This document shows positions 1-64,000 of a stretch of DNA of 64,000 nucleotides, one piece after another (the first letter of the stretch is position 1; each line of letters starts with the position of its first letter). The notes beneath the pieces were generated by a model that saw only the letters and a list, made by a program, of their open reading frames with translations, was not told the origin of the DNA and did no database searches. Both the position numbers and the translations under genes were made by a program. The DNA is from Candidatus Omnitrophota bacterium (lineage in GTDB: Bacteria > Omnitrophota > Gorgyraeia > Gygaellales > Profunditerraquicolaceae), in assembly GCA_041651115.1 (NCBI GenBank), contig JBAZJY010000001.1:389165-453164 (forward strand), in the 5' to 3' direction.

Positions 1-109
1 TATATCAACGGCGTCACCAGGCGTTATCTTGATGGCGTGGAGGCGTCCGGCCCTGAGCGTACGGACCTCTCCGCTTTATCGTTCATTTCTTTGGCAGGAT
101 GGTACTGAA

Positions 110-1174
110 ATGATCAATATTGATTTTTATATGAAGGTTGCCGAATTAAAAAGAGAATTGATGAAAGGCCGCGCCCTGGACAAAAAATATGTAGTTGATA
201 AATTCGAGCAATTCCGCAGCAAGGATCCGGTAATCTACAATATCGAAACAACTAATGTCTGTAATATGCGCTGCGTAATGTGCGCGCGCACCACCAAAAT
301 GACGCGTCAGATGAATACTCTTGATATGGATATATATAAGCGCGTCGTTGAACAGATAAAGCCGTTCCCGCAAGACCTGTGGGCGAAATGGAAAAAGTTT
401 GTCGTTGACTATTACGGTATCCGGCCTGACGAAATGGGAGAAAACCATTTTTTCCTTTATGTCATTGCCAAGTCGATCGTCATGCATGGCTTTGGAGAAC
501 CGTTGCTTGATCCCAAGATTGCCGAACGGATCAGGTTTTTAAGCGAAAAAAATATTCCTTCGTATTTTAGTTGCAATCCTGCGAACATCCATATTGATAA
601 AGTACTGGAGATCTTCGAAAGCGGTCTGGATTATTTTAAGCTGTCCATTGACAGCGTAGATGACGACCGGCAAAGGAAAGTCCGCGGGGACGCTTCCGGA
701 TTTACCGGGAATTATAAAAAGATTATCCGCTTATTGGATGAGAAAAAAGAGCATGGCTATAAAACTACGGTTGTCCTGACCATGCTTAACTTAAATATCG
801 GCAATGCCGCGGAAGAATTTGAAAAATTAAAAAAGTTATTTGAAGGCCGCCCGGTATACCTGTATTTTAAATGCCCTGACAATCAGTGGTACAGGGGGAC
901 AAAGCAGGCTACCAAGGCAATACACTGGTTGGAATTTTGCCAGGCCCCGTGGTCTACCTTATCGATACAGGCAAACGGCGATATCTCTGCCTGCGGCGCG
1001 GAAGATTATAACGGAGAATTGATCGTTGGTAATGCGCAGCATGAAACATTGGCCGATGCCTGGAATAGCGGAAAATTCCGGAAATTCCGCGAAGATCATT
1101 TTAATGTAAACAAAGAGATAAAATGCGCCGAAGAATGTGATATGAGACTGATCGGCGAACTGGTAAAGAATTAA
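110..1174 (+). CDS. radical SAM / SPASM-domain protein (paralog of 26745..27689)
   Basis: CxxxCxxC motif (NVCNMRCVMC) and a C-terminal Cys-rich SPASM-like region (C..C..C, CAEEC). The ORF-track start at 29 is TTG. The ATG at 110 gives an N-terminal length matching the paralog at 26745. Confidence 0.7.
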   Translation: MINIDFYMKVAELKRELMKGRALDKKYVVDKFEQFRSKDPVIYNIETTNVCNMRCVMCARTTKMTRQMNTLDMDIYKRVVEQIKPFPQDLWAKWKKFVVDYYGIRPDEMGENHFFLYVIAKSIVMHGFGEPLLDPKIAERIRFLSEKNIPSYFSCNPANIHIDKVLEIFESGLDYFKLSIDSVDDDRQRKVRGDASGFTGNYKKIIRLLDEKKEHGYKTTVVLTMLNLNIGNAAEEFEKLKKLFEGRPVYLYFKCPDNQWYRGTKQATKAIHWLEFCQAPWSTLSIQANGDISACGAEDYNGELIVGNAQHETLADAWNSGKFRKFREDHFNVNKEIKCAEECDMRLIGELVKN

Positions 1175-1186
1175 GAGGAATATGTA

Positions 1187-1990
1187 ATGCGGCCATTAAA
1201 CGAATTAAAAAATCTGCGCGGCAGGGTAGCGATCGTCACCGGCGGAACAGGCCATGCCGGCTCCGCGATCGCCGAGGCCCTGGCCGAATCCGGGGCTGCG
1301 GTGGTTATTATCGGAAGGGATAAGCTTAAATGCAGGTATAAGGCTGAAGATATTTCCCGCCGGTTTCATGTTGCGGCTTTGCCGCTGGCCATTGATCTTG
1401 AAGATGAATATAAAATCCGGCAAATCAATAAAAAAGTCCTACGGGAATTTGGCCGCGTTGATATCCTGGTTAACTGCGCTGCTATATTAACGGATAGCAG
1501 GACAAATAAATTATTCGCTCCGTTTGAAGCGCAGGACACTATATCGTGGAGAAAGGCAATAGAAGTAAATTTAACCGCAGCTTTTGTCTTAACGCAAGCC
1601 TGTAGGGAGGTGCTGGAGTTATCCGGTAAAGGATCAGTGATTAACATCAGCTCTATTTACGGGATTTCCGGACCGGATATGCGGCTGTATAAAGGCACGA
1701 AAATGGGGAATTCTGCTGCCTATGCCGCCAGTAAAGGCGGATTGGTTCAATTAACGCGCTGGCTAGCCACAGTCTTGGCTCCCAGAGTGCGCGTGAACGC
1801 AATTTCTTCCGGCGGCATATTCAGGAATCAGGATAAGCGGTTTATTGACCGTTATGTTGCGCGTACTCCTCTTAGGCGGATGGCATCAGAAGAAGACTTG
1901 AAAGGTGCGGCAATATACCTGGCAAGCGATCTTTCGGCGTATGTTACCGGCCATAATCTTATCGTAGATGGCGGTTGGACAGTATGGTAA
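1187..1990 (+). CDS. SDR family NAD(P)-dependent oxidoreductase
   Basis: TGGTGHAGSAIA Rossmann motif and the YAASK (YxxxK) catalytic motif, with SD-like gagga upstream. The C-terminal 40 aa are about 85% identical to the SDR at 9853. Confidence 0.8.
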   Translation: MRPLNELKNLRGRVAIVTGGTGHAGSAIAEALAESGAAVVIIGRDKLKCRYKAEDISRRFHVAALPLAIDLEDEYKIRQINKKVLREFGRVDILVNCAAILTDSRTNKLFAPFEAQDTISWRKAIEVNLTAAFVLTQACREVLELSGKGSVINISSIYGISGPDMRLYKGTKMGNSAAYAASKGGLVQLTRWLATVLAPRVRVNAISSGGIFRNQDKRFIDRYVARTPLRRMASEEDLKGAAIYLASDLSAYVTGHNLIVDGGWTVW

Positions 1991-3288
1991 ATAAAAGAAG
2001 GCTCTTGATTACTTTTGACCTGCGCAGGTTCGATGAAATTTTTCGGCCGCTGGTCCTGCAGCTTGCTCCTGAATTTAGGGTCAGTGTTTTGGCAATTGAC
2101 TGTTTTGCCCCTCCGGGAACAGATCGTACTCTTGCCCAGTGGCAGAAAGAAGGCTTGATAGAAAAATATACGGCTGTTCCTAATATTAGCTTTTATAACA
2201 GCTGCGCCCTAAAGATGCACCTGGCTATGCGGCGCATTGTCAGGCAGTTTAAGCCGCTCAATTTCGATCTTTGGGTAACTGTGGGTGAAACGGAAATAGT
2301 GGAAAGGTACATATCGGATTGTATTCTTCCGGACCGCTGCGTCAAGATCGTACTTTGGCCGTGTCTGACCAGGCTGTTGGAGAATAAAGAATTGGTGGAA
2401 AAAATGCTTTTTTCCTCCAATAGCATTAAACGCCGTAACGGTATGCCAGAAGGGTTGTTCAATAAGATACGGCAATCAGGAACCCCGGCAGAGCTCTTGC
2501 GCAAAATAACGGGTTTGTTGAAGCGCAAGTACATGTCGCTATTGAAAAAAATAAGCTTTTATTTTGACCGCTTTCTTGTCCCTTGGGTAATGGTCGGTAA
2601 AACTTTCGGATTTGGGCCGCATGACCGGCTTACCCAGCTTGGCTCCGGGCGCTCGGAGGTGATTATTTTTTGCGATGAAGTTGAGGCTGCGGCGCACAAG
2701 TTGCTTTTTAAGGCCCCGGATGTATATGCCGCTTATCATCCGACATACGGCAATTGCCGTTGTCAGGGCGATAAAAAGCATGCGAATACACTCCTGGTGC
2801 CGTTAAGTGTTTTTGTTGATTATAAGCGCATATCCGAAGAATACCTGTCTTTATTTCTGCGAGACCTGAAAACCGTGCTTTTAAATACAGGCACGGCCGC
2901 GGTGCATCTGCGCAGGCATCCGGATGACCGCGGTGCGTGGGTATATCAATTACGCGATTACCTTCTGCTTAATTCTGTCAATACGGAGATTGTGCCCTGC
3001 GACAAGCCGATCAGGGACGTTATGTGCGATTATAGGGGCATGGCTGGTTTTGCTTCCAATGCGTTGCGGGATGGCCGCGCAAGTTGCGATTATGCCTATA
3101 TCATCGGTTTTACCGCTGTTTCAAAGGGCCGCTATGCTGATCCGAAGTTTGTTTTCGGTAATTCGGAAGGCATAGGCTGGATAGAGGAAGACGGCTCGTA
3201 TAACCGTGAAATTTTCACAAAATACCGGCATGCGTTCCCGGAACGCAAAAAACCGATAGAGATTATATTAAGCAGGGCGAATAGTTGA
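1984..3288 (+). CDS. hypothetical protein, putative HP-motif GT-B transferase (TagF/CMP-sugar transferase-like)
   Basis: The ORF-track start at 1975 is TTG. The ATG at 1984 overlaps the upstream stop (tATGgTAA). The C-terminal half has RRHPDD followed by DVMCDYRGM, which resembles the HP and TDYSS motifs of TagF-type GT-B enzymes. This is a weak, motif-level call only. Confidence 0.3.
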   Translation: MVNKRRLLITFDLRRFDEIFRPLVLQLAPEFRVSVLAIDCFAPPGTDRTLAQWQKEGLIEKYTAVPNISFYNSCALKMHLAMRRIVRQFKPLNFDLWVTVGETEIVERYISDCILPDRCVKIVLWPCLTRLLENKELVEKMLFSSNSIKRRNGMPEGLFNKIRQSGTPAELLRKITGLLKRKYMSLLKKISFYFDRFLVPWVMVGKTFGFGPHDRLTQLGSGRSEVIIFCDEVEAAAHKLLFKAPDVYAAYHPTYGNCRCQGDKKHANTLLVPLSVFVDYKRISEEYLSLFLRDLKTVLLNTGTAAVHLRRHPDDRGAWVYQLRDYLLLNSVNTEIVPCDKPIRDVMCDYRGMAGFASNALRDGRASCDYAYIIGFTAVSKGRYADPKFVFGNSEGIGWIEEDGSYNREIFTKYRHAFPERKKPIEIILSRANS

Positions 3289-3292
3289 AAAT

Positions 3293-5128
3293 ATGCGCTT
3301 AAACAAAAAAATAAAATATTTCAAGTTTTTGCTGTCTCATTGGGGCCTGATACTGGGAATCCTGTTTTTAGGCATCCTGGTATCATTGATGGAAGGCCTG
3401 GGTATCGGGCTGCTGCTGCCTGTAATGGAAGGAGTTAAGGGGCTGGGTGATTTTCATGCACCGGTATTCTTTAATGCGCTAATCGGAATGTTTGCGAACC
3501 TATCGCTTGTGGTAAAAATCCAAATTGTTGCGCTATTGCTATTAGCTGTTACCGCGGCAAGGGAGACTTCGCTCTTTTTGAAGAATATTTACGTTGCGCG
3601 GCTGCAGGCAGTTATCAGCAGGCATTTTCAAATGGAATGCCTAAAGCAATTGCTCCGCTTGGATATGGGCTATATCAACAGTAGAAAAGCGGGAGACCTG
3701 CATGCAATAGTCTACTTTCATGCCTGGAATGTCAGTATGTCCATGGCCAGGGTCGGCGCGATCATCCACTTACCGTTTACGATCATTGTGCTGTTGATCG
3801 TGCTCTTTTCGCTTTCCTGGAAGATCGCCGGAGTCTCTGTTTTTCTTGCGGTCTTATTAGCGCTGGCCATACGGGTAATCCTAAAGAAGGCCGATAATGC
3901 CAGCAGGCGGTTAGGGGAAGCGATCAATGTAAGAAGCAGCGCGCTACTGGAGATTATTACCGGGATTAAGGTCATACATCTATTTAAGCGCGAAAATAGT
4001 TTTATCGATAAATTCAGCCGCGTAGTCGATGATTACAACGAAGTTACTTTTAACATTGCAAAAGTGACCGGTATGGTCAGTCCGTTCACGCAATTCCTGG
4101 GTGTCGGCATACTGGTGTTGATTATGGTCACGGCATTGTATTTGTTTCCTCAGGAAGGAAGCATACAGGTGCTTTTGATATTTATCATCACTTTTACCCG
4201 CTTGATAAATCCGGTCGTGGGGATAAATCAAGATAGAGTAAAATTTGCCGGAGACCTTCCGTATTACCGGGAAATATTCCGTTTCCTGGAAGAAAAGAAG
4301 CATATCTCAAGCGGTAAGGCCGTATTTACCGGGTTGAAGAATTCTATTGAAATGAAGGCGGTAGATTTTACCTATAGTTCCCGTCCGGACCGGATCCTCA
4401 ATGAAGTTTCGTTTGTAGTCAAGCGCGGTAGCAAGGTAGGCTTGGTCGGGCCATCCGGTGCAGGCAAATCCACGATTGCCGAGTTACTGCTCAGGTTCTA
4501 TGACCCGCAAAACGGCCTGATCATGGTTGACGGAGTAGATTTACGCGATTTAGACATAACCTCATGGCGCAAGCATATCGGCGTAGTTTCTCAGGACGTA
4601 TATCTTTTTAACGATACGGTGCGGTCCAATATCGCTTTTGCCAATCCTGAGGCAGGCGAGGAAGAAATCAGGGATGCGGCGATAAAAGCCCATGCCCACG
4701 CTTTTATCGCAGCCCTGCCAAGAGGTTATGATACGATTGTCGGTGACAGGGGCGTCCTTCTTTCCGGCGGCCAGAAACAACGTATTGCGATTGCGCGGGC
4801 GATCCTGGGCAATCCGGAAATCCTCGTGTTTGACGAAGCAACTTCCGCACTTGATACTGAATCGGAAAAAATTGTCCAGAAAGCGCTTAACGAGGTGAGC
4901 TGCGGCCGGACTGTCATCAGTATTGCCCACCGCATATCCACGATCTCTGACTCCGATAAGATTATTGTTATGGATGCCGGATACATCGCGGAAGAGGGAA
5001 CTCATCAGCAGCTTATTGGCCGCGGCGGATTATACAGCAAGCTTGTAAAGATGCAGGAATTAGAAGGCGAAGTGCAGGAGCAGGAAGCCGAACTAAAGGT
5101 CAGGGAAGGAATCAGGGAAATCCTATGA
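3293..5128 (+). CDS. ABC transporter, fused permease/ATPase (MsbA/PglK-type exporter)
   Basis: The N-terminal half has six predicted TM helices. Walker A is GPSGAGKST, the ABC signature is LSGGQKQR, and Walker B is ILVFDEATSALD. Confidence 0.85.
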   Translation: MRLNKKIKYFKFLLSHWGLILGILFLGILVSLMEGLGIGLLLPVMEGVKGLGDFHAPVFFNALIGMFANLSLVVKIQIVALLLLAVTAARETSLFLKNIYVARLQAVISRHFQMECLKQLLRLDMGYINSRKAGDLHAIVYFHAWNVSMSMARVGAIIHLPFTIIVLLIVLFSLSWKIAGVSVFLAVLLALAIRVILKKADNASRRLGEAINVRSSALLEIITGIKVIHLFKRENSFIDKFSRVVDDYNEVTFNIAKVTGMVSPFTQFLGVGILVLIMVTALYLFPQEGSIQVLLIFIITFTRLINPVVGINQDRVKFAGDLPYYREIFRFLEEKKHISSGKAVFTGLKNSIEMKAVDFTYSSRPDRILNEVSFVVKRGSKVGLVGPSGAGKSTIAELLLRFYDPQNGLIMVDGVDLRDLDITSWRKHIGVVSQDVYLFNDTVRSNIAFANPEAGEEEIRDAAIKAHAHAFIAALPRGYDTIVGDRGVLLSGGQKQRIAIARAILGNPEILVFDEATSALDTESEKIVQKALNEVSCGRTVISIAHRISTISDSDKIIVMDAGYIAEEGTHQQLIGRGGLYSKLVKMQELEGEVQEQEAELKVREGIREIL

Positions 5129-6186
5129 TCACTTTAATCGTACCGACGCTAAACCGCCCGGATTTTATCGCCAGAATACTTGATTATTACGAGAAAGTCG
5201 GCTATCGGCACAGTATCTTTATCGGCGATTCAAGCAGCGGGATCCATCTTGAGCGCAATAAAGATACCGTAGCTAAATCAAAAAATAAGGTCAAGGTCAC
5301 TTACCGGGAATATCCCAATACAAATCCTACGGCGTGTTTTAAAAGCCTGCTGGAATCGGTAGTCACGCCATACGCTGCCTTTTTGCCAGATGACGATTTT
5401 TTTATTCCTAACGGCCTGGAGAAATGCATTGAGTTTCTTGAGCATAATCCGGAATATGCCGGGGCGCACGGTATCGGGATCATATTGAACCTGGAATCGC
5501 CCGGCCCCTACGGCAAAGTGAAAAATGCCAGCGGATACCAACAAGCGGTTAGCCGGGAAAAAACAGCAGCCGAAAGGGTCCTGGCTTACTCCGGGAACCC
5601 CACCCTGCCGCTATTCTCCATTTATCGTACAGCGGTCTGGAAAAGGGCGTTCTGTAACGTTACTGCTTTGGCTGACCCGGCATTTACCGAGTTGCTTCCT
5701 AGTTACCTTGCAATCATTTCCGGAAAAATAGCCAGGTTAGATTGCCTCTATTCCGTAAGGCAATGCCATGACCGGCGCTATCTATTGCGCGATGTATACG
5801 ATTGGATTACGGGCCAGGAATGGTTTCCTTCTTACCAGGTTTTTTATCGCTGCGTGATAGAAGCGCTTATGGAAACAGACGGCATTAAAATAGAAGAGGC
5901 CCAAAAAATAGCCAAGCAGGCATTTTGGTCGTATTTAAGCAAAATCATCCCTTATAAATTTCATCATCAGTATATTGAAGACAAGAAGATAGGCCGCAAG
6001 ATCAAGGCTCTGGTGCAGGGTATTCCCGGAGGCCATAGTTGCTTATCGGTATTTAGAAAAATTAGGCCGGCTGCCGGCGGCAACCTTAGCCTTCCGGCGC
6101 TATTAAAAAAGTCATCGCCGCATCACCGTGATTTTATGCCGATTTATGACCTGATCACTGATCATGCCGGCAAAAACGCTGTTTAA
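5125..6186 (+). CDS. glycosyltransferase family 2-like protein
   Basis: The N-terminus LIVPTLNRPDFI is typical of GT2, a DDD motif follows, and the start overlaps the upstream stop as ATGA. Confidence 0.55.
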   Translation: MITLIVPTLNRPDFIARILDYYEKVGYRHSIFIGDSSSGIHLERNKDTVAKSKNKVKVTYREYPNTNPTACFKSLLESVVTPYAAFLPDDDFFIPNGLEKCIEFLEHNPEYAGAHGIGIILNLESPGPYGKVKNASGYQQAVSREKTAAERVLAYSGNPTLPLFSIYRTAVWKRAFCNVTALADPAFTELLPSYLAIISGKIARLDCLYSVRQCHDRRYLLRDVYDWITGQEWFPSYQVFYRCVIEALMETDGIKIEEAQKIAKQAFWSYLSKIIPYKFHHQYIEDKKIGRKIKALVQGIPGGHSCLSVFRKIRPAAGGNLSLPALLKKSSPHHRDFMPIYDLITDHAGKNAV

Positions 6187-6189
6187 AGT

Positions 6190-7185
6190 ATGGGAAAAAA
6201 TCTATTTTTAGTCGGATGCGGGCAATTGGGCAGCAGGCATTTGCAGGCAATTGCCACGCTACAGGGCGTTTCAGAAATAACCGTTATTGACCCGCGGCCC
6301 GCTGCTTTAGAGTTGGGCAGGCAGCGCCTGGGTGAAATTCCGGATATAAATAAAAGCATCAATTTCCGTTGGCTTACGGAAATGGAAAACAAGCCGGCTG
6401 AGGCAGACTTTTGTATCATTGCCACTCAAGCCAAGGGCCGTTCCCAGCTGGTCAGGGATATTCACAATAAACTGGGCTGCCGCAGGTTTTTGATAGAAAA
6501 AATCGTCACGCAGTCGGTTGCCGAATACGAAGGGCTGTTGGAATTTTGCCACAAACGCAGCCTCTCGGTATGGGTAAACTGCAAAACCCGTACATATCTG
6601 TTGCACCGTTATATTAAATCCCGTATGCCGGAAGCAGAGAGCCTGGTCTTTTCTGCTTCCGGAGGCAACTACGGCCTGGGCAATAACGGCGTGCATGCTG
6701 CGGATTTGTTTGTCTTTTACAGCGGCGCCGGGCATATAGAAAGCCGCGGTTCAAGGATTGACCAGATGCTGCATCCTTCAAAACGCGGTAATGATATCTT
6801 TGATTTAAGCGGGACGTTGCACGGCATCTCGGAAAATAACAGCGAATTCATCCTGAATTTCGCGCCATTTAACCAGAGCCCGGATACCATTACCATTTTG
6901 AGTAAAAATTGCCGGTTCCTGGTTGATCATTTTCAAAAGACGGCGCTGGAAAGCTATGCGGAAAACAACTGGCAATGGCAAAAGATCAATGATGCACATG
7001 TTATGGAGGATTGGGCAGTCAGCCATATGACAAAGGCCTTTGCCGGGGATATTATCAGCAGCGGCAATTGCCTGCTTCCTACGCTAAAGGACTGTTTTCC
7101 GGCACACCGGTTCATTCTTAATGAGCTGTTGCCGCATTTTAACCGTTTATTAGGCGTAAATAATGACTATTGTCCGGTTACTTAA
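6190..7185 (+). CDS. putative NAD(P)-binding oxidoreductase (divergent Gfo/Idh/MocA-like)
   Basis: N-terminal Rossmann motif VGCGQLGSRH and an IEKI motif that resembles the EKP motif of the family. It is the first of three tandem genes of this type. Confidence 0.4.
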   Translation: MGKNLFLVGCGQLGSRHLQAIATLQGVSEITVIDPRPAALELGRQRLGEIPDINKSINFRWLTEMENKPAEADFCIIATQAKGRSQLVRDIHNKLGCRRFLIEKIVTQSVAEYEGLLEFCHKRSLSVWVNCKTRTYLLHRYIKSRMPEAESLVFSASGGNYGLGNNGVHAADLFVFYSGAGHIESRGSRIDQMLHPSKRGNDIFDLSGTLHGISENNSEFILNFAPFNQSPDTITILSKNCRFLVDHFQKTALESYAENNWQWQKINDAHVMEDWAVSHMTKAFAGDIISSGNCLLPTLKDCFPAHRFILNELLPHFNRLLGVNNDYCPVT

Positions 7186-7197
7186 CAAAAGTAAGAT

Positions 7198-8151
7198 ATG
7201 GATAAAATAAAGGTAGGCTTGATCGGCGCCGGTAGTATTGCCAGGAAACACCTGGAGGTGATCCGGGATCTTGATTGTGTCGAGGCGGTCGGGATAACTT
7301 CCCGTACGATGGCAAAGGCAGAGCAGCTGGCAAACGATTTCGGGATCAGGTGTTGCGTTGATAGCGCGGACCGGCTTATCCATCAGGCCAAGCCGGATGC
7401 GCTGCTGGTTTTAGTCTCAGAGGACCAGACGTTTGCCGTAACCGCATCTTTGATTCCTTACGGATTGCCGCTGTTTATAGAGAAACCTGCGGGGTTAACT
7501 CCGCAGGAGAACCGTAGATTAGCAAGCTTGGCAAAAAAACGCTCTCTTAAGACCATGGTCGGTTTTAACCGGCGGTATTATTCCATATTCCGCAAAGGAA
7601 TGGAGATTATCCGCAAACATGGTCCGTTATTAGGGGTGGATATTGAAGGTCATGAGCGTATCTGGCGCATCCATGAAAGCACGAAGTTCTCCAAAGAAGT
7701 AATCGCGCATTGGATTTTTGCCAGCAGCACGCATACGATAGACCTCTTGAGATTTTTTGGGGGAGAGCCGAAAAAAATAAGCGCGATAGCGCATAGCTAC
7801 AAAGAACCCGGCGGTGATCAGCTTGCCGCGTTGCTGGAATTCGCTTCCGGTGCCATCGGACAATACCGCGCGTACTGGTATTCCCCGGGAGGATGGAAAG
7901 TGGTGTTGTATGGCGACGGCGCAACCGTAGAATTCAAGCCGCTGGAAAACGGGCAATGGACCGATAAAAACTTTAATACCCATGAGATCAAGCCGGATGA
8001 TATAGACCTTAAGTATAAACCGGGGTTTTTCAGGCAGATGGAGGCGTTTGCCAGGCTGGTGATGAACGGTAACCGCGATTGGCCGTTATTGGATCTCGCC
8101 GGTGCCTGTGAAACAATGCGCTTGGCAGAACGGATAAAGGGGAAACAATGA
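7198..8151 (+). CDS. Gfo/Idh/MocA family oxidoreductase
   Basis: The family N-terminal motif VGLIGAGSIARKH and the FIEKP motif are both present. Length is about 317 aa. Confidence 0.8.
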   Translation: MDKIKVGLIGAGSIARKHLEVIRDLDCVEAVGITSRTMAKAEQLANDFGIRCCVDSADRLIHQAKPDALLVLVSEDQTFAVTASLIPYGLPLFIEKPAGLTPQENRRLASLAKKRSLKTMVGFNRRYYSIFRKGMEIIRKHGPLLGVDIEGHERIWRIHESTKFSKEVIAHWIFASSTHTIDLLRFFGGEPKKISAIAHSYKEPGGDQLAALLEFASGAIGQYRAYWYSPGGWKVVLYGDGATVEFKPLENGQWTDKNFNTHEIKPDDIDLKYKPGFFRQMEAFARLVMNGNRDWPLLDLAGACETMRLAERIKGKQ

Positions 8152-9146
8152 AGGCATTGGTCGTCGGATTAGGCAGTATTGGGGAAAGGCATATCAGGAA
8201 TCTAAAACTGATAAGCCCAGGCATACGGATCGCTGTCTTACGGCAACATGCAAAAACAGCATGTGCCGGGCAGTTGCAGCCGTTGATCAACCGTGTTTTT
8301 TCAAAAACCAACGACGCGGCTGCCTGGAACCCGGATATTACCTTGATAACCAATCCGGCTTCTTTGCACGTCAGGACCGCTTTGATTTTTGCAAAAGCCG
8401 GCAGCCATATTCTTATCGAAAAACCTTTTGCTTCTTCCTTAAGGGGAATACCGGAATTGATGTGCGAATGCCGCAAAAAGAACCTTGTCTTGATGATCGG
8501 TTATTGCCTGAGGTTTTTTCGGCCGATACAAATTCTAAAACAGGCCGTGGACAACGGATGTATCGGGCGCCTGATATCCATACATGCCAGGGTCGGACAA
8601 TACCTTCCGGATTGGCGGCCGCAAAAAGATTTTCGCAGCGGCGTAAGCGCTCAAAGCGGGCTTGGCGGCGGAGCAGTATTGGAATTAAGCCATGAGCTGG
8701 ATTATCTTAACTGGATTGCCGGGGAAGCTAAAGAAGTGACGGCAAAAATCGGCAGGCTTGGGGATTGGGATATTGACGTAGAGGATATTGCCGAGGCCGT
8801 GATCATTTTTAAAAACCGGGCAATCGGCAGCGTGCACATGGATATGCTGGACCGGGCGGCCAATCGTTCCTGCCGCATAATTGGCACTAAAGGCACGCTT
8901 GTATGGGATATGGAACAGGGAAACTGCGTTCGCCTTTATTCGTCGAGGACAGGTGCGTGGAGAGAACTGTTTTCCGGCCGGCAACTAGAGCGTAATGATG
9001 TGTTTATAAAAGAATTGAAGCATTTTATAAGGTGCGCCAGGTACGGCAAAAAACCGTTAGTAGATCCTACGGCAGGTTTACGCGCGCTAAAATTAGCCCT
9101 TGCCGTAAAACGTTCTGCAAAAGAAGGAAGAAGCGTGAGGCTATGA
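8148..9146 (+). CDS. Gfo/Idh/MocA family oxidoreductase
   Basis: The motifs VVGLGSIGERH and LIEKPFA are present. The start overlaps the upstream gene as ATGA. Confidence 0.8.
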   Translation: MKALVVGLGSIGERHIRNLKLISPGIRIAVLRQHAKTACAGQLQPLINRVFSKTNDAAAWNPDITLITNPASLHVRTALIFAKAGSHILIEKPFASSLRGIPELMCECRKKNLVLMIGYCLRFFRPIQILKQAVDNGCIGRLISIHARVGQYLPDWRPQKDFRSGVSAQSGLGGGAVLELSHELDYLNWIAGEAKEVTAKIGRLGDWDIDVEDIAEAVIIFKNRAIGSVHMDMLDRAANRSCRIIGTKGTLVWDMEQGNCVRLYSSRTGAWRELFSGRQLERNDVFIKELKHFIRCARYGKKPLVDPTAGLRALKLALAVKRSAKEGRSVRL

Positions 9147-9856
9147 AAAAACCGTTTATACTCGGCACAATTTTTGCGCGTGGCGGCTCCAAGGGCATAC
9201 CCGGGAAAAACTTAAAGCCGTTAGCCGGAAAGCCGCTTATTGCTTATGCAATAGAAGCCGGCCTTGGCATACCCTTGATTGACCGGCTGATTGTTTCCAC
9301 CGATGATGACAAGATAGCCGAGGTTAGCCGCCAATATGGGGCAGAAGTGCCGTTTATGCGGCCTGCTGAGCTGGCAGCAGATAATTCCCCGGAATTACTT
9401 TCCTGGAAGCACGCGCTTACCACTATGAAAAAAGATTTTGCATGCCGGGCGGATATCTTAGTCTCTCTTCCTGCCACGTCACCTTTGCGTTCCCGGGAGG
9501 ATATTATGCGTTGTATCAAGCTATTACTTGACAGCAAAGCGGATATCGTGGTTACCGTAAAGGAAGCCGAACGCAATCCATATTTTAATATGCTCACCAT
9601 GGATAAAGACAGCAATGCCCGGGTAGTTATTGCCGGAAAAAAGAAGATCGCTTGTCGCCAGGAGGCGCCGGTTGTGTATGATATGACCACGGTTGCCTAC
9701 GCAGCCCGCGTTCCCTATATACTTTCTGCTGCTTCAATAATGGAGGGCAGGGTAAAAGCGGTGGTAGTGCCCCGCGAAAGGGCGCTGGATATCGATACTT
9801 TGTTTGACTTTGAGCTTGCCGAATTCCTGGCAAGTAGAAAAAAGGAGAGGTCTTGA
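9143..9856 (+). CDS. neuA: acylneuraminate (nonulosonic acid) cytidylyltransferase, NeuA/LegF-like
   Basis: The GTIFARGGSKGIPGKN motif is diagnostic of the CMP-NeuAc synthetase family. The ORF-track start at 9032 is an upstream extension. The ATG at 9143 overlaps the upstream stop as ATGA. Confidence 0.8.
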   Translation: MKKPFILGTIFARGGSKGIPGKNLKPLAGKPLIAYAIEAGLGIPLIDRLIVSTDDDKIAEVSRQYGAEVPFMRPAELAADNSPELLSWKHALTTMKKDFACRADILVSLPATSPLRSREDIMRCIKLLLDSKADIVVTVKEAERNPYFNMLTMDKDSNARVVIAGKKKIACRQEAPVVYDMTTVAYAARVPYILSAASIMEGRVKAVVVPRERALDIDTLFDFELAEFLASRKKERS

Positions 9857-10656
9857 GGTCCATAAAAGAGTTAATGGATTTAAAAAACCGCGTTGCGCTA
9901 GTTACCGGCAGCGGCGGCCATATCGGATTTGCTATTGCGCAGGCTTTTGCGGAGGCAGGGGCAGATATCGTGCTCTTGGATATCGATAAGAAATCTTGTG
10001 CAGCCAATGCTAATCGGCTGGCACAAGATTACGGGGTAGATACTCTTTGCCTGAATATTGATCTTTCCAATGAAAAGAAGATACGCGCTATCCCTAAAAT
10101 AATCGCAGCTGAATTTCAGTATTTGCACATCCTGGTTAATTGCGCTGCGTTAGTCGGTACATCGAAACTTAAGGGATGGGCTGTGCCTTTTGAGCGGCAG
10201 AGTGTTGCTACCTGGAGAAAGGCGTTGGAAATAAACCTGACTTCAGTATTCGCATTATCGCAGGCTTGCAGTAAATTACTGGCTGTTTCCGGGCATGGGG
10301 CGATAATCAATATAAGCTCAATAGCCGGTATAACCGCTCCGGATATGAGGTTGTATGAAGGTACCGGATTGGGCAACCCCGCGGCATACTCCGTAAGCAA
10401 GGCCGGGATCATCCAATTGAGCCGCTGGCTGGCAACAACATTGGCACCTGATATTCGGGTAAATGCCATTTCGCCGGGCGGTGTTTTTCGTGGGCACAAG
10501 GAACCGTTCCTGTCGCGCTATATACAACGTACCCCTCTAAGGCGTATGGCTTCGGAAGAAGATTTAAAAGGCGCAGCCCTGTATTTAGCAAGCGACCTTT
10601 CTGGCTATGTAACCGGCCATAACCTAGTGGTAGACGGCGGTTGGAGCGTATGGTGA
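9853..10656 (+). CDS. SDR family oxidoreductase (paralog of 1187..1990)
   Basis: TGSGGHIGFAIA and YSVSK motifs. A TTG start at 9853 (TTGA overlap) gives an N-terminus collinear with the paralog: MRSIKELMDLKNRVALVTG against MRPLNELKNLRGRVAIVTG. Confidence 0.75.
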   Translation: MRSIKELMDLKNRVALVTGSGGHIGFAIAQAFAEAGADIVLLDIDKKSCAANANRLAQDYGVDTLCLNIDLSNEKKIRAIPKIIAAEFQYLHILVNCAALVGTSKLKGWAVPFERQSVATWRKALEINLTSVFALSQACSKLLAVSGHGAIINISSIAGITAPDMRLYEGTGLGNPAAYSVSKAGIIQLSRWLATTLAPDIRVNAISPGGVFRGHKEPFLSRYIQRTPLRRMASEEDLKGAALYLASDLSGYVTGHNLVVDGGWSVW

Positions 10657-11321
10657 AAAATATACGGATCGTATTATTTACTAAGCCGGACAAACCCACA
10701 GTTAAAGAAGCAATCGCATACTTAAGAAATAATTTTTCGGATCTTAGCGTTTATGCCGGCAACCGCGGCGATCCGTTTCCCAAAAAAGCACTTAAAGGCG
10801 ACCAGGAAATTCTGGTTTCCTATATTTCGCCATGGATCATCCCGGAAAATATCTTACGCCGGACTAAATTATGGAATATAAATTTTCACCCGGGACCGCC
10901 CGGGTATCCGGGGATCGGATGTTTTAATTTCGCCATCTATAACGGCGAAAAAACATACGGTGCGACTGCCCATATCATGGAAAATAAGGTTGATACCGGA
11001 AAAATAATCGGCGTGAGACGGTTTCCGTTTTCTAAGGGCGATTCCGTATATGCCTTAAGCATAAAGACCTATGACCAGATGCTGGCGCTTTTCTACGAGG
11101 TCATGGATTTCATCCTGGCGCATAATGATCTTCCCCGGACCGGCGAAAAATGGAAACGCATTCCCTATACCCGCCGGCAGCTGAATGAGCTTTGCCGGAT
11201 CAATGCCGGCATGAAAAAGAACGAGATTGAAAAACGTATCCGCGCAACCGTTTATCCCGGCATGCCCGGGGCATATATCGAGATTCACGGGCAGAAGTTT
11301 ACCTATACGGAAAACGAATAG
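10650..11321 (+). CDS. formyltransferase-family protein (Fmt/ArnA N-domain-like)
   Basis: NINFHPGPPGYPG resembles the N(I/V)H(P/G)SLLPxxRG motif, and GATAHIMENKVDTGKII resembles G.T.H...E..D.G. The ORF-track start at 10641 is TTG. The ATG at 10650 overlaps the stop in the same tATGgTGA arrangement seen after the paralogous SDR at 1984. Confidence 0.55.
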   Translation: MVKNIRIVLFTKPDKPTVKEAIAYLRNNFSDLSVYAGNRGDPFPKKALKGDQEILVSYISPWIIPENILRRTKLWNINFHPGPPGYPGIGCFNFAIYNGEKTYGATAHIMENKVDTGKIIGVRRFPFSKGDSVYALSIKTYDQMLALFYEVMDFILAHNDLPRTGEKWKRIPYTRRQLNELCRINAGMKKNEIEKRIRATVYPGMPGAYIEIHGQKFTYTENE

Positions 11322-11324
11322 ACA

Positions 11325-12335
11325 ATGAAAAGCTATCGTACCTTTATAATTGCCGAAGCAGGCGTTAATCATAATGGCAGCATTAGGATGGCAAAGAAAA
11401 TGATTGATGTGGCGGCAGCAGCCGGGGTTGATGCAGTGAAATTTCAGACTTTTCAGGCCGCACTGCTGGCAAGTAAATTCGCCCCTAAGGCAGAGTACCA
11501 GTTAAAAACCACGCAGCAGAACGAATCTCAGTTCCAAATGCTTAAAAAATTGGAATTAAGTGCGGGTGCCCATAAAGAATTGATCGCGCATTGCAAGAAA
11601 TCCGGCGTCATATTTCTTTCTACGCCATTTGATCTGGAGAGCATAGATTTACTTAATTCATTAGGCTTGATGATACTGAAAATCCCATCGGGAGAGATAA
11701 TCAATCTGCCGTATCTAAGAAAAATCGGAAGCCTGAAGAAAAAAATTATATTATCAACGGGCATGGCGGATTTATTCGAAGTAAAAAGGGCTTTGAGTAT
11801 CCTTATGCAAAGCGGCACCCCGAAGCAACAGATTACGGTTTTACATTGCCATACTGATTACCCCACTGCCTATAAAGACGTCAATTTGCTGGCTATGCTT
11901 TCCATAAAAAACAGATTTAAGATCAATATAGGTTATTCCGATCATACCCCGGGCATCGAAATAGCCATTGCTGCGGTCGCCTTGGGAGCGAAGGTAATAG
12001 AAAAGCATTTTACCCTTGACCGGACAATGAACGGCCCGGATCACAGAGCTTCCCTGGAACCTGATGAGCTGGCCGCCATGGTTGCGGCAATACGGAATTT
12101 GGAAAAGGCAATGGGTAACGGGATCAAGCGGCCTACGGCTTCCGAGATAAAGAATAAAACAGTAGCGCGTAAGAGCTTGATTGCGGCAAGATATATACAA
12201 AAAGGGGAGAAATTTACCGTGGGTAACCTGACTGTAAAACGCCCGGGCTTTGGCATAAGCCCAATGGACTGGGACCGCGTCCTTGGCAAAACCGCAAAAA
12301 AAGATTTTATGGCAGATGAATTGATTGCGCTATGA
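11325..12335 (+). CDS. neuB: N-acylneuraminate/legionaminate synthase family (NeuB/LegI-like)
   Basis: FIIAEAGVNHNGS and VKFQTF motifs at the N-terminus, plus a C-terminal SAF domain (VKRPGFGISP). Confidence 0.85.
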   Translation: MKSYRTFIIAEAGVNHNGSIRMAKKMIDVAAAAGVDAVKFQTFQAALLASKFAPKAEYQLKTTQQNESQFQMLKKLELSAGAHKELIAHCKKSGVIFLSTPFDLESIDLLNSLGLMILKIPSGEIINLPYLRKIGSLKKKIILSTGMADLFEVKRALSILMQSGTPKQQITVLHCHTDYPTAYKDVNLLAMLSIKNRFKINIGYSDHTPGIEIAIAAVALGAKVIEKHFTLDRTMNGPDHRASLEPDELAAMVAAIRNLEKAMGNGIKRPTASEIKNKTVARKSLIAARYIQKGEKFTVGNLTVKRPGFGISPMDWDRVLGKTAKKDFMADELIAL

Positions 12336-13489
12336 AAAGAAAAATCTGCGTCATTACCGGGTCACGGGCAGAATACGGGCTATTAAAACCCCTGCTCGAT
12401 GAAATCAAGCGCGATTCAAACATAGAACTACAAATCGTAGCTACGGGCATGCATTTGTCCGCAGAATTCGGGTTAACGTATAGAGAGATAAAAACTGATG
12501 GGTTTATAATTGATAAAAAAGTCAATATTCATTTAAACTCCGATACTCCTTTAGGTATTTCCAGGTCAATGGGGGCGGCGCTTGCGGGATTCGCCCGCGT
12601 TTTTACTCAACTGAAACCCGACTTGGCCGTAGTGCTCGGGGATAGATTTGAAATATTCAGCGCGGTTTCCGCGGCTTGCGTCAACCGGATACCGGTTGCC
12701 CATATCCACGGAGGAGAGATTACTAAGGGCGCGTTCGATAACGCCTTTCGCCATGCGATAACCAAAATGAGCCAGCTCCATTTTGTGGCGTTGGATGAAT
12801 ATCGCCGGAGGGTGATCCAGCTGGGAGAATGCCCGGATACTGTTTTTAATGTCGGGGCGCTTGGGCTGGACAATATCAAAAATTTAAAATTACTTACGAA
12901 GCAGAGATTGGAAGAAGATCTCGATTTTCGTTTCAATATCCGTAATCTGTTGGTTACTTTTCACCCGGTTACCCTGGAAAATAATACTGCGCAGCGGCAG
13001 ATGCGCAATCTTTTAGCTGCCCTGGATGGGCTGCGGGATACGAATATGATTTTCACTAAAACGAATGCCGATACTGACGGCAGGATAATCAACAGATTAA
13101 TTGAACGGTATGCGGCGCGCAATCCGCGCAAGGCCGCCGTATTTACTTCTCTTGGCCGGCTTAAATATCTGTCGGCCATGCAGTTTATTGATGCGGTAGT
13201 CGGTAATTCTTCCAGTGGGATAATCGAGGCGCCGAGCCTCAAGGTCGGAACAATAAATATCGGCGACCGCCAAAGCGGAAGGGTAAAGGCAAAAAGCATC
13301 ATTGACTGCCCGCCGTCAAAAAAAGGCATTGAAGGGGCGATAAAAAAGCTTTATTCTAAAGGCTTCATAAAAAGCTTGAAAGACGTGCACAATCCATATG
13401 GTGACGGAAATGCGGCAAAACGGATTAAGCGCATCATTGCAAACCATAGCTTAAAAGATATCCTAAAGAAGGATTTTTACGACATATGA
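12332..13489 (+). CDS. neuC: UDP/GDP-N-acetylhexosamine 2-epimerase (hydrolysing), NeuC/LegG-like
   Basis: The ICVITGSRAEYGLLKPL N-terminus and a HIHGGE motif are characteristic of hydrolysing 2-epimerases. The start overlaps the upstream gene as ATGA. Confidence 0.85.
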   Translation: MKRKICVITGSRAEYGLLKPLLDEIKRDSNIELQIVATGMHLSAEFGLTYREIKTDGFIIDKKVNIHLNSDTPLGISRSMGAALAGFARVFTQLKPDLAVVLGDRFEIFSAVSAACVNRIPVAHIHGGEITKGAFDNAFRHAITKMSQLHFVALDEYRRRVIQLGECPDTVFNVGALGLDNIKNLKLLTKQRLEEDLDFRFNIRNLLVTFHPVTLENNTAQRQMRNLLAALDGLRDTNMIFTKTNADTDGRIINRLIERYAARNPRKAAVFTSLGRLKYLSAMQFIDAVVGNSSSGIIEAPSLKVGTINIGDRQSGRVKAKSIIDCPPSKKGIEGAIKKLYSKGFIKSLKDVHNPYGDGNAAKRIKRIIANHSLKDILKKDFYDI

Positions 13490-14385
13490 TCAGGATTATC
13501 CCGAAGCTGGAAATTAAAGGCCCTAATTTAGTAAAAGGCATCCATCTGGAAGGGCTAAGAGTAGTGGGCAATCCGCGGGATTACGCTGCCAGTTATTATC
13601 TGGACGGGGCAGATGAGCTTTTGTATATTGACGTGGTTGCCAGCTTATACGGCAGAAACAACCTGCTTGACATCATCAGCGAGACCGCAAAGAATATCTT
13701 TATTCCCCTTACGGTTGGCGGAGGAATAAGGTCGATTAACGATATAAATAATATTTTGCGTGCCGGCGCAGATAAAGTCGCGATAAATACTGCGGCAATC
13801 AATAGACCGGATCTGATTAAAGAAGCAGCCAATAGGTTCGGTTCTCAATGCGTAGTTATTTCGATTGAGGCAAAGCGAAGAGAAGGCGGCGGATATGAGG
13901 CATATACGGATAATGGGCGGGAAAGAACCGGGGTTGATGTTTTTGATTGGGCTAAAAAAGCCGTAGACCTGGGGGCAGGCGAGATATTGGTCACGTCCAT
14001 CGACAGGGAAGGAACAGGTAAAGGTATGGATGTTGATTTAATTTCCAAAATATCAGAATCCGTGCCTGTGCCGGTGATAGCCTGTGGGGGCGCAGGCTCC
14101 AAAGAGCATTTTCTTGAAGCAATCAATAAAGGCAAGGCTGACGCGGTTTGTGCTGCATCCGTCTTCCATTATCATCAGCTGTATTCTAAGGATATGGATG
14201 TCGAGTGTAAAAAAGAAGGTAATATAGAATTCCTGAGCAGGGATCAACGGGTCAGGAAGTTTTTGCCCAGCACGATCCAGCCTATGGATATACGGGAGCT
14301 AAAATCATTCTTAACAGAAGAAGGGGTATGCTGCCGGGTTCTTTTTAAGCAGAAGCAAGAAAGTGAAGTTAAGCATGACGCCTAA
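13486..14385 (+). CDS. hisF: imidazole glycerol phosphate synthase cyclase subunit HisF-like (WbuZ-type, glycan-associated)
   Basis: HisF (beta/alpha)8 motifs are present (IPLTVGGGIRS, VIACGGAGS). The protein is 299 aa with a C-terminal extension and sits with a HisH-like gene and a PP-loop amidotransferase. Confidence 0.8.
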   Translation: MIRIIPKLEIKGPNLVKGIHLEGLRVVGNPRDYAASYYLDGADELLYIDVVASLYGRNNLLDIISETAKNIFIPLTVGGGIRSINDINNILRAGADKVAINTAAINRPDLIKEAANRFGSQCVVISIEAKRREGGGYEAYTDNGRERTGVDVFDWAKKAVDLGAGEILVTSIDREGTGKGMDVDLISKISESVPVPVIACGGAGSKEHFLEAINKGKADAVCAASVFHYHQLYSKDMDVECKKEGNIEFLSRDQRVRKFLPSTIQPMDIRELKSFLTEEGVCCRVLFKQKQESEVKHDA

Positions 14386-15046
14386 GCAGAAGGTTACAGT
14401 AGCGGTAGTCGATTACGGGCTGGGCAATCTTTTTAGCATAGAACGCGCCTTGAAGCATATTGGAGCAGATTGCCTGATTACCGATAATAAGGATGCCATA
14501 ATTAATTGTGAACGCGTAATACTTCCAGGCGTAGGGGCTTTTGCCGATGCCATGAAAGGGCTTGAGGCTAAAGGCTTGATCGGCGCTTTAAACAAAATTG
14601 CCGAGAAAAAGGTGCCGCTTTTAGGCATTTGCCTGGGGATGCAGCTGATGATGACTGAAAGTGAAGAATTCGGCAGGCATAACGGATTAGGTTTAGTCTG
14701 CGGCAAAGTAGTGCGTTTGCAGGAAACGCCATCTTTAGAAGCAAGGACGAAGGTTCCTCATATCGGATGGAATACCATAAACGGCAGCGATGGTTCCCGG
14801 TGGGAGAAGACGATGTTAGAGGGTTTAGAAAACGGCGAGTTTATGTATTTCGTGCATTCATATGCAGTAATGCCCGATGAATATTCATGCGTGCTGGCCA
14901 CTACCACATATGGCAAAGATAAGTTTTGTTCCGTAATGGCAACCGGCAGTATCATGGGTTGCCAGTTCCATCCCGAGAAAAGCGCAGAAGCGGGTTTGGG
15001 CATATTGCGTAAATTTGTATTTAATAATTTTGATGGATACGCGTAA
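14375..15046 (+). CDS. hisH: glutamine amidotransferase HisH-like (WbuY-type)
   Basis: Class I glutaminase motifs are present (PGVGAF, GICLGMQLM, and the catalytic HPEKS). The ORF-track start at 14363 is GTG. The ATG at 14375 overlaps the hisF-like stop. Confidence 0.8.
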   Translation: MTPKQKVTVAVVDYGLGNLFSIERALKHIGADCLITDNKDAIINCERVILPGVGAFADAMKGLEAKGLIGALNKIAEKKVPLLGICLGMQLMMTESEEFGRHNGLGLVCGKVVRLQETPSLEARTKVPHIGWNTINGSDGSRWEKTMLEGLENGEFMYFVHSYAVMPDEYSCVLATTTYGKDKFCSVMATGSIMGCQFHPEKSAEAGLGILRKFVFNNFDGYA

Positions 15047-15062
15047 GGAGGTAAAGATCGGC

Positions 15063-16304
15063 ATGCCGAATAATAATCTACAGCCAAGATTTGGCCTTCC
15101 CCAGGAAGTAAAATTCTGTAAAAAATGCGTTATCTCTAATCAGCGCCCCTCATCTACGAATGAATACTTCCATACCAGGTCAACCAGGCACGATACGATA
15201 AAATTTGATTCCGAGGGGGTCTGCTATGCATGCAGGGTATGTGAAGCAAAGGATAAACAAATAGACTGGAAAGACAGGGAAAATCAGCTGAAGGAACTAT
15301 TAGCCCGCTATAGGAGTAAAGACGGCTCCTACGATGTCTTAGTGCCGGGTAGCGGAGGAAAAGACAGCACTTTTCAGGCCCATGTATTGAAATATAAGTA
15401 TGGGATGCATCCGCTTACGGTTACCTGGTCTCCGCATATCTATACGGATATAGGCTGGAAGAATTTTCAGAAGTGGATTTATCAGGGAGGGTTTGATAAC
15501 TATCTATTCACCCCTAATCCTAAAATACACAGATTATTGACGCGCTTGGCATTCGAGAATCTCCTGCATCCATTTCAGCCTTTTATTCTTGGGCAGAAGA
15601 CCTTTGCCCCAAAAATGGCGGCTAAATTCGGGCTCAAATTAATAATGTACGGCGAGATGCCCGGTGAATACGGGGCAGATGTACCTATTACGGAAGCTAA
15701 ATTTCGTACTACGGGATCTCCCAAAGAAGGTTTTTCTACCGACTATAAAGCTGGGAAAAATATAAAAGAATTATATCTCGGAGGATTACCCATAAATGAG
15801 ATAATGGATAAATATAAAGTCTCTTTTGGCGATCTGGATCCATATTTCCCTCTTGACCAGAATATCATAAAAGAAAACAATATCGAGTTTCATTATTTGG
15901 GCTATTATCTAAAATGGACGCCGCAGGAATGTTATTACTATTCCGTAGAGAATACCGGTTTTGAAGCGAATACCGAACGCACCGAAGGCACTTATTCAAA
16001 ATATAACAGCCTTGACGACCGCATAGACGGGTATTTTTATTACACCACCTTTATTAAGTTCGGCTTGGGCCGGGCAACCTACGACGCAGCGCAAGAGATA
16101 AGGAACCATCACCTTACCCGTGAAGACGGGGTTGCCCTGGTAAAGAGGTTTGACGGAGAATTCCCTAAAAAATACTTTAAGGAAGTGTTGGAATATATGG
16201 ATCTCACCGAAAAGCGCTTTTGGGAGATTATTGACGAGTTCAGATCACCGCATCTATGGGAAAAAACCGGCGGGGAATGGAAACTGAAACATAAGGTGTC
16301 ATAA
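15063..16304 (+). CDS. N-acetyl sugar amidotransferase (PP-loop ATP pyrophosphatase, WbuX/WbpG-like)
   Basis: An SGGKDS PP-loop sits in VLVPGSGGKDSTFQA, and there is an N-terminal zinc-ribbon-like KFCKKCV. A strong SD (taAGGAGGtaaagatcggcATG) precedes position 15063. The ORF-track start at 15015 is an in-gene extension. Confidence 0.75.
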   Translation: MPNNNLQPRFGLPQEVKFCKKCVISNQRPSSTNEYFHTRSTRHDTIKFDSEGVCYACRVCEAKDKQIDWKDRENQLKELLARYRSKDGSYDVLVPGSGGKDSTFQAHVLKYKYGMHPLTVTWSPHIYTDIGWKNFQKWIYQGGFDNYLFTPNPKIHRLLTRLAFENLLHPFQPFILGQKTFAPKMAAKFGLKLIMYGEMPGEYGADVPITEAKFRTTGSPKEGFSTDYKAGKNIKELYLGGLPINEIMDKYKVSFGDLDPYFPLDQNIIKENNIEFHYLGYYLKWTPQECYYYSVENTGFEANTERTEGTYSKYNSLDDRIDGYFYYTTFIKFGLGRATYDAAQEIRNHHLTREDGVALVKRFDGEFPKKYFKEVLEYMDLTEKRFWEIIDEFRSPHLWEKTGGEWKLKHKVS

Positions 16305-17372
16305 ATGAAAGAAATACGCAAAATTTTTGTTAACGATACCAATAATATCGAAGAAACCATACTGGCAATACAGCGGGGAGGTGTAGGCATTGCCCTTGTG
16401 GTAGATGAGCAGGAGCGCCTTTTGGGGACTGTTACTGACGGCGATATCCGCCGGGCAATCCTCAATAAAATACCCTTAAGTAATCCTATTGCCACGTTGT
16501 TCAGCTATCGTTCTGCAAAATATCCGCAGCCCGTGACAGCGCCATATGGTATCGCAGCTGAAGCGCTTCTTGCGCTTATGCAAAAAAAAGAGCTGCGGCA
16601 AATCCCGCTGCTTGATAAAAACGGAAGAATAGTGGAATTGGCTTTATTATCCGAATTAATAGACGGGGATTTCCATTTTCCTCTTACCGCGGTAGTTATG
16701 GCCGGCGGCAAAGGAAAACGCCTTTATCCCCTTACCAAAGACATGCCCAAGCCAATGTTGCCGTTAACCGAGCGTCCTTTAATTGAACGGACGATCGAGC
16801 AATTTCGTAAAATAGGGATTAGGCAAGTTCATATAGCCACCCACTATAAATCCGAAGTGATTACCGAGCATTTTGGCAATGGCGATGACTTCGGGGTAAA
16901 AATTAATTATATCAATGAAGAGGAGCCATTGGGTACGGCAGGGGCCCTGGGGCTCATGGATACTCCCGATAAACTCACTTTAATTGTAAATGGCGATATT
17001 TTGACCCAGCTTGATTTCCTGTCGATGTTTGATTTTCACCGCGACCATAAAGCCGTAATGACTGTAGGGGTGCGGAAATGTGAATTTGAAATTCCCTACG
17101 GCGTAATAGACACAAACGATATACTGGTTAAGGAAATTACGGAAAAGCCGGTTAAGACATTTATTGTGAACGCCGGCATTTATCTGGTCGAGCCCGGCGC
17201 TTACCGCTATATTCCAAAAGGCCGCCATTTTGATATGACGGACCTGATCAGCACTTTAATAAAGGCCAAGCATAAGGTAATCTGTTTTCCGATTCAGGAA
17301 TATTGGATGGATATCGGGCAGCCTGTCCACTACCAACAAGTGAGGGATGACGCAAAAAATGGAAAAATTTAA
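16305..17372 (+). CDS. CBS-domain pair + sugar-1-phosphate nucleotidyltransferase (PtmE-like GlcNAc-1-P NTase)
   Basis: The N-terminus holds a CBS pair (GIALVVDEQERLLGTVTDGDIRRA). It is followed by an NTP_transferase core (AVVMAGGKGKRLYPLTKDMPKPMLPL). Confidence 0.75.
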   Translation: MKEIRKIFVNDTNNIEETILAIQRGGVGIALVVDEQERLLGTVTDGDIRRAILNKIPLSNPIATLFSYRSAKYPQPVTAPYGIAAEALLALMQKKELRQIPLLDKNGRIVELALLSELIDGDFHFPLTAVVMAGGKGKRLYPLTKDMPKPMLPLTERPLIERTIEQFRKIGIRQVHIATHYKSEVITEHFGNGDDFGVKINYINEEEPLGTAGALGLMDTPDKLTLIVNGDILTQLDFLSMFDFHRDHKAVMTVGVRKCEFEIPYGVIDTNDILVKEITEKPVKTFIVNAGIYLVEPGAYRYIPKGRHFDMTDLISTLIKAKHKVICFPIQEYWMDIGQPVHYQQVRDDAKNGKI

Positions 17373-18360
17373 CTGGGCAAATAAAAAAGTTTTGGTCACG
17401 GGCGCCGGAGGTTTTATCGGAAGCCATTTATGCGAGCAATTGAGCCGGATGGGGGCAAATGTACGGGCAATGGTACATTATAACGCGTTGGGAAGATGGG
17501 GATGGCTGGATTACGCCGATACACGCGGCAAGTTGGATATTTTTCCCGGAGACATAACCGACCGGGACAGCGTATCTGAGGCAGTGAACGACCGGAGCAT
17601 TATATTCCATCTGGCGGCATTGATCAGCATACCTTATTCGTATGCCGCGCCTGAATCATATGTGCAGACGAATATCCTTGGGACGTTAAATCTTTTAGAA
17701 GCCGCGAAAGAAGCAAGAATCCGGCGTTTTATTCACACTTCTACCAGCGAGGCGTATGGAACAGCGCAGTATACGCCAATTGACGAAAACCACCCTTTGC
17801 GGGGGCAGTCGCCTTATGCTGCCAGTAAGATCGGTGCTGACAAGATCGCGGAAAGTTTTTATTGTTCGTTTGGCCTGCCGGTAGTGGTTGTGCGGCCGTT
17901 TAATACCTTCGGCCCGCGCCAATCGGCGCGCGCAATTGTCCCTGCCATAATAACTCAGGCTTTAAGCCGGAAAACAATAAAGCTGGGTGCCACATACCCA
18001 GTGCGCGACCTGAATTTCGTTAAGGATACGGTTTTGGGTATGATCGCGGCTGCTGAGTCGCCGGATAGCGCGTTAGGAGAAGTGTTTAATATCGGATCAG
18101 GCAGAGAGATCAGTATCCTTGAATTAGCTAATCTGATCATAAGGATGACCGGTAAAAAAGTGCGCATCAAAAGCATTTCGGAGCGGTTTCGGCCGAAAAA
18201 CAGCGAGGTAGAACGGTTACTGGCCGATACCGCGAAGGCGGCCAAGATACTTAACTGGCGGCCAAGATATACATTGGAGAGAGGGCTGGAAGAAACTGTT
18301 GCTTGGTTTAAACGGCCGGGAAACTTGGAATTATATAAAAGCGACCGTTATATAGTCTAA
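17347..18360 (+). CDS. NAD-dependent epimerase/dehydratase (nucleotide-sugar 4,6-dehydratase-like)
   Basis: VLVTGAGGFIGSHL Rossmann motif and YAASKIGADK (YxxxK) in an extended SDR of about 337 aa. An alternative ATG lies at 17359. Confidence 0.7.
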   Translation: MTQKMEKFNWANKKVLVTGAGGFIGSHLCEQLSRMGANVRAMVHYNALGRWGWLDYADTRGKLDIFPGDITDRDSVSEAVNDRSIIFHLAALISIPYSYAAPESYVQTNILGTLNLLEAAKEARIRRFIHTSTSEAYGTAQYTPIDENHPLRGQSPYAASKIGADKIAESFYCSFGLPVVVVRPFNTFGPRQSARAIVPAIITQALSRKTIKLGATYPVRDLNFVKDTVLGMIAAAESPDSALGEVFNIGSGREISILELANLIIRMTGKKVRIKSISERFRPKNSEVERLLADTAKAAKILNWRPRYTLERGLEETVAWFKRPGNLELYKSDRYIV

Positions 18361-18364
18361 AAAT

Positions 18365-19537
18365 ATGAAACCTGAACAATACTCGATCCCGCTTAGCGTC
18401 CCGGAAATTAAGGGGAATGAAATGCGCTATATAAAAAAATGTCTTGATACTAACTGGGTATCTTCAGCCGGGCGTTATGTCGATAGTTTTGAAAACAAGA
18501 TGCTAGGTTATATTGGAAGAAAATATGCGATCGCCTGCGTTAACGGGACAGCGGCTTTGCATATAGCGCTGCTGGCAGCCGGGATTAAGCCCGATGAGGA
18601 AGCGATTGTTCCCGCGTTGACTTTCGTAGCTACGGCAAATGTCTTGCGTTATGCCAATGCCTGGCCGGTTTTTATCGATGTCGAGCCGGATACCTGGCAA
18701 ATTGATGCGCAGAGGATCGCGGATTTTTTAAATAAAGAATGTGTTTGGAAAAATGGCCGTTTGATCAACCGCAATACCAGGCGGGCCATAAAAGCCATCA
18801 TGCCGGTCCACTTACTGGGGCATCCGGCAGATATGGGCCCCATTATGCGCCTTGCGCATAAGTTCGGCCTCCTGGTTATTGCTGATGCCGCACAAGGGTT
18901 GGGGGCGCTTTATAAAGGCCGTCATGCTGCCGGGTTTGGCGATATTGCCTGCCTGAGCTTCAACGGCAATAAAATAATTACTACCGGCGGAGGCGGGATG
19001 TTGCTTACCGATAGGCCGGAGTGGGCCAAGAGAGCGCGGTATCTCATTACTCAGGCGAGAGACGATTCTTCGGAATTTATCCATAACGAAGTCGGCTATA
19101 ATTATCGCTTGACCAATATCCAAGCGGCAATGGGTATTGCCCAAATGGAAAATATCGGTAAGCATATCACCAGAAAAAGATCTATTGCCCGGCATTATCA
19201 GGCCGGGCTTAAAGACATTCCCGGTATCCGCCTGCCGGTTGAATCCGTTTATGCCCGGTCGATCTTTTGGCTATATACGATCCGGATAAATAAGGTTAAA
19301 ACAGGGATCGGCAGCAGAGAACTGTTGCGTAAACTAAATGCCGGGGGTATTCAGGCCCGTCCTCTCTGGCATCCATTACATTCTTTGCGCCCATTTAAAA
19401 GATCTTATGCGTACCGGATAAAGGTAGCAAATGAATTATACCGCGATTGTTTAAGCCTGCCGTCTTCCGTGGGGCTGGCGCAAAGCGACCAGGATAAGGT
19501 TATTAACGTTATACGCGAATCAACCATAAAAAAATAA
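18365..19537 (+). CDS. DegT/DnrJ/EryC1/StrS family PLP-dependent aminotransferase
   Basis: The PLP-lysine motif is intact (CLSFNGNKIITTGGGGML). Length is about 390 aa. Confidence 0.85.
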   Translation: MKPEQYSIPLSVPEIKGNEMRYIKKCLDTNWVSSAGRYVDSFENKMLGYIGRKYAIACVNGTAALHIALLAAGIKPDEEAIVPALTFVATANVLRYANAWPVFIDVEPDTWQIDAQRIADFLNKECVWKNGRLINRNTRRAIKAIMPVHLLGHPADMGPIMRLAHKFGLLVIADAAQGLGALYKGRHAAGFGDIACLSFNGNKIITTGGGGMLLTDRPEWAKRARYLITQARDDSSEFIHNEVGYNYRLTNIQAAMGIAQMENIGKHITRKRSIARHYQAGLKDIPGIRLPVESVYARSIFWLYTIRINKVKTGIGSRELLRKLNAGGIQARPLWHPLHSLRPFKRSYAYRIKVANELYRDCLSLPSSVGLAQSDQDKVINVIRESTIKK

Positions 19538-20589
19538 TGCACTCAAACGATTGCCCAATATTCCGCCCTCAGCAGTTAGTTGAAAAAATAGTTATTGTCG
19601 ATGGGCAGCCTGGTTGCGGAAAAACAATGCTTTCCCCGATCGTCGCCGCCATGGAACGCGTTGAGCTTTTGACCTTTGCCTACGAGATTGAAGAAGTTTG
19701 CTCTCTGCGTTACCTAAAAAGGCTCGAGGATGATGTAGCAACAGCATTGATCAGATACTTCGCGGATTTAAAACTTTATAACATATCAATGTCCAGAGAA
19801 ACTAATTTCCGCTGCAGCGACGTTTCCAGCGTATTCCGCGACGCAAGGCCGTTGCGTTATCTTAAACGGTTATTCCAGAAAGGCGACATTGCCATACCGG
19901 AACAAATAAAACGCGAGAGGCCGATCCTGCATTTGGCTACACATGACCTTTTGCGCAGGTCAGAACCTGTCTTTTCTGCCTTTGGGAACAAGCTTGTGTT
20001 TATCGAGGTGGTCCGTCATCCGCTGTATATGCTTAAACAGGAAGAAATCAATGTGGGAATGGTCTTAGACCCGCGGCATTTCGAGGTTTATTACAAGCAT
20101 AAAAATAACTATTTTCCGTATTTTATTTTAGGATGGGAAGACTTATATCTTAAGGCCAACAGCATCGAAAGGGCTATTTATATGATTGAACACCTGACAA
20201 AACGCACCAATGCGTTCAAGGAGTCTTTTGACAATAACGCTATACGAGCGCAGGTGATCACCGTACCTTTTGAACGTTTTGTCATTAATCCCTGGTCGTA
20301 TATGGAGCAGATAGAAAGTACGCTGGAGACAAAGATAACTGCGATTACCCGCAAGATGATGAAAAAACAACGTGTCCCGCGCAGGATGTATGCCGAAGGG
20401 GTTGGATTAAAGATCTACAAGCGCTGTGGGTGGGAGCCGCCGAAACGCGGATCGGATGAAAATAAGGAATTTGCTTTACGCCGGGCATTTGCTAAGGAAC
20501 GCGGCGCGTCGCAGGAAGCCATGGATATTCTAGACAGGCTCAGCGCCGATTACGAGATCAAATACCTCGACGGTAAAAAGACATACTAG
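19537..20589 (+). CDS. hypothetical P-loop protein (putative kinase or sulfotransferase-like)
   Basis: A Walker-A-like VIVDGQPGCGKTMLS motif is present. No other motif was recognised. The stop/start is TAATG. Confidence 0.35.
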   Translation: MHSNDCPIFRPQQLVEKIVIVDGQPGCGKTMLSPIVAAMERVELLTFAYEIEEVCSLRYLKRLEDDVATALIRYFADLKLYNISMSRETNFRCSDVSSVFRDARPLRYLKRLFQKGDIAIPEQIKRERPILHLATHDLLRRSEPVFSAFGNKLVFIEVVRHPLYMLKQEEINVGMVLDPRHFEVYYKHKNNYFPYFILGWEDLYLKANSIERAIYMIEHLTKRTNAFKESFDNNAIRAQVITVPFERFVINPWSYMEQIESTLETKITAITRKMMKKQRVPRRMYAEGVGLKIYKRCGWEPPKRGSDENKEFALRRAFAKERGASQEAMDILDRLSADYEIKYLDGKKTY

Positions 20590-20603
20590 TAAGGAGGCTG
20601 GTG

Positions 20604-21266
20604 ATGAAAACAGTGGCTTTGGTTCCCGCAAAACTCAAGAGTGACCGGGTCCCCTTCAAAAATATAAAAAAGCTGGGCGGCATACCCCTGGTTAACTATA
20701 CTATGCGCACCTTAAATAAGGTAAGCAACGTTGACGAGATCGTGATCTTTGCCTCAGAGCCGTCGATTTGCGACCATATACAGCGCGGTTTAAAATATAG
20801 TTTTTTACAGCGCCCCAACAGCCTGGATACGCAGGAAACAAGTATCCAGGATATTATCGGGGAGTTTTTGAAAAAGAGTGATGCCGATATGGTTGTTTTA
20901 TACCACATCACATCGCCCTTTCTGAAGGCCGAGACCGTGTCGGAATGCGTCCAAAAAGTCGTTTCGGGAGGATACGATTCCGCCTTTACCGCGTACGAAA
21001 TAAAGAAATTCTGCTGGTTTCGCGGTAAGCCGTTAAATTATTCTTTTGACGCCCCGACTCCGCGCACTCAAGACATAGATTCAGTCATAGTCGAACAAGC
21101 AAGCCTGTACGTATTCAAAAGGGAGGTCTTTGAGAAAACCGGACAAAGGATATCCGCTAACCCGTACATTAAATATATCGACCATTTTGAAGGGCATGAT
21201 ATCGATACGCCTGAAGATTTCCGCGTCGCGGAATTAATCGTCAATACCGGCCTTTTTACTTTCTAA
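20604..21266 (+). CDS. CTP_transf_3 family cytidylyltransferase (KdsB/NeuA/PseF-like)
   Basis: VALVPAKLKSDRVPFKNIKKLGGIPL resembles the VALIPAR.xS.RLPgK motif of the family. A strong SD (taAGGAGGctggtgATG) precedes it. The ORF-track start at 20601 is GTG. Confidence 0.7.
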   Translation: MKTVALVPAKLKSDRVPFKNIKKLGGIPLVNYTMRTLNKVSNVDEIVIFASEPSICDHIQRGLKYSFLQRPNSLDTQETSIQDIIGEFLKKSDADMVVLYHITSPFLKAETVSECVQKVVSGGYDSAFTAYEIKKFCWFRGKPLNYSFDAPTPRTQDIDSVIVEQASLYVFKREVFEKTGQRISANPYIKYIDHFEGHDIDTPEDFRVAELIVNTGLFTF

Positions 21267-21275
21267 GGATCGCTG

Positions 21276-22415
21276 ATGAAACAAGAACCCTTTTTAAAAA
21301 GATACCCCGTGCATTTGGATAACCACGCGTATGATATTATTGTCGGCAAAAATTTCCTTTTTGATAATATGCGTGCGATTCTGGAAGAAAAGATAAAAAA
21401 TAAAAATATATTTGTGGTTTTTGATGCGGTTTTCAGCAACAAAGTCTACGACCGGCTTATAAACCCTCTTTCAGAATCCGGCTACCGTATCTACGCGTAC
21501 CCTATGGTTTCCGGCAAGCAGAATAAAACGATCAGCGAGGCGATAAAGATATATGAGCTCCTTGAGCTGAATGAGCTTTCCCGCGATTCGACATTGATCG
21601 CTTTAGGAGGAGGGGTTGTCGGCGACCTGGCAGGCTTTGTCGCCAGCACGTATCTGCGCGGGATTAATCTCATCCACATACCGACAACGCTTACCGCAAT
21701 GATCGACAGCAGTATCGGCGGCAAGGTCGCGATAAATTTCCGCAAGACAATCAATGCCATCGGTAATTATTACCATCCGGTCATGAATGTCATTGATTTA
21801 GAGTTTACCGAGTCATTGCCTCAGCGCGACTTTAAGGCAGGGCTGTCGGAGATCATAAAATGCGCGGTCATTTCCGATAGAGAGTTATTTGAATACCTTG
21901 CCGCTAACAGCACAAAAATACTGGCCCGCGATGAAGAGGCGCTGTTGCGCATCATGATCCGCGCGATGGAAATAAAATTAGACCATGTTCGCGGAGATGT
22001 CAGAGAAAGCGGCAAAAGGCTGAAGTTGAATCTCGGCCATACCATCGGCCATGCGATTGAAGTTTCTACCGACGTCCTGGAGGAATTATACCGGCATGGC
22101 GAGGGCGTAGCGCTCGGGATGATCGGCGCGGCATTTTTGGCAAATGAATATTTCCGGAAAAACGGGGAAGTTTTAAAATTACACGAAGATATTTTATCGC
22201 GCTATGGGCTTCCGTTAAGGGTGGAGGCGGCAAAGGCCGGTTTCAACCGGAAAAATTTGATTGAAGAATGCATGGCGAATATTTATAGAGATAAAAAGAA
22301 GGCGAACGGCGAGCTGCGGTTTATTTTCCCGAGGGAGATCGGGCATTGCGAAATATGCCATGGCATCGAAGACGACCTGATAAAGCAGGCATTTAATTAC
22401 CTTATACAGGAGTGA
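21276..22415 (+). CDS. 3-dehydroquinate synthase family protein (DHQS / sugar-phosphate cyclase-like)
   Basis: [46 protein letters not shown] is almost collinear with E. coli AroB ([46 protein letters not shown]). The metal-binding [12 protein letters not shown] matches LNLGHTFGHAIE, and the C-terminal [16 protein letters not shown] matches LRDKKVLAGEMRLILP. Confidence 0.75.
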   Translation: [379 protein letters not shown]

Positions 22416-22417
22416 AA

Positions 22418-23179
22418 ATGGCTAAAAAATATCTGCTGAAAAACAAAGTTTGCATCGTTACGGGGGCCGGAAAAGGGATCGGAAGAGAAATAAGCAGGCT
22501 TTTTTATGAAGAAGGGGCGAGCCTGGCGCTGATTACCCGGAATCAGCAGGATTTAAAAGCACTTAATGACGAATTAGGCTTTGACGATAAACGCACGCTC
22601 CTTTATGGCGGTGACGTATCCGATCCGGCGACGGTTAAGCGATTTATCGCGAAAGCTATAAAGAAATTCGGAAAGATCGACGTCCTTGTCAATAATGCCG
22701 GTATGCGTTTCCGTAAGCCTTTTCTTGCGATTACCAGCAGGGAATGGGATAAGGTAATCGTTAATAACCTTAAAAGCGTTTACCTTCTATCGCAGGAAGC
22801 CGGCCGGAACATGGTTTTAAATAAAAACGGCAAAATTATAAACATCAGTTCAATCATAGGAACCCTTGGTTTGCCGGAATTATCCGTATACGGAGCTTCA
22901 AAGGGCGGAGTAATCGCTTTTACAAAGTGCCTGGCATTGGAATGGGCAAAATATAATATCAACGTGAATGCTGTTGCCCCGGGATTTTGTGAGACTTCAT
23001 ACGCAGAGAACTTTAAGAAAAGAAAAGAATTATACAGATTTACCCTTGAAAGAACACCCCAGGGGAAGTGGGGCACGCCGTTAGATATTGCAAACGCATG
23101 CCTTTTCCTATCAACTGAAGCTTCACGTTATATCACAGGAGAAATATTAAATGTCGATGGCGGCTGGAGTGCGTGGTAA
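22418..23179 (+). CDS. SDR family oxidoreductase (FabG-like)
   Basis: CIVTGAGKGIGREI and YGASKGG motifs, with an SD aggag 7 nt upstream of the ATG at 22418. The ORF-track start at 22412 is GTG. Confidence 0.8.
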   Translation: MAKKYLLKNKVCIVTGAGKGIGREISRLFYEEGASLALITRNQQDLKALNDELGFDDKRTLLYGGDVSDPATVKRFIAKAIKKFGKIDVLVNNAGMRFRKPFLAITSREWDKVIVNNLKSVYLLSQEAGRNMVLNKNGKIINISSIIGTLGLPELSVYGASKGGVIAFTKCLALEWAKYNINVNAVAPGFCETSYAENFKKRKELYRFTLERTPQGKWGTPLDIANACLFLSTEASRYITGEILNVDGGWSAW

Positions 23180-24671
23180 GCGGGACCTTAAGATACTGTT
23201 CATTTACCCAAATTTAATGCTGCAGACAACTTTTCCTTTGTCTATTGCGATCTTCTCCGCAATTTTAAAACAACGCGGTTTCCATACCGATATCTTTGAC
23301 ACGACTTTTTACCGGACCGAAGAGGTATCCTCAGATGAAAGCCGGGTGGAAAATCTTCAGATTGCCAAGTTTAACCTCGATGATGAATTTAAAAAACTAA
23401 AAAGCAAAGATGACCTGTTACGTGACCTTGAATCTAAGATCAGGGAATACCGTCCCGGGCTCATTGCTTTTTCGGTGCTCGAAGACCTTTGGCCGCTGAC
23501 GCTGGAGCTATTGAGCGTCACCGGTAAATTCAATATCCCTACGGTTGCCGGAGGGATTTTCCCTACTTTTGCGCCGGAAAAAGTAATCGCCGCCAAGGGG
23601 ATTGATATGGTCTGCGTGGGCGAAGGGGAAGAGCCGATCCTGGAGCTTTGCGATCAGATCGATAACGGCTCAGATTATACGCGTATACCTAACCTCTGGG
23701 TTAAAAAAGGCGGCGAAATCCATAAAAATCCTCTTCGCCGGCTCAGGGACCTGAACCTCAACCCTCCGCCGGACTTTTCTCTTTTTGACGAACGGCGGTT
23801 TTATAAACCGATGAAGGGGCGGCTTTACCGGATGGGCCTGGTAGAGACTAACCGTGGCTGCCCCTTTACCTGCGCATTTTGCAATTCCTACGCGCAGTCG
23901 CGGATCTATCAGGAGGAAAGAGGCGAAAGGTATTTTCGTAGCCGCGACATCGGGGTAATCCATGATGAAATAAAACTTTTAATTGATCGCCATAAAGTAG
24001 AATTCATTTATTTTCCTGCCGAGGTTTTCCTGTTCATGAATAAAGAATATATGCGGGAATTCGTAGAGATGTATAAAAAATTCCGCCTACCCTTCTTTTG
24101 CCAGAACAGGGCAGAGGTGATCAACGAAGAAACTGCCCGGCTGCTGGAAGAAATGAACTGCCATGGCTGCGCCATCGGCATTGAACATGGCAACGAAGAA
24201 TTCCGGTATAAAATGCTTAATAGGAAAGTTTCCAATGACACGTATCTGAAGGCGATCAAATGCCTGGAAAAAACAAAGGTCAAGGTTTCCGTAAATAATA
24301 TCGTGGGTTTCCCGGACGAAACGCGCGAACTCGTATTTGATACGATAAACCTGAACAGGAATTTTACCGCCTATCAGATCAATGCTTATTACTATACGCC
24401 ATACCACGGGACAGGGCTGCGGGAATATTGCGTTACCAAGGGGTATATTGCCAAAGACGCGCAGACCACCTATGTTACCAAAGATACGACCTTGAGCATG
24501 CCGGGCCTTTCGCCCAGCGCAATCAGGGGGTTAGTGCGTACTTTTACCCTCTATGCGAGATTGCCGAAAGAGCGTTACCCGGAAATCGCCGTAGCCGAAC
24601 GTTTCGATGAAGAAGGAAATAGAAAATTCAAGGAACTTCAGCTTGAATATTGGAACAGGTATTTAAAATAA
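23151..24671 (+). CDS. B12-binding domain radical SAM protein
   Basis: An N-terminal cobalamin-binding-like domain (ILFIYPNLM...) is followed by a radical SAM CxxxCxxC (NRGCPFTCAFC). The start is uncertain between ATG 23151, ATG 23157 and GTG 23169. Confidence 0.8.
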   Translation: MSMAAGVRGKRDLKILFIYPNLMLQTTFPLSIAIFSAILKQRGFHTDIFDTTFYRTEEVSSDESRVENLQIAKFNLDDEFKKLKSKDDLLRDLESKIREYRPGLIAFSVLEDLWPLTLELLSVTGKFNIPTVAGGIFPTFAPEKVIAAKGIDMVCVGEGEEPILELCDQIDNGSDYTRIPNLWVKKGGEIHKNPLRRLRDLNLNPPPDFSLFDERRFYKPMKGRLYRMGLVETNRGCPFTCAFCNSYAQSRIYQEERGERYFRSRDIGVIHDEIKLLIDRHKVEFIYFPAEVFLFMNKEYMREFVEMYKKFRLPFFCQNRAEVINEETARLLEEMNCHGCAIGIEHGNEEFRYKMLNRKVSNDTYLKAIKCLEKTKVKVSVNNIVGFPDETRELVFDTINLNRNFTAYQINAYYYTPYHGTGLREYCVTKGYIAKDAQTTYVTKDTTLSMPGLSPSAIRGLVRTFTLYARLPKERYPEIAVAERFDEEGNRKFKELQLEYWNRYLK

Positions 24672-24672
24672 G

Positions 24673-26748
24673 ATGACCCGGATATATTTTATCGAATACC
24701 TCACGCTGGGGAAATGGCTGTTTTATGTCCTTCCCGCGCTGGTCCGCGGCAAACTGCTTAGAAAAATAACGGCCGGGAAGGTTTATTTTATTGATGCTTC
24801 TGGCCCGGGAAAGTTTATCAGCCGCCTGGCGGGCGGTTTTTTATATCGCAGTATGGAAAGGCTTGATTTCAATCTTTTTGACATTAAGGACGATACGGGC
24901 CTGCTCGTATACCTGCGCATTGCTTATTTTGATGCCGCCCGCCTGCAAAAAAATATATTCCAGCGGCCAATTTTTAATATGTTCCGTCCTTTAAAAACCC
25001 GGCTGCCCACCTATCTTAGCAGACAAATCGTATTTAGCGGGCTTCATGCAGATACGCTCGTACGTGCCCAATTCTTAGTGCAGTTAACTGCCTGGAAAAT
25101 AAAAAGTGAAACTACGCGCAACTCTCAACCATCGCCAGTACTATTTTTAAACAATCGTATATGGCAGGATGAAATAATCGAGTGCGGAAAGGAACACGGC
25201 GTTGAAATTTTATTCACCGGGCCGGGCAAATTCAACTTTCGGGATTTCTTCAAGCGTATCGGAGGCACAAAGGCAAAATTATTACAAAGCTTATATTATT
25301 TTATCAAGCGCCGTGGGCCCATAGCGCTCTGCCGGCAATTCGCGAACAGAAAAAAGATAGGGAATAACGCTGATCCTGTGCCAAAAATCGCAGTAGAATT
25401 ATTGAGTTACCTTAACCTTGACCGGCCGGAACTTTATTCCGATGTCTTTTTTTGGCAGCAATCAAAGCTACGGGGAGAAGACATAACGATTATCTATAAT
25501 AACAGGCGGGTCCCGCTGAAAAGGTACGCTTGGGATGAGATTAAGAAATTTAAGATGTCCGCAATCGCCATGAATCCCTATTCTACGCACGTGGCTGAAA
25601 TGCCGGTTTTTTATCATTTGCCAGGTATAAAAGACCGCAGGAAACCCGATCGTCATGTATTGCCGATATGCCGCAGGCAGGAAAAAAGATGGTTGAAATC
25701 TCAACTCGCGCATTATTATTCTCTTTGCGCCTATTGGCACGATCTTTTTCGGCAAACTGATGCTAAAGTATTCATTAGCTGGTTTAAATACAGCGCAGAT
25801 CATTGCGCGATCGCAGATGCCATGGAAAGGGCGGGAGGCGTTACGGCAATCTACCAGCGTGCTTATGAAGAATTCCCTTCGCCGGAAACAACGATTGCCA
25901 GCGATATCGTCTTTGGTTTTTCCGGAAAGAACGCTGAAATCGAACGCCTTTCAGGATCAAAAATACCTTATTTTGTCGTTACCGGTTATTTTCGCGACCA
26001 TTCCTTTGATTTGTTGAAGAATGAATCATTGCGGATACGGGATAAGATAAAACGCTGCGGCGCAGAAAAAATCATTGCGTATTTTGATGAGAATTCTGAC
26101 AGCGATCAGCGCTGGCATTCTTCACATGCGGATGTACAAAAAAATTATGCGTTTTTACTTGAGAAAGTTATCAGAAACCCAAAAATCGGGCTGGTTATCA
26201 AGCCAAAGGTACCGGCAACATTAAGAAAACGGTTAGGCCCGGTAGCAGATACCTTGAAAGAGGCTGAAAACACCGGCAGGTGTTTTATTTTTGAGGAAGG
26301 GATCCCGCACGGTTCTTATCCGCCGGCAGCGGCTGCTTTAGCCTCGGATGTAGCGATCCACGGCTACCTTTATGCCGCAACCGCAGCAATGGAATCTGCG
26401 CTGGCCGGTATACCGACCATACTCCTGGACCAGGAAGGCTGGCATGTGAGCCGGCTTTATGCATTAGGCACCGGCAAGGTGGTATTTGTTACCTGGGAGC
26501 ACTTGTGGGATACCTTGACGAGGTATTTAAAGGATCCCGGCAGTATCCCGGGCTTCGGGGATTGGTCGCCTGTTCTTAATGATATAGACCCCTATCAGGA
26601 CGGAAAAGCCGCAGAAAGAATAGGAGGATACCTGCAGTGCCTTCTGGATGGATTTAAAGCGGAATTATCGCGAGAAAAAGTCCTCGCTGATGCGGCTGAA
26701 AAGTATCGCTCGGCATGGGGCAAAGATAAGGTCATTTCAATCTTATGA
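24673..26748 (+). CDS. hypothetical protein, putative GT-B fold transferase
   Basis: The C-terminal IPHGSYP ... ASDVAIHGYLYAATAAMESALAGIPTILLD resembles the GT-B donor-domain motif (hhS..E..G..hEAhA.G.P). This is motif-level only. Confidence 0.3.
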   Translation: MTRIYFIEYLTLGKWLFYVLPALVRGKLLRKITAGKVYFIDASGPGKFISRLAGGFLYRSMERLDFNLFDIKDDTGLLVYLRIAYFDAARLQKNIFQRPIFNMFRPLKTRLPTYLSRQIVFSGLHADTLVRAQFLVQLTAWKIKSETTRNSQPSPVLFLNNRIWQDEIIECGKEHGVEILFTGPGKFNFRDFFKRIGGTKAKLLQSLYYFIKRRGPIALCRQFANRKKIGNNADPVPKIAVELLSYLNLDRPELYSDVFFWQQSKLRGEDITIIYNNRRVPLKRYAWDEIKKFKMSAIAMNPYSTHVAEMPVFYHLPGIKDRRKPDRHVLPICRRQEKRWLKSQLAHYYSLCAYWHDLFRQTDAKVFISWFKYSADHCAIADAMERAGGVTAIYQRAYEEFPSPETTIASDIVFGFSGKNAEIERLSGSKIPYFVVTGYFRDHSFDLLKNESLRIRDKIKRCGAEKIIAYFDENSDSDQRWHSSHADVQKNYAFLLEKVIRNPKIGLVIKPKVPATLRKRLGPVADTLKEAENTGRCFIFEEGIPHGSYPPAAAALASDVAIHGYLYAATAAMESALAGIPTILLDQEGWHVSRLYALGTGKVVFVTWEHLWDTLTRYLKDPGSIPGFGDWSPVLNDIDPYQDGKAAERIGGYLQCLLDGFKAELSREKVLADAAEKYRSAWGKDKVISIL

Positions 26749-27689
26749 TGGTTACCGCGACCGCCGTAAATGAGTTTATTGCACGCCGGAAAAGAAGCGT
26801 TTCAAATATATGCTTCCGGACTTTTGCCAAAATCCGCCGGCTTCCTTCGGAAGTCTGGATAGAGAATACGAATATCTGCAACGCAAGTTGCGTAATGTGC
26901 CCGCGCGAAAAACTCACCCGTAAAACCGGTTTTATGACACTTTCCCTTTACGAAAAGATCATAAAAGAGATATCGCGGTTCCCGAATGAGGTGCAACGGG
27001 TGCACCTGCATAATTATGGCGAGCCGCTGCTTGATAATATGCTGGTAGAGCGGATTAGGATCGCAAAAGAGAGCGGCATAAAACAGTTATATTTTGTGAC
27101 GAACGCTTCAGCATTGGTTCCGGAACTTTCAGAAAAAATAATCCGCTCCGGCCTTGACGAATTTAAGGTCAGCTTTTACGGGACTGATAAAGCCACGTAT
27201 GAAAATACCATGCGCGGGCTTGATTTTGATAAGACTATCCGTAACATCCGGGAATTTTTCCGGATCCGGAAAATGCTTAATGCGGACAAGCCAAGGGTGA
27301 TCATACAGTATGTTCCGCAAGAATCCAATGGGGCGCAAGTATCCGAGTTTACGAATATCTTTCAGCCGCTCATTGACCATTCCCTGGGAGACCGCCTTTC
27401 GGTATTTTCCCTGCATGACTTCGGCGGCGGCAGGGATTATTGCGATGCGCGTTTAAAACGGATATCCCGGATCTGCCGGTATCCGTGGCGGACTATGGTC
27501 ATTCTCCATGAAGGCACCGTAGCATTATGTTGTTTTGATTTTGACGGAAAGCAAACAACAGGGAATATGCAGGAATCCACTATTGAAGAAATCTGGAATA
27601 ACAAAAGGTATAGGCAGACACGGGAGGATTTTAAGAAACTTAATTACAGGGATTACCCGGTTTGCCTAAAATGCAATTATATCCGTTAA
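26745..27689 (+). CDS. radical SAM / SPASM-like protein (paralog of 110..1174)
   Basis: NICNASCVMC is a CxxxCxxC motif, the C-terminal region is Cys-rich (CCFDFDG...CLKCNY), and the protein is collinear with the first CDS. The start overlaps the upstream gene as ATGA. Confidence 0.7.
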   Translation: MMVTATAVNEFIARRKRSVSNICFRTFAKIRRLPSEVWIENTNICNASCVMCPREKLTRKTGFMTLSLYEKIIKEISRFPNEVQRVHLHNYGEPLLDNMLVERIRIAKESGIKQLYFVTNASALVPELSEKIIRSGLDEFKVSFYGTDKATYENTMRGLDFDKTIRNIREFFRIRKMLNADKPRVIIQYVPQESNGAQVSEFTNIFQPLIDHSLGDRLSVFSLHDFGGGRDYCDARLKRISRICRYPWRTMVILHEGTVALCCFDFDGKQTTGNMQESTIEEIWNNKRYRQTREDFKKLNYRDYPVCLKCNYIR

Positions 27690-27691
27690 AA

Positions 27692-28426
27692 ATGCTTACG
27701 AAGGCACTTACCAGGCTGCGCCGCCTAACGATTGATTGTTCGCGGCTATTGCTTTTTTGGAAGCCGGATTTCCTCTGGCTGTATAAGAACCGTTATCTCC
27801 GGATGGATGCTAATGTGGCAACGAATGATAAAAAGCGCAGGTTGTTTCATAAAGACCGGTATTTATTTGCCCGTGACTATTTGAAAAACTCCGGCAGAGA
27901 CGGCATCCGGATATTAGATGCTGCCTGCGGCACCGGATATGGATCAGACATCCTAAAGCAAGCCGGGGCACAGATCGTCGGCATAGATATTTGCCCGAAA
28001 ACTATCGAGTTCGCGGGGAAAAAATATGGCAGCGAAAAATGCAGGTTTATGGTTTCGGACGTATTGACGATGGGCCGGCTCGCGGATTTTTCGTTTGATG
28101 CGGCCGTATCGTTTGAAACTATTGAACACATTGATAATCCCCTGGCGTTTTTAAGTAATCTTTACCGGGTTTTAAAAAAAGATGGGGTGTTAATCATATC
28201 GACCCCCAATGACTGGGGAGAAACAATTTATCATAAGTTCAATTATAACTATCAATTATTCCGGCAGCACCTGGAAAAATTCTTCGCTATTGAAGAGATC
28301 TATACCCAAAACAGCGGAAGCATGGACCTTTGGGTAAACCGTTCCGCGCCCAGAAGAATAATAAAAACCTCTGAAGAAAATAAAAGCCAGGCGGAATGCT
28401 TTATTGCGGTATGCCGGAAGGCCTAA
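27692..28426 (+). CDS. class I SAM-dependent methyltransferase
   Basis: Motif I (ILDAACGTGYGS) and post-I/II motifs (VLIISTPN). The ORF-track start at 27662 is TTG inside the upstream gene. The ATG at 27692 lies 2 nt after the upstream stop. Confidence 0.65.
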   Translation: MLTKALTRLRRLTIDCSRLLLFWKPDFLWLYKNRYLRMDANVATNDKKRRLFHKDRYLFARDYLKNSGRDGIRILDAACGTGYGSDILKQAGAQIVGIDICPKTIEFAGKKYGSEKCRFMVSDVLTMGRLADFSFDAAVSFETIEHIDNPLAFLSNLYRVLKKDGVLIISTPNDWGETIYHKFNYNYQLFRQHLEKFFAIEEIYTQNSGSMDLWVNRSAPRRIIKTSEENKSQAECFIAVCRKA

Positions 28427-28439
28427 CTTATCTATTAAA

Positions 28440-30281
28440 ATGACCCGCGTTATTTACTCACAAGACAGCGAAGCGATCGTCAAATATTGCGTAAGCCGCC
28501 CTGCCGATAAGCCGCGCTTATTTTTACGCCATAATTTTTCTGCGCGGGAACTTGATCTTTTGCAAGGCGCCGGGGGCAACGAGCTAAAAACCAGAGAATT
28601 GTCGGAAGAAGAGGTATTGCGATGCGAAAAAGAATACGTGGAAGGAGTAGGCCGGCTAAGCCGGGAATTGAATTCACCCGAATGGTGGGCTAACCCTATC
28701 TCTGAAAAAAATGAACACCTGGATACCGTATACCGAAGGCTCTGTTTTTTATATGCCGCGGAAATATCAATAAACGATTGCCGGGAAGGCGATAAAGAGC
28801 TATTGATCTGCGGGAAAGGCATATCGTTTGCGGTCATAAAACCGCTTATTGAGGGCAAAGGAATGAAATCTCTCTGCGTTGGGCAAACCGCGCAGTTCTT
28901 CATTGGCCGCCAGCGTGAAAAACTGATAGATTTTATAAGGCTCGCCCGCTTGCTCATGGTAATGCTTAAACGGAAAATCACGCTTTTATTTACGTTAAGA
29001 TCAGAAATAAAAAAATATCTTGCCGCGAACAAAGATCTTTATGTTATAAGGACCTGGTTGGACAGGCGATTTTTATCCGCGGAGAACTATCGAAACGATG
29101 CCTATTTTGGCTCCCTGCCATATTCTGCAATAGAACGCGGCAGAAAAGTAGTCATTCTAGGGGGAATAATCAATAGTTTCGGCGAAATAATAAAGAAATT
29201 AAAAACGGAAAGGCTCTTGTTTTTTGTCATCCCGGAAGAATTTTTCCTCGGCATAAAGGAGGTTTTTTGCCTGCCGGTAAAATACCTGCTCTATTCAGGA
29301 AACGTTAAACTAAACGGAAAAATATTTTTCATGGGATTGGATGTTACGGAATTTTACCGCAGCGAAATTAAAAGGCTTAGCCGCAGCAGCGAATTCATAA
29401 AAAACATTTTTTATTATCACCTTTCAAAGCGGCTTGCGCAAAGTATGCGTCTCGATACGTATGTCCATACCTTTGAAAATTACGCCTGGGAGAAACTGGC
29501 TATCCTCGGTATCCGCGAAGGCCGGCCGGGGGTAAAAATTATCGGATTCCAGCATGCGTTTATTTCCCGTAATTCTTTTAAATATTTTCCCGGCGGCCCG
29601 GAAAAAGGCATTATGCCTTTACCCGATAAAATAGTCAGCCTTGGTAAGCGGACTTTTGAAATATTAAAAAAATACGGTAATTTTGATCATGAAATCATGG
29701 AAATCGGCTGCGCCCTTAGACAGGAATACTTAAACAATTTGCCGCTAAAGCCGCGCCGCCGTTCCGGCAAGATACTGGTGCCGCTTTCTATGGCAAAGGA
29801 TGAATCCGCGCGTATTTTACGATTTATTACCGGGTCAGGGCTCTCCCAAACCGGCCTTCGGGTCATTATCAGGTGCCATCCTGCCCGGCCTTTTAGCGCA
29901 TTCCGGAAATTGATCGATTTTTCCTTACCGGGGAATTTCCTGATCGAAAACACAAAGAATATTAAAGATGAATTGATCGATACGGATATCCTGCTGTATA
30001 CATGGTCAACCATCGCAGCAGAATCATTAGCGGCAGGCGTACCCGCGGTCTATATGGACATACTCAGGCCGATGAGCGTCGACCCGCTTTTTGAATGTGG
30101 CGTATTTAAACGGACAGTCAGTAAAAGCAACGAACTAGTGCCGGTTATAAACGGATTCTATACCATGGCGGATGCGGATTTTGAAAAAGAGAGGCGGTTG
30201 GCGCGGGAATATATAAAGGAATATTTTTATCCGGTTGTCGAAAATAATCTTAATCCATTTTTCCCGGATGTGCTAAAATAG
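28440..30281 (+). CDS. hypothetical protein, putative HP-motif GT-B transferase (TagF/CMP-sugar transferase-like)
   Basis: VIIRCHPARP (HP motif) is followed by DTDILLYTWSTIAAESLAAGVPAVYMD, which resembles the TagF ITDYSS...P donor-domain motif. The ATG at 28440 lies after the upstream stop. 28404 is an in-gene extension. Confidence 0.35.
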   Translation: MTRVIYSQDSEAIVKYCVSRPADKPRLFLRHNFSARELDLLQGAGGNELKTRELSEEEVLRCEKEYVEGVGRLSRELNSPEWWANPISEKNEHLDTVYRRLCFLYAAEISINDCREGDKELLICGKGISFAVIKPLIEGKGMKSLCVGQTAQFFIGRQREKLIDFIRLARLLMVMLKRKITLLFTLRSEIKKYLAANKDLYVIRTWLDRRFLSAENYRNDAYFGSLPYSAIERGRKVVILGGIINSFGEIIKKLKTERLLFFVIPEEFFLGIKEVFCLPVKYLLYSGNVKLNGKIFFMGLDVTEFYRSEIKRLSRSSEFIKNIFYYHLSKRLAQSMRLDTYVHTFENYAWEKLAILGIREGRPGVKIIGFQHAFISRNSFKYFPGGPEKGIMPLPDKIVSLGKRTFEILKKYGNFDHEIMEIGCALRQEYLNNLPLKPRRRSGKILVPLSMAKDESARILRFITGSGLSQTGLRVIIRCHPARPFSAFRKLIDFSLPGNFLIENTKNIKDELIDTDILLYTWSTIAAESLAAGVPAVYMDILRPMSVDPLFECGVFKRTVSKSNELVPVINGFYTMADADFEKERRLAREYIKEYFYPVVENNLNPFFPDVLK

Positions 30282-30321
30282 GAACGAAAACCATTACCAG
30301 GGCATTTAACCATTTTTAAAA

Positions 30322-31209
30322 ATGAAGATATTAGTTACCGGAGCCGCGGGCATGCTCGCCGCCGAGGTCATCCCAAGCTTGATCCATAGCGGCCATGCGG
30401 TATTTTCGACCGACATCAACCAGAGGCTGCCGGAAATTAAACGATTGGATATAACCCAAAAAGAGGATATCTTTGGGGCAATCGGAGCGCTGCTTCCGGA
30501 TTACGTATTTCATCTTGCCGCAGAAACCAACGTTGACCTATGCGAAGAAAAGCCGCTTCACGCCTTCCGGGTTAACGCCCAAGGCACAGAAAATATCGCT
30601 TTGGCCTGCGATAAATTTGATGTTCCCATGCTTTATATCAGCACAAGCAGCGTATTCAGCGGAGATAAAAAGACTCCCTACCGCGAAACCGATAAGACCG
30701 GGCCGGTAAATGCTTACGGAAAAAGTAAGCTGGAAGGAGAAAAGATTGTCCGCAGCATCCTCAAGAAATATTTTATAATTCGCGCCGGCTGGATGGTCGG
30801 AGGATGGGAGATCGATAAAAAATTTGTTTTTAAGATCGCGCAGCAGCTTAAGCAGGGAAAAAACGAGCTAACGGTTGTTGCGGATAAATCCGGGAGCCCT
30901 ACCTTTACGAAAGACTTTGCCGCCAATCTCTTAAATGTGATTAATACAGAAAAATACGGGCTTTATCATATGGCAAACAGGGGTACGTGTTCGCGTTATG
31001 ATATGGCTTTAAAAATCGTTGATTTCTCCGGGCTAACGGGTAAGGTCAAGGTCAGGCCAATCGGCTCGGATAAGTTTCCTTTGCCGGCTCCGCGCCCGGA
31101 TTCCGAAATGCTGGAGAATTTTAATTTGGAAAAAATGCATATCAACAATATGCCTTCTTGGGAAGATTCCCTAAGAATTTATATCGCGGAAAATCTGCAT
31201 AAAAATTAA
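30322..31209 (+). CDS. RmlD-like NAD(P)H-dependent 4-ketoreductase (dTDP-4-dehydrorhamnose reductase family)
   Basis: MKILVTGAAGMLA, STSSVFSG and YGKSKLEGEK are collinear with the RmlD motifs STDYVF and YGKTKLAGE. Length is about 295 aa. Confidence 0.65.
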   Translation: MKILVTGAAGMLAAEVIPSLIHSGHAVFSTDINQRLPEIKRLDITQKEDIFGAIGALLPDYVFHLAAETNVDLCEEKPLHAFRVNAQGTENIALACDKFDVPMLYISTSSVFSGDKKTPYRETDKTGPVNAYGKSKLEGEKIVRSILKKYFIIRAGWMVGGWEIDKKFVFKIAQQLKQGKNELTVVADKSGSPTFTKDFAANLLNVINTEKYGLYHMANRGTCSRYDMALKIVDFSGLTGKVKVRPIGSDKFPLPAPRPDSEMLENFNLEKMHINNMPSWEDSLRIYIAENLHKN

Positions 31210-31213
31210 ACCT

Positions 31214-32149
31214 ATGAAGAAAGTAAGCGTCATCATCCCGGCATATAATAAGGCGGCGTATACCCTGTCTACCGTGCAGAGTGTTATCGCGCAAACTTAT
31301 AAGGATATCGAAATCATCGTCGTAGATGATGGATCAACCGATAAAACACCGGAAATACTTAGGCCTTTCAGAGATTCAATCAAGTATATCTACAAGAAAA
31401 ACGCCGGGGCCTCCAGCGCGCGGAACCTGGGCATCCGGCTTGCCAGCGGCCAGTTTATCGCTTTCCTTGATTGCGACGACCTGTACCTGCCCGATAAATT
31501 ATCCGTGAGCATAGACTATCTTATTCAAAACCCCCAGGCTGGATTTGTCCATACCGCCGCGTATTTTGTTGATGAAAACGACAAGGTCTTGAGGGTTTTT
31601 TCTCACCCTAACAGTAAAAAGACCGGCTGGATATCCGAATCTCTTATACTAAGGAATTTTATTTGTAATTCTACCGTCGTGGCAAGGCGCACCTGCATTG
31701 CGAAGGCCGGCTTATTTAACGAATCTATTTTTACCCCTGCCGACTGGGATATGTGGCTGAGGTTTTCCGAATATTGCCAGGCAGGCTACATCGATCAGCC
31801 CCTTACCAAATACAGGATAATCGGCAGTTATATCCTTAATAACATCGAAAGAGCAAAGAATGAAGAGCTTACAGTACTGCGGGAGGCCTTTAAAAGAAAG
31901 CCTGCCTTAAGCCCGTTTTTTAAAAAACGGGCGCTTTCCAATGTTTTTCGCCGGACTGCCGTAAGCTATCTCTTAAAGGAAAATTTTAAAAATTGCAGGG
32001 ACGAATTAATTTCTTCAATAGGTACGAATATGCTGAATCTCCCCTCAATCGCGCTCTTGCTGGGGCTGATTTTAAAAAAAGATATTTTACTGAAGCTGGT
32101 AAACAGCAAGGTGTATAATGATTTCAAACGCCATACGGCCAAAATTTGA
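31214..32149 (+). CDS. glycosyltransferase family 2
   Basis: VSVIIPAYNKAAYTLSTVQSVIAQTYKDIEIIVVDDGSTD is the canonical GT2 N-terminal region, and a DCDD (DxD) motif follows. Confidence 0.8.
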   Translation: MKKVSVIIPAYNKAAYTLSTVQSVIAQTYKDIEIIVVDDGSTDKTPEILRPFRDSIKYIYKKNAGASSARNLGIRLASGQFIAFLDCDDLYLPDKLSVSIDYLIQNPQAGFVHTAAYFVDENDKVLRVFSHPNSKKTGWISESLILRNFICNSTVVARRTCIAKAGLFNESIFTPADWDMWLRFSEYCQAGYIDQPLTKYRIIGSYILNNIERAKNEELTVLREAFKRKPALSPFFKKRALSNVFRRTAVSYLLKENFKNCRDELISSIGTNMLNLPSIALLLGLILKKDILLKLVNSKVYNDFKRHTAKI

Positions 32150-33656
32150 ATTTTTCCTGGATCTTATCGGATTTTATGCGATAGGATTTTTTGCTCTACT
32201 GTATATACTGTTTACCAGGAACTTCGCAGAGATCAAGTACGATGCTCATTTCTTTGGTTTCCCGATCTTTATCGGCGAATTCCTGCTATTTTTTTGCCTG
32301 GGCCTGCTGGCGGTAAAATGGGCGGCCTATGGTTTCAAATATAGCCGGATCAGCTACCTGTTTTTACCGTATTTTATATTTGTGCTGGTAAAGGTTGTGA
32401 TGGGGTATGGCAAGTGGGGGCCGTTGACTTTACGGGATTCCGCGATGTTTTATTACCCGGTTTTTGCCGTATTTACCTATGTATTTTACCGAAATAGCTT
32501 AATGAGTATTCCGGCGCTTGTATTATCCGCGGTTGCCTTGATATTTCTTCACTTTTTTAACGCGAGCTATGTTTTTTCTGATTTTATCTTTTTCCTCCTG
32601 GCCACGGTAGTTATCTTTAAGATACCTCAAAGAGCAATCCTCAAGGCAGTATTGGCCGCTGCGCTTTTTCTTTTTTCGCCGTACAAACTTTTTTTTGCGG
32701 CATCGCGGACCATGCTCGTAGGAAACCTGGCCGCAATAATTTTTCTCGTTATCGCATTTTTTTGTTGCCTGAACGTTAAGCTAAGGCTGAAGATCGCCTT
32801 TCTCATTCCATTTTTTTTATGTTTAGTCAGCCTGCTAATCATTTTTTCTCCCCGCAACGAATTGAAGTCATTGGTCAGCTTCCGTGATCTTAAAGATAAC
32901 TATGATGAGACGATTAAATTGATCAACGATATGGAGCCGGGTTTTAAGGCGGAGGAAATCCCTCCCCGATTATATAATCCGGAAAATAATAAGAGGATCG
33001 ATACCTTAAGGCATACTGAAATGGCGGCCAATGACATTAACCCGCCGTTAGTTTATATGCCGCAGCAATCCCTACTAAAGATGCCCCGCGCCGTAACCAG
33101 GGCGCAAGGAACAATAAATGGCGCGCCGATGGTTTTGACGCCTACGGGTTCGGCGCCTGCAGTCTTGGCGCCGGTGCCCTGGAACAATCCTTCTTTTCTC
33201 TCCGACAGCAAGCAGCGGAGCCTTGAAAGCGCAATAAACACCACGCTTTTTAGGGTTTTCATCTGGAAAGATATGCTTTCAGAGATTTATCGTGAAAAAA
33301 AATACTGGTTTGGTTTTAATTTTGGCAAGCCTTTGCGCAGTAAAAGCATTGAAATACTGCAATGGGCGGTCAAGGATTGGCGGCATGACGGCTGGATAAC
33401 CCCGCATAATTCATATTTGAGCCTCATATACCGGTCGGGGGCCGTAGGTTTGCTTTATATAATCGCCCTAATGATTACTTTGGCGATAATGATAAAGAGA
33501 TCGATCAGGTCGAGGTCTTTTGCCGGAATATTGGCCTGCGCGATATTAATAGACTTGCTGGTCACGGCTAACTTTACGCTGATGCTTGAATTACCGTATA
33601 ACGCCATACCTTTCTGGGCGTTATTCGGTACAACGTTGGCATATATTCGAAAATGA
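32118..33656 (+). CDS. O-antigen ligase family (Wzy_C domain) polytopic membrane protein
   Basis: About ten hydrophobic segments. The large C-terminal loop carries WITPHNSYLSLIYRSGAVGLL, which matches the H-N-x-Y-L...G..G signature of the WaaL/PglL/Wzy_C family. Confidence 0.6.
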   Translation: MISNAIRPKFEFFLDLIGFYAIGFFALLYILFTRNFAEIKYDAHFFGFPIFIGEFLLFFCLGLLAVKWAAYGFKYSRISYLFLPYFIFVLVKVVMGYGKWGPLTLRDSAMFYYPVFAVFTYVFYRNSLMSIPALVLSAVALIFLHFFNASYVFSDFIFFLLATVVIFKIPQRAILKAVLAAALFLFSPYKLFFAASRTMLVGNLAAIIFLVIAFFCCLNVKLRLKIAFLIPFFLCLVSLLIIFSPRNELKSLVSFRDLKDNYDETIKLINDMEPGFKAEEIPPRLYNPENNKRIDTLRHTEMAANDINPPLVYMPQQSLLKMPRAVTRAQGTINGAPMVLTPTGSAPAVLAPVPWNNPSFLSDSKQRSLESAINTTLFRVFIWKDMLSEIYREKKYWFGFNFGKPLRSKSIEILQWAVKDWRHDGWITPHNSYLSLIYRSGAVGLLYIIALMITLAIMIKRSIRSRSFAGILACAILIDLLVTANFTLMLELPYNAIPFWALFGTTLAYIRK

Positions 33657-34405
33657 GCAAAAAAACAAATTTACAAAATAAGGAAGCCGCGTTTGAAAAT
33701 AACTACTTTGAGGCTTTTTTCCAAAGGATCCCTTTTGCGCGTTTGGACAGGCTGCTTAAGGATAGCCGGATAAGTCTGACAGATAAAACCGTGCTTGTTT
33801 GCGGCTGCGGGCAGGGGAGGGATGTCTATTATTTGGAAAAATTCTACCGGCCGAAAAAAATATATATGTCAGACATAAAACCCTCTTGCCTGGTTCAGGC
33901 TTCGGCATTATTTCCTTATGCTAAAGCGATAGCATCCGACAATCAGGCGCTTGCCCTGAAGGACAACTCGATCGATTACGTAGTAATCGGTACTTCGTTG
34001 CATCATTTACCGGAGCCGCTCAAAGGTATTTATGAGTTATTGCGCGTGGCAAAACACGCCCTGATCGTAAATGAGCCTAATGACACCTGGCTTACAAGAT
34101 TATTTGAAGGATTTGGGCTTGCGCGCGAATACGAGGTTGAACACAATAACTACGTATATCGTTTCAGAAAACGGGAAGTGGAAAAAATCAGCAAGGCGAT
34201 GTTTTACCGGCACGCGACAAGTTGCTTCTTCGCAACGCATCGTATCGCCAAATCACGGCTAGAGTTCATCTTTTTGTGTTTCCTGAATAGAATCGCCAAT
34301 TTGGTTTATCCGTCATTAGGCAATTATATCCTTTTCGTGATCATTAAAGAAAAAGTTATGCCGAAATGTTTTAGGAAAAAAAATGAAGTTACTGCTGCTG
34401 CATAA
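33653..34405 (+). CDS. class I SAM-dependent methyltransferase
   Basis: Motif I VLVCGCGQGRDVYYL and an acidic post-I motif. The start overlaps the upstream gene as ATGA. Confidence 0.65.
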   Translation: MSKKTNLQNKEAAFENNYFEAFFQRIPFARLDRLLKDSRISLTDKTVLVCGCGQGRDVYYLEKFYRPKKIYMSDIKPSCLVQASALFPYAKAIASDNQALALKDNSIDYVVIGTSLHHLPEPLKGIYELLRVAKHALIVNEPNDTWLTRLFEGFGLAREYEVEHNNYVYRFRKREVEKISKAMFYRHATSCFFATHRIAKSRLEFIFLCFLNRIANLVYPSLGNYILFVIIKEKVMPKCFRKKNEVTAAA

Positions 34406-35570
34406 CTATTACAAGAACCCCGGGGGAGAAGACAGCGTTTTTGCGGCTGAATTCCAGCTCCTGCTGGAAAAAGGGCATAAAGTCATCACGTATACCGATA
34501 ATAACTCCCGCCTCTATAAGATCGGCAGTTTTCATGCCGCCCGGCAGACATTATGGGCAAGCGATTCATACCGCAAGATAAGCCAAATTATACAAAAAGA
34601 AAAACCCGATATCGCGCATTTCCATAATACCTTTCCGTTGATTTCGCCGGCAGCTTATTATGCCTGCAAGAAAGCAGGGGTAGCGGTTATCCAGACTCTG
34701 CATAATTACCGTTTAGCCTGCCCTGCGGCGATCGCCTTACGCAGCGGAAAAACCTGCCAGGACTGCTTTAATAAATTTTTTCCCTGGCCGGCGGTATGGC
34801 ATCGTTGTTATCACGGTTCGTTTTCGCAAACATTTGCAGTGTCGGCGATGCTGGCTTTTCACCGCCTCCTGGAAACCTGGCAGAAACAAGTTGATGCGTA
34901 TATCGCGCTCACCGAATTTGCAAAATGTAAACTCGCCAGCGGGGGGCTGCCGAATGAGAAAATTTTCGTGAAACCAAATTTCGTTTCTGATCCCGGCGGA
35001 ATAATCGAAAAAGGCAGGACTTACGCTGTGTTTGCCGGCCGGCTATCTCCGGAGAAGGGGATAATGACGCTGCTTGACGCGTGGCGGATAATGAATAACG
35101 GTATCGGGCTTAAGATTGCCGGGGCAGGGCCTCTGGAAGCCGAAATTAAACAATTTATTAAAACCCACCGCTTGAAGCATGTTGAATTATTAGGGCATTG
35201 CGGGCATAACCGGACGATTGACTTGATCAAGCGGGCAAATTTTCTAATCTTTCCATCGGTATGGTTTGAGGCTTTCCCGGTATCCCTGGTAGAGGCATTT
35301 GCCTGCGGTACGCCGGTTATCGCGGCAAGCATCGGCGTCATGCCGGAATTAATCAGGGATGGAAAGACCGGCCTGTTATTCAATCCTGCGGACCCCTCCG
35401 GCCTGGCAGAGAAGATAAAATGGCTTTGGAAAAATCCCGGGAAACAACAAGAATTAGGAAATGCCGCGCGTCAGGAATACACGGATAAATATACGCCGGA
35501 AAAAAACTTCGGGATCCTAATGTCGATATACGATTCAGCTCTAAAGAACAATGCCGATGCCGCTAAATAA
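34383..35570 (+). CDS. glycosyltransferase family 4 (GT-B, retaining)
   Basis: The EX7E motif is present (EAFPVSLVEAFACGTPVIAASIGVMPELI). Length is about 395 aa. Confidence 0.8.
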   Translation: MKLLLLHNYYKNPGGEDSVFAAEFQLLLEKGHKVITYTDNNSRLYKIGSFHAARQTLWASDSYRKISQIIQKEKPDIAHFHNTFPLISPAAYYACKKAGVAVIQTLHNYRLACPAAIALRSGKTCQDCFNKFFPWPAVWHRCYHGSFSQTFAVSAMLAFHRLLETWQKQVDAYIALTEFAKCKLASGGLPNEKIFVKPNFVSDPGGIIEKGRTYAVFAGRLSPEKGIMTLLDAWRIMNNGIGLKIAGAGPLEAEIKQFIKTHRLKHVELLGHCGHNRTIDLIKRANFLIFPSVWFEAFPVSLVEAFACGTPVIAASIGVMPELIRDGKTGLLFNPADPSGLAEKIKWLWKNPGKQQELGNAARQEYTDKYTPEKNFGILMSIYDSALKNNADAAK

Positions 35571-37164
35571 AAGGTTTTTCCGTATTTTTATCCTTTTGAC
35601 GCTTATCTATCTTGCCTTCCAAATGAAGCCATGGGCCAGCGTGGTCGGCAATATTTATAACGGCGACGACAATAGCTATTACGCTTACGTTAGCTCTATT
35701 GTGAACGACTTTGACCTTGATTTTTCAAATAATGAGACTAAGGAAATGTGGGGCGTATCTGCCAAAACAGGGAGGATTATTTCCGGCCACCCAATGGGGA
35801 CTTCGGTATTATTGATGCCTTTCTACCTGGCAGCTAAGCCGTTTGTTCTGCTCTTTGACCGGTTAACCGGCTCGCCTTTTAACCAGCGCCACCCGATATT
35901 TTTTATGTTCATGTGCGCCGGCATACTGGCGTATGCCTATTGGGGGGCATGTTTATTATTAAGGGGCCTGTTGCTGCTCAGAATAAAAGAGGACTTATCC
36001 GTAATTGCCGTTATCCTTACGGTCTGGGCAACAATACTCCCGGCATACATCTTCAAGCGCCCGATTTTTACTCCCGTGCCGCAATTTTTCCTGATCTCTG
36101 CGCTTCTTTACCTGACGATCAAGTGGAGAGACCAGGCGCAGCTAAGCCTAAAGCAGACCATGGCCATCTCGCTTGTTGCCGCGTTAATATTCCTGGTGCG
36201 TTGGAACGATATCCATATACTCGCGTTCATATTCCTCTATTTGGTTCTTTCTCCGCGCAGGGATCAGGCAAGAAGACGCATAATAAAAACAGTTATTTTT
36301 TTGATCACCGTAGCGGTAATTTTTACCTTAACGCAAGGGCTGGCCTGGAGGTCTTTCCTTGGAGAAGGTTATCTTAAGTTTATTCTTGACCGTGTCAACG
36401 AACACGGCTCGCCTAAGGTTTTAGTGTCCATGCAGACATTTAAAAATCTCCTGCATATTTTCTTTGCGATAGACTGGGGTTTATTATATACCATGCTTCC
36501 CTTTGCTTTAGGGCTGGTATGTTTCATTTGGCTGAATCCCCTCCTCATCGTTAAATCAAGAAACTTAAACCGGATTATCTATTTGCTGCTTTTTTCATTG
36601 CCGTTCATGGTTGTGATTAAATGGCAGCTGCAAGGATGCTATTACGGCTACCGCCACCTATTATCGCTACTGCCGTTTACGTGCGTAGGGATGGCGGTTT
36701 TTTTCGAAAAGATAACCGGTATATTCCCGCGGTCAAAAAAAATAATTTGGGTTTTTTCCTTAGTACTACTGGCCTTTAATTTTCTATTAATCCTGCCGTT
36801 CGAGTATACCCCGTCCACTACCCTGGAATTAGGGACAAGTCGCCTGGGCCAAAGCGGATGGGTGAATAACGAATACGCCATAAATGCCATTAAGATTTAT
36901 TTTATTTCATCTCCGGCTGTGCTCGCCGGAATGTTTTTAAGGGGATTTTTTGGCGGCTATATCTTTTCCGGGTTATACCTGCTATTCCCGCAGCTATTTT
37001 TAAAATTTGCAAATTCCAAAGTAATGGACTATTATATCCTGGATAAACCGGACGAATATTGCGTATTATTTTACCCGCTGCTCGCAGTCCTGTTTCTAAT
37101 ACTAACAAACCTTTTCGTAAATAAGCCTGCAACAATAATAAAAGATGGCAGAGATACCCGCTAA
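35551..37164 (+). CDS. polytopic membrane protein, putative GT-C-type glycosyltransferase
   Basis: At least eleven predicted TM helices. The first extracytoplasmic loop has an acidic GDDNSYYAY motif reminiscent of the PMT/ArnT DE/DD motifs. Confidence 0.35.
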   Translation: MPMPLNKRFFRIFILLTLIYLAFQMKPWASVVGNIYNGDDNSYYAYVSSIVNDFDLDFSNNETKEMWGVSAKTGRIISGHPMGTSVLLMPFYLAAKPFVLLFDRLTGSPFNQRHPIFFMFMCAGILAYAYWGACLLLRGLLLLRIKEDLSVIAVILTVWATILPAYIFKRPIFTPVPQFFLISALLYLTIKWRDQAQLSLKQTMAISLVAALIFLVRWNDIHILAFIFLYLVLSPRRDQARRRIIKTVIFLITVAVIFTLTQGLAWRSFLGEGYLKFILDRVNEHGSPKVLVSMQTFKNLLHIFFAIDWGLLYTMLPFALGLVCFIWLNPLLIVKSRNLNRIIYLLLFSLPFMVVIKWQLQGCYYGYRHLLSLLPFTCVGMAVFFEKITGIFPRSKKIIWVFSLVLLAFNFLLILPFEYTPSTTLELGTSRLGQSGWVNNEYAINAIKIYFISSPAVLAGMFLRGFFGGYIFSGLYLLFPQLFLKFANSKVMDYYILDKPDEYCVLFYPLLAVLFLILTNLFVNKPATIIKDGRDTR

Positions 37165-37930
37165 TTTTAAAGTATTAGGCACGCGCATTGACGCGGTTCA
37201 GATCCCCGATGTCATTACGGCAGTAGAGGGATGGATCAATGCCGGGAGCCGGGGAAATTATATTGTAATATCTAATGCCAATGACGTCATGACCGGAAAA
37301 ACGGATGACCTGGCCAGGAAAGCGGCAAATGCCAGCAACTTATCTGTCCCAGACGGTATATCGCTGGTATTGCTCGGCCGTTTATATGGCCATCGATTAA
37401 AAAAACGGGTCTATGGGCCTGACCTTATGCTTGAGTTTTTGGAGTTATCCGTAAAACGGGGGTATACCAATTTCTTTTATGGCGCAACGGATAGTATCCT
37501 GGAGAAGCTCAAGGATAATTTAGCGCATCGGTTTCCCGGCATAAAGGTCGCGGGTTCATACGCGCCGCCATTTAAAGAATTGACTCCTGAGGAAGAAGCT
37601 GCGATAATTAAACTGATAAACAGTGCGGCGCCGGATGTCTTATGGGTCGGATTAGGTTGCCCTAAGCAGCAATTATGGATGTATAAACATAAATCTAACC
37701 TGAAGGTCCCGGCAATGATAGGTGTCGGGGCTGCGTTTGATTTCATTTCAGGCAATAAACCTCAAGCTCCCGTCTGGATAAGAAATAACGGTTTTGAGTG
37801 GCTTTTCCGCCTGGCTACCGAGCCAAAAAGGCTGTGGAAACGCTATCTTGGCGGCGGAAGCCAATTTATCTATTACGCCGGAAAAGAATTTTTTTCTTGC
37901 CGCGTATTGACGCGTAAAAAACATGTTTAA
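37145..37930 (+). CDS. WecB/TagA/CpsF family glycosyltransferase (GT26)
   Basis: GTRIDAVQIPDVITAVEGWI...YIVISNANDVM and the overall 261 aa architecture match the family. Confidence 0.8.
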   Translation: MAEIPANFKVLGTRIDAVQIPDVITAVEGWINAGSRGNYIVISNANDVMTGKTDDLARKAANASNLSVPDGISLVLLGRLYGHRLKKRVYGPDLMLEFLELSVKRGYTNFFYGATDSILEKLKDNLAHRFPGIKVAGSYAPPFKELTPEEEAAIIKLINSAAPDVLWVGLGCPKQQLWMYKHKSNLKVPAMIGVGAAFDFISGNKPQAPVWIRNNGFEWLFRLATEPKRLWKRYLGGGSQFIYYAGKEFFSCRVLTRKKHV

Positions 37931-39344
37931 ACCGACGAATAAAATCCATTTTTTTTATTTCTGCGTTGACCTTTTTCTTATCGCTTCGTCTTTTATCACC
38001 CCGTACCTGCTGAGGTTTAATTCTCCCGCGATCTTCAGCGCCGACTTCAACGCCATGATCTTTCCAAACCTTCGGGAGTATCTCCTGATCTTTGCGCTCT
38101 GGGGAGTCCTCACAATAACTTCGCTGCAAAAAAAAGGGCTCTATTCAACCGACAGGTCGATAAGTATCCCCAAAGAAGCGTTCCTGGTCATTACCACGAT
38201 TATCACGACATCGATAATTGTGGGAACCGTGATCTTCTTTGCGAAATTTATTTTCTTTTCCCGTAAAATCTTTGCTTTTAATTTTATCTTATTGATCGTC
38301 CAACTGTCGTTGTGGCGGATAGTAAAAAGGCTGATACTGCGATATTTAATAAAAAAAGGATTCCATAATTATAACGTGCTGATCGTGGGGACAAACGGGT
38401 TATCGCGGATAATTGCCGACGAAATCCGCCAGCGCCCGTTCCTGGGGTTGAAGATCATCGGCACGATAGGCATACCCAAAGAAAAAGAGATGATTGACCT
38501 GCCGGTTTTAGGCGGTTTGAGCGAATTTGAAAAAATATGCAAGAAATATTTTATCGAAGAAGTGGTCGTCGCTACGGACTTCCGGGAGAAGATTATCGGT
38601 GAGATCGGCGGAATCGCCGGAAGGCTGAATCTGGGCCTGCGGATCCTGCCGCCTGATTTTGAAGAAGCCCAATCCCACCTTGATATAAGCTACCTCGGTT
38701 TTATCCCGTTGTTAACCTATAAAGAACGGGCGATTTATCCGTCAGAATTGACGTTAAAGCGGGTATTTGATTTTTCTGTGGCTCTTATATTGCTTGCCAT
38801 ATTCTCTCCGGTATTTATTATCATTGCCGCCCTGGTAAAGCTTGACGGCCCCGGGCCTGTATTCTATGTGCAAAAACGGATAGGCAGGAAGGGGAGGGCT
38901 TTTGATTTTTATAAATTCCGCTCGATGGTCAGGAATGCCGACAGCTTAAAAAGCAAATTGATAGAGAAAAACGAAGTAAAGGACGGCGTGATATTCAAGA
39001 TCCGCCGGGACCCCAGAATCACGCGCGTGGGAAAAATGTTGAGGAGATACAGCCTCGATGAATTGCCGCAGCTGATCAATGTATTAAAAGGCGATATGAG
39101 CCTCGTAGGGCCGCGGCCGTTCCCCGTCGATGAAAGCAAGAACCTTAAATATGAACAATATTCAAGGCTGAATATCAAGCCGGGGATCACCGGGCTCGCA
39201 CAAATTAAGGGCCGTTCGGACCTGACATTTAATCGTTGGGTAAAATGGGATTTGTGGTATATTAATAACTGGTCTTTCGGATTAGATATAAACATCCTCC
39301 TTTGGACAATTCCTTGCGTCTTAAAAGGCAGAGGGGCTTACTAA
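37923..39344 (+). CDS. undecaprenyl-phosphate hexose-1-phosphate transferase (initiating polyprenyl glycosylphosphotransferase, WbaP/PssY-like)
   Basis: Four or five N-terminal TM helices. The C-terminal Bac_transf domain carries KFRSM and DELPQLINVLKGDMSLVGPRP. Confidence 0.85.
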   Translation: MFKPTNKIHFFYFCVDLFLIASSFITPYLLRFNSPAIFSADFNAMIFPNLREYLLIFALWGVLTITSLQKKGLYSTDRSISIPKEAFLVITTIITTSIIVGTVIFFAKFIFFSRKIFAFNFILLIVQLSLWRIVKRLILRYLIKKGFHNYNVLIVGTNGLSRIIADEIRQRPFLGLKIIGTIGIPKEKEMIDLPVLGGLSEFEKICKKYFIEEVVVATDFREKIIGEIGGIAGRLNLGLRILPPDFEEAQSHLDISYLGFIPLLTYKERAIYPSELTLKRVFDFSVALILLAIFSPVFIIIAALVKLDGPGPVFYVQKRIGRKGRAFDFYKFRSMVRNADSLKSKLIEKNEVKDGVIFKIRRDPRITRVGKMLRRYSLDELPQLINVLKGDMSLVGPRPFPVDESKNLKYEQYSRLNIKPGITGLAQIKGRSDLTFNRWVKWDLWYINNWSFGLDINILLWTIPCVLKGRGAY

Positions 39345-39359
39345 ACGAGGCACGCAGCT

Positions 39360-40565
39360 ATGTTTAAAATTCCTAACCGCCTTGAAGCGATCAGCGATAG
39401 AGTAGCGGAATACAGCTTATATATTATGGTCTTTTTTATCCCGATCTCTATTGCGGCGCTGGAATCTTTTTTTGGCCTCGCCCTCGTCAGCTTCGCGTTC
39501 AAAAAAGCCATCCGCCCGGACTTTTCGTTCCTTAAATCACGGACGCATCTTTTTCTCTTATTATTTTTCCTATTTAATGCTGTTTCAGCCCTGTTAAGCG
39601 GGCCATTTTTTGCCAAAAGCCTCGAGGCTCTTATTTTTAAATGGACGGAATATATACTTATCTTCCTAATCGCAGAAGATACGTTATGCAACAGACAAAG
39701 GATCAGAAACTTTGCGGTCATTTTTTTATTCAGCGCGTTCCTTATCGGTATCGACGGCATATTCCAGCGGTTCTCCGGAATGGATTTTTTAAGGCACCGG
39801 GTCCTTTTCGTTATTGAAGGAAAATTACCCAGTATCAGCGCTTCGTTCAGCCATTATAACAGCCTGGGCGCTTATTTGACAGTTGCCCTGCCTCTTGCCG
39901 TAAGCCTGATGTTCTATTCCGGATTAAAACGCATATTTAAATCCGGGTTAATCATCGAAACCGCCCTTTTAGGCACATGCCTTTTAATGACATCTTCGCG
40001 CGGCAGTTGGCTGGGGTTTACTTCGGCGCTGTTCTTTATGCTGTTTCTGCGCTCTAACGGCAGGCGATTATTGGTATTATTTGCTATTTTCGTAGCGGCA
40101 ATCACGCTCATCCAGGGATTACGGGAAAGGGCAATCCTGACCTTTCAGCCCAGAGGCGATGCGGACCGGTTGATCATGTGGGAAACCGCCCTCAGGATCA
40201 TAAAAGGCACCCCGTTCTTCGGTAAAGGCGTGGGCACCTTTATGGACTATTTCCATAAATATACCCCGGAATTATACGTACAGTATGCCCATAATTGCTT
40301 TCTCCAGCTCTGGGCGGAAACCGGTATTTTTGGACTATTAAGCTTTCTTCTTTTTATCGGGAGCATTTTGACAAAAAGCGCAAAGCTTGCTATGCGCACT
40401 GGCGATGCGCTTCTACTCGGCGTTGCCGGCGGCATCTTTGGTTTTCTCGCGCATAGTTTTTTTGATACCAACCTTTACGGAGTTCAATTGTCAGTGCTTT
40501 TTTGGATGACCGCAGGCATTGCAATGTCTATCGTCAATTTGCATCAAAAGCCTCCCGCCAGATAA
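39360..40565 (+). CDS. O-antigen ligase family (Wzy_C domain) membrane protein
   Basis: Polytopic, with the periplasmic-loop motif YAHNCFLQLWAETGIFGLL (H-N-x-x-L...E.G..G). Confidence 0.6.
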   Translation: MFKIPNRLEAISDRVAEYSLYIMVFFIPISIAALESFFGLALVSFAFKKAIRPDFSFLKSRTHLFLLLFFLFNAVSALLSGPFFAKSLEALIFKWTEYILIFLIAEDTLCNRQRIRNFAVIFLFSAFLIGIDGIFQRFSGMDFLRHRVLFVIEGKLPSISASFSHYNSLGAYLTVALPLAVSLMFYSGLKRIFKSGLIIETALLGTCLLMTSSRGSWLGFTSALFFMLFLRSNGRRLLVLFAIFVAAITLIQGLRERAILTFQPRGDADRLIMWETALRIIKGTPFFGKGVGTFMDYFHKYTPELYVQYAHNCFLQLWAETGIFGLLSFLLFIGSILTKSAKLAMRTGDALLLGVAGGIFGFLAHSFFDTNLYGVQLSVLFWMTAGIAMSIVNLHQKPPAR

Positions 40566-40595
40566 CCCCGATAGGAATGTTACGGTAATAAATTA

Positions 40596-40653
40596 TTGAG
40601 CTTAATACTCCTTGATGGTATAATTGAGCCTAATATTTAGGTAAACATATAAT
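40596..40653 (+). promoter_or_regulatory. candidate tandem sigma70-type promoters in the only ~90 nt intergenic gap
   Basis: TTGAGC (40596-40601), a 17 nt spacer and TATAAT (40619-40624). Immediately after comes a second copy: TTGAGC (40624-40629), an 18 nt spacer and TATAAT (40648-40653). These are duplicated ~28 nt modules. Confidence 0.3.
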
Positions 40654-40658
40654 CTAAA

Positions 40659-41636
40659 ATGTCATTTTGGCAAAATAAAAAAGTCCTGGTGACCGGCGGA
40701 GCCGGCTTTATCGGTTCCTGCGTGGTGGAGATACTCCTAAAGCAGGGGGCGGTAGTTACCGTTGCCGGCAATGAAGATCTACGCCTGGCAACCAATTTAC
40801 GCGGCGTAATAGACGATATTAAATACCTTAAAACAGACCTGAGGCAGCTCATAGATTGTAAAAATGCCTGTGAAGGAAACAGCGTAGTGCTTAATCTGGC
40901 TGCGATAGTAGGAGGGATAAATTTCAATAAACAGCATCCCGGAAGCATATTCCGCGACAATATTTTGATCAGCACGAATACGCTGGAAGCTGCCAGGATT
41001 TGTAACGTCGAGCGGTTCCTTGTTACCAGTAGCGCCTGCATATATCCGCACACATGTAAAATACCGACGCCGGAAAGTGAGGGGTTCGTAGATACCCCCG
41101 AGCCGACAAACGACGGATACGGTTGGGCAAAGCGCATGGCAGAATTCCAGGCAGACGCCTATCACAGGGAATTCGGCATTAATATTGCCATAGTCCGGCC
41201 GTATAACGCATACGGGCCGCGGGACTGCTTTGACCCCGAACGCGCGCATGTAATACCTTCCCTGATTCGCAGGATATTCGCGAACGAGAACCCTCTAATT
41301 GTCTGGGGTGACGGCCAGCAAAGCAGATCATTCTTATATGTTACTGATCTTGCCAGAGGGATTTTAGAGGTAGCGGAAAAATATGCGGTTTGCGATCCGC
41401 TTAACTTAGGCAGTGAAGAAGAAATAAAGATCTCTGACCTCGTTGATCTGATCGTTAAGCTTTCCGGTAAGCAGACCAAGGTCGTATTTGATACAACAAA
41501 GCCCTGCGGCCAGATACGCAGAAAATGCGACGTTACTAAGGCAAGAGAAAAAATCGGCTTTGAAGCAAGGGTGAGCCTGGAAAACGGCATAACCAAAACC
41601 ATTGAATGGTATTTAAAGCAAAATAAACCTGCCTGA
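40659..41636 (+). CDS. fcl: GDP-L-fucose synthase family (GDP-4-keto-6-deoxymannose 3,5-epimerase/4-reductase; Fcl/ColC-like)
   Basis: Collinear with E. coli Fcl: AAIVGGINFNKQHPGSIFRDN against AAKVGGIVANNTYPADFIYQN, SSACIYPHTCKIPTPESE...EPTNDGYGWAK against SSCIYPKLAKQPMAESE...EPTNEPYAIAK, and YGPRDCFDPERAHVIPSLIRRIF against [22 protein letters not shown]. Confidence 0.75.
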   Translation: MSFWQNKKVLVTGGAGFIGSCVVEILLKQGAVVTVAGNEDLRLATNLRGVIDDIKYLKTDLRQLIDCKNACEGNSVVLNLAAIVGGINFNKQHPGSIFRDNILISTNTLEAARICNVERFLVTSSACIYPHTCKIPTPESEGFVDTPEPTNDGYGWAKRMAEFQADAYHREFGINIAIVRPYNAYGPRDCFDPERAHVIPSLIRRIFANENPLIVWGDGQQSRSFLYVTDLARGILEVAEKYAVCDPLNLGSEEEIKISDLVDLIVKLSGKQTKVVFDTTKPCGQIRRKCDVTKAREKIGFEARVSLENGITKTIEWYLKQNKPA

Positions 41637-41638
41637 AT

Positions 41639-42319
41639 ATGACAATGAAGAATTCACTGATTATCCTCACGCTTAATGAAATAGAAGGGGTTCGGGCGGT
41701 ATTCGACAAGATCCCGCTTGCCGGGATTGATGAACTACTTGTAGTGGACGGTGGCTCAACCGACGGGACAATTGATTTTTTTAAAAACAGGGATATCAAA
41801 GTGCTTATCCAGGAGAAAAAAGGCAGGGCAGAGGCATTTCGGATCGGGGCGCAGGCGGCACAGGGGGAGAACCTTTTGTTTTTCAGCCCCGACGGAAACG
41901 AAAACCCGGGCGATATCGTAAAACTATTCGACCTGCTGAATAGCTCTGATATGGCGATCGCTTCACGCTTCTTGCGCGACGCTCATAATGAAGAAGACGG
42001 CAAACTGCTGCCTTTACGCGCATGGGCAAATAAGGCTTTTTCGCTTATGGCAAATATTGCCTGGAATAGGAAGGTTTATATAACCGATACGATCAACGGC
42101 TTCCGGGCGATAAAGAAAGCTGCCTTTGAAAAACTCAATATAGACGCTACGGGATTTGTCATTGAATACCAAATGTCCATACGGGCAATGAAATCCGGGT
42201 TAGAAGTCCGGGAAATCCCCACATATGAAGGCGACCGCATCGGCGGAAGCAGTAAGGCTAAATCCCTGCCTACGGGCTGGCTATTTTTAAAATTCTTTAT
42301 GAGAGAACTTTTTATATGA
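41639..42319 (+). CDS. GT2 polyprenyl-phosphate glycosyltransferase (DPM1/GtrB/ArnC-like)
   Basis: LIILTLNEIEGV...LLVVDGGSTDGT and the short length (226 aa) are typical of lipid-phosphate sugar synthases. Confidence 0.7.
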   Translation: MTMKNSLIILTLNEIEGVRAVFDKIPLAGIDELLVVDGGSTDGTIDFFKNRDIKVLIQEKKGRAEAFRIGAQAAQGENLLFFSPDGNENPGDIVKLFDLLNSSDMAIASRFLRDAHNEEDGKLLPLRAWANKAFSLMANIAWNRKVYITDTINGFRAIKKAAFEKLNIDATGFVIEYQMSIRAMKSGLEVREIPTYEGDRIGGSSKAKSLPTGWLFLKFFMRELFI

Positions 42320-43770
42320 AAAAGCAGGCCTTTTTATTGGCTATCTGCGCTATCTTAGGCATTATTTTCGTCTTCCTGCTCCTGTCTGATTATAATGCTA
42401 ACTGGATGCATCCGGAAGTCACGGCATTCCATATTCCTTATTCACTGGAAAATGGCTGCGTCCTGAGCTTAAAGGACTTACTAAAAAGCTTTGATAGCTG
42501 GGAATTTGACTTTCAGAATTCACGGCCAAGGTTTTTTTCATATTTTTTCCAGATTATTAATCTAAAATTCCGGATATGGCTTTTTGCCTTTATCCCGCCT
42601 CATCCAAGTCTTTCCCTGACCTGGATCTTTACGTTACTGCTTTCACCGTTCTTTCTTTTCCGGCTGGTAAGGAATCTCTCCCTGAACCGGGTTACTGCCT
42701 GGATTGCCGTAATCCTTTATTTTCTCAGCCCGGGGTTCCTTTCGCACCTGACGCTTTTGTTCCATCCCGGAAAGCCCCTGGCAAGCTTTTTTACGATCCT
42801 CTGCCTTTATCTGTCTTCCGAAATATGGCTAGGCATAAAAGTGGCCCGCACCTTCAATAAAAAAGGGTATGCGTTATTCGCCCTGCTGCTGGCAATAATC
42901 TTCCTGGCCTTTATTACCGACGAGGTAAGTTTTTTCATATTTTTTGCCGTGCCTTTGTTATTCCCTGAGATCTTCACGCTGCCACCGGACAAAATCAGGA
43001 TATCCCGGTATTACCGGTTTACCTTTATAGCTTTTCTGCTATTTTTGACTTTTGTTGTTCCGTGGATAACCCGGCACCTCGGATTCGGTGATTTCAATTT
43101 CTGGGATTACATAAAAAGAGGAGGCACAGGAGAACGGTATTACCTTTGGAAAAATATGGATATCGCCAATCTTTTCTTAAACGGGCACTATCTGCTTTCC
43201 AGCCATATCGTCCCTTTCCGGAAGCCCGATCTGGGCCGTTTCTTTAAACTGGATATTTACGCATATGCCGCATTTATTTTTTACTGCTCTTACGCGTACC
43301 GCCGGCTTTCCCCGGCGGCCAAAGATATTTTTAAACGCCTCGGCCTGACGCTGCTCGCCTTTATATTTTTTCATTTCCTGATTTCCAGCCGGCACCTAAA
43401 ACTTACCACAGACTGCTATTATTACGGGGCTGTATTTTCCATATTATTTGCCATTCTATTGGCGATCCTGCTTACAGCAAATACCGGCGCATTAAAAATA
43501 ATAAACGGCATTTTACTGGCTGTTTTCCTGGTCATCTTTGCTTCTAATTTTTATGCAATGAATAAGAGATGGATCAGCTCGCATAATATATGGTACAAGC
43601 ATTTCTTTCCCGAAGCGGCCAGGATCATGCCGGAGGAAAAAAGACTGGATCGCAATATGGTCCTGACGGCCTGGCAGCACAGAAAAGACAAGACATATCT
43701 CCAGGGGGTACAAAAGCAATTTCCCCTTAGGGCCGACTGGTTATTTGTGGAGCTGGATTATATAAAATGA
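42316..43770 (+). CDS. polytopic membrane protein (putative GT-C partner of the GtrB-like GT2)
   Basis: About twelve hydrophobic segments. It is ATGA-coupled to the upstream DPM1-like GT2. No catalytic motif was assigned. Confidence 0.4.
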   Translation: MKKQAFLLAICAILGIIFVFLLLSDYNANWMHPEVTAFHIPYSLENGCVLSLKDLLKSFDSWEFDFQNSRPRFFSYFFQIINLKFRIWLFAFIPPHPSLSLTWIFTLLLSPFFLFRLVRNLSLNRVTAWIAVILYFLSPGFLSHLTLLFHPGKPLASFFTILCLYLSSEIWLGIKVARTFNKKGYALFALLLAIIFLAFITDEVSFFIFFAVPLLFPEIFTLPPDKIRISRYYRFTFIAFLLFLTFVVPWITRHLGFGDFNFWDYIKRGGTGERYYLWKNMDIANLFLNGHYLLSSHIVPFRKPDLGRFFKLDIYAYAAFIFYCSYAYRRLSPAAKDIFKRLGLTLLAFIFFHFLISSRHLKLTTDCYYYGAVFSILFAILLAILLTANTGALKIINGILLAVFLVIFASNFYAMNKRWISSHNIWYKHFFPEAARIMPEEKRLDRNMVLTAWQHRKDKTYLQGVQKQFPLRADWLFVELDYIK

Positions 43771-43925
43771 GCTTTTTCGCGGGGTTCATAATAAATATTG
43801 CGGCCTGGTTCTTTATCTTTTATTATATTGGAGTCCGCCGCAGCTTATGGCCGGCGGTACTCGCCGTGTTTATCTTAGCCGAGGGCCTTTCGCGCATGCT
43901 AAGAAAACGGAGCTTTTGGTTTTAA
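43767..43925 (+). CDS. unannotated small membrane protein (52 aa, two predicted TM helices)
   Basis: The ATG at 43767 overlaps the upstream stop as ATGA. Translation is MSFFAGFIINIAAWFFIFYYIGVRRSLWPAVLAVFILAEGLSRMLRKRSFWF*. It ends 15 nt before gmd, whose SD is aaggagag. It is below the length cutoff of the ORF track. Confidence 0.35.
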   Translation: MSFFAGFIINIAAWFFIFYYIGVRRSLWPAVLAVFILAEGLSRMLRKRSFWF

Positions 43926-43940
43926 CCACAAGGAGAGAAC

Positions 43941-44927
43941 ATGAAAAAGGCTTTAATTACGGGCATAACCGGCCAGGATGGTTCATATCTTGCCGAACTT
44001 CTTTTAGAAAAAGGTTACGAGGTGCACGGGATTGTCAGGCGCGTGGCCTTTGAAGATCCCGAACACCGGCTGTGGCGGGTGCGGCATATTGCCGATAAGA
44101 TATTCCTGCATTCAGCTTCGCTGGAGAGCTATGCCAGCATATTTAATGTTGTGGAAGAGGTCAAACCTGATGAATGTTATCACCTGGCAGCGCAAAGTTT
44201 CGTAAGTTATTCATTTGAAGATGAATTCTCAACGATCAATACCAATATCAACGGTACCAGCCACATACTATCGGCAATAAAACAAAAGGCCCCGGTTTGT
44301 AAATTCTATTTTGCCGGGACAAGCGAGATGTTCGGGCTGACTAAACACTCGCCGCAAAATGAAGAAACGCCTTTTCATCCGCGCTCGCCATACGGAATAT
44401 CAAAAGTTGCTGGTTTTCATTTGGTCCAGAATTACCGGGAATCCTACGGGTTGTTTGCTTCCAATGGCATACTCTTTAACCACGAATCTCCGCGCCGCGG
44501 ACTTGAATTCGTAACGCGCAAGATCACTCACGGGGTTGCCAAAATAAAATTAGGCATTGAAAAAGAGCTGCGCCTCGGTAACCTTGAGGCAAAGCGCGAC
44601 TGGGGATTTGCCGGCGATTATGTAAAAGCGATGTGGCTGATGCTGCAGCAAAACGAGCCTGATGACTTTGTCATTGCTACAGGCGAAACGCACCCGGTGC
44701 AGGAATTTGTCGAACTGGCATTTAACGCTGTCGGCCTTGATTGGAAAAAACATGTGGCCATTGATAACAAACTTTACCGCCCGGCAGAAGTATTCGAGCT
44801 TAAGGGCGACTATAGCAAAGCAAAGAAAAAGCTTGGCTGGGAACCCGATACCAAATTCAAGGATTTGATAAAAATGATGGTGGATGCGGACCTGAAATTG
44901 CTCCAGAACAAACCCGGCATATGTTAA
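43941..44927 (+). CDS. gmd: GDP-mannose 4,6-dehydratase
   Basis: ALITGITGQDGSYLAELLLEKGYEVHGIVRR is the canonical Gmd N-terminus. It is preceded by an aaggagag SD. Confidence 0.9.
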   Translation: MKKALITGITGQDGSYLAELLLEKGYEVHGIVRRVAFEDPEHRLWRVRHIADKIFLHSASLESYASIFNVVEEVKPDECYHLAAQSFVSYSFEDEFSTINTNINGTSHILSAIKQKAPVCKFYFAGTSEMFGLTKHSPQNEETPFHPRSPYGISKVAGFHLVQNYRESYGLFASNGILFNHESPRRGLEFVTRKITHGVAKIKLGIEKELRLGNLEAKRDWGFAGDYVKAMWLMLQQNEPDDFVIATGETHPVQEFVELAFNAVGLDWKKHVAIDNKLYRPAEVFELKGDYSKAKKKLGWEPDTKFKDLIKMMVDADLKLLQNKPGIC

Positions 44928-46138
44928 GAATCAGAGTAGGCGATTTTAAACTTGGGCCACGGGAAAAAAGGATCATCAATGAAGTCGTTGATTCCGGGCA
45001 CCTTTCCGAAGGCGCAAAAGTAAAAGAATTTGAAAAAAAATGGGCTGATTTTATCGGCACCCGGCATTGCGTCCTTGTGAATTCCGGGACATCTGCCCTG
45101 ATCGCCGGCTTGTATGCGCTAAAATACCTCTTTAAACTGAAAGACCGCGCTAAAGTTATAACTTCGCCGCTGACGTTCATCGCTACCGTGAATGCGATCA
45201 CTGCGGCCGGGCTTGAACCGCTGTTTGTTGATATTGACAGGGATACTTACGTCATAACTCCTGAAAACATCGAAAAAGCAATAAGAAAAAATAAAGGCGT
45301 ATCAATACTCCTGCCGGTCCATTTGATGGGCTATCCCGCAAGAATGACGGAAATAAACAGGATTGCCCGTAAGCATAATTTACTCGTAATGGAAGATGCC
45401 GCGCAGGCGCACGGCACTGTTTATAAAAACAAGAAGCTTGGTTCTCTTTCTAAAGCCGGATGTTTTTCGTTCTACATTGCCCACAATGTGCAGGCAGGGG
45501 AGATGGGTGCAGTAGTGACGGATGACCAACGGATCGCGCGGCTGGTGAAAAAGATCAAGGCGCATGGCCGGATGTGCGACTGCCCGGTTTGCCTGCGTCC
45601 GCAAAATAAATGCCCGCGTTTAAATTTTCATAAGGGCGCGGACGACTTTGACCCCCGGTTTTACCACGATATGTTCGGTTTTAATTTTAAAACCATGGAA
45701 TTCCAGGCAGCCCTGGGTCTGGCGCAGCTGGAAAAGATAAAAGAGATCCTAAGGGTAAGGAAGCATAATGTTGAATATCTGAATAACGGGCTGTCCCGGC
45801 TCCAGGGTATCCTGCAGCTGCCGGTATATTCCGACAAGGTCAGCTATCTGGCGTATCCATTGGTGATAAAAGACCCGGCGAGCGTATCGCGCAAAATATT
45901 ACGGCAAAAGCTGGAGGCAGCGGGCATTGAGACGCGCCCGCTTTTTGGTTGCATACCAACGCAGCAGCCGGCGTATGCCTACCTGAAAAATAAATATACG
46001 GGGAAATTGCCAAACGCCGAATACGTGGGGGCAAATGGATTCTACATCGGATGCCACCAATACCTCAAAAAAACCGACCTTGATTATGTGATTACCGCGT
46101 TTAACAACATCCTGAAAGGGCAAATATGGAGCCGTTAG
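44921..46138 (+). CDS. DegT-family PMP-dependent GDP-4-keto-6-deoxymannose 3-dehydratase-like (ColD/E1-type, His replaces PLP-Lys)
   Basis: FSFYIAHNVQAGEMG has His where aminotransferases carry the Schiff-base Lys (compare FNGNK in the CDS at 18365). A downstream Cys cluster CDCPVCLRPQNKC is present. The gene is adjacent to gmd. Confidence 0.65.
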   Translation: MLRIRVGDFKLGPREKRIINEVVDSGHLSEGAKVKEFEKKWADFIGTRHCVLVNSGTSALIAGLYALKYLFKLKDRAKVITSPLTFIATVNAITAAGLEPLFVDIDRDTYVITPENIEKAIRKNKGVSILLPVHLMGYPARMTEINRIARKHNLLVMEDAAQAHGTVYKNKKLGSLSKAGCFSFYIAHNVQAGEMGAVVTDDQRIARLVKKIKAHGRMCDCPVCLRPQNKCPRLNFHKGADDFDPRFYHDMFGFNFKTMEFQAALGLAQLEKIKEILRVRKHNVEYLNNGLSRLQGILQLPVYSDKVSYLAYPLVIKDPASVSRKILRQKLEAAGIETRPLFGCIPTQQPAYAYLKNKYTGKLPNAEYVGANGFYIGCHQYLKKTDLDYVITAFNNILKGQIWSR

Positions 46139-46953
46139 TCAGCGTAATCGTTCCGACTTATAATTCCGCAAAGACGCTGGAAGAATGCCTTAGCGCCTTA
46201 GCCGGGCAGAATTACAAAAATATCGAGGTCATCATCACGGATTCATTCAGCAAAGACAGAACAAAAGATATCGCCCGGCGTTTTACCGACAAGATCATTG
46301 ATGCTGAATCGCTGGCCCTGGCAAGAAAAATGGGGGTGGACCTGGCAAAAGGCAAGTATATCCTTTTTCTTGATTCCGACCAGATCATCAACCCCGATAC
46401 TATCGAGCTTAGTGTTAAAACCTGCGAAGAAGGCGGCTATGACGGGGTAACGCATTTTGAACGCTCTAAGATCCACCGCAACACATTCGTAGAGAGGGTG
46501 ATAAATTACGACAAGTGGATATTTCACTCGCATGAAGACGATGATCCGATCTGTGGTACTGCCGAGCCGCGTTTTTTCAAATCGGAATTTGTCAAAAAGA
46601 TAGATTTTCTCGACAACCCGCCGATAACCTTTGAATTGGCGATCATTAACCTGAAAATGGTGCAGATGGGCGCAAAGATCAAGTTCATCAACGCTTATAT
46701 CTATCATTATGAAACCGCGACCTTTTCACATGTTGCCAGAAAGTTCTTTCGCTACGGCTTTTATTATATCCCCGCATTAAAGCGTTACCCCAACCTCGTA
46801 ATACACCACAGTGCCCCACGCAGGACATATTTCAGCCGCCGCGCCCTGAGAAAACCGCTGTTATTTATCGGGCTGTTCGCGCTTTACGGCGTCAAGGCAG
46901 TTTCTGCATTTTGCGGGGTTGCTTATTGCCTGGTTAAACCTAAATCCAAATGA
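46126..46953 (+). CDS. glycosyltransferase family 2
   Basis: VSVIVPTYNSAKTLEECLSALAGQNYKNIEVIITDSFSKD and a DSD motif. Confidence 0.75.
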   Translation: MEPLVSVIVPTYNSAKTLEECLSALAGQNYKNIEVIITDSFSKDRTKDIARRFTDKIIDAESLALARKMGVDLAKGKYILFLDSDQIINPDTIELSVKTCEEGGYDGVTHFERSKIHRNTFVERVINYDKWIFHSHEDDDPICGTAEPRFFKSEFVKKIDFLDNPPITFELAIINLKMVQMGAKIKFINAYIYHYETATFSHVARKFFRYGFYYIPALKRYPNLVIHHSAPRRTYFSRRALRKPLLFIGLFALYGVKAVSAFCGVAYCLVKPKSK

Positions 46954-47942
46954 CCGGCACGCTAACGTTGTCAGTTGGAATTTCTACTTATAACCGCAAC
47001 GAAGACCTCACTCGGTGCCTGGAATCGCTGGCTAAACAAACCTATCCTGATTTCGACATTATTATTGCCAACGGCGGCGACTATGATGGCGTAAAACGGG
47101 TTACGGATAACTTTAAAAACCTGCGCATTAAGATATTTACTCAGGAACGCAAAGGCATTGTTGAAGCCAGAAATATGTGCTGGAGAGAATCTGATGCGGA
47201 TATCGCCTGCCTCATTGACGATGACTTAGTTGTTTCTCCGGGATGGATAGAGGCCATCCGGGAAACTTTTCTTTCCGACGAAAAGATCGGAGGGGTTTCC
47301 GGCCCGACCATTATACCCGAAGAAAGAATGAAAAATCGCGACCTTTCCTTATTCCTCGGTCAATTCCGGTCCTCCCGTAACATTTTCCTGAAAATAGCCG
47401 GAAAAATGTATTTAAACATTATTTTGGAAAATAAGGTCAACGAAGTAGGAAAAATATTGGACAGCGGGACATTTACCCCCGGATCGAATTTTCCCGACTG
47501 CCTCAAACTGCCTGCGCCGGTAGAGGTAGATTACCTGGAAGCATGCCATATGTGCTTTCGCAGGCTGCTGTTTGAGAAGATCAACGGCTTTGATTATTCC
47601 TATACCGGCACAGGCGAATGGAACGAACCGGATTTCGCTTTTAAGGTCAGAGGCCTGGGATATAAGCTCATCTTCAACCCTAAAGCAGTAACCCGGCATT
47701 ATATCAGCCAGGGAGGCGTATTTAAGGCGCGCACCTATGCCTATGAGCGCAGCAGGAATTTCATTTATTTTTATTTAAAGAACGTAAAGGTAAACAGCCT
47801 GAATAAATTTTTCCGTTTTGGCACCAATCTTCTCTTCATCAACCTGTATTGGCTCTATAAATTCCTTCAATCAAAAAATACCGATTGGCTATGCGGCATT
47901 TGGGGTACCGTGAAAGGGCTGCTCTCAGGAACGAAAATCTAA
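46950..47942 (+). CDS. glycosyltransferase family 2
   Basis: LSVGISTYNRNEDLTRCLESLAKQTYPDFDIIIANGG and a DDD motif. The start overlaps the upstream gene as ATGA. Confidence 0.75.
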   Translation: MTGTLTLSVGISTYNRNEDLTRCLESLAKQTYPDFDIIIANGGDYDGVKRVTDNFKNLRIKIFTQERKGIVEARNMCWRESDADIACLIDDDLVVSPGWIEAIRETFLSDEKIGGVSGPTIIPEERMKNRDLSLFLGQFRSSRNIFLKIAGKMYLNIILENKVNEVGKILDSGTFTPGSNFPDCLKLPAPVEVDYLEACHMCFRRLLFEKINGFDYSYTGTGEWNEPDFAFKVRGLGYKLIFNPKAVTRHYISQGGVFKARTYAYERSRNFIYFYLKNVKVNSLNKFFRFGTNLLFINLYWLYKFLQSKNTDWLCGIWGTVKGLLSGTKI

Positions 47943-47980
47943 TTGTTTCAATCGGTTATTTATAATATAATACTATAATT

Positions 47981-48973
47981 ATGGCGTTAAAAAACGTTTT
48001 AGTTACCGGTGGAGCGGGTTTCATCGGCAGCCATCTTGTGGACAAACTATTAAGCAAGGGTTGCCAGGTGACGGTTATTGATAATTTTTCCACCGGCAGG
48101 CCGGAAAACCTCTCGCATCAAAAAAATAACAGTAATTTGAAGGTAATCCGCCAGGATATATGCGAATTTAACAATGTAGCGGCTTATTTTAAGAATTGTG
48201 ATACGGTATTTCACCTTGCCGCGCTGGCGGATATCGTACCCTCGATTGTCAACCCTGTCGGTTATTACAATTCAAATGTCACCGGAACAATGCACGTTGT
48301 TGAAGCTAGCCGGCTTGCCGGGGTAAAAAAGCTCGTCTATGCCGCATCTTCTTCATGTTACGGCATACCGGATATTTTTCCTACCCCGGAAACCGCGAAA
48401 ATTCAGCCCCAATATCCGTACGCGCTGACAAAATATCTTGCCGAAGAGATCGTCTTTCACTGGGGCAAGGTATATAAACTACCGGTTGTTTCGCTTAGGC
48501 TGTTTAATGTCTACGGCCCGCGTTCACGCACATCCGGAACCTATGGGGCGGTTTTTGGGGTATTCCTGGCCCAAAAACTTAAAAACAAGCCTTTTACTGT
48601 CGTTGGCGACGGAAAACAGACCCGGGATTTTGTATACGTATCTGATGTGGCCGATGCTTTTATTGCGGCCGCAGAATCCGAATGTCAACAGGAAGCAATG
48701 AATGTCGGCTCCGGAGGCAGCTACAGTATTAACCGGCTGACAGAGCTTTTAAAAGGAGAGGTCGTATATATTCAGAAAAGGCCGGGCGAACCAGACTCCA
48801 CCTGGGCAGACATTGTAAAAATAAGGCAAAATACCGGCTGGCAACCGAAAATAAGCTTTGATCAGGGAGTGCAAAAGGTCCTTGATCATATTGACTACTG
48901 GCAGGATGCCCCGCTATGGACCCCGGAGAACATAAAAAGCGCCACCAAGGAATGGTTTCAATATCTCTCTTAA
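47981..48973 (+). CDS. NAD-dependent nucleotide-sugar epimerase/dehydratase (extended SDR; UXS/GalE-like)
   Basis: VLVTGGAGFIGSHLVDKLL Rossmann motif and YPYALTKYLAEE (YxxxK). It follows a 38 nt AT-rich gap that contains two TATAAT hexamers. Confidence 0.75.
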   Translation: MALKNVLVTGGAGFIGSHLVDKLLSKGCQVTVIDNFSTGRPENLSHQKNNSNLKVIRQDICEFNNVAAYFKNCDTVFHLAALADIVPSIVNPVGYYNSNVTGTMHVVEASRLAGVKKLVYAASSSCYGIPDIFPTPETAKIQPQYPYALTKYLAEEIVFHWGKVYKLPVVSLRLFNVYGPRSRTSGTYGAVFGVFLAQKLKNKPFTVVGDGKQTRDFVYVSDVADAFIAAAESECQQEAMNVGSGGSYSINRLTELLKGEVVYIQKRPGEPDSTWADIVKIRQNTGWQPKISFDQGVQKVLDHIDYWQDAPLWTPENIKSATKEWFQYLS

Positions 48974-48976
48974 AAT

Positions 48977-50512
48977 ATGGGACGCAATATTCAAAGTAAG
49001 ATAAAATCAATCAACGAGCTCGCAAAAACGCTCAGCGCCTTGAAATTAAAAGGCAAATGCGTAGTGCATTGCCATGGAGTTTTCGATCTACTGCATCCTG
49101 GGCACATAAAACATTTTGATGCCGCAAAGAAGAAGGGCGATATCCTCGTTGTCACCGTTACCAAGGATGAATATGTAAATAAAGGGCCAGGCAGGCCAGT
49201 ATTTAATCAGCACCTCCGCGCCGAGAGCATTGCGGCGATTGAATGCGTGGATTTTGTGGCAATCAATGATTGGCCCACGGCAGTAGAGACGATCAAACGG
49301 CTAAAGCCGGATTTTTATGTAAAGGGCAGCGACTACGCCAAAAAAGACGATGACCTGACCGGTAAAATAACCGAAGAGGAAGAGGCAATTAACCTGATCG
49401 GGGGCGCGCTTCACTTTACCGATGAAATATCCTTCAGTTCTTCTTCGCTTATCAATACTTTTCTTGCGCCGTATCCTGAAGACGCCAAAGAGTTTTTTCA
49501 AGCATTTAAAAGCCGGCATAAAGCAAAAGACATAATCCACAAGATCAAGGCCGCGGGAAACACCAAGGTACTGGTAATCGGTGACATAATCATTGACGAG
49601 TACCATTACTGCGCAGGCATGGGTAAATCCCAAAAAGACAACATCATTGCCACGCGATTCTTAAAAGAAGAAGCCTTTGCCGGAGGGGTACTTGCCGCTG
49701 CTAATCATGCCGCAGGGTTTTGTAAAAATGTCACCCTTTTAAGCTGCATCGGCACAGGAAATGAATACGAAGCCTTTATTAACCGGCATCTAAGGCCGAA
49801 TATCCAAACTAAATTCTTTTATCGCAAGGATGCCCCGACTGTCGTTAAGCGCCGCTTTGTTGATCCCGCGTTTTTAAATAAGCTCTTTGAGATATGCTAC
49901 CTTGAAGACGCAAACTATATGCCGGATATCCTGGAAAGCCAGATATACAACTATCTTGATGCAAACCTGAAAAAGTTCGACCTGGTGATCGTCACTGATT
50001 TCGGCCACGGCCTGATCACGCCTAAGATCGTAGGCATCCTTTCTAAAAAAGCCAAATTCCTTGCCGTGAATGTCCAGACAAACAGCGCAAATATCGGCTT
50101 TAACCTGATCACGAAATTCAAACACGCCGATTATATCTGCATCGATGAACCTGAGATCAGGCTGGCCTGCCATGATAAATTCTCTAATCTAAAAGAGCTG
50201 ATCCTGAAGATAAATAAGGCTTGCGCATGCGATAAGATAATCATCACGCGCGGGCACCGCGGGTCATTGGCCTATTCAAAAAAAAGCGGTTTTGTGGAGA
50301 TCCCGGTTTTCTCCAAAGAGGTAGTTGACAGGATCGGGGCAGGAGACGCGTTCTTTTCAGTTACCGCGCCCTGCGCCTTTAAAGATGTCCCGATGAATAT
50401 CGTCGGTTTCATCGGTAACGCAGCCGGCGCGATAAAAGTCCTGATCGTCGGAAACAGGTCGCCGGTAGACCCGACATCCCTATATAAATACATCACAACC
50501 CTGCTTAAATAA
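48977..50512 (+). CDS. bifunctional cytidylyltransferase-fold nucleotidyltransferase / PfkB-family sugar kinase (HldE-like, domain order inverted)
   Basis: The N-terminal VVHCHGVFDLLHPGHIKHF is the HxGH motif of the RfaE domain II / TagD fold. The C-terminal ~350 aa is ribokinase-like with DRIGAGDAF (the GAGD motif). Confidence 0.7.
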   Translation: MGRNIQSKIKSINELAKTLSALKLKGKCVVHCHGVFDLLHPGHIKHFDAAKKKGDILVVTVTKDEYVNKGPGRPVFNQHLRAESIAAIECVDFVAINDWPTAVETIKRLKPDFYVKGSDYAKKDDDLTGKITEEEEAINLIGGALHFTDEISFSSSSLINTFLAPYPEDAKEFFQAFKSRHKAKDIIHKIKAAGNTKVLVIGDIIIDEYHYCAGMGKSQKDNIIATRFLKEEAFAGGVLAAANHAAGFCKNVTLLSCIGTGNEYEAFINRHLRPNIQTKFFYRKDAPTVVKRRFVDPAFLNKLFEICYLEDANYMPDILESQIYNYLDANLKKFDLVIVTDFGHGLITPKIVGILSKKAKFLAVNVQTNSANIGFNLITKFKHADYICIDEPEIRLACHDKFSNLKELILKINKACACDKIIITRGHRGSLAYSKKSGFVEIPVFSKEVVDRIGAGDAFFSVTAPCAFKDVPMNIVGFIGNAAGAIKVLIVGNRSPVDPTSLYKYITTLLK

Positions 50513-50513
50513 T

Positions 50514-51077
50514 ATGGACTATTTTAAAGATCTCTCAGCGATGTTTTTAAAGATTGAGGCCACAGACGAAAGATCAAAAATACTGCCTTTTGGCTCAGCG
50601 ATCCAAAAAGTCATTGACTTGGTAACTTCCCGCGCTAAAACAGGAGGCAAGGTTATTTTTATCGGTAATGGCGGCAGCGCTTCGATTTCCAGCCACATGG
50701 CAACCGATTTTTTAAAAAACGGCAATATCCCCGCGTTAACTTTTAATGATCCCGCTTTCCTTACCTGTATCAGCAACGACCTTGGTTATGACCAGGTTTT
50801 CCGAAAACCTATAGAAGTGCTTGCCAAAAAAAGTGATATTCTGTTTTCCATCAGCAGTTCCGGGAAGTCAAAAAATATCACTGACGCAACCGAAGAAGCA
50901 AAAAATAAAGGCTGCCTAGTCATCACCCTTACCGGCTTTCATAAGGATAACCCCCTGCGGAAAATGGGAGATATAAATTTTTATGTTCCTTCCGGTTCCT
51001 ACGGTTACGTAGAAATCGCCCACCTTGCCGTATGCCACTTCATTATCGATGAAATAATCGCGAATAAAAATGGATAA
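50514..51077 (+). CDS. gmhA: SIS-domain phosphoheptose isomerase (GmhA-like)
   Basis: GKVIFIGNGGSASISSHMATDF matches the GmhA GNGGSAADAQH motif region. Length is 187 aa. Confidence 0.8.
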   Translation: MDYFKDLSAMFLKIEATDERSKILPFGSAIQKVIDLVTSRAKTGGKVIFIGNGGSASISSHMATDFLKNGNIPALTFNDPAFLTCISNDLGYDQVFRKPIEVLAKKSDILFSISSSGKSKNITDATEEAKNKGCLVITLTGFHKDNPLRKMGDINFYVPSGSYGYVEIAHLAVCHFIIDEIIANKNG

Positions 51078-52137
51078 ATTCAAGATCGACAGCCATAAGC
51101 TTATCTATCATACAGAGAGGGTCAATGACTGGCTAAGCGGGCGGAAGATTTATCCCGTATATATCGAAGTCTCTCCCAGCGGCTCATGCAATCATCGCTG
51201 CCTTTATTGCGCCCTGGATTTTATGGAATACCAACCGCGTTTTCTTGATAAAACTATATTTGAAAAAAGATTGTCGGAAATGGGCAGACTTGGGGTAAAA
51301 AGCATTATGTACGCGGGTGAGGGAGAGCCGTTCCTGCATAAGCATATTGCCGGAATAATCCGGCATACGAAAAATTCAGGTATCGATGCCGCAGTCACTA
51401 CAAACGGTGTCTTATTAAAAAGAGGCTTGGCTGAAGACATACTCCCCAGCCTCACCTGGGTCAAAGTAAGTATAAATGCCGGTACAAAAAAGACATATTC
51501 GCTTATCCACCGGACAATCCCGGATGATTTTAATACAGTAATGCGTAATATGGCTGATGCGGCAAAATTGAGGAAGAATAAGAAATACGCCTGCACTCTG
51601 GGGATGCAGATAGTCCTTTTGCCGGAAAATTACCGCGAAGTTGGCCTGCTGGCAAAAAAGGCCCGGGATATCGGAATGGATTATCTGGTCGTAAAACCGT
51701 ATTCCCAGCATCCGCTCAGCAATACGACAAGGTATAAAGATATCAAATATAGCCTGTATCTGGCGCTTGCGGAAAAATTACAGCGGCTTAACCGGGATAA
51801 TTTTAGCTTGATCTTCCGGCTGAACACGATGAAAAAATGGGATGCTGCAAAGCGCACGTACAAACATTGCCTGGCATTGCCGTTTTGGGCCTATATTGAC
51901 GCAGGGGGGGATGTCTGGGGATGCAGTATTTATTTAACAAAAGATAAGTTTTGCCTCGGGAATATCTACAAAAGCGATTTTAAGAAAATCTGGGGTTCCC
52001 TAAAAGCCAAACAGCTATGGAAATGGGCCGCAAATAAGCTCGATACCGGTAAATGCCGGGTAAATTGCCGTATGGATGAAATAAACAATTATCTCTGGGA
52101 GATAAAAAATCCCTCCGAACACGTAAACTTTATTTAA
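51070..52137 (+). CDS. radical SAM protein (SPASM/twitch-like C-terminus)
   Basis: SPSGSCNHRCLYCA is a CxxxCxxC motif. A C-terminal Cys cluster follows (WGCSIY...FCLGN...GKCRVNC). Confidence 0.7.
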   Translation: MDKFKIDSHKLIYHTERVNDWLSGRKIYPVYIEVSPSGSCNHRCLYCALDFMEYQPRFLDKTIFEKRLSEMGRLGVKSIMYAGEGEPFLHKHIAGIIRHTKNSGIDAAVTTNGVLLKRGLAEDILPSLTWVKVSINAGTKKTYSLIHRTIPDDFNTVMRNMADAAKLRKNKKYACTLGMQIVLLPENYREVGLLAKKARDIGMDYLVVKPYSQHPLSNTTRYKDIKYSLYLALAEKLQRLNRDNFSLIFRLNTMKKWDAAKRTYKHCLALPFWAYIDAGGDVWGCSIYLTKDKFCLGNIYKSDFKKIWGSLKAKQLWKWAANKLDTGKCRVNCRMDEINNYLWEIKNPSEHVNFI

Positions 52138-52138
52138 G

Positions 52139-52972
52139 ATGCCGCCCCTTACAGGTATCACATTGAAAAAGAAGGCAGACGAGATCCGCCACAAAGTCAT
52201 AGAAGTGGCGATCAGAAATAAAGCCGGCCACATTGCTCCGTCGTTATCCGGCGTCGATATCCTCGTCGCTCTCTACTATAACGCGATGCAATATAAGCCT
52301 GCCGACCCTCATTGGGAGGCAAGAGACCGGATTATTTTTTCTAAGGCCCACGGCTGCTACGCGCTTTATGCGATCCTTGCCGATAAGGGCGTCCTACCGA
52401 AAAAAGAATGGGATGATTTTTATACCCCAAAAAGCACGCTTTTAGGCTGCATGGAATACCGGCCGGAATACGGGCTTGAGGCAGGGTGCGGCTCCCTGGG
52501 GCACGGCCTGCCTATTGCTGTCGGACTTGCTTTCGGCGCAAAATTGCAAAAGAAGAAATTCCATACTTATTGCATAATGGGCGATGGCGAAACGCAGGAA
52601 GGAACAACCTGGGAAGCGGTCCAGTTTGCCGTAAAGCATAAAATAAATAATCTTACCATCATCATAGATGATAACCGCCTCCAGGCAATGGATTTTATCA
52701 CTAAAATTCTCGATAGAGAAACTAAGGACAAGGTCAAAAGATTAAAGGGATTCGGGCTTTCGCCGATTATTTATAACGGTCACGATGTCATCGGGCTTAG
52801 CCGCCTACTCAAACCCGCGAAAAGGGCCGGCTCAGATGTCCCGCGGCTGATCATCGCCGAAACGATAAAAGGATATGGCCTCAAGTGTATGGAAAATGTC
52901 GCTAAATTCCATTTCCGCATACCTACGCCCGCAGAGCTCAAAAAGGGAAAGACATATGCCTGCAACCTGTAA
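52139..52972 (+). CDS. transketolase, N-terminal (ThDP-binding) subunit
   Basis: The ThDP-binding motifs GHIAPSLSGVDILVALYY, GSLGHGLPIAVGLA and the GDGETQEG motif are present. Length is 277 aa, as for split transketolases. Confidence 0.8.
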   Translation: MPPLTGITLKKKADEIRHKVIEVAIRNKAGHIAPSLSGVDILVALYYNAMQYKPADPHWEARDRIIFSKAHGCYALYAILADKGVLPKKEWDDFYTPKSTLLGCMEYRPEYGLEAGCGSLGHGLPIAVGLAFGAKLQKKKFHTYCIMGDGETQEGTTWEAVQFAVKHKINNLTIIIDDNRLQAMDFITKILDRETKDKVKRLKGFGLSPIIYNGHDVIGLSRLLKPAKRAGSDVPRLIIAETIKGYGLKCMENVAKFHFRIPTPAELKKGKTYACNL

Positions 52973-53450
52973 CTACAGAAAAGAGGTCGTCAACGCCATT
53001 CTGCCGTATTTCCGTCAAGATAAACGCTATTACCTGCTTGTCTGCGACATGGGTTTTGGCGTAATTGACCAGGTAAAAAAAGAGTTCCCGCGCCGCGTGA
53101 TTAACTGCGGCATCATGGAACAGGGTACAGTCGGGATCGCTGCAGGCATGAGCATGTCCGGGCTGATACCGGTGGTATATTCAATAGTAAATTTCCTTGT
53201 TTACCGTTCGCTGGAACAAATACGCAATGACGTTGTCCTGCAGGGCCTGAACGTTAAATTCATCTCTACCGGAGTAAACGATTACTTTAAATTCCTCGGG
53301 CCGTCGCATTGCTGCTGCCGTGACGATATCGCGCTGATGAAGTTGATACGAATGAAAGTCTATGACCCGTATGCCCGGCCCAAAACAAACCTCCATAAAA
53401 TGGCCGCGGAGTGGATAACGGATAAAAAAGCGGGTTACCTAAGGGTTTAA
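52956..53450 (+). CDS. transketolase C-terminal-subunit homolog, truncated (pyrimidine-binding domain only)
   Basis: MPATCNYRKEVVNAILPY...VCDMGFG...INCGIMEQGTVGIAAGMSMSG is collinear with the Transket_pyr domain. The protein ends after about 164 aa, so the ~110 aa Transketolase_C domain is absent. The ORF-track start at 52875 is an in-gene extension. Confidence 0.55.
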   Translation: MPATCNYRKEVVNAILPYFRQDKRYYLLVCDMGFGVIDQVKKEFPRRVINCGIMEQGTVGIAAGMSMSGLIPVVYSIVNFLVYRSLEQIRNDVVLQGLNVKFISTGVNDYFKFLGPSHCCCRDDIALMKLIRMKVYDPYARPKTNLHKMAAEWITDKKAGYLRV

Positions 53451-53457
53451 TCATAAA

Positions 53458-54243
53458 ATGACAGTCAAAAGCGGTAGTAATTTCGATATTTCTGTGATCA
53501 TGCCTTCGCTAAACGAAGAAAAGAATATCGCTGCCGCGCTTGAAAATACCCTGGCGGCGTTAGAAAAATTCAAGATCCGGGGGGAAGTAATCGCGATTGA
53601 TGACGGCTCAAGCGATCGAACCGCAGACCTGGTCAAGGCAGCCGCAAAAGATAATCCCGCGATCAGCCTGCTGAGCCACAGCCGGCCCCAAGGCATCGGA
53701 GCGTCGTTCTGGGACGGGGTAGCCAATGCTCGAGGCAATGCCATTGTCTTGATCCCGGGAGATAACGAATGCATACCGGAAGAAATCTTCCGATATTACG
53801 GTTTGCTCAAAGATGTTGACATGATCATACCTTTTGTATTAAACAAAGAAGTCCGCCCGCCTTTACGGTTATTACTTTCCTTTATCTATAAGCTGATCAT
53901 CAATTTTACTTTTTTTGTCAACTTTAATTATACCAACGGCACGATCATTTACAGAAAATCCGTCCTGGAGGATGCCGGCTCAAGAAATATGGGTTTTTTC
54001 TTCCAAACCGATATCCTTATCCGGGCGGTGAAGAAGGGCTATCTTTTTGCCGAAGTTCCTTATAGGCTGGGCAAAAGAAAAGCAGGGGACTCAAAGGCAT
54101 TTTCGCTGCGCTCCCTGCTTAATGTAATCAAAGGATATCTGCGCCTTACATTCGATTATTATTTCAAAAAACACCTGCACGATAAAAAGGGTTTTGCCCC
54201 GGATTCGGCGACCGCTATAAGGCGGTCGGCAAACAACCATTAA
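53458..54243 (+). CDS. GT2 polyprenyl-phosphate glycosyltransferase (DPM1/GtrB-like)
   Basis: ISVIMPSLNEEKNI...VIAIDDGSSDRT and the length (261 aa, with a C-terminal amphipathic region) fit the family. Confidence 0.7.
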   Translation: MTVKSGSNFDISVIMPSLNEEKNIAAALENTLAALEKFKIRGEVIAIDDGSSDRTADLVKAAAKDNPAISLLSHSRPQGIGASFWDGVANARGNAIVLIPGDNECIPEEIFRYYGLLKDVDMIIPFVLNKEVRPPLRLLLSFIYKLIINFTFFVNFNYTNGTIIYRKSVLEDAGSRNMGFFFQTDILIRAVKKGYLFAEVPYRLGKRKAGDSKAFSLRSLLNVIKGYLRLTFDYYFKKHLHDKKGFAPDSATAIRRSANNH

Positions 54244-54246
54244 TTT

Positions 54247-54906
54247 ATGATCATCGCAGCTAAGTGCGCTCCGGAAAAAAGATACCTTTCCGCGATAAGA
54301 AAAGCAGGCATACGGGCGGTAGAGTTATACCTGCCGGAAAAGGCCTTGAATAATCCGGATAAAATCATACGCATATGTAAAGGCTATGCCTTCCGCTATG
54401 CGGTTCATTCTCCGCGTAATGGGCTGAATATTTTCCGGCTGTCCTATCTATGCGAGGCAATAAACGCCGAAATCGCGGTATTCCATAATAATTACTGGGA
54501 AGATGAATGGCAGGAGATCGCCTCAGGGCTTAAAAATATAAAGGTATGTATAGAGAATATTGCCAGCGCAGATGAGCCGGTAAAATTTATGCGCAGATTC
54601 GGAATGGGCATGTGCCTTGACCTGGAGCACCTGCAGATGCAATGCGGAGGTGTATATGAAGAAGAGTTCATCCGTATCGCAAAACAGGCTTCCCATGTCC
54701 ACCTGACCGGTTATAGCCACGGCTCCAGCAACTGGCATACCCACATACACCATGATCCGCAGCATGGGGCATTTATGCTAAAAATGCTAAAAAAGGCCGG
54801 ATATACGGGGCTGGTAGTTTCAGAAGCTGAAGCGAGATATCAAACATATAACGATTTTTTAAAGTTGAATAAATTTTTTAAGGACGCAAACAATGAAAAT
54901 AAATAA
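54247..54906 (+). CDS. putative sugar-phosphate isomerase/epimerase (xylose-isomerase-like TIM barrel)
   Basis: VCIEN and CLDLEH resemble the conserved E and LDxxH metal-site motifs of the AP-endonuclease-2/xylose-isomerase-like fold. This is motif-level only. Confidence 0.4.
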   Translation: MIIAAKCAPEKRYLSAIRKAGIRAVELYLPEKALNNPDKIIRICKGYAFRYAVHSPRNGLNIFRLSYLCEAINAEIAVFHNNYWEDEWQEIASGLKNIKVCIENIASADEPVKFMRRFGMGMCLDLEHLQMQCGGVYEEEFIRIAKQASHVHLTGYSHGSSNWHTHIHHDPQHGAFMLKMLKKAGYTGLVVSEAEARYQTYNDFLKLNKFFKDANNENK

Positions 54907-56533
54907 GTTGGATCTGTATGCCCCGGCGCTGATTACGCTTTATTTGCTTTTCCAGCCGTATTTCCTTCATGGAATAATCGATTTCTGGGAAACCGGTATT
55001 TACCTGCCGTTTATCAACGAAGTACTTCATGGAAAGGTCGCATTTAAGGACCTGATGCTGCATCGCGGGCCTTTTGAGGTATATGCACCCGCGCTCTTGA
55101 TGCAGATCTTTGGAAAGCACTTAAGCGTGCTTACGATTTTCTTTTACCTCGGCAATATTGCGGCGATAATTGCCGCGGTCTATATCGGCCGTGAAGTTAT
55201 CTCCAGCCGCATTTTTGCTTATTTATTGATACCGGTTCTGGCAGCAAAGACGTTCCCGCTTACTTTTTACCAGAACTGGGGCGGGTTCAGATTTGCCTGC
55301 GGATTAATCGCGGTCTTATGCGCGATCAGGTTTTTTAAAGAAAAGGGTGCGCTTTGGCTCTTCGCTGCCGCATTATTTTCTGCTTGCGGGTTTTTCTTTA
55401 GCGCAGAAATAGGGGTCTTTTCCGGCGCCGCAATAATTGCCGCCATATTCTCTTTAAAAACGCCTATGCAGAAAAAGTTACGCTGGATCATGTTTTATTC
55501 AGCCGGCTTTATGTTAATTTTTCTTCCCGTTATCGCGTATCTATGGATTAACGCAGGCCTTGCCGCTTATGCTGAATGTATGTTTAAAGCCCCGCCGGGC
55601 GCCTGGAATCTTTATCATCTAAAGCTGATTTACCCGGATTATCCCAATAATATCGTTGCTGCTTTTGCCTGTATCTTTAAGCCGTTTACCCCGCAATTTA
55701 TCTATTCCTTGCCGATCGTGCTCTATGCGATTACAGCGGTTTATCTATTCAGGCGGCATACGGCAAAAACCGAAAATGCGAAGGCCCCCGCTCTAATCTG
55801 CCTGGTTATTTACGCCGCCTTGATGTATTACGGTTCGCTGCGCCAAAGCAACGGCCCGCAATTCCAGATGGCCATGCAGCCGACATTAGTGCTGTTTTTT
55901 TTCTTTTTGGAACGGTATTATTTTTTTTACAGGCGCGGCCAGACTGCCATAAGAAATCCAGCCCTTACGCGGGTTAACGCGGCGATCATATTTATTACCA
56001 TGTTTTTTTTATTGTTTTCCTCCGCCTTTACCTTAAAATTCCTGCGCGACTACGGCAATGATCAAAAGCGCTTTGTTTTACATTTAATAAACCGCGGGTG
56101 TTTTGCCGAAGGCGATTCGATCCGGCCGCTGACAATTGCCCGGGGCAGGGGAATACTGACCAGCAGCCTCCAGGCTGATGAGATCAATTCCGTAGTTGCG
56201 TACATACAGGCAAAGACTTCTCCATTAGAACCCGTATTTACATTCCCCAACATGGGAACTTTTAATTTTCTCTTTGACCGGCCGTGCTTTGATAAATTTT
56301 GCTTTTCCGATATGGCATTCTATTATCCGGAATGGCGGAACGGATTTTTTGCGCGCTTAAACAGGGACAGACCGCGTTACATCGTAGTCAAAGATGAGCC
56401 GGATTGGCTGGAGGCGGCGCTGGCCGAATACCCCCTGGGAAAATACAGGCGACAGGTAAGAGATTTTATCGAAACGAACTATCAGCGCGACGCTGTATTC
56501 GGCCGCATCAGCGTCTATTCCTTAAACAAATGA
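54893..56533 (+). CDS. polytopic membrane protein (putative GT-C partner of the upstream DPM1-like GT2)
   Basis: At least twelve hydrophobic segments and no soluble-domain motif were recognised. The gene order mirrors 41639/42316. Confidence 0.4.
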   Translation: MKINKLDLYAPALITLYLLFQPYFLHGIIDFWETGIYLPFINEVLHGKVAFKDLMLHRGPFEVYAPALLMQIFGKHLSVLTIFFYLGNIAAIIAAVYIGREVISSRIFAYLLIPVLAAKTFPLTFYQNWGGFRFACGLIAVLCAIRFFKEKGALWLFAAALFSACGFFFSAEIGVFSGAAIIAAIFSLKTPMQKKLRWIMFYSAGFMLIFLPVIAYLWINAGLAAYAECMFKAPPGAWNLYHLKLIYPDYPNNIVAAFACIFKPFTPQFIYSLPIVLYAITAVYLFRRHTAKTENAKAPALICLVIYAALMYYGSLRQSNGPQFQMAMQPTLVLFFFFLERYYFFYRRGQTAIRNPALTRVNAAIIFITMFFLLFSSAFTLKFLRDYGNDQKRFVLHLINRGCFAEGDSIRPLTIARGRGILTSSLQADEINSVVAYIQAKTSPLEPVFTFPNMGTFNFLFDRPCFDKFCFSDMAFYYPEWRNGFFARLNRDRPRYIVVKDEPDWLEAALAEYPLGKYRRQVRDFIETNYQRDAVFGRISVYSLNK

Positions 56534-57279
56534 AAAATAAACTTTTTACTATCGTTATTCTAAGCGCCCTGATGTCATCGCTATACGCCTTGACCGTGCG
56601 TATTATCCCGGCAGGGCACCTCATGGAATTTAAAAAAATGATTTCCCTTACCAGCCCTGATGCTGCCCTGGAGTTAAACCTGCGGCATAGCCGCTACTTG
56701 CTGAAGATCAAGCACCAGAGTAAACCCGGCTTGACCAAAAAAGTTTTTATAAATGGGGCCGATATTGTTCCGTTCCGCGTACGCGAGAAAGAAATAGAAA
56801 CCGCGTGGTTTTATATTGCGCCCCCGCAAATAACAGGAACGGATAAATTAAGCATAAAATTCAAGGGAGGCTTTCCTCCTGATATTGATGTCCGGATGAA
56901 TAATTTTATTGCCTTGCCCCGGGACGAACTCAGCAACGACATATTTATACTATTTAAGTCTCCGGCTGCGCTGCCGCAATTTAATCTACCGAGGTGGACA
57001 AGGGCCTTTTGCCTGTTTTTTGCTTTTTATTACGCGTGCTTATTATTTTTACGGCGCAGGAATGGCAGCGCCGTTTTTTATATCGCCTTAAGCTCTACGC
57101 TCTTTGCCGGCTTTGCAATTACCGTGAGCGCCGCGAACCTGCTGCCCTTTAATCCCTATTGCCTTTATTTTAGCCCGTTCTTTTTTTGCCTGGTATTCCT
57201 GCTGTCTTACGGCTTAATATTGATTTTGTCATATCCGTTAAAAAAGGGTATAATAGACAACACAACCAAGGATGACTGA
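56530..57279 (+). CDS. hypothetical membrane-anchored protein
   Basis: An ATGA-coupled ATG at 56530 starts MKNKLFTIVILSALM (a signal/anchor). A ~150 aa hydrophilic domain is followed by three C-terminal TM helices. The ORF-track start at 56404 is an in-gene extension. Confidence 0.35.
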   Translation: MKNKLFTIVILSALMSSLYALTVRIIPAGHLMEFKKMISLTSPDAALELNLRHSRYLLKIKHQSKPGLTKKVFINGADIVPFRVREKEIETAWFYIAPPQITGTDKLSIKFKGGFPPDIDVRMNNFIALPRDELSNDIFILFKSPAALPQFNLPRWTRAFCLFFAFYYACLLFLRRRNGSAVFYIALSSTLFAGFAITVSAANLLPFNPYCLYFSPFFFCLVFLLSYGLILILSYPLKKGIIDNTTKDD

Positions 57280-57282
57280 GAT

Positions 57283-58008
57283 ATGGAGCGCGGTAAAATA
57301 CAGACAGTGATCCTTTGCGGCGGCAAAGGGACAAGGATGGGCAGCGGCGAAATGCCGAAAGCCATGTTCACGATCGGCGGCAGGCCCCTGTTATGGCACA
57401 TAATGAGGATCTATTCTCATTATGGCTTTAACGAATTCATACTTTGCCTGGGCTACAAAGGAAATAAGATCAGGGACTATTTCTCAAGGATAAAAGAGTG
57501 GAAGATTAAATTCGCGGAAACCGGGCTGGATACCAATACCGGGGGTAGAATAAAAAAAGTCAAAAGCCTTGTCAGGGGAGAGGTGTTTTTTGCCACTTAC
57601 GGAGACGGACTTTCCAGTATAAACATAAACCAGCTGCTTAAATTCCACAAGGCTCACACGAGGACGGCAACCTTAACCGCGGTCCGGCCGTTTTCGCCTT
57701 TCGGCATTGTCGGCATAGACGCGCATTCCAATGCCGTAACACATTTTGAAGAAAAACCCATCCTTGACCATTGGATCAACGGAGGATTCTTTGTCTTTAA
57801 CCAGAAGATTTTTGATTATTTAAAAGAGGGCGATATACTGGAAAAAGATACTTTTCGCCGGGTGCTAAAGAATAACGGCCTGGCAGCATACAAGCACTAC
57901 GGTTTCTGGGAATGCATGGACACATATAAGGATAATCTAAGATTAAACCAACTCTGGGATAGCCAAAAGGCGCCTTGGGCGGCATGGAAAGGAAAGCTAA
58001 ATGAATAA
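57283..58008 (+). CDS. rfbF: glucose-1-phosphate cytidylyltransferase
   Basis: Collinear with Salmonella RfbF: [12 protein letters not shown]...[33 protein letters not shown], then [15 protein letters not shown]...[31 protein letters not shown]. Confidence 0.85.
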
Positions 58009-58987
58009 TTTCTGGAAAGACAGGCACGTCTTTATTACCGGCGCATCCGGCCTTTTGGGGGCCTGGCTGACAAAAGAACTTGTCGATAGGCGGGCGCGCG
58101 TGGTCAGCCTTATCCGGGATGACGTCCCAAATTCAAACCTTATCCACTTCGGGTTAATGGACAAAATCACCGTGGTAAGAGGGAATATCGAAGATTATCC
58201 GCTGATCAGCCGCGTCATCAATGAGTACGAAACCCAGACCGTGTTTCACCTTGCCGCGCAGACTATCGTTACGGTGGCAAACCACAGCCCGCTGTCTACG
58301 TTCGAGGCAAACATAAAGGGGACATGGAATATCCTGGAGGCCTGCCGCAACGGAAAATTCATAAAAGAGGTTATCGTATCCTCAAGCGATAAAGCGTATG
58401 GCGAGAAAGAAAAGCTGCCTTACTGCGAAGACGACCCGCTGATCGGCCGGCACCCTTATGACGTTTCCAAAAGTTGCGCGGATTTGATCTGTCAATCATA
58501 TTTTAAAACCTATAATCTTCCCGTATGCGTTACCCGCTGCGCGAACCTCTACGGCGGCGGAGACCTGAATTTCAGCCGCATCATACCGGGGACGATCCGC
58601 TCTGCAATGAACAACGAACCGCCAATCATCAGGAGCGACGGAAAATATATCCGGGATTATTTTTATGTAAAAGACGCTGTCGCGGCAATGCTGGCGCTTG
58701 CGGAAAAAATACAGGCAAAAAAACTACAGGGAGAAGCCTTTAATTTTTCCAGCGGCATACACGTCAATGTCCTGTCGCTGGTAAACCTGATCTTGAAAAT
58801 AATGGGCAAAAAAATAAAGCCGCGCGTGCTTAATAAAACAAAACACGAGATCAGGGACCAATACCTTTCCATCGATAAAGCAAAAAGGATGCTTGGCTGG
58901 AAGCCCGCATACAGCTTGGAAGACGGCCTGCGCGAAACAATCGAGTGGTACAAAAAATACCTAAAAATCCCCGGGAGGCATTTATGA
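58001..58987 (+). CDS. rfbG: CDP-glucose 4,6-dehydratase
   Basis: [25 protein letters not shown] matches the RfbG N-terminus NFWQGKRVFVTGHTGFKGSWLSLWL. An extended-SDR YxxxK (YDVSKSC) is present. Confidence 0.8.
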
Positions 58988-59433
58988 TTAATGATGTAGT
59001 AATTAAAGAACTTACCCAGATCCCCGACGAACGCGGCAAGATCATGCATATGCTGCGTAAAGACGACGATATTTTTGAAGAATTCGGCGAGATCTATTTT
59101 TCAATCGTCTATCCGGGGGCGATAAAAGGCTGGCACCTGCATAAAAAAATGACCTTGAATTACGCGGTAGTAAACGGAATGATCAAGCTTGTATTATATG
59201 ACGGCAGAAAAGGCTCCCCCACGTTTAACGAAGTCCAGGAAATCTTCATGGGGGACGAGAACTATGTCCTGGTTAAAATACCCGCGGGTATCACTAACGG
59301 TTTTAAAGGCATCGGCACAAAACCGGCGATCGTAGCCAATTGCGCTACCCTGGCGCACGATCCTCAAGAGATTATACGGATCGACCCGCTAAAGAACGAT
59401 ATCCCCTATGATTGGGAGCTGAAACATCGATGA
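58984..59433 (+). CDS. cupin-fold nucleotide-sugar 3,5-epimerase or 3,4-ketoisomerase (RmlC/FdtA-like)
   Basis: [13 protein letters not shown] matches the F.DeRG motif of dTDP/CDP-4-keto-6-deoxyhexose epimerases. Length is 149 aa. The ATG at 58984 overlaps the rfbG stop as ATGA. Confidence 0.6.
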
Positions 59434-60314
59434 ACCAGGCGCTTATTATCGGGGCATCCGGCCTGGTAGGAAATTACCTTCATAAATTGGCGCCTGCCGA
59501 TTATAGGGTTTCCGGGACATTCCGTAACTTTCCTTTGCCCGGGCTGCTTAAACTCGAGATCACCGATAAGAACGAAGTCAAAAGTTTAATCCTTGGCCTT
59601 AAGCCGCAAACCGTATTTTTGCCGGCAGCTTTTACGAATGTAGATATCTGTGAGGACGATCCGGGGTTATGCCATAAAGTCAACGTGGAAAGCATCCGCA
59701 ATATCGCGGATATTTTATCGGTTACAGGCGCAATGCCGGTTTATTTCTCTACGGACTATATCTTTGACGGCAGCAGCGGGCCTTACAGCGAAGTTGCTTC
59801 TCCGTGCCCGTTAGGCACTTACGGTAGATCAAAACTAGAAGCAGAAGAGGCCATAAAAAGAAATTTAAAAAACTACCTGATTATCAGGACTACCTGCGTA
59901 TATGGATGGGAGCATCAGGAAAAAAATTTTGTCGTCAACCTGATCAAAAAGGCAAAATCCGGGAAAATCATTGAAGTTCCGTCAGACCAGATCACTACGC
60001 CGACTTATGCGGGCCATTTGGCTTGCCTGACATGGGGACTGGTATCGGGAGGCGCCCAAGGGACATATAATGTCGCCGGCGCAACCTTGATGAGCCGTTT
60101 TGATTTTGCGCTTCTGGCTGCGGAAGTATTCGGATTGGATAAAAACCTTATAAAGCCGATTACAACTCAAGAGATGTCACGAAAGGCAAGGCGGCCGCTG
60201 AATGCCGGATTAAAAATAACCAAGATAAGCGAGGAATTAAAACGGGGGATCCCCGGTGCGGAAGAAGGGCTTAAGGAAATGAAAAAGGAAATGGGAAATG
60301 GCCGAACATTATAA
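59430..60314 (+). CDS. RmlD-like nucleotide-sugar 4-ketoreductase
   Basis: ALIIGASGLVGNYL, FSTDYIFDG and YGRSKLEAEE are collinear with RmlD. The ATGA-coupled ATG is at 59430. Confidence 0.65.
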   Translation: MNQALIIGASGLVGNYLHKLAPADYRVSGTFRNFPLPGLLKLEITDKNEVKSLILGLKPQTVFLPAAFTNVDICEDDPGLCHKVNVESIRNIADILSVTGAMPVYFSTDYIFDGSSGPYSEVASPCPLGTYGRSKLEAEEAIKRNLKNYLIIRTTCVYGWEHQEKNFVVNLIKKAKSGKIIEVPSDQITTPTYAGHLACLTWGLVSGGAQGTYNVAGATLMSRFDFALLAAEVFGLDKNLIKPITTQEMSRKARRPLNAGLKITKISEELKRGIPGAEEGLKEMKKEMGNGRTL

Positions 60315-61608
60315 ACAGGCAAGGATCAGAAAAAAGATATTCAAGCTGGTAAAAGATTTCTATCTCGCCGGAAAAAGCGCTGCGGATAACGGCAGGATAA
60401 ACTGCTCCGGCCGCGTGTATGACGAAAAAGAAATGATCTCCCTTGTTGACTCGGCACTGGAATTCTGGCTGACCAGCGGCAGGTTTACCAGGGAATTTGA
60501 AGCGGCATTTTCCAGTTTTCTCGGAATAAAACACAGTCTGCTTGTCAATTCCGGTTCATCCGCCAACTTATTGGCAATAGCTGCCCTGACTTCTCCTGAA
60601 CTAGGCAGAAAAAAGCTCTCGCCCGGAGATGAAGTTATCACTACGGCGGCTGCCTTCCCGACAACCGTTAACCCAATAGTGCAGAATCAACTGGTCCCTG
60701 TCTTTGTGGACGTAGAGCTGCCGACATACAATGTTGACGCCGGGGCATTAAAAAAAGCTATCTGCAGAAAAACAAAGGCAATTTTTATCGCCCATACCCT
60801 GGGCAACCCATTTAACATTAGAGAGGTCTCAAGGCTTGCCAAAAAACACGGGCTATTCCTGATTGAAGACGCCTGCGATGCGCTGGGATCAAAATACCAC
60901 AATAGGCTTACCGGCACATTCGGAGACATAAATACTTTCAGCTTTTATCCTGCCCATCATATAACTATGGGCGAAGGCGGGGCGGTAGTTACCGACAATA
61001 AAAAGCTAAAGATCATCCTGCAGTCGTTCCGGGATTGGGGAAGGGCATGCTGGTGCGAAACCGGGTTTGATAACTGCTGCGGCAAGAGATTCAAATGGCA
61101 GTTAGGAAAACTCCCCTATGGCTACGACCATAAATACACATACTCGCACTTAGGTTATAACCTTAAGGCAACGGATATGCAGGCGGCCATCGGCGTTGAA
61201 CAGCTAAAAAAACTTCCATATTTCATATCTAAACGGCAGCGCAATTTTGATTTACTCTACAAAGGCCTGAAGCAGTATTCCCGTTATTTAATCTTACCCG
61301 AGGCAACACCCGGCTCAACTCCCAGTTGGTTCGGCTTCCTGATTTCGGTGGCTAAAAACGCCGGATTTACCAAAAATGACCTCGTGGAATACCTGGAAAG
61401 AAACAAGATCGCCACGCGCATGCTTTTTGCCGGGAATATCACAAAACAGCCGGCGTATAAAAATGTCAGGTTCCGCGTATCCGGAACGCTCAGGGACACG
61501 GATTTTATCATGCAAAACGCATTCTGGATCGGGGTCTATCCGGCACTCGGAGACAATCAAATAAACTACGTCCTGGAAACCTTCAAGAGATTCTTTAAAA
61601 CCCGATAA
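60298..61608 (+). CDS. CDP-4-keto-6-deoxyglucose 3-dehydrase-like (DdhC/E1-type PMP enzyme with Fe-S motif)
   Basis: DegT fold with FSFYPAHHITMGEGG, where His-His replaces the PLP-Lys. About 32 aa downstream lies CWCETGFDNCC, which is C-x1-C-x7-C as reported for the E1 [2Fe-2S] site. Length is 436 aa. Confidence 0.7.
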   Translation: MAEHYKQARIRKKIFKLVKDFYLAGKSAADNGRINCSGRVYDEKEMISLVDSALEFWLTSGRFTREFEAAFSSFLGIKHSLLVNSGSSANLLAIAALTSPELGRKKLSPGDEVITTAAAFPTTVNPIVQNQLVPVFVDVELPTYNVDAGALKKAICRKTKAIFIAHTLGNPFNIREVSRLAKKHGLFLIEDACDALGSKYHNRLTGTFGDINTFSFYPAHHITMGEGGAVVTDNKKLKIILQSFRDWGRACWCETGFDNCCGKRFKWQLGKLPYGYDHKYTYSHLGYNLKATDMQAAIGVEQLKKLPYFISKRQRNFDLLYKGLKQYSRYLILPEATPGSTPSWFGFLISVAKNAGFTKNDLVEYLERNKIATRMLFAGNITKQPAYKNVRFRVSGTLRDTDFIMQNAFWIGVYPALGDNQINYVLETFKRFFKTR

Positions 61609-62645
61609 TGGCGCCATTAGTTTCAGTAATCATCGTAAACCATAACGGTATTGTTTTTGTTGATGGCTGCCTGAAATCAGTATTCGCCGGTAATTATCCC
61701 GCTTTAGAAGTGATTTTTGTCGACAACGGCTCAACTGACTCAAGCCTTGAATTCGTAAAAAATAATTTCGCATCAGATAGCCGATTAAAGATCGTAGAAA
61801 ACAAGGCGAGCCTGGGCCCTGCCGTCGGCAGGAACAGGGGGGCTGCGGTTGCCGCCGGTAAATATTTATTTTTTCTTGATAACGACACTAAAATAGATAA
61901 AAATTGCGTCGGCGAATTGGTAGATGCCCTGGAAAACAATATTTCAATCGGCGCCGCGCAAGCAAAATTACTAAAAATGGATTCGGGCGGCCTTTATGAC
62001 TGCGCAGGAGATTATTTGGGCCCGTTAGGTTTTTTGATCGAGCGCGCGCAGGGCGCAAAAGATAATGGCCAGTTTGATTTTATTTCCGATATTTTAAGCG
62101 CCAAATCCGCCGCAAGTATAATAAGAAAAGGGCTGTTTGACCAGATCGGCGGGTTTGACGAGAGTTATTACATGTATCTTGAAGAAACCGACCTTAGCTG
62201 GAGGGTATGGCTTGCCGGCTACCGCGTAGTATTTATTCCCGGGGCAGTCGTACAACATGCCTTCAATACCCCGAAAAAAGAATTTAAACGCTATTACACT
62301 AAATACATTGTCCGGTATTTTGGCTGCCGGAATTATATCACAACCCTGATAAAGAACCTCCAGCCGGGGAATCTCCTGAAAATCCTGCCGCTGCATGTTG
62401 CCTGTTGGCTGGCTTTAGCCTTATTGTTTATCATCAAGTTATCCCCTATGGACAGCCTGTATATTTTAAAAGGCATCGGCTGGAATATCCTGCATATAGG
62501 GTCCATTTTAAATAAGAAAGCGCGGATCAGCCGGGATATCCGTAAAAAAACCGATTCCCAGATCCTGCCAAAGATAATGGACAAAAGAAAGATTAATTAT
62601 TATTTCGGGAAGGGATTTGCCTATCTTACGGGCAGAAGCTATTAA
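61608..62645 (+). CDS. glycosyltransferase family 2 (with C-terminal membrane segment)
   Basis: VSVIIVNHNG...VIFVDNGSTDSS and a DND motif. The stop/start is TAATG. Confidence 0.75.
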   Translation: MAPLVSVIIVNHNGIVFVDGCLKSVFAGNYPALEVIFVDNGSTDSSLEFVKNNFASDSRLKIVENKASLGPAVGRNRGAAVAAGKYLFFLDNDTKIDKNCVGELVDALENNISIGAAQAKLLKMDSGGLYDCAGDYLGPLGFLIERAQGAKDNGQFDFISDILSAKSAASIIRKGLFDQIGGFDESYYMYLEETDLSWRVWLAGYRVVFIPGAVVQHAFNTPKKEFKRYYTKYIVRYFGCRNYITTLIKNLQPGNLLKILPLHVACWLALALLFIIKLSPMDSLYILKGIGWNILHIGSILNKKARISRDIRKKTDSQILPKIMDKRKINYYFGKGFAYLTGRSY

Positions 62646-62656
62646 ATACCTGCAAA

Positions 62657-64000
62657 ATGAAAATACTTTTCATTGTACCAAAAAATAAATCACTTTTTGG
62701 CGATAAAGGCAAGACCGTGCATCCGCATATCGGCATCGCCTACCTGTGCGCCTTCCTGAAAAACAACGGCATAGAAACGGCGGTATTCGATGACGGTGTT
62801 GAAAAAAGCTCAAGTGACGTGTTTAAAGCCATTAAAGAAATAGAACCGGATATCATCGGCGTCACGATTTTCAGTTATTGCTATGGATACGCGTATGAGC
62901 TGATAAAATTGATCAAGCAGCGCTCTAACCTGCCTATGGTCCTCGGAGGGCCGCATATCAGCACGGTAAAAGGAAAAATACTGGATGATACGTCCGTAGA
63001 ATTTGCCGTAAAGCATGAGGGTGAATTTACCCTGTTGGAACTTCTCCGCGAGTTGGATAAAAAAAATCCCGATTTTAGCAGTGTCGCCGGACTGATCTGG
63101 CGCGGAAAAGAAGGCAGGATAACGGAAAACATTGACCGGCCGCTGATCGAGGACTTAGACAGCCTGCCGATACCAGACTATGATATCTTCGGCATAGAGC
63201 GTTACGCCTGCTACCAGCAAAAAGCACTGCCGATCATCACTTCCCGCGGCTGTCCGTTTGGCTGCAATTACTGTTCAGTCAGACTGTCCATGGGCCAAAA
63301 GTTCCGGCCGCGCAGCGCGGAAAATGTCTTCACGGAAATAGAATATTTTTATCGCCGGGGCTGGCGGAGCTTTGACTTTAATGACGATTGTTTCACTTTA
63401 AGACAAGACCGCGCAGAGAGAATATGCGACATGATCATTGATAATAAACTGGACATTCGCTTCCAGCTCTATAATGGGATAAGGGTGGACACCGTGACCC
63501 CGGAACTTCTAAAAAAAATGAAGAAAGCAGGGTGCTATTTTATTTCCTTCGGCTGCGAAGCGGGGAATGATAAAGTATTAAAAGCGATAAAAAAGGGAAT
63601 AACCATTGAGCAGGTAAAAAATGCCGTAAACTGGGCGAATGCCGCGAAGATCAATAATTCCGTGAATTTTATCATCGGCCATAAAGAAGAAACCTATGCC
63701 GATGCCATGGATACGATAAATTTTGCCAGGCGCCTGCCGACAAATTTCGTCAACTTCTACAACCTTTTGCCGTATCCCGGCACCGAGTCGTTTGAATGGG
63801 CAAAACAGCACGCCAGTTTTCTGATCCCGCCGGATTCGATCCTGGAAAATATTTCTTACCGCGATAACAAACCGATATTTGAAACCAAGGAATTCACCAA
63901 AGAACAAAGGGAGAAAATCATCTCTCTGGGCTTTAAATTATACCGGAAAAAGATCCTCACCTTTAGGCTGGGAAAAGTGCTGGGAGGGCTGGTATACCTG
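62657..64000 (+). CDS. B12-binding domain radical SAM protein (3' end outside the window)
   Basis: The ATG at 62657 starts MKILFIVPKN. A B12-binding-like N-terminal domain is followed by a TSRGCPFGCNYC radical-SAM motif. The reading frame stays open to the window edge. Confidence 0.8.
   Translation, partial: MKILFIVPKNKSLFGDKGKTVHPHIGIAYLCAFLKNNGIETAVFDDGVEKSSSDVFKAIKEIEPDIIGVTIFSYCYGYAYELIKLIKQRSNLPMVLGGPHISTVKGKILDDTSVEFAVKHEGEFTLLELLRELDKKNPDFSSVAGLIWRGKEGRITENIDRPLIEDLDSLPIPDYDIFGIERYACYQQKALPIITSRGCPFGCNYCSVRLSMGQKFRPRSAENVFTEIEYFYRRGWRSFDFNDDCFTLRQDRAERICDMIIDNKLDIRFQLYNGIRVDTVTPELLKKMKKAGCYFISFGCEAGNDKVLKAIKKGITIEQVKNAVNWANAAKINNSVNFIIGHKEETYADAMDTINFARRLPTNFVNFYNLLPYPGTESFEWAKQHASFLIPPDSILENISYRDNKPIFETKEFTKEQREKIISLGFKLYRKKILTFRLGKVLGGLVYL

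What the first reader, a model, noticed from the sequence alone, without database searches (positions are those of the whole stretch)
43941..46138. GDP-colitose-type branch: gmd followed by a His-variant DegT-family 3-dehydratase that also carries a Cys cluster
The DegT-fold protein after gmd has His (FYIAHN) at the position of the PLP-binding Lys. This is the hallmark of the PMP-dependent 3-deoxygenases ColD and E1 and not of aminotransferases. With the fcl/ColC-like gene at 40659 this predicts a GDP-3,6-dideoxyhexose (colitose-like). Unexpectedly the protein also has CDCPVCLRPQNKC about 35 aa after the His. This resembles the E1 iron-sulfur site, which canonical ColD lacks.
Basis: partly seen in the sequence, partly recalled or inferred. 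Interest (0 to 1): 0.6.

Follow-up and report, generated by a model that had tools for sequence, protein, structure and literature searches.

The report
GDP-sugar 3-dehydrase with E1-like cysteines
Fused to a GDP-mannose dehydratase gene is an enzyme gene predicted to remove the sugar's 3-hydroxyl; it is not the known GDP-pathway enzyme (ColD) but carries a rearranged version of the iron-sulfur cysteine loop of enzyme E1, and it represents a large, unstudied family in anaerobic bacteria and archaea.

Summary
ORF 43941-44927 is a bona fide gmd. ORF 44921-46138 overlaps its stop codon and is a DegT-fold protein. Its His188 aligns with E1 His220, ColD His188 and the perosamine-synthase Lys. Four cysteines (C219, C221, C224, C231) follow. 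The interpretation needs correction. The protein is not a ColD orthologue (28.5% identity) and does not reach the RfbH/E1 cutoff. It belongs to a separate lineage: 120/120 close homologues and 80/80 genome loci keep His plus GR-x-C-x-C-x2-C-x6-C. A profile-profile alignment maps C219, C221 and C231 onto E1 ligands C251, C253 and C261. The fourth E1 ligand (C193) is Ala/Ser here, and C224 sits in a clade-specific insertion. ColD has no loop Cys. The cassette gmd/this gene/fcl-like recurs in at least 13 bacterial and archaeal loci. No E3 reductase or ferredoxin gene lies nearby in any locus. The same window also holds a canonical RfbH/E1 (60298-61608) within a CDP-sugar gene set, so the gmd-coupled enzyme most likely serves a GDP branch. 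Best reading: a PMP- and Fe-S-dependent, E1/SpnQ-style GDP-4-keto-6-deoxymannose 3-dehydrase that leads to a colitose-like sugar. This would be a new variant of a known kind; the biochemistry is untested.

The parts
43941..44927 (+). gmd, GDP-mannose 4,6-dehydratase (328 aa). It supplies GDP-4-keto-6-deoxy-D-mannose. An RBS-like AAGGAGAG lies upstream, after a 170-nt intergenic gap.
   Evidence: TIGR01472 419.8 bits (cutoff 415), PF16363 5e-124; PDB GMDs at 3e-109; 48% identical to E. coli O55 Gmd; sequence.
44921..46138 (+). His-type DegT-fold protein (405 aa): predicted PMP-dependent NDP-4-keto-6-deoxyhexose 3-dehydrase of a distinct lineage with four loop cysteines. Its start codon overlaps the gmd stop codon by 7 nt.
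   Evidence: PF01041 8e-93; best PDB sequence match is E1 3bcx at 2.8e-56; RfbH model 259 bits, below the 423 cutoff; AF2 pLDDT 81.6, DegT fold, E1 query TM-score 0.82; hhalign against E1-proper gives probability 100%, E 3.5e-78.
45482..45484 (+). Codon of His188, in place of the Schiff-base Lys; predicted catalytic acid/base.
   Evidence: Aligns with E1 H220, ColD H188 and PerSyn K186; invariant in 120/120 homologues and 80/80 loci.
45575..45613 (+). Cys loop C219-D-C221-P-V-C224-L-R-P-Q-N-K-C231: predicted Fe-S cluster ligands.
   Evidence: C219=E1 C251, C221=C253, C231=C261; C224 lies in a 2-residue insertion. All four are invariant. AF2 confidence in this loop is low, 52-59.
45401..45403 (+). 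Codon of Ala161, the position of E1 ligand Cys193 (EDAAQAHG against E1 EDCCDALG).
   Evidence: Ala or Ser in 120/120 homologues; no Cys in any of the 76 loci where this motif could be read.
40659..41636 (+). Fcl/ColC-like SDR (325 aa): candidate 3,5-epimerase/4-reductase that finishes the GDP-3,6-dideoxyhexose.
   Evidence: GDP-L-fucose synthase model 208 bits, below the 500 cutoff; PDB GDP-fucose synthetase 1.8e-45; 32% identical to E. coli Fcl and 28% to ColC; homologues lie immediately downstream of the dehydrase in 19 loci.
41639..42319 (+). Small family-2 glycosyltransferase (226 aa) that travels with the fcl-like gene.
   Evidence: PF00535; the fcl-like/GT2 pair recurs in L007, L027, L048 and L065.
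42316..43770 (+). Multi-pass membrane protein (484 aa) with no family match; follows the fcl-like/GT2 pair.
   Evidence: No Pfam hit even at E<=1; a homologue sits in the same position in L007 (465 bits).
46126..47942 (+). Two family-2 glycosyltransferases (275 and 330 aa) directly downstream; candidate transferases for the product.
   Evidence: PF00535; the pair follows the dehydrase in Omnitrophota relatives L003, L011, L013, L014, L017 and L019 at about 350-520 bits.
60298..61608 (+). Canonical RfbH/E1 paralogue (436 aa) with E1 numbering and E1 ligands C193, C251, C253, C261. It is a contrast case, not part of the GDP branch.
   Evidence: NF011936 689.8 bits (cutoff 423); 57% identical to Yersinia E1 and 31-34% to the 44921 protein; invariant Cys listed.
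57283..60314 (+). CDP-branch genes upstream of the canonical RfbH: cytidylyltransferase-like (57283), CDP-glucose 4,6-dehydratase-like (58001), RmlC-like epimerase (58945) and RmlD-like reductase (59412).
   Evidence: TIGR02623 241.8 bits (cutoff 300), TIGR02622 210 (cutoff 278) and rmlD 206.5 (cutoff 224), all below cutoff; PF00908 48 bits, above its cutoff of 27.

Best explanation
Gene 44921-46138 encodes a PMP-dependent nucleotide-sugar 3-dehydrase (C-3 deoxygenase) of the E1/SpnQ mechanistic type that works on a GDP-sugar. Proposed pathway: Gmd, probably translationally coupled, makes GDP-4-keto-6-deoxy-D-mannose. The enzyme forms a PMP-sugar Schiff base. His188 abstracts the C4' proton and the 3-OH is expelled. 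The resulting PMP-enamine is then reduced by two one-electron transfers through an Fe-S cluster held by the loop cysteines C219, C221, C224 and C231. This gives GDP-4-keto-3,6-dideoxy-D-mannose and regenerates PMP. No E3 reductase is encoded nearby, so the electrons would come from a general ferredoxin or flavodoxin, as shown for SpnQ. The Fcl/ColC-like SDR (40659) would then epimerise and reduce the product to a GDP-3,6-dideoxyhexose such as L-colitose, which neighbouring glycosyltransferases would use. Shown here: fold, the His-for-Lys replacement, Cys conservation and its homology to the E1 ligands, gene linkage, and the absence of E3. Inferred: cluster binding and type, the reductive chemistry, the GDP substrate, and the final sugar.
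For: His replaces Lys at the aligned position. The shared frame GR-x-C-x-C...C-[KP]-x-R-[FL] maps three query Cys onto the invariant E1 ligands C251, C253 and C261. All four Cys are invariant in 120/120 homologues and 80/80 loci, and the E1-C193 position is never Cys, which suggests that C224 substitutes as the fourth ligand. E1 and SpnQ carry a [2Fe-2S] cluster, ColD does not, and SpnQ uses general ferredoxin or flavodoxin systems (PMC8987622). The start codon overlaps the stop codon of a bona fide gmd. A true gmd lies within 250 nt in 24 of 79 loci and within 2.5 kb in 34; only 67 of those loci have enough upstream sequence to judge. The gmd/dehydrase/fcl-like cassette occurs in at least 13 bacterial and archaeal loci. 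The query's own subclade is almost entirely gmd-linked. A separate canonical RfbH with CDP-type genes lies in the same window, so the CDP branch already has its own enzyme. No E3-like or ferredoxin gene was found in the window or in the 80 loci. The carriers are overwhelmingly anaerobic lineages, which fits an oxygen-sensitive, ferredoxin-fed enzyme.
Against: There are no biochemical data for any member of the clade; database names are generic. The fourth E1 ligand is missing, and the replacement is inferred only from conservation. Four Cys within 13 residues could instead bind Zn or a [4Fe-4S] cluster. Every characterised GDP-linked 3-dehydratase is ColD-type and glutamate-dependent (PMC10440746). 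About half of the related loci have no gmd nearby, and some have other SDRs next to the gene. Overall identity is about the same to E1 (32.5%), ColD (28.5%) and GDP-perosamine synthase (35.1%). The fcl-like gene in this window is 3.3 kb upstream rather than adjacent, and it scores below the Fcl cutoff.
Confidence: 0.55

Rival explanations
1. The enzyme uses ColD-type chemistry. It is a GDP-4-keto-6-deoxymannose 3-dehydratase that releases the enamine for hydrolysis and regenerates PMP from L-glutamate. The Cys loop would be only a structural metal site (Zn or a redox-inert Fe-S cluster).
For: All characterised GDP-linked C3-dehydratases work this way. The gmd-X-fcl-like cassette mirrors gmd/colD/colC. 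No reductase partner is encoded nearby. SpnQ shows that an Fe-S 3-dehydrase can also run glutamate-dependent chemistry.
Against: The protein is only 28.5% identical to ColD and is not in the ColD lineage. ColD itself does without the loop cysteines, so absolute conservation of four Cys, homologous to redox-cluster ligands, across bacteria and archaea is hard to explain as structural only. The residue before the His is Ala, as in E1, not the Ser187 of ColD (the title of PDB 3gr9 names S187N).
Confidence: 0.2
2. The enzyme is an E1/SpnQ-type Fe-S 3-dehydrase, but its substrate is not GDP-4-keto-6-deoxymannose. It could act on a CDP-, dTDP- or UDP-4-keto-6-deoxyhexose, or on a GDP-6-deoxy-4-keto-heptose made from the heptose genes nearby.
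For: Its best sequence match among solved structures is CDP-specific E1. Roughly half the related loci lack gmd, and some have other 4,6-dehydratase-like SDRs adjacent. HldE-like and GmhA-like heptose genes lie 3-5 kb downstream and co-occur in L001. C. jejuni uses GMD-family dehydratases on GDP-heptose. The gmd score is only just above the cutoff.
Against: The gene overlaps gmd by 7 nt, and the gmd linkage recurs across the whole clade. The window has a separate canonical RfbH with its own cytidylyltransferase and dehydratase set. The heptose genes are HldE-type (ADP-heptose), and no HddA or HddC passing its cutoff is present. The partner SDR belongs to the GDP-fucose synthase family.
Confidence: 0.15
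3. The protein is an ordinary sugar aminotransferase or an inactive paralogue, and the His and Cys are incidental.
For: Databases name it a DegT/DnrJ/EryC1/StrS aminotransferase. Overall identity is highest to GDP-perosamine synthase, at 35%.
Against: The Schiff-base Lys is absent, and no Lys is available by shifting the alignment. His and the four Cys are invariant across at least 149 genomes' worth of relatives under clear purifying selection. The roughly 25-residue loop is absent from the Lys-type aminotransferases.
Confidence: 0.03

Closest known systems
E1 / RfbH / DdhC / AscC (CDP-6-deoxy-L-threo-D-glycero-4-hexulose 3-dehydrase, Yersinia pseudotuberculosis; PDB 3BCX)
   Same: DegT/AAT fold. 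His replaces the PLP Lys, and Ala precedes the His. A roughly 25-residue insertion carries GR-x-C-x-C...C-x-x-R-F. Three of the four cluster ligands align (C251, C253, C261). E1 is the best sequence match among solved structures.
   Different: Only 32-34% identical and below the RfbH model cutoff (259 against 423). The C193 ligand is replaced by Ala, and an extra loop Cys (C224) lies in a VC insertion. The gene context is gmd rather than rfbF/rfbG, and there is no E3 partner. A true RfbH orthologue sits elsewhere in the same window.
ColD (GDP-4-keto-6-deoxy-D-mannose 3-dehydratase, E. coli O55; PDB 2GMS) and the C. jejuni HS:5/HS:11 C3-dehydratases
   Same: His188 at the same aligned position. 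The gene is linked to gmd and to an Fcl-family epimerase/reductase. The predicted substrate and product are the same.
   Different: 28.5% identity, whereas characterised ColDs are 62-67% identical to each other. ColD has no loop cysteines but keeps the E1-C193 equivalent; the query has the opposite pattern. ColD has Ser187 where the query has Ala187. ColD is cluster-free and glutamate-driven.
SpnQ (TDP-4-keto-2,6-dideoxy-D-glucose 3-dehydrase, Saccharopolyspora spinosa)
   Same: A His-type, [2Fe-2S]-containing 3-dehydrase with no dedicated E3; it uses cellular ferredoxin or flavodoxin reductase pairs. This matches the absence of any reductase gene near the query clade.
   Different: SpnQ acts on a dTDP-linked 2,6-dideoxy substrate in actinomycete secondary metabolism. 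No SpnQ sequence was available, so no direct comparison was made.
GDP-perosamine synthase (Caulobacter; PDB 3BN1/3DR4)
   Same: It has the highest global identity to the query (35%) and the best Foldseek E-value. It uses the same GDP-4-keto-6-deoxymannose substrate.
   Different: It has the catalytic Lys, lacks the Cys-bearing insertion, and is an aminotransferase rather than a deoxygenase.

Membership tests
E1 / RfbH (NF011936; CDP-4-keto-6-deoxyglucose 3-dehydrase) | Score at or above the curated equivalog cutoff | tested here: not met
   259.2 bits against a cutoff of 423; the window's other gene at 60298 scores 689.8.
E1 / RfbH | His in place of the PLP-binding Lys (E1 H220) | tested here: met
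   H188 aligns with H220 in phmmer, MAFFT and hhalign alignments.
E1 / RfbH | Loop ligands C251, C253 and C261 of the C-X57-C-X1-C-X7-C motif | tested here: met
   C219, C221 and C231 align with them. They are invariant in E1-proper and in the query clade. The motif itself is recalled from Agnihotri et al. 2004, cited in PMC8987622; residue numbers counted fit it.
E1 / RfbH | Fourth ligand C193 (EDxCDALG) | tested here: not met
   Ala161 in the query. Ala or Ser in 120/120 homologues, and no Cys in the 76 loci where the motif could be read.
E1 / RfbH | CDP-glucose pathway context (cytidylyltransferase, CDP-glucose 4,6-dehydratase) and an E3 reductase partner | tested here: not met
   The context is gmd and fcl-like genes. 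No E3-like ORF was found in the window or in 80 loci.
E1 / RfbH | Bound [2Fe-2S] cluster and one-electron PMP chemistry | not testable with these tools
   Needs anaerobic purification, Fe/S analysis and EPR.
ColD (GDP-4-keto-6-deoxymannose 3-dehydratase) | Orthology to characterised ColDs, which are 62-67% identical to each other | tested here: not met
   28.5% identity to E. coli O55 ColD; separate branch in the NJ tree.
ColD | Catalytic His188 preceded by Ser187 | tested here: inconclusive
   The His is met. The preceding residue is Ala, as in E1, not Ser.
ColD | No Fe-S ligands in the insertion loop | tested here: not met
   The ColD loop IRAHGW...TRNLPKKNK has no Cys; the query has four.
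ColD | Genetic linkage to gmd and a ColC/Fcl-family enzyme | tested here: met
   7-nt overlap with gmd; fcl-like gene in the cluster; the cassette occurs in at least 13 loci.
ColD | Glutamate-dependent PMP regeneration with release of ammonia | not testable with these tools
   Needs an enzyme assay.
SpnQ-type 3-dehydrase | An Fe-S His-type 3-dehydrase that works without a dedicated E3 | tested here: inconclusive
   The absence of E3 or ferredoxin genes nearby is consistent with this. No sequence comparison with SpnQ was done, and the electron donor is unknown.
DegT/DnrJ/EryC1/StrS sugar aminotransferases | Schiff-base Lys after the SFxxxK strand | tested here: not met
   His at that position; the nearest Lys is 10 residues upstream. 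The fold-level Pfam match is met.

The most novel reading that the evidence does not exclude
This clade is a third, previously unrecognised class of sugar C-3 deoxygenase. It would be an Fe-S-dependent, ferredoxin-fed enzyme for GDP-sugars, with an all-in-loop C-x-C-x2-C-x6-C ligand set that may hold a cluster type or potential different from that of E1. It would be the 'anaerobic' counterpart of cluster-free ColD, and it implies that colitose-like 3,6-dideoxyhexoses decorate the surfaces of methanogens, Bathyarchaeia, DPANN archaea, CPR bacteria, anammox bacteria and Omnitrophota. I am not aware of reports of such sugars in those groups; that statement rests on my own knowledge and was not searched exhaustively.
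Probability: 0.45. Interest if true: 0.7.

Novelty: new variant of a known kind. Interest (0 to 1): 0.58.

Why it matters
Textbook deoxysugar enzymology ties mechanism to nucleotide carrier. CDP and dTDP sugars are 3-deoxygenated by Fe-S enzymes (E1, SpnQ) that need an electron supply. GDP sugars are handled by cluster-free, glutamate-driven ColD. A conserved, gmd-coupled enzyme with E1-type cysteines would break that link. It would offer a natural experiment in Fe-S ligand swapping (C193 to a loop Cys). It would also give a sequence marker (AHN[IV]QAGE plus GRxCxCxxCx6C) for predicting 3,6-dideoxyhexoses in the surface glycans of uncultured anaerobes and archaea. It is directly testable with one recombinant protein and a commercial substrate (GDP-mannose plus Gmd).

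Tried and rejected
- Primary E1 and SpnQ papers (PMC2782820, PMC2515268, PMC2515278, PMC2197195) are not held. The ligand identities therefore rest on the review, on my recollection of the C-X57-C-X1-C-X7-C motif, and on the invariance seen in E1-proper sequences.
- Foldseek against the PDB did not discriminate among DegT-fold enzymes. All score about 1e-26 to 1e-29.
- The AF2 loop confidence is low and coordinates are not exposed, so Cys-Cys and Cys-PMP geometry could not be measured.
- I guessed that the 'NHGRDSIYLSIDDDD' subgroup (P0152) was ColD. It is not: 173 bits to ColD, no better than to other structures. ColD was then taken from the E. coli O55:H7 genome instead.
- I looked for a dedicated reductase by neighbour-family census, by Pfam on recurrent and on unannotated neighbours, and by motif scans. 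None was found.
- Promoter and terminator scans around gmd were at chance level.
- The NJ trees have no support values. I use them only to say that the clade is not nested in E1-proper or ColD.
- The idea that membrane protein 42316 is a GT-C/PMT_2 transferase was dropped, because it has no Pfam hit even at E<=1.
Full report
**What is there.** The window is one uninterrupted + strand glycan-biosynthesis island from a Candidatus Omnitrophota MAG. The protein is 100% identical to an NCBI MAG protein on a 647-kb contig. ORF 43941-44927 (328 aa) is a bona fide GDP-mannose 4,6-dehydratase: it scores 419.8 bits against TIGR01472 (cutoff 415), PDB GMDs match at 3e-109, and it is 48% identical to E. 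coli O55 Gmd. Its last codons overlap the start of ORF 44921-46138 (ATATGTTAA). That ORF encodes a 405-aa DegT-fold protein (PF01041 8e-93; AF2 pLDDT 81.6, pTM 0.84).

**Checking the observation.** FYIAHN is at residues 184-189 and CDCPVCLRPQNKC at residues 219-231. In phmmer, MAFFT and profile-profile alignments, His188 lines up with E1 His220, ColD His188 and the catalytic Lys186 of GDP-perosamine synthase. The nearest Lys is 10 residues upstream, so no shift restores it. Among the 120 closest database clusters (61-100% identity), His188 and Cys219, 221, 224 and 231 are invariant. In 80 loci from GTDB species genomes (55-74% identity), the motifs [FY][FY]xAH[NS] and GRxCxCxxCx(5-8)C are each present in 80 of 80, and the spacing between the third and fourth Cys is 6 residues in 79 of 80.

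**Do the cysteines correspond to the E1 iron-sulfur site?** Counting E1 residues in the 3BCX alignment gives Cys at 193, 251, 253, 257 and 261. This fits the published C-X57-C-X1-C-X7-C motif (193/251/253/261; recalled from Agnihotri et al. 2004, cited in PMC8987622). An alignment of six E1-proper sequences shows exactly C193, H220, C251, C253 and C261 invariant, while C257 is not conserved. hhalign of the query clade (32 sequences) against E1-proper gives probability 100%, E = 3.5e-78, and aligns AHGRMCDCPVCLRPQNKCPRLNF with [22 protein letters not shown]. This gives:

- C219 = C251
- C221 = C253
- C231 = C261
- C224 lies in a two-residue insertion absent from E1-proper
- Ala161 occupies the C193 position

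That position is Ala or Ser in all 120 homologues and is never Cys in the 76 loci where the motif could be read. E. coli O55:H7 ColD, retrieved from NC_013941, has no Cys in the loop but retains the C193 equivalent. The review PMC8987622 confirms that E1 and SpnQ bind a [2Fe-2S] cluster and ColD does not. The fourth ligand appears to have been relocated into the loop. That last step is an inference.

**What family is it?** It is neither an RfbH/E1 orthologue (259 bits against a cutoff of 423; 32.5% identity) nor a ColD orthologue (28.5% identity). Characterised ColDs from E. coli, Y. pseudotuberculosis and C. jejuni are 62-67% identical to each other and are glutamate-dependent (PMC10440746). 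Among 150 representatives of 50%-identity clusters, the His-type proteins fall into several groups:

- E1-proper
- a broad group with 3-4 loop Cys, with or without the C193 equivalent
- several Cys-free groups

In an NJ tree built without the loop columns, the query lineage (Ala/Ser at position 161, four loop Cys) is separate from both E1-proper and ColD. The tree has no support values. Database names for the clade are only generic automated ones.

**Genomic context.** A scan of GTDB species genomes found 149 relatives, of which 80 loci were kept. They come from Omnitrophota, Patescibacteria, anammox Planctomycetes, Chloroflexota, Goldbacteria, Methylomirabilis, Methanobacteriaceae, Methanoperedens, Methanosarcinales, Bathyarchaeia, Thermoplasmata and many DPANN archaea. 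These are overwhelmingly anaerobic lineages. A true gmd (at least 300 bits to the window's gmd) lies within 250 nt in 24 of 79 loci and within 2.5 kb in 34; 67 of the loci have enough upstream sequence to judge. An fcl-like SDR lies within 250 nt in 19 loci. The three-gene cassette gmd/dehydrase/fcl-like occurs in at least 13 bacterial and archaeal loci. Omnitrophota relatives instead show gmd-(SDR)-dehydrase-GT2-GT2, as in the window. The query's own subclade is almost wholly gmd-linked. In the window the fcl-like gene (40659) sits 3.3 kb upstream with a small GT2 and a membrane protein, and that module recurs in L007, L027, L048 and L065. It is 32% identical to E. coli Fcl and 28% to ColC.

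**A second 3-dehydrase in the same window.** ORF 60298-61608 is a canonical RfbH: 689.8 bits, 57% identical to Yersinia E1, with the same residue numbering and all four E1 ligands. It follows four genes: a glucose-1-phosphate cytidylyltransferase-like gene, a CDP-glucose 4,6-dehydratase-like gene, an RmlC-like epimerase and an RmlD-like reductase. Together these form an ascarylose-like CDP branch. The CDP branch therefore has its own enzyme, which strengthens the assignment of the gmd-fused paralogue to a GDP branch.

**The missing reductase.** I found no E3-type protein (plant-type ferredoxin plus FNR), no small ferredoxin and no flavodoxin in the 64-kb window or in any of the 80 loci. The evidence is Pfam on nearly all window ORFs, a neighbour-family census, Pfam on unannotated neighbours, and motif scans. 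The recurrent neighbours are SDRs, GT2 and GT4 transferases, B12-radical-SAM enzymes, a flippase and methyltransferases. Even the canonical RfbH here lacks an adjacent E3. The documented precedent is SpnQ, which uses general ferredoxin or flavodoxin reductase systems.

**Most likely mechanism (confidence 0.55 for the whole chain).** The proposed steps are:

1. Gmd makes GDP-4-keto-6-deoxymannose.
2. A PMP-ketimine forms, and His188 drives 3-OH elimination.
3. The intermediate is reduced by two electrons through an Fe-S cluster held by the four loop Cys, fed by cellular ferredoxin or flavodoxin.
4. The product is GDP-4-keto-3,6-dideoxymannose.
5. The Fcl/ColC-like SDR converts it to a colitose-like GDP-3,6-dideoxyhexose.
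6. Adjacent GT2 enzymes transfer the sugar.

My rough estimates for the components are: 3-dehydrase identity about 0.9, Fe-S binding about 0.75, GDP substrate about 0.75, and reductive rather than glutamate-driven turnover about 0.6. The rivals are ColD-like chemistry with a structural metal site (0.2), a different nucleotide or heptose substrate (0.15), and an aminotransferase or inactive protein (0.03).

**Novelty and score.** This is a new variant of a known kind: a populous, uncharacterised lineage of His-type 3-dehydrases with a rearranged E1-like ligand set, coupled to the GDP-mannose pathway. It would modestly surprise a deoxysugar enzymologist and is directly testable, but everything mechanistic is inferred from sequence and context. 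Interest 0.58.

Noticed in passing
window 57283-61608: A complete CDP-ascarylose-like branch: cytidylyltransferase-like, CDP-glucose 4,6-dehydratase-like, RmlC-like epimerase, RmlD-like reductase and a canonical RfbH/E1 (690 bits). There is no E3/AscD reductase anywhere in the window. One island therefore seems to encode two parallel 3,6-dideoxyhexose routes.
   Followed up: partly
window 48977-54906; L001 1-6874: A conserved cassette: an HldE-like protein with reversed domain order (cytidylyltransferase N-terminal, PfkB kinase C-terminal), a GmhA-like SIS protein, a radical-SAM/SPASM enzyme, a split transketolase (N and pyrimidine-binding parts), a GT2 and a xylose-isomerase-like TIM barrel. 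It co-occurs with gmd and the dehydrase in a 'Patescibacteria-group' MAG. Transketolase-like genes also sit next to the dehydrase in L043, L021/L024, L016 and L080. This may indicate ThDP-dependent two-carbon branching of a 4-keto sugar (compare yersiniose and paulomycose; from my own knowledge) or an unrelated heptose-derived pathway.
   Followed up: partly
window 40659-43770; L007: The module of fcl-like SDR, small GT2 and a 484-aa multi-pass membrane protein with no Pfam match is conserved in L007. The fcl-like/GT2 pair also occurs in L027, L048 and L065. It might be a polyprenyl-phosphate-sugar route, but the membrane protein could not be classified.
   Followed up: partly
window 9032-20589: A legionaminic-acid-like gene set: LegB-like dehydratase (438 bits, just below cutoff), LegC aminotransferase (above cutoff), NeuB, UDP-GlcNAc 2-epimerase, two CMP-sugar cytidylyltransferases and a CBS-domain nucleotidyltransferase. 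A HisF/HisH-like cyclase/amidotransferase pair (13486-15046) and a formyltransferase-like gene are also present.
   Followed up: no
window 23151-24671 and 62647-64000 (runs off the end); 32 of 79 related loci: B12-binding radical-SAM enzymes recur within 8 kb of the dehydrase (48 genes in 32 loci). The window also has three radical-SAM/SPASM genes (29-1174, 26745-27689, 51070-52137). This suggests radical modification, such as methylation, of the glycans.
   Followed up: no
window 21276-22415: A 3-dehydroquinate-synthase-like (sugar-phosphate cyclase family) gene sits between a cytidylyltransferase and a short-chain dehydrogenase inside the glycan island. This is unusual for a polysaccharide cluster.
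   Followed up: no
window 1-64000: All ORFs of at least 150 aa that look real lie on the + strand, with mostly overlapping or abutting ends: about 60 genes in one direction. Several large ORFs have no Pfam match (1975-3288, 6190-7185, 15015-16304, 19537-20589, 24673-26748, 28404-30281, 35551-37164, 54893-56533, 56404-57279).
   Followed up: no
representatives P0152, P0162, P0186 etc.: The His-type (Lys-less) DegT proteins include further large uncharacterised groups. One has a conserved acidic loop NHGRDSIYLSIDDDD and no cysteines, and is not ColD. Another has AHGWIRD. ColD itself keeps the equivalent of E1 ligand C193 although it has no cluster.
   Followed up: partly
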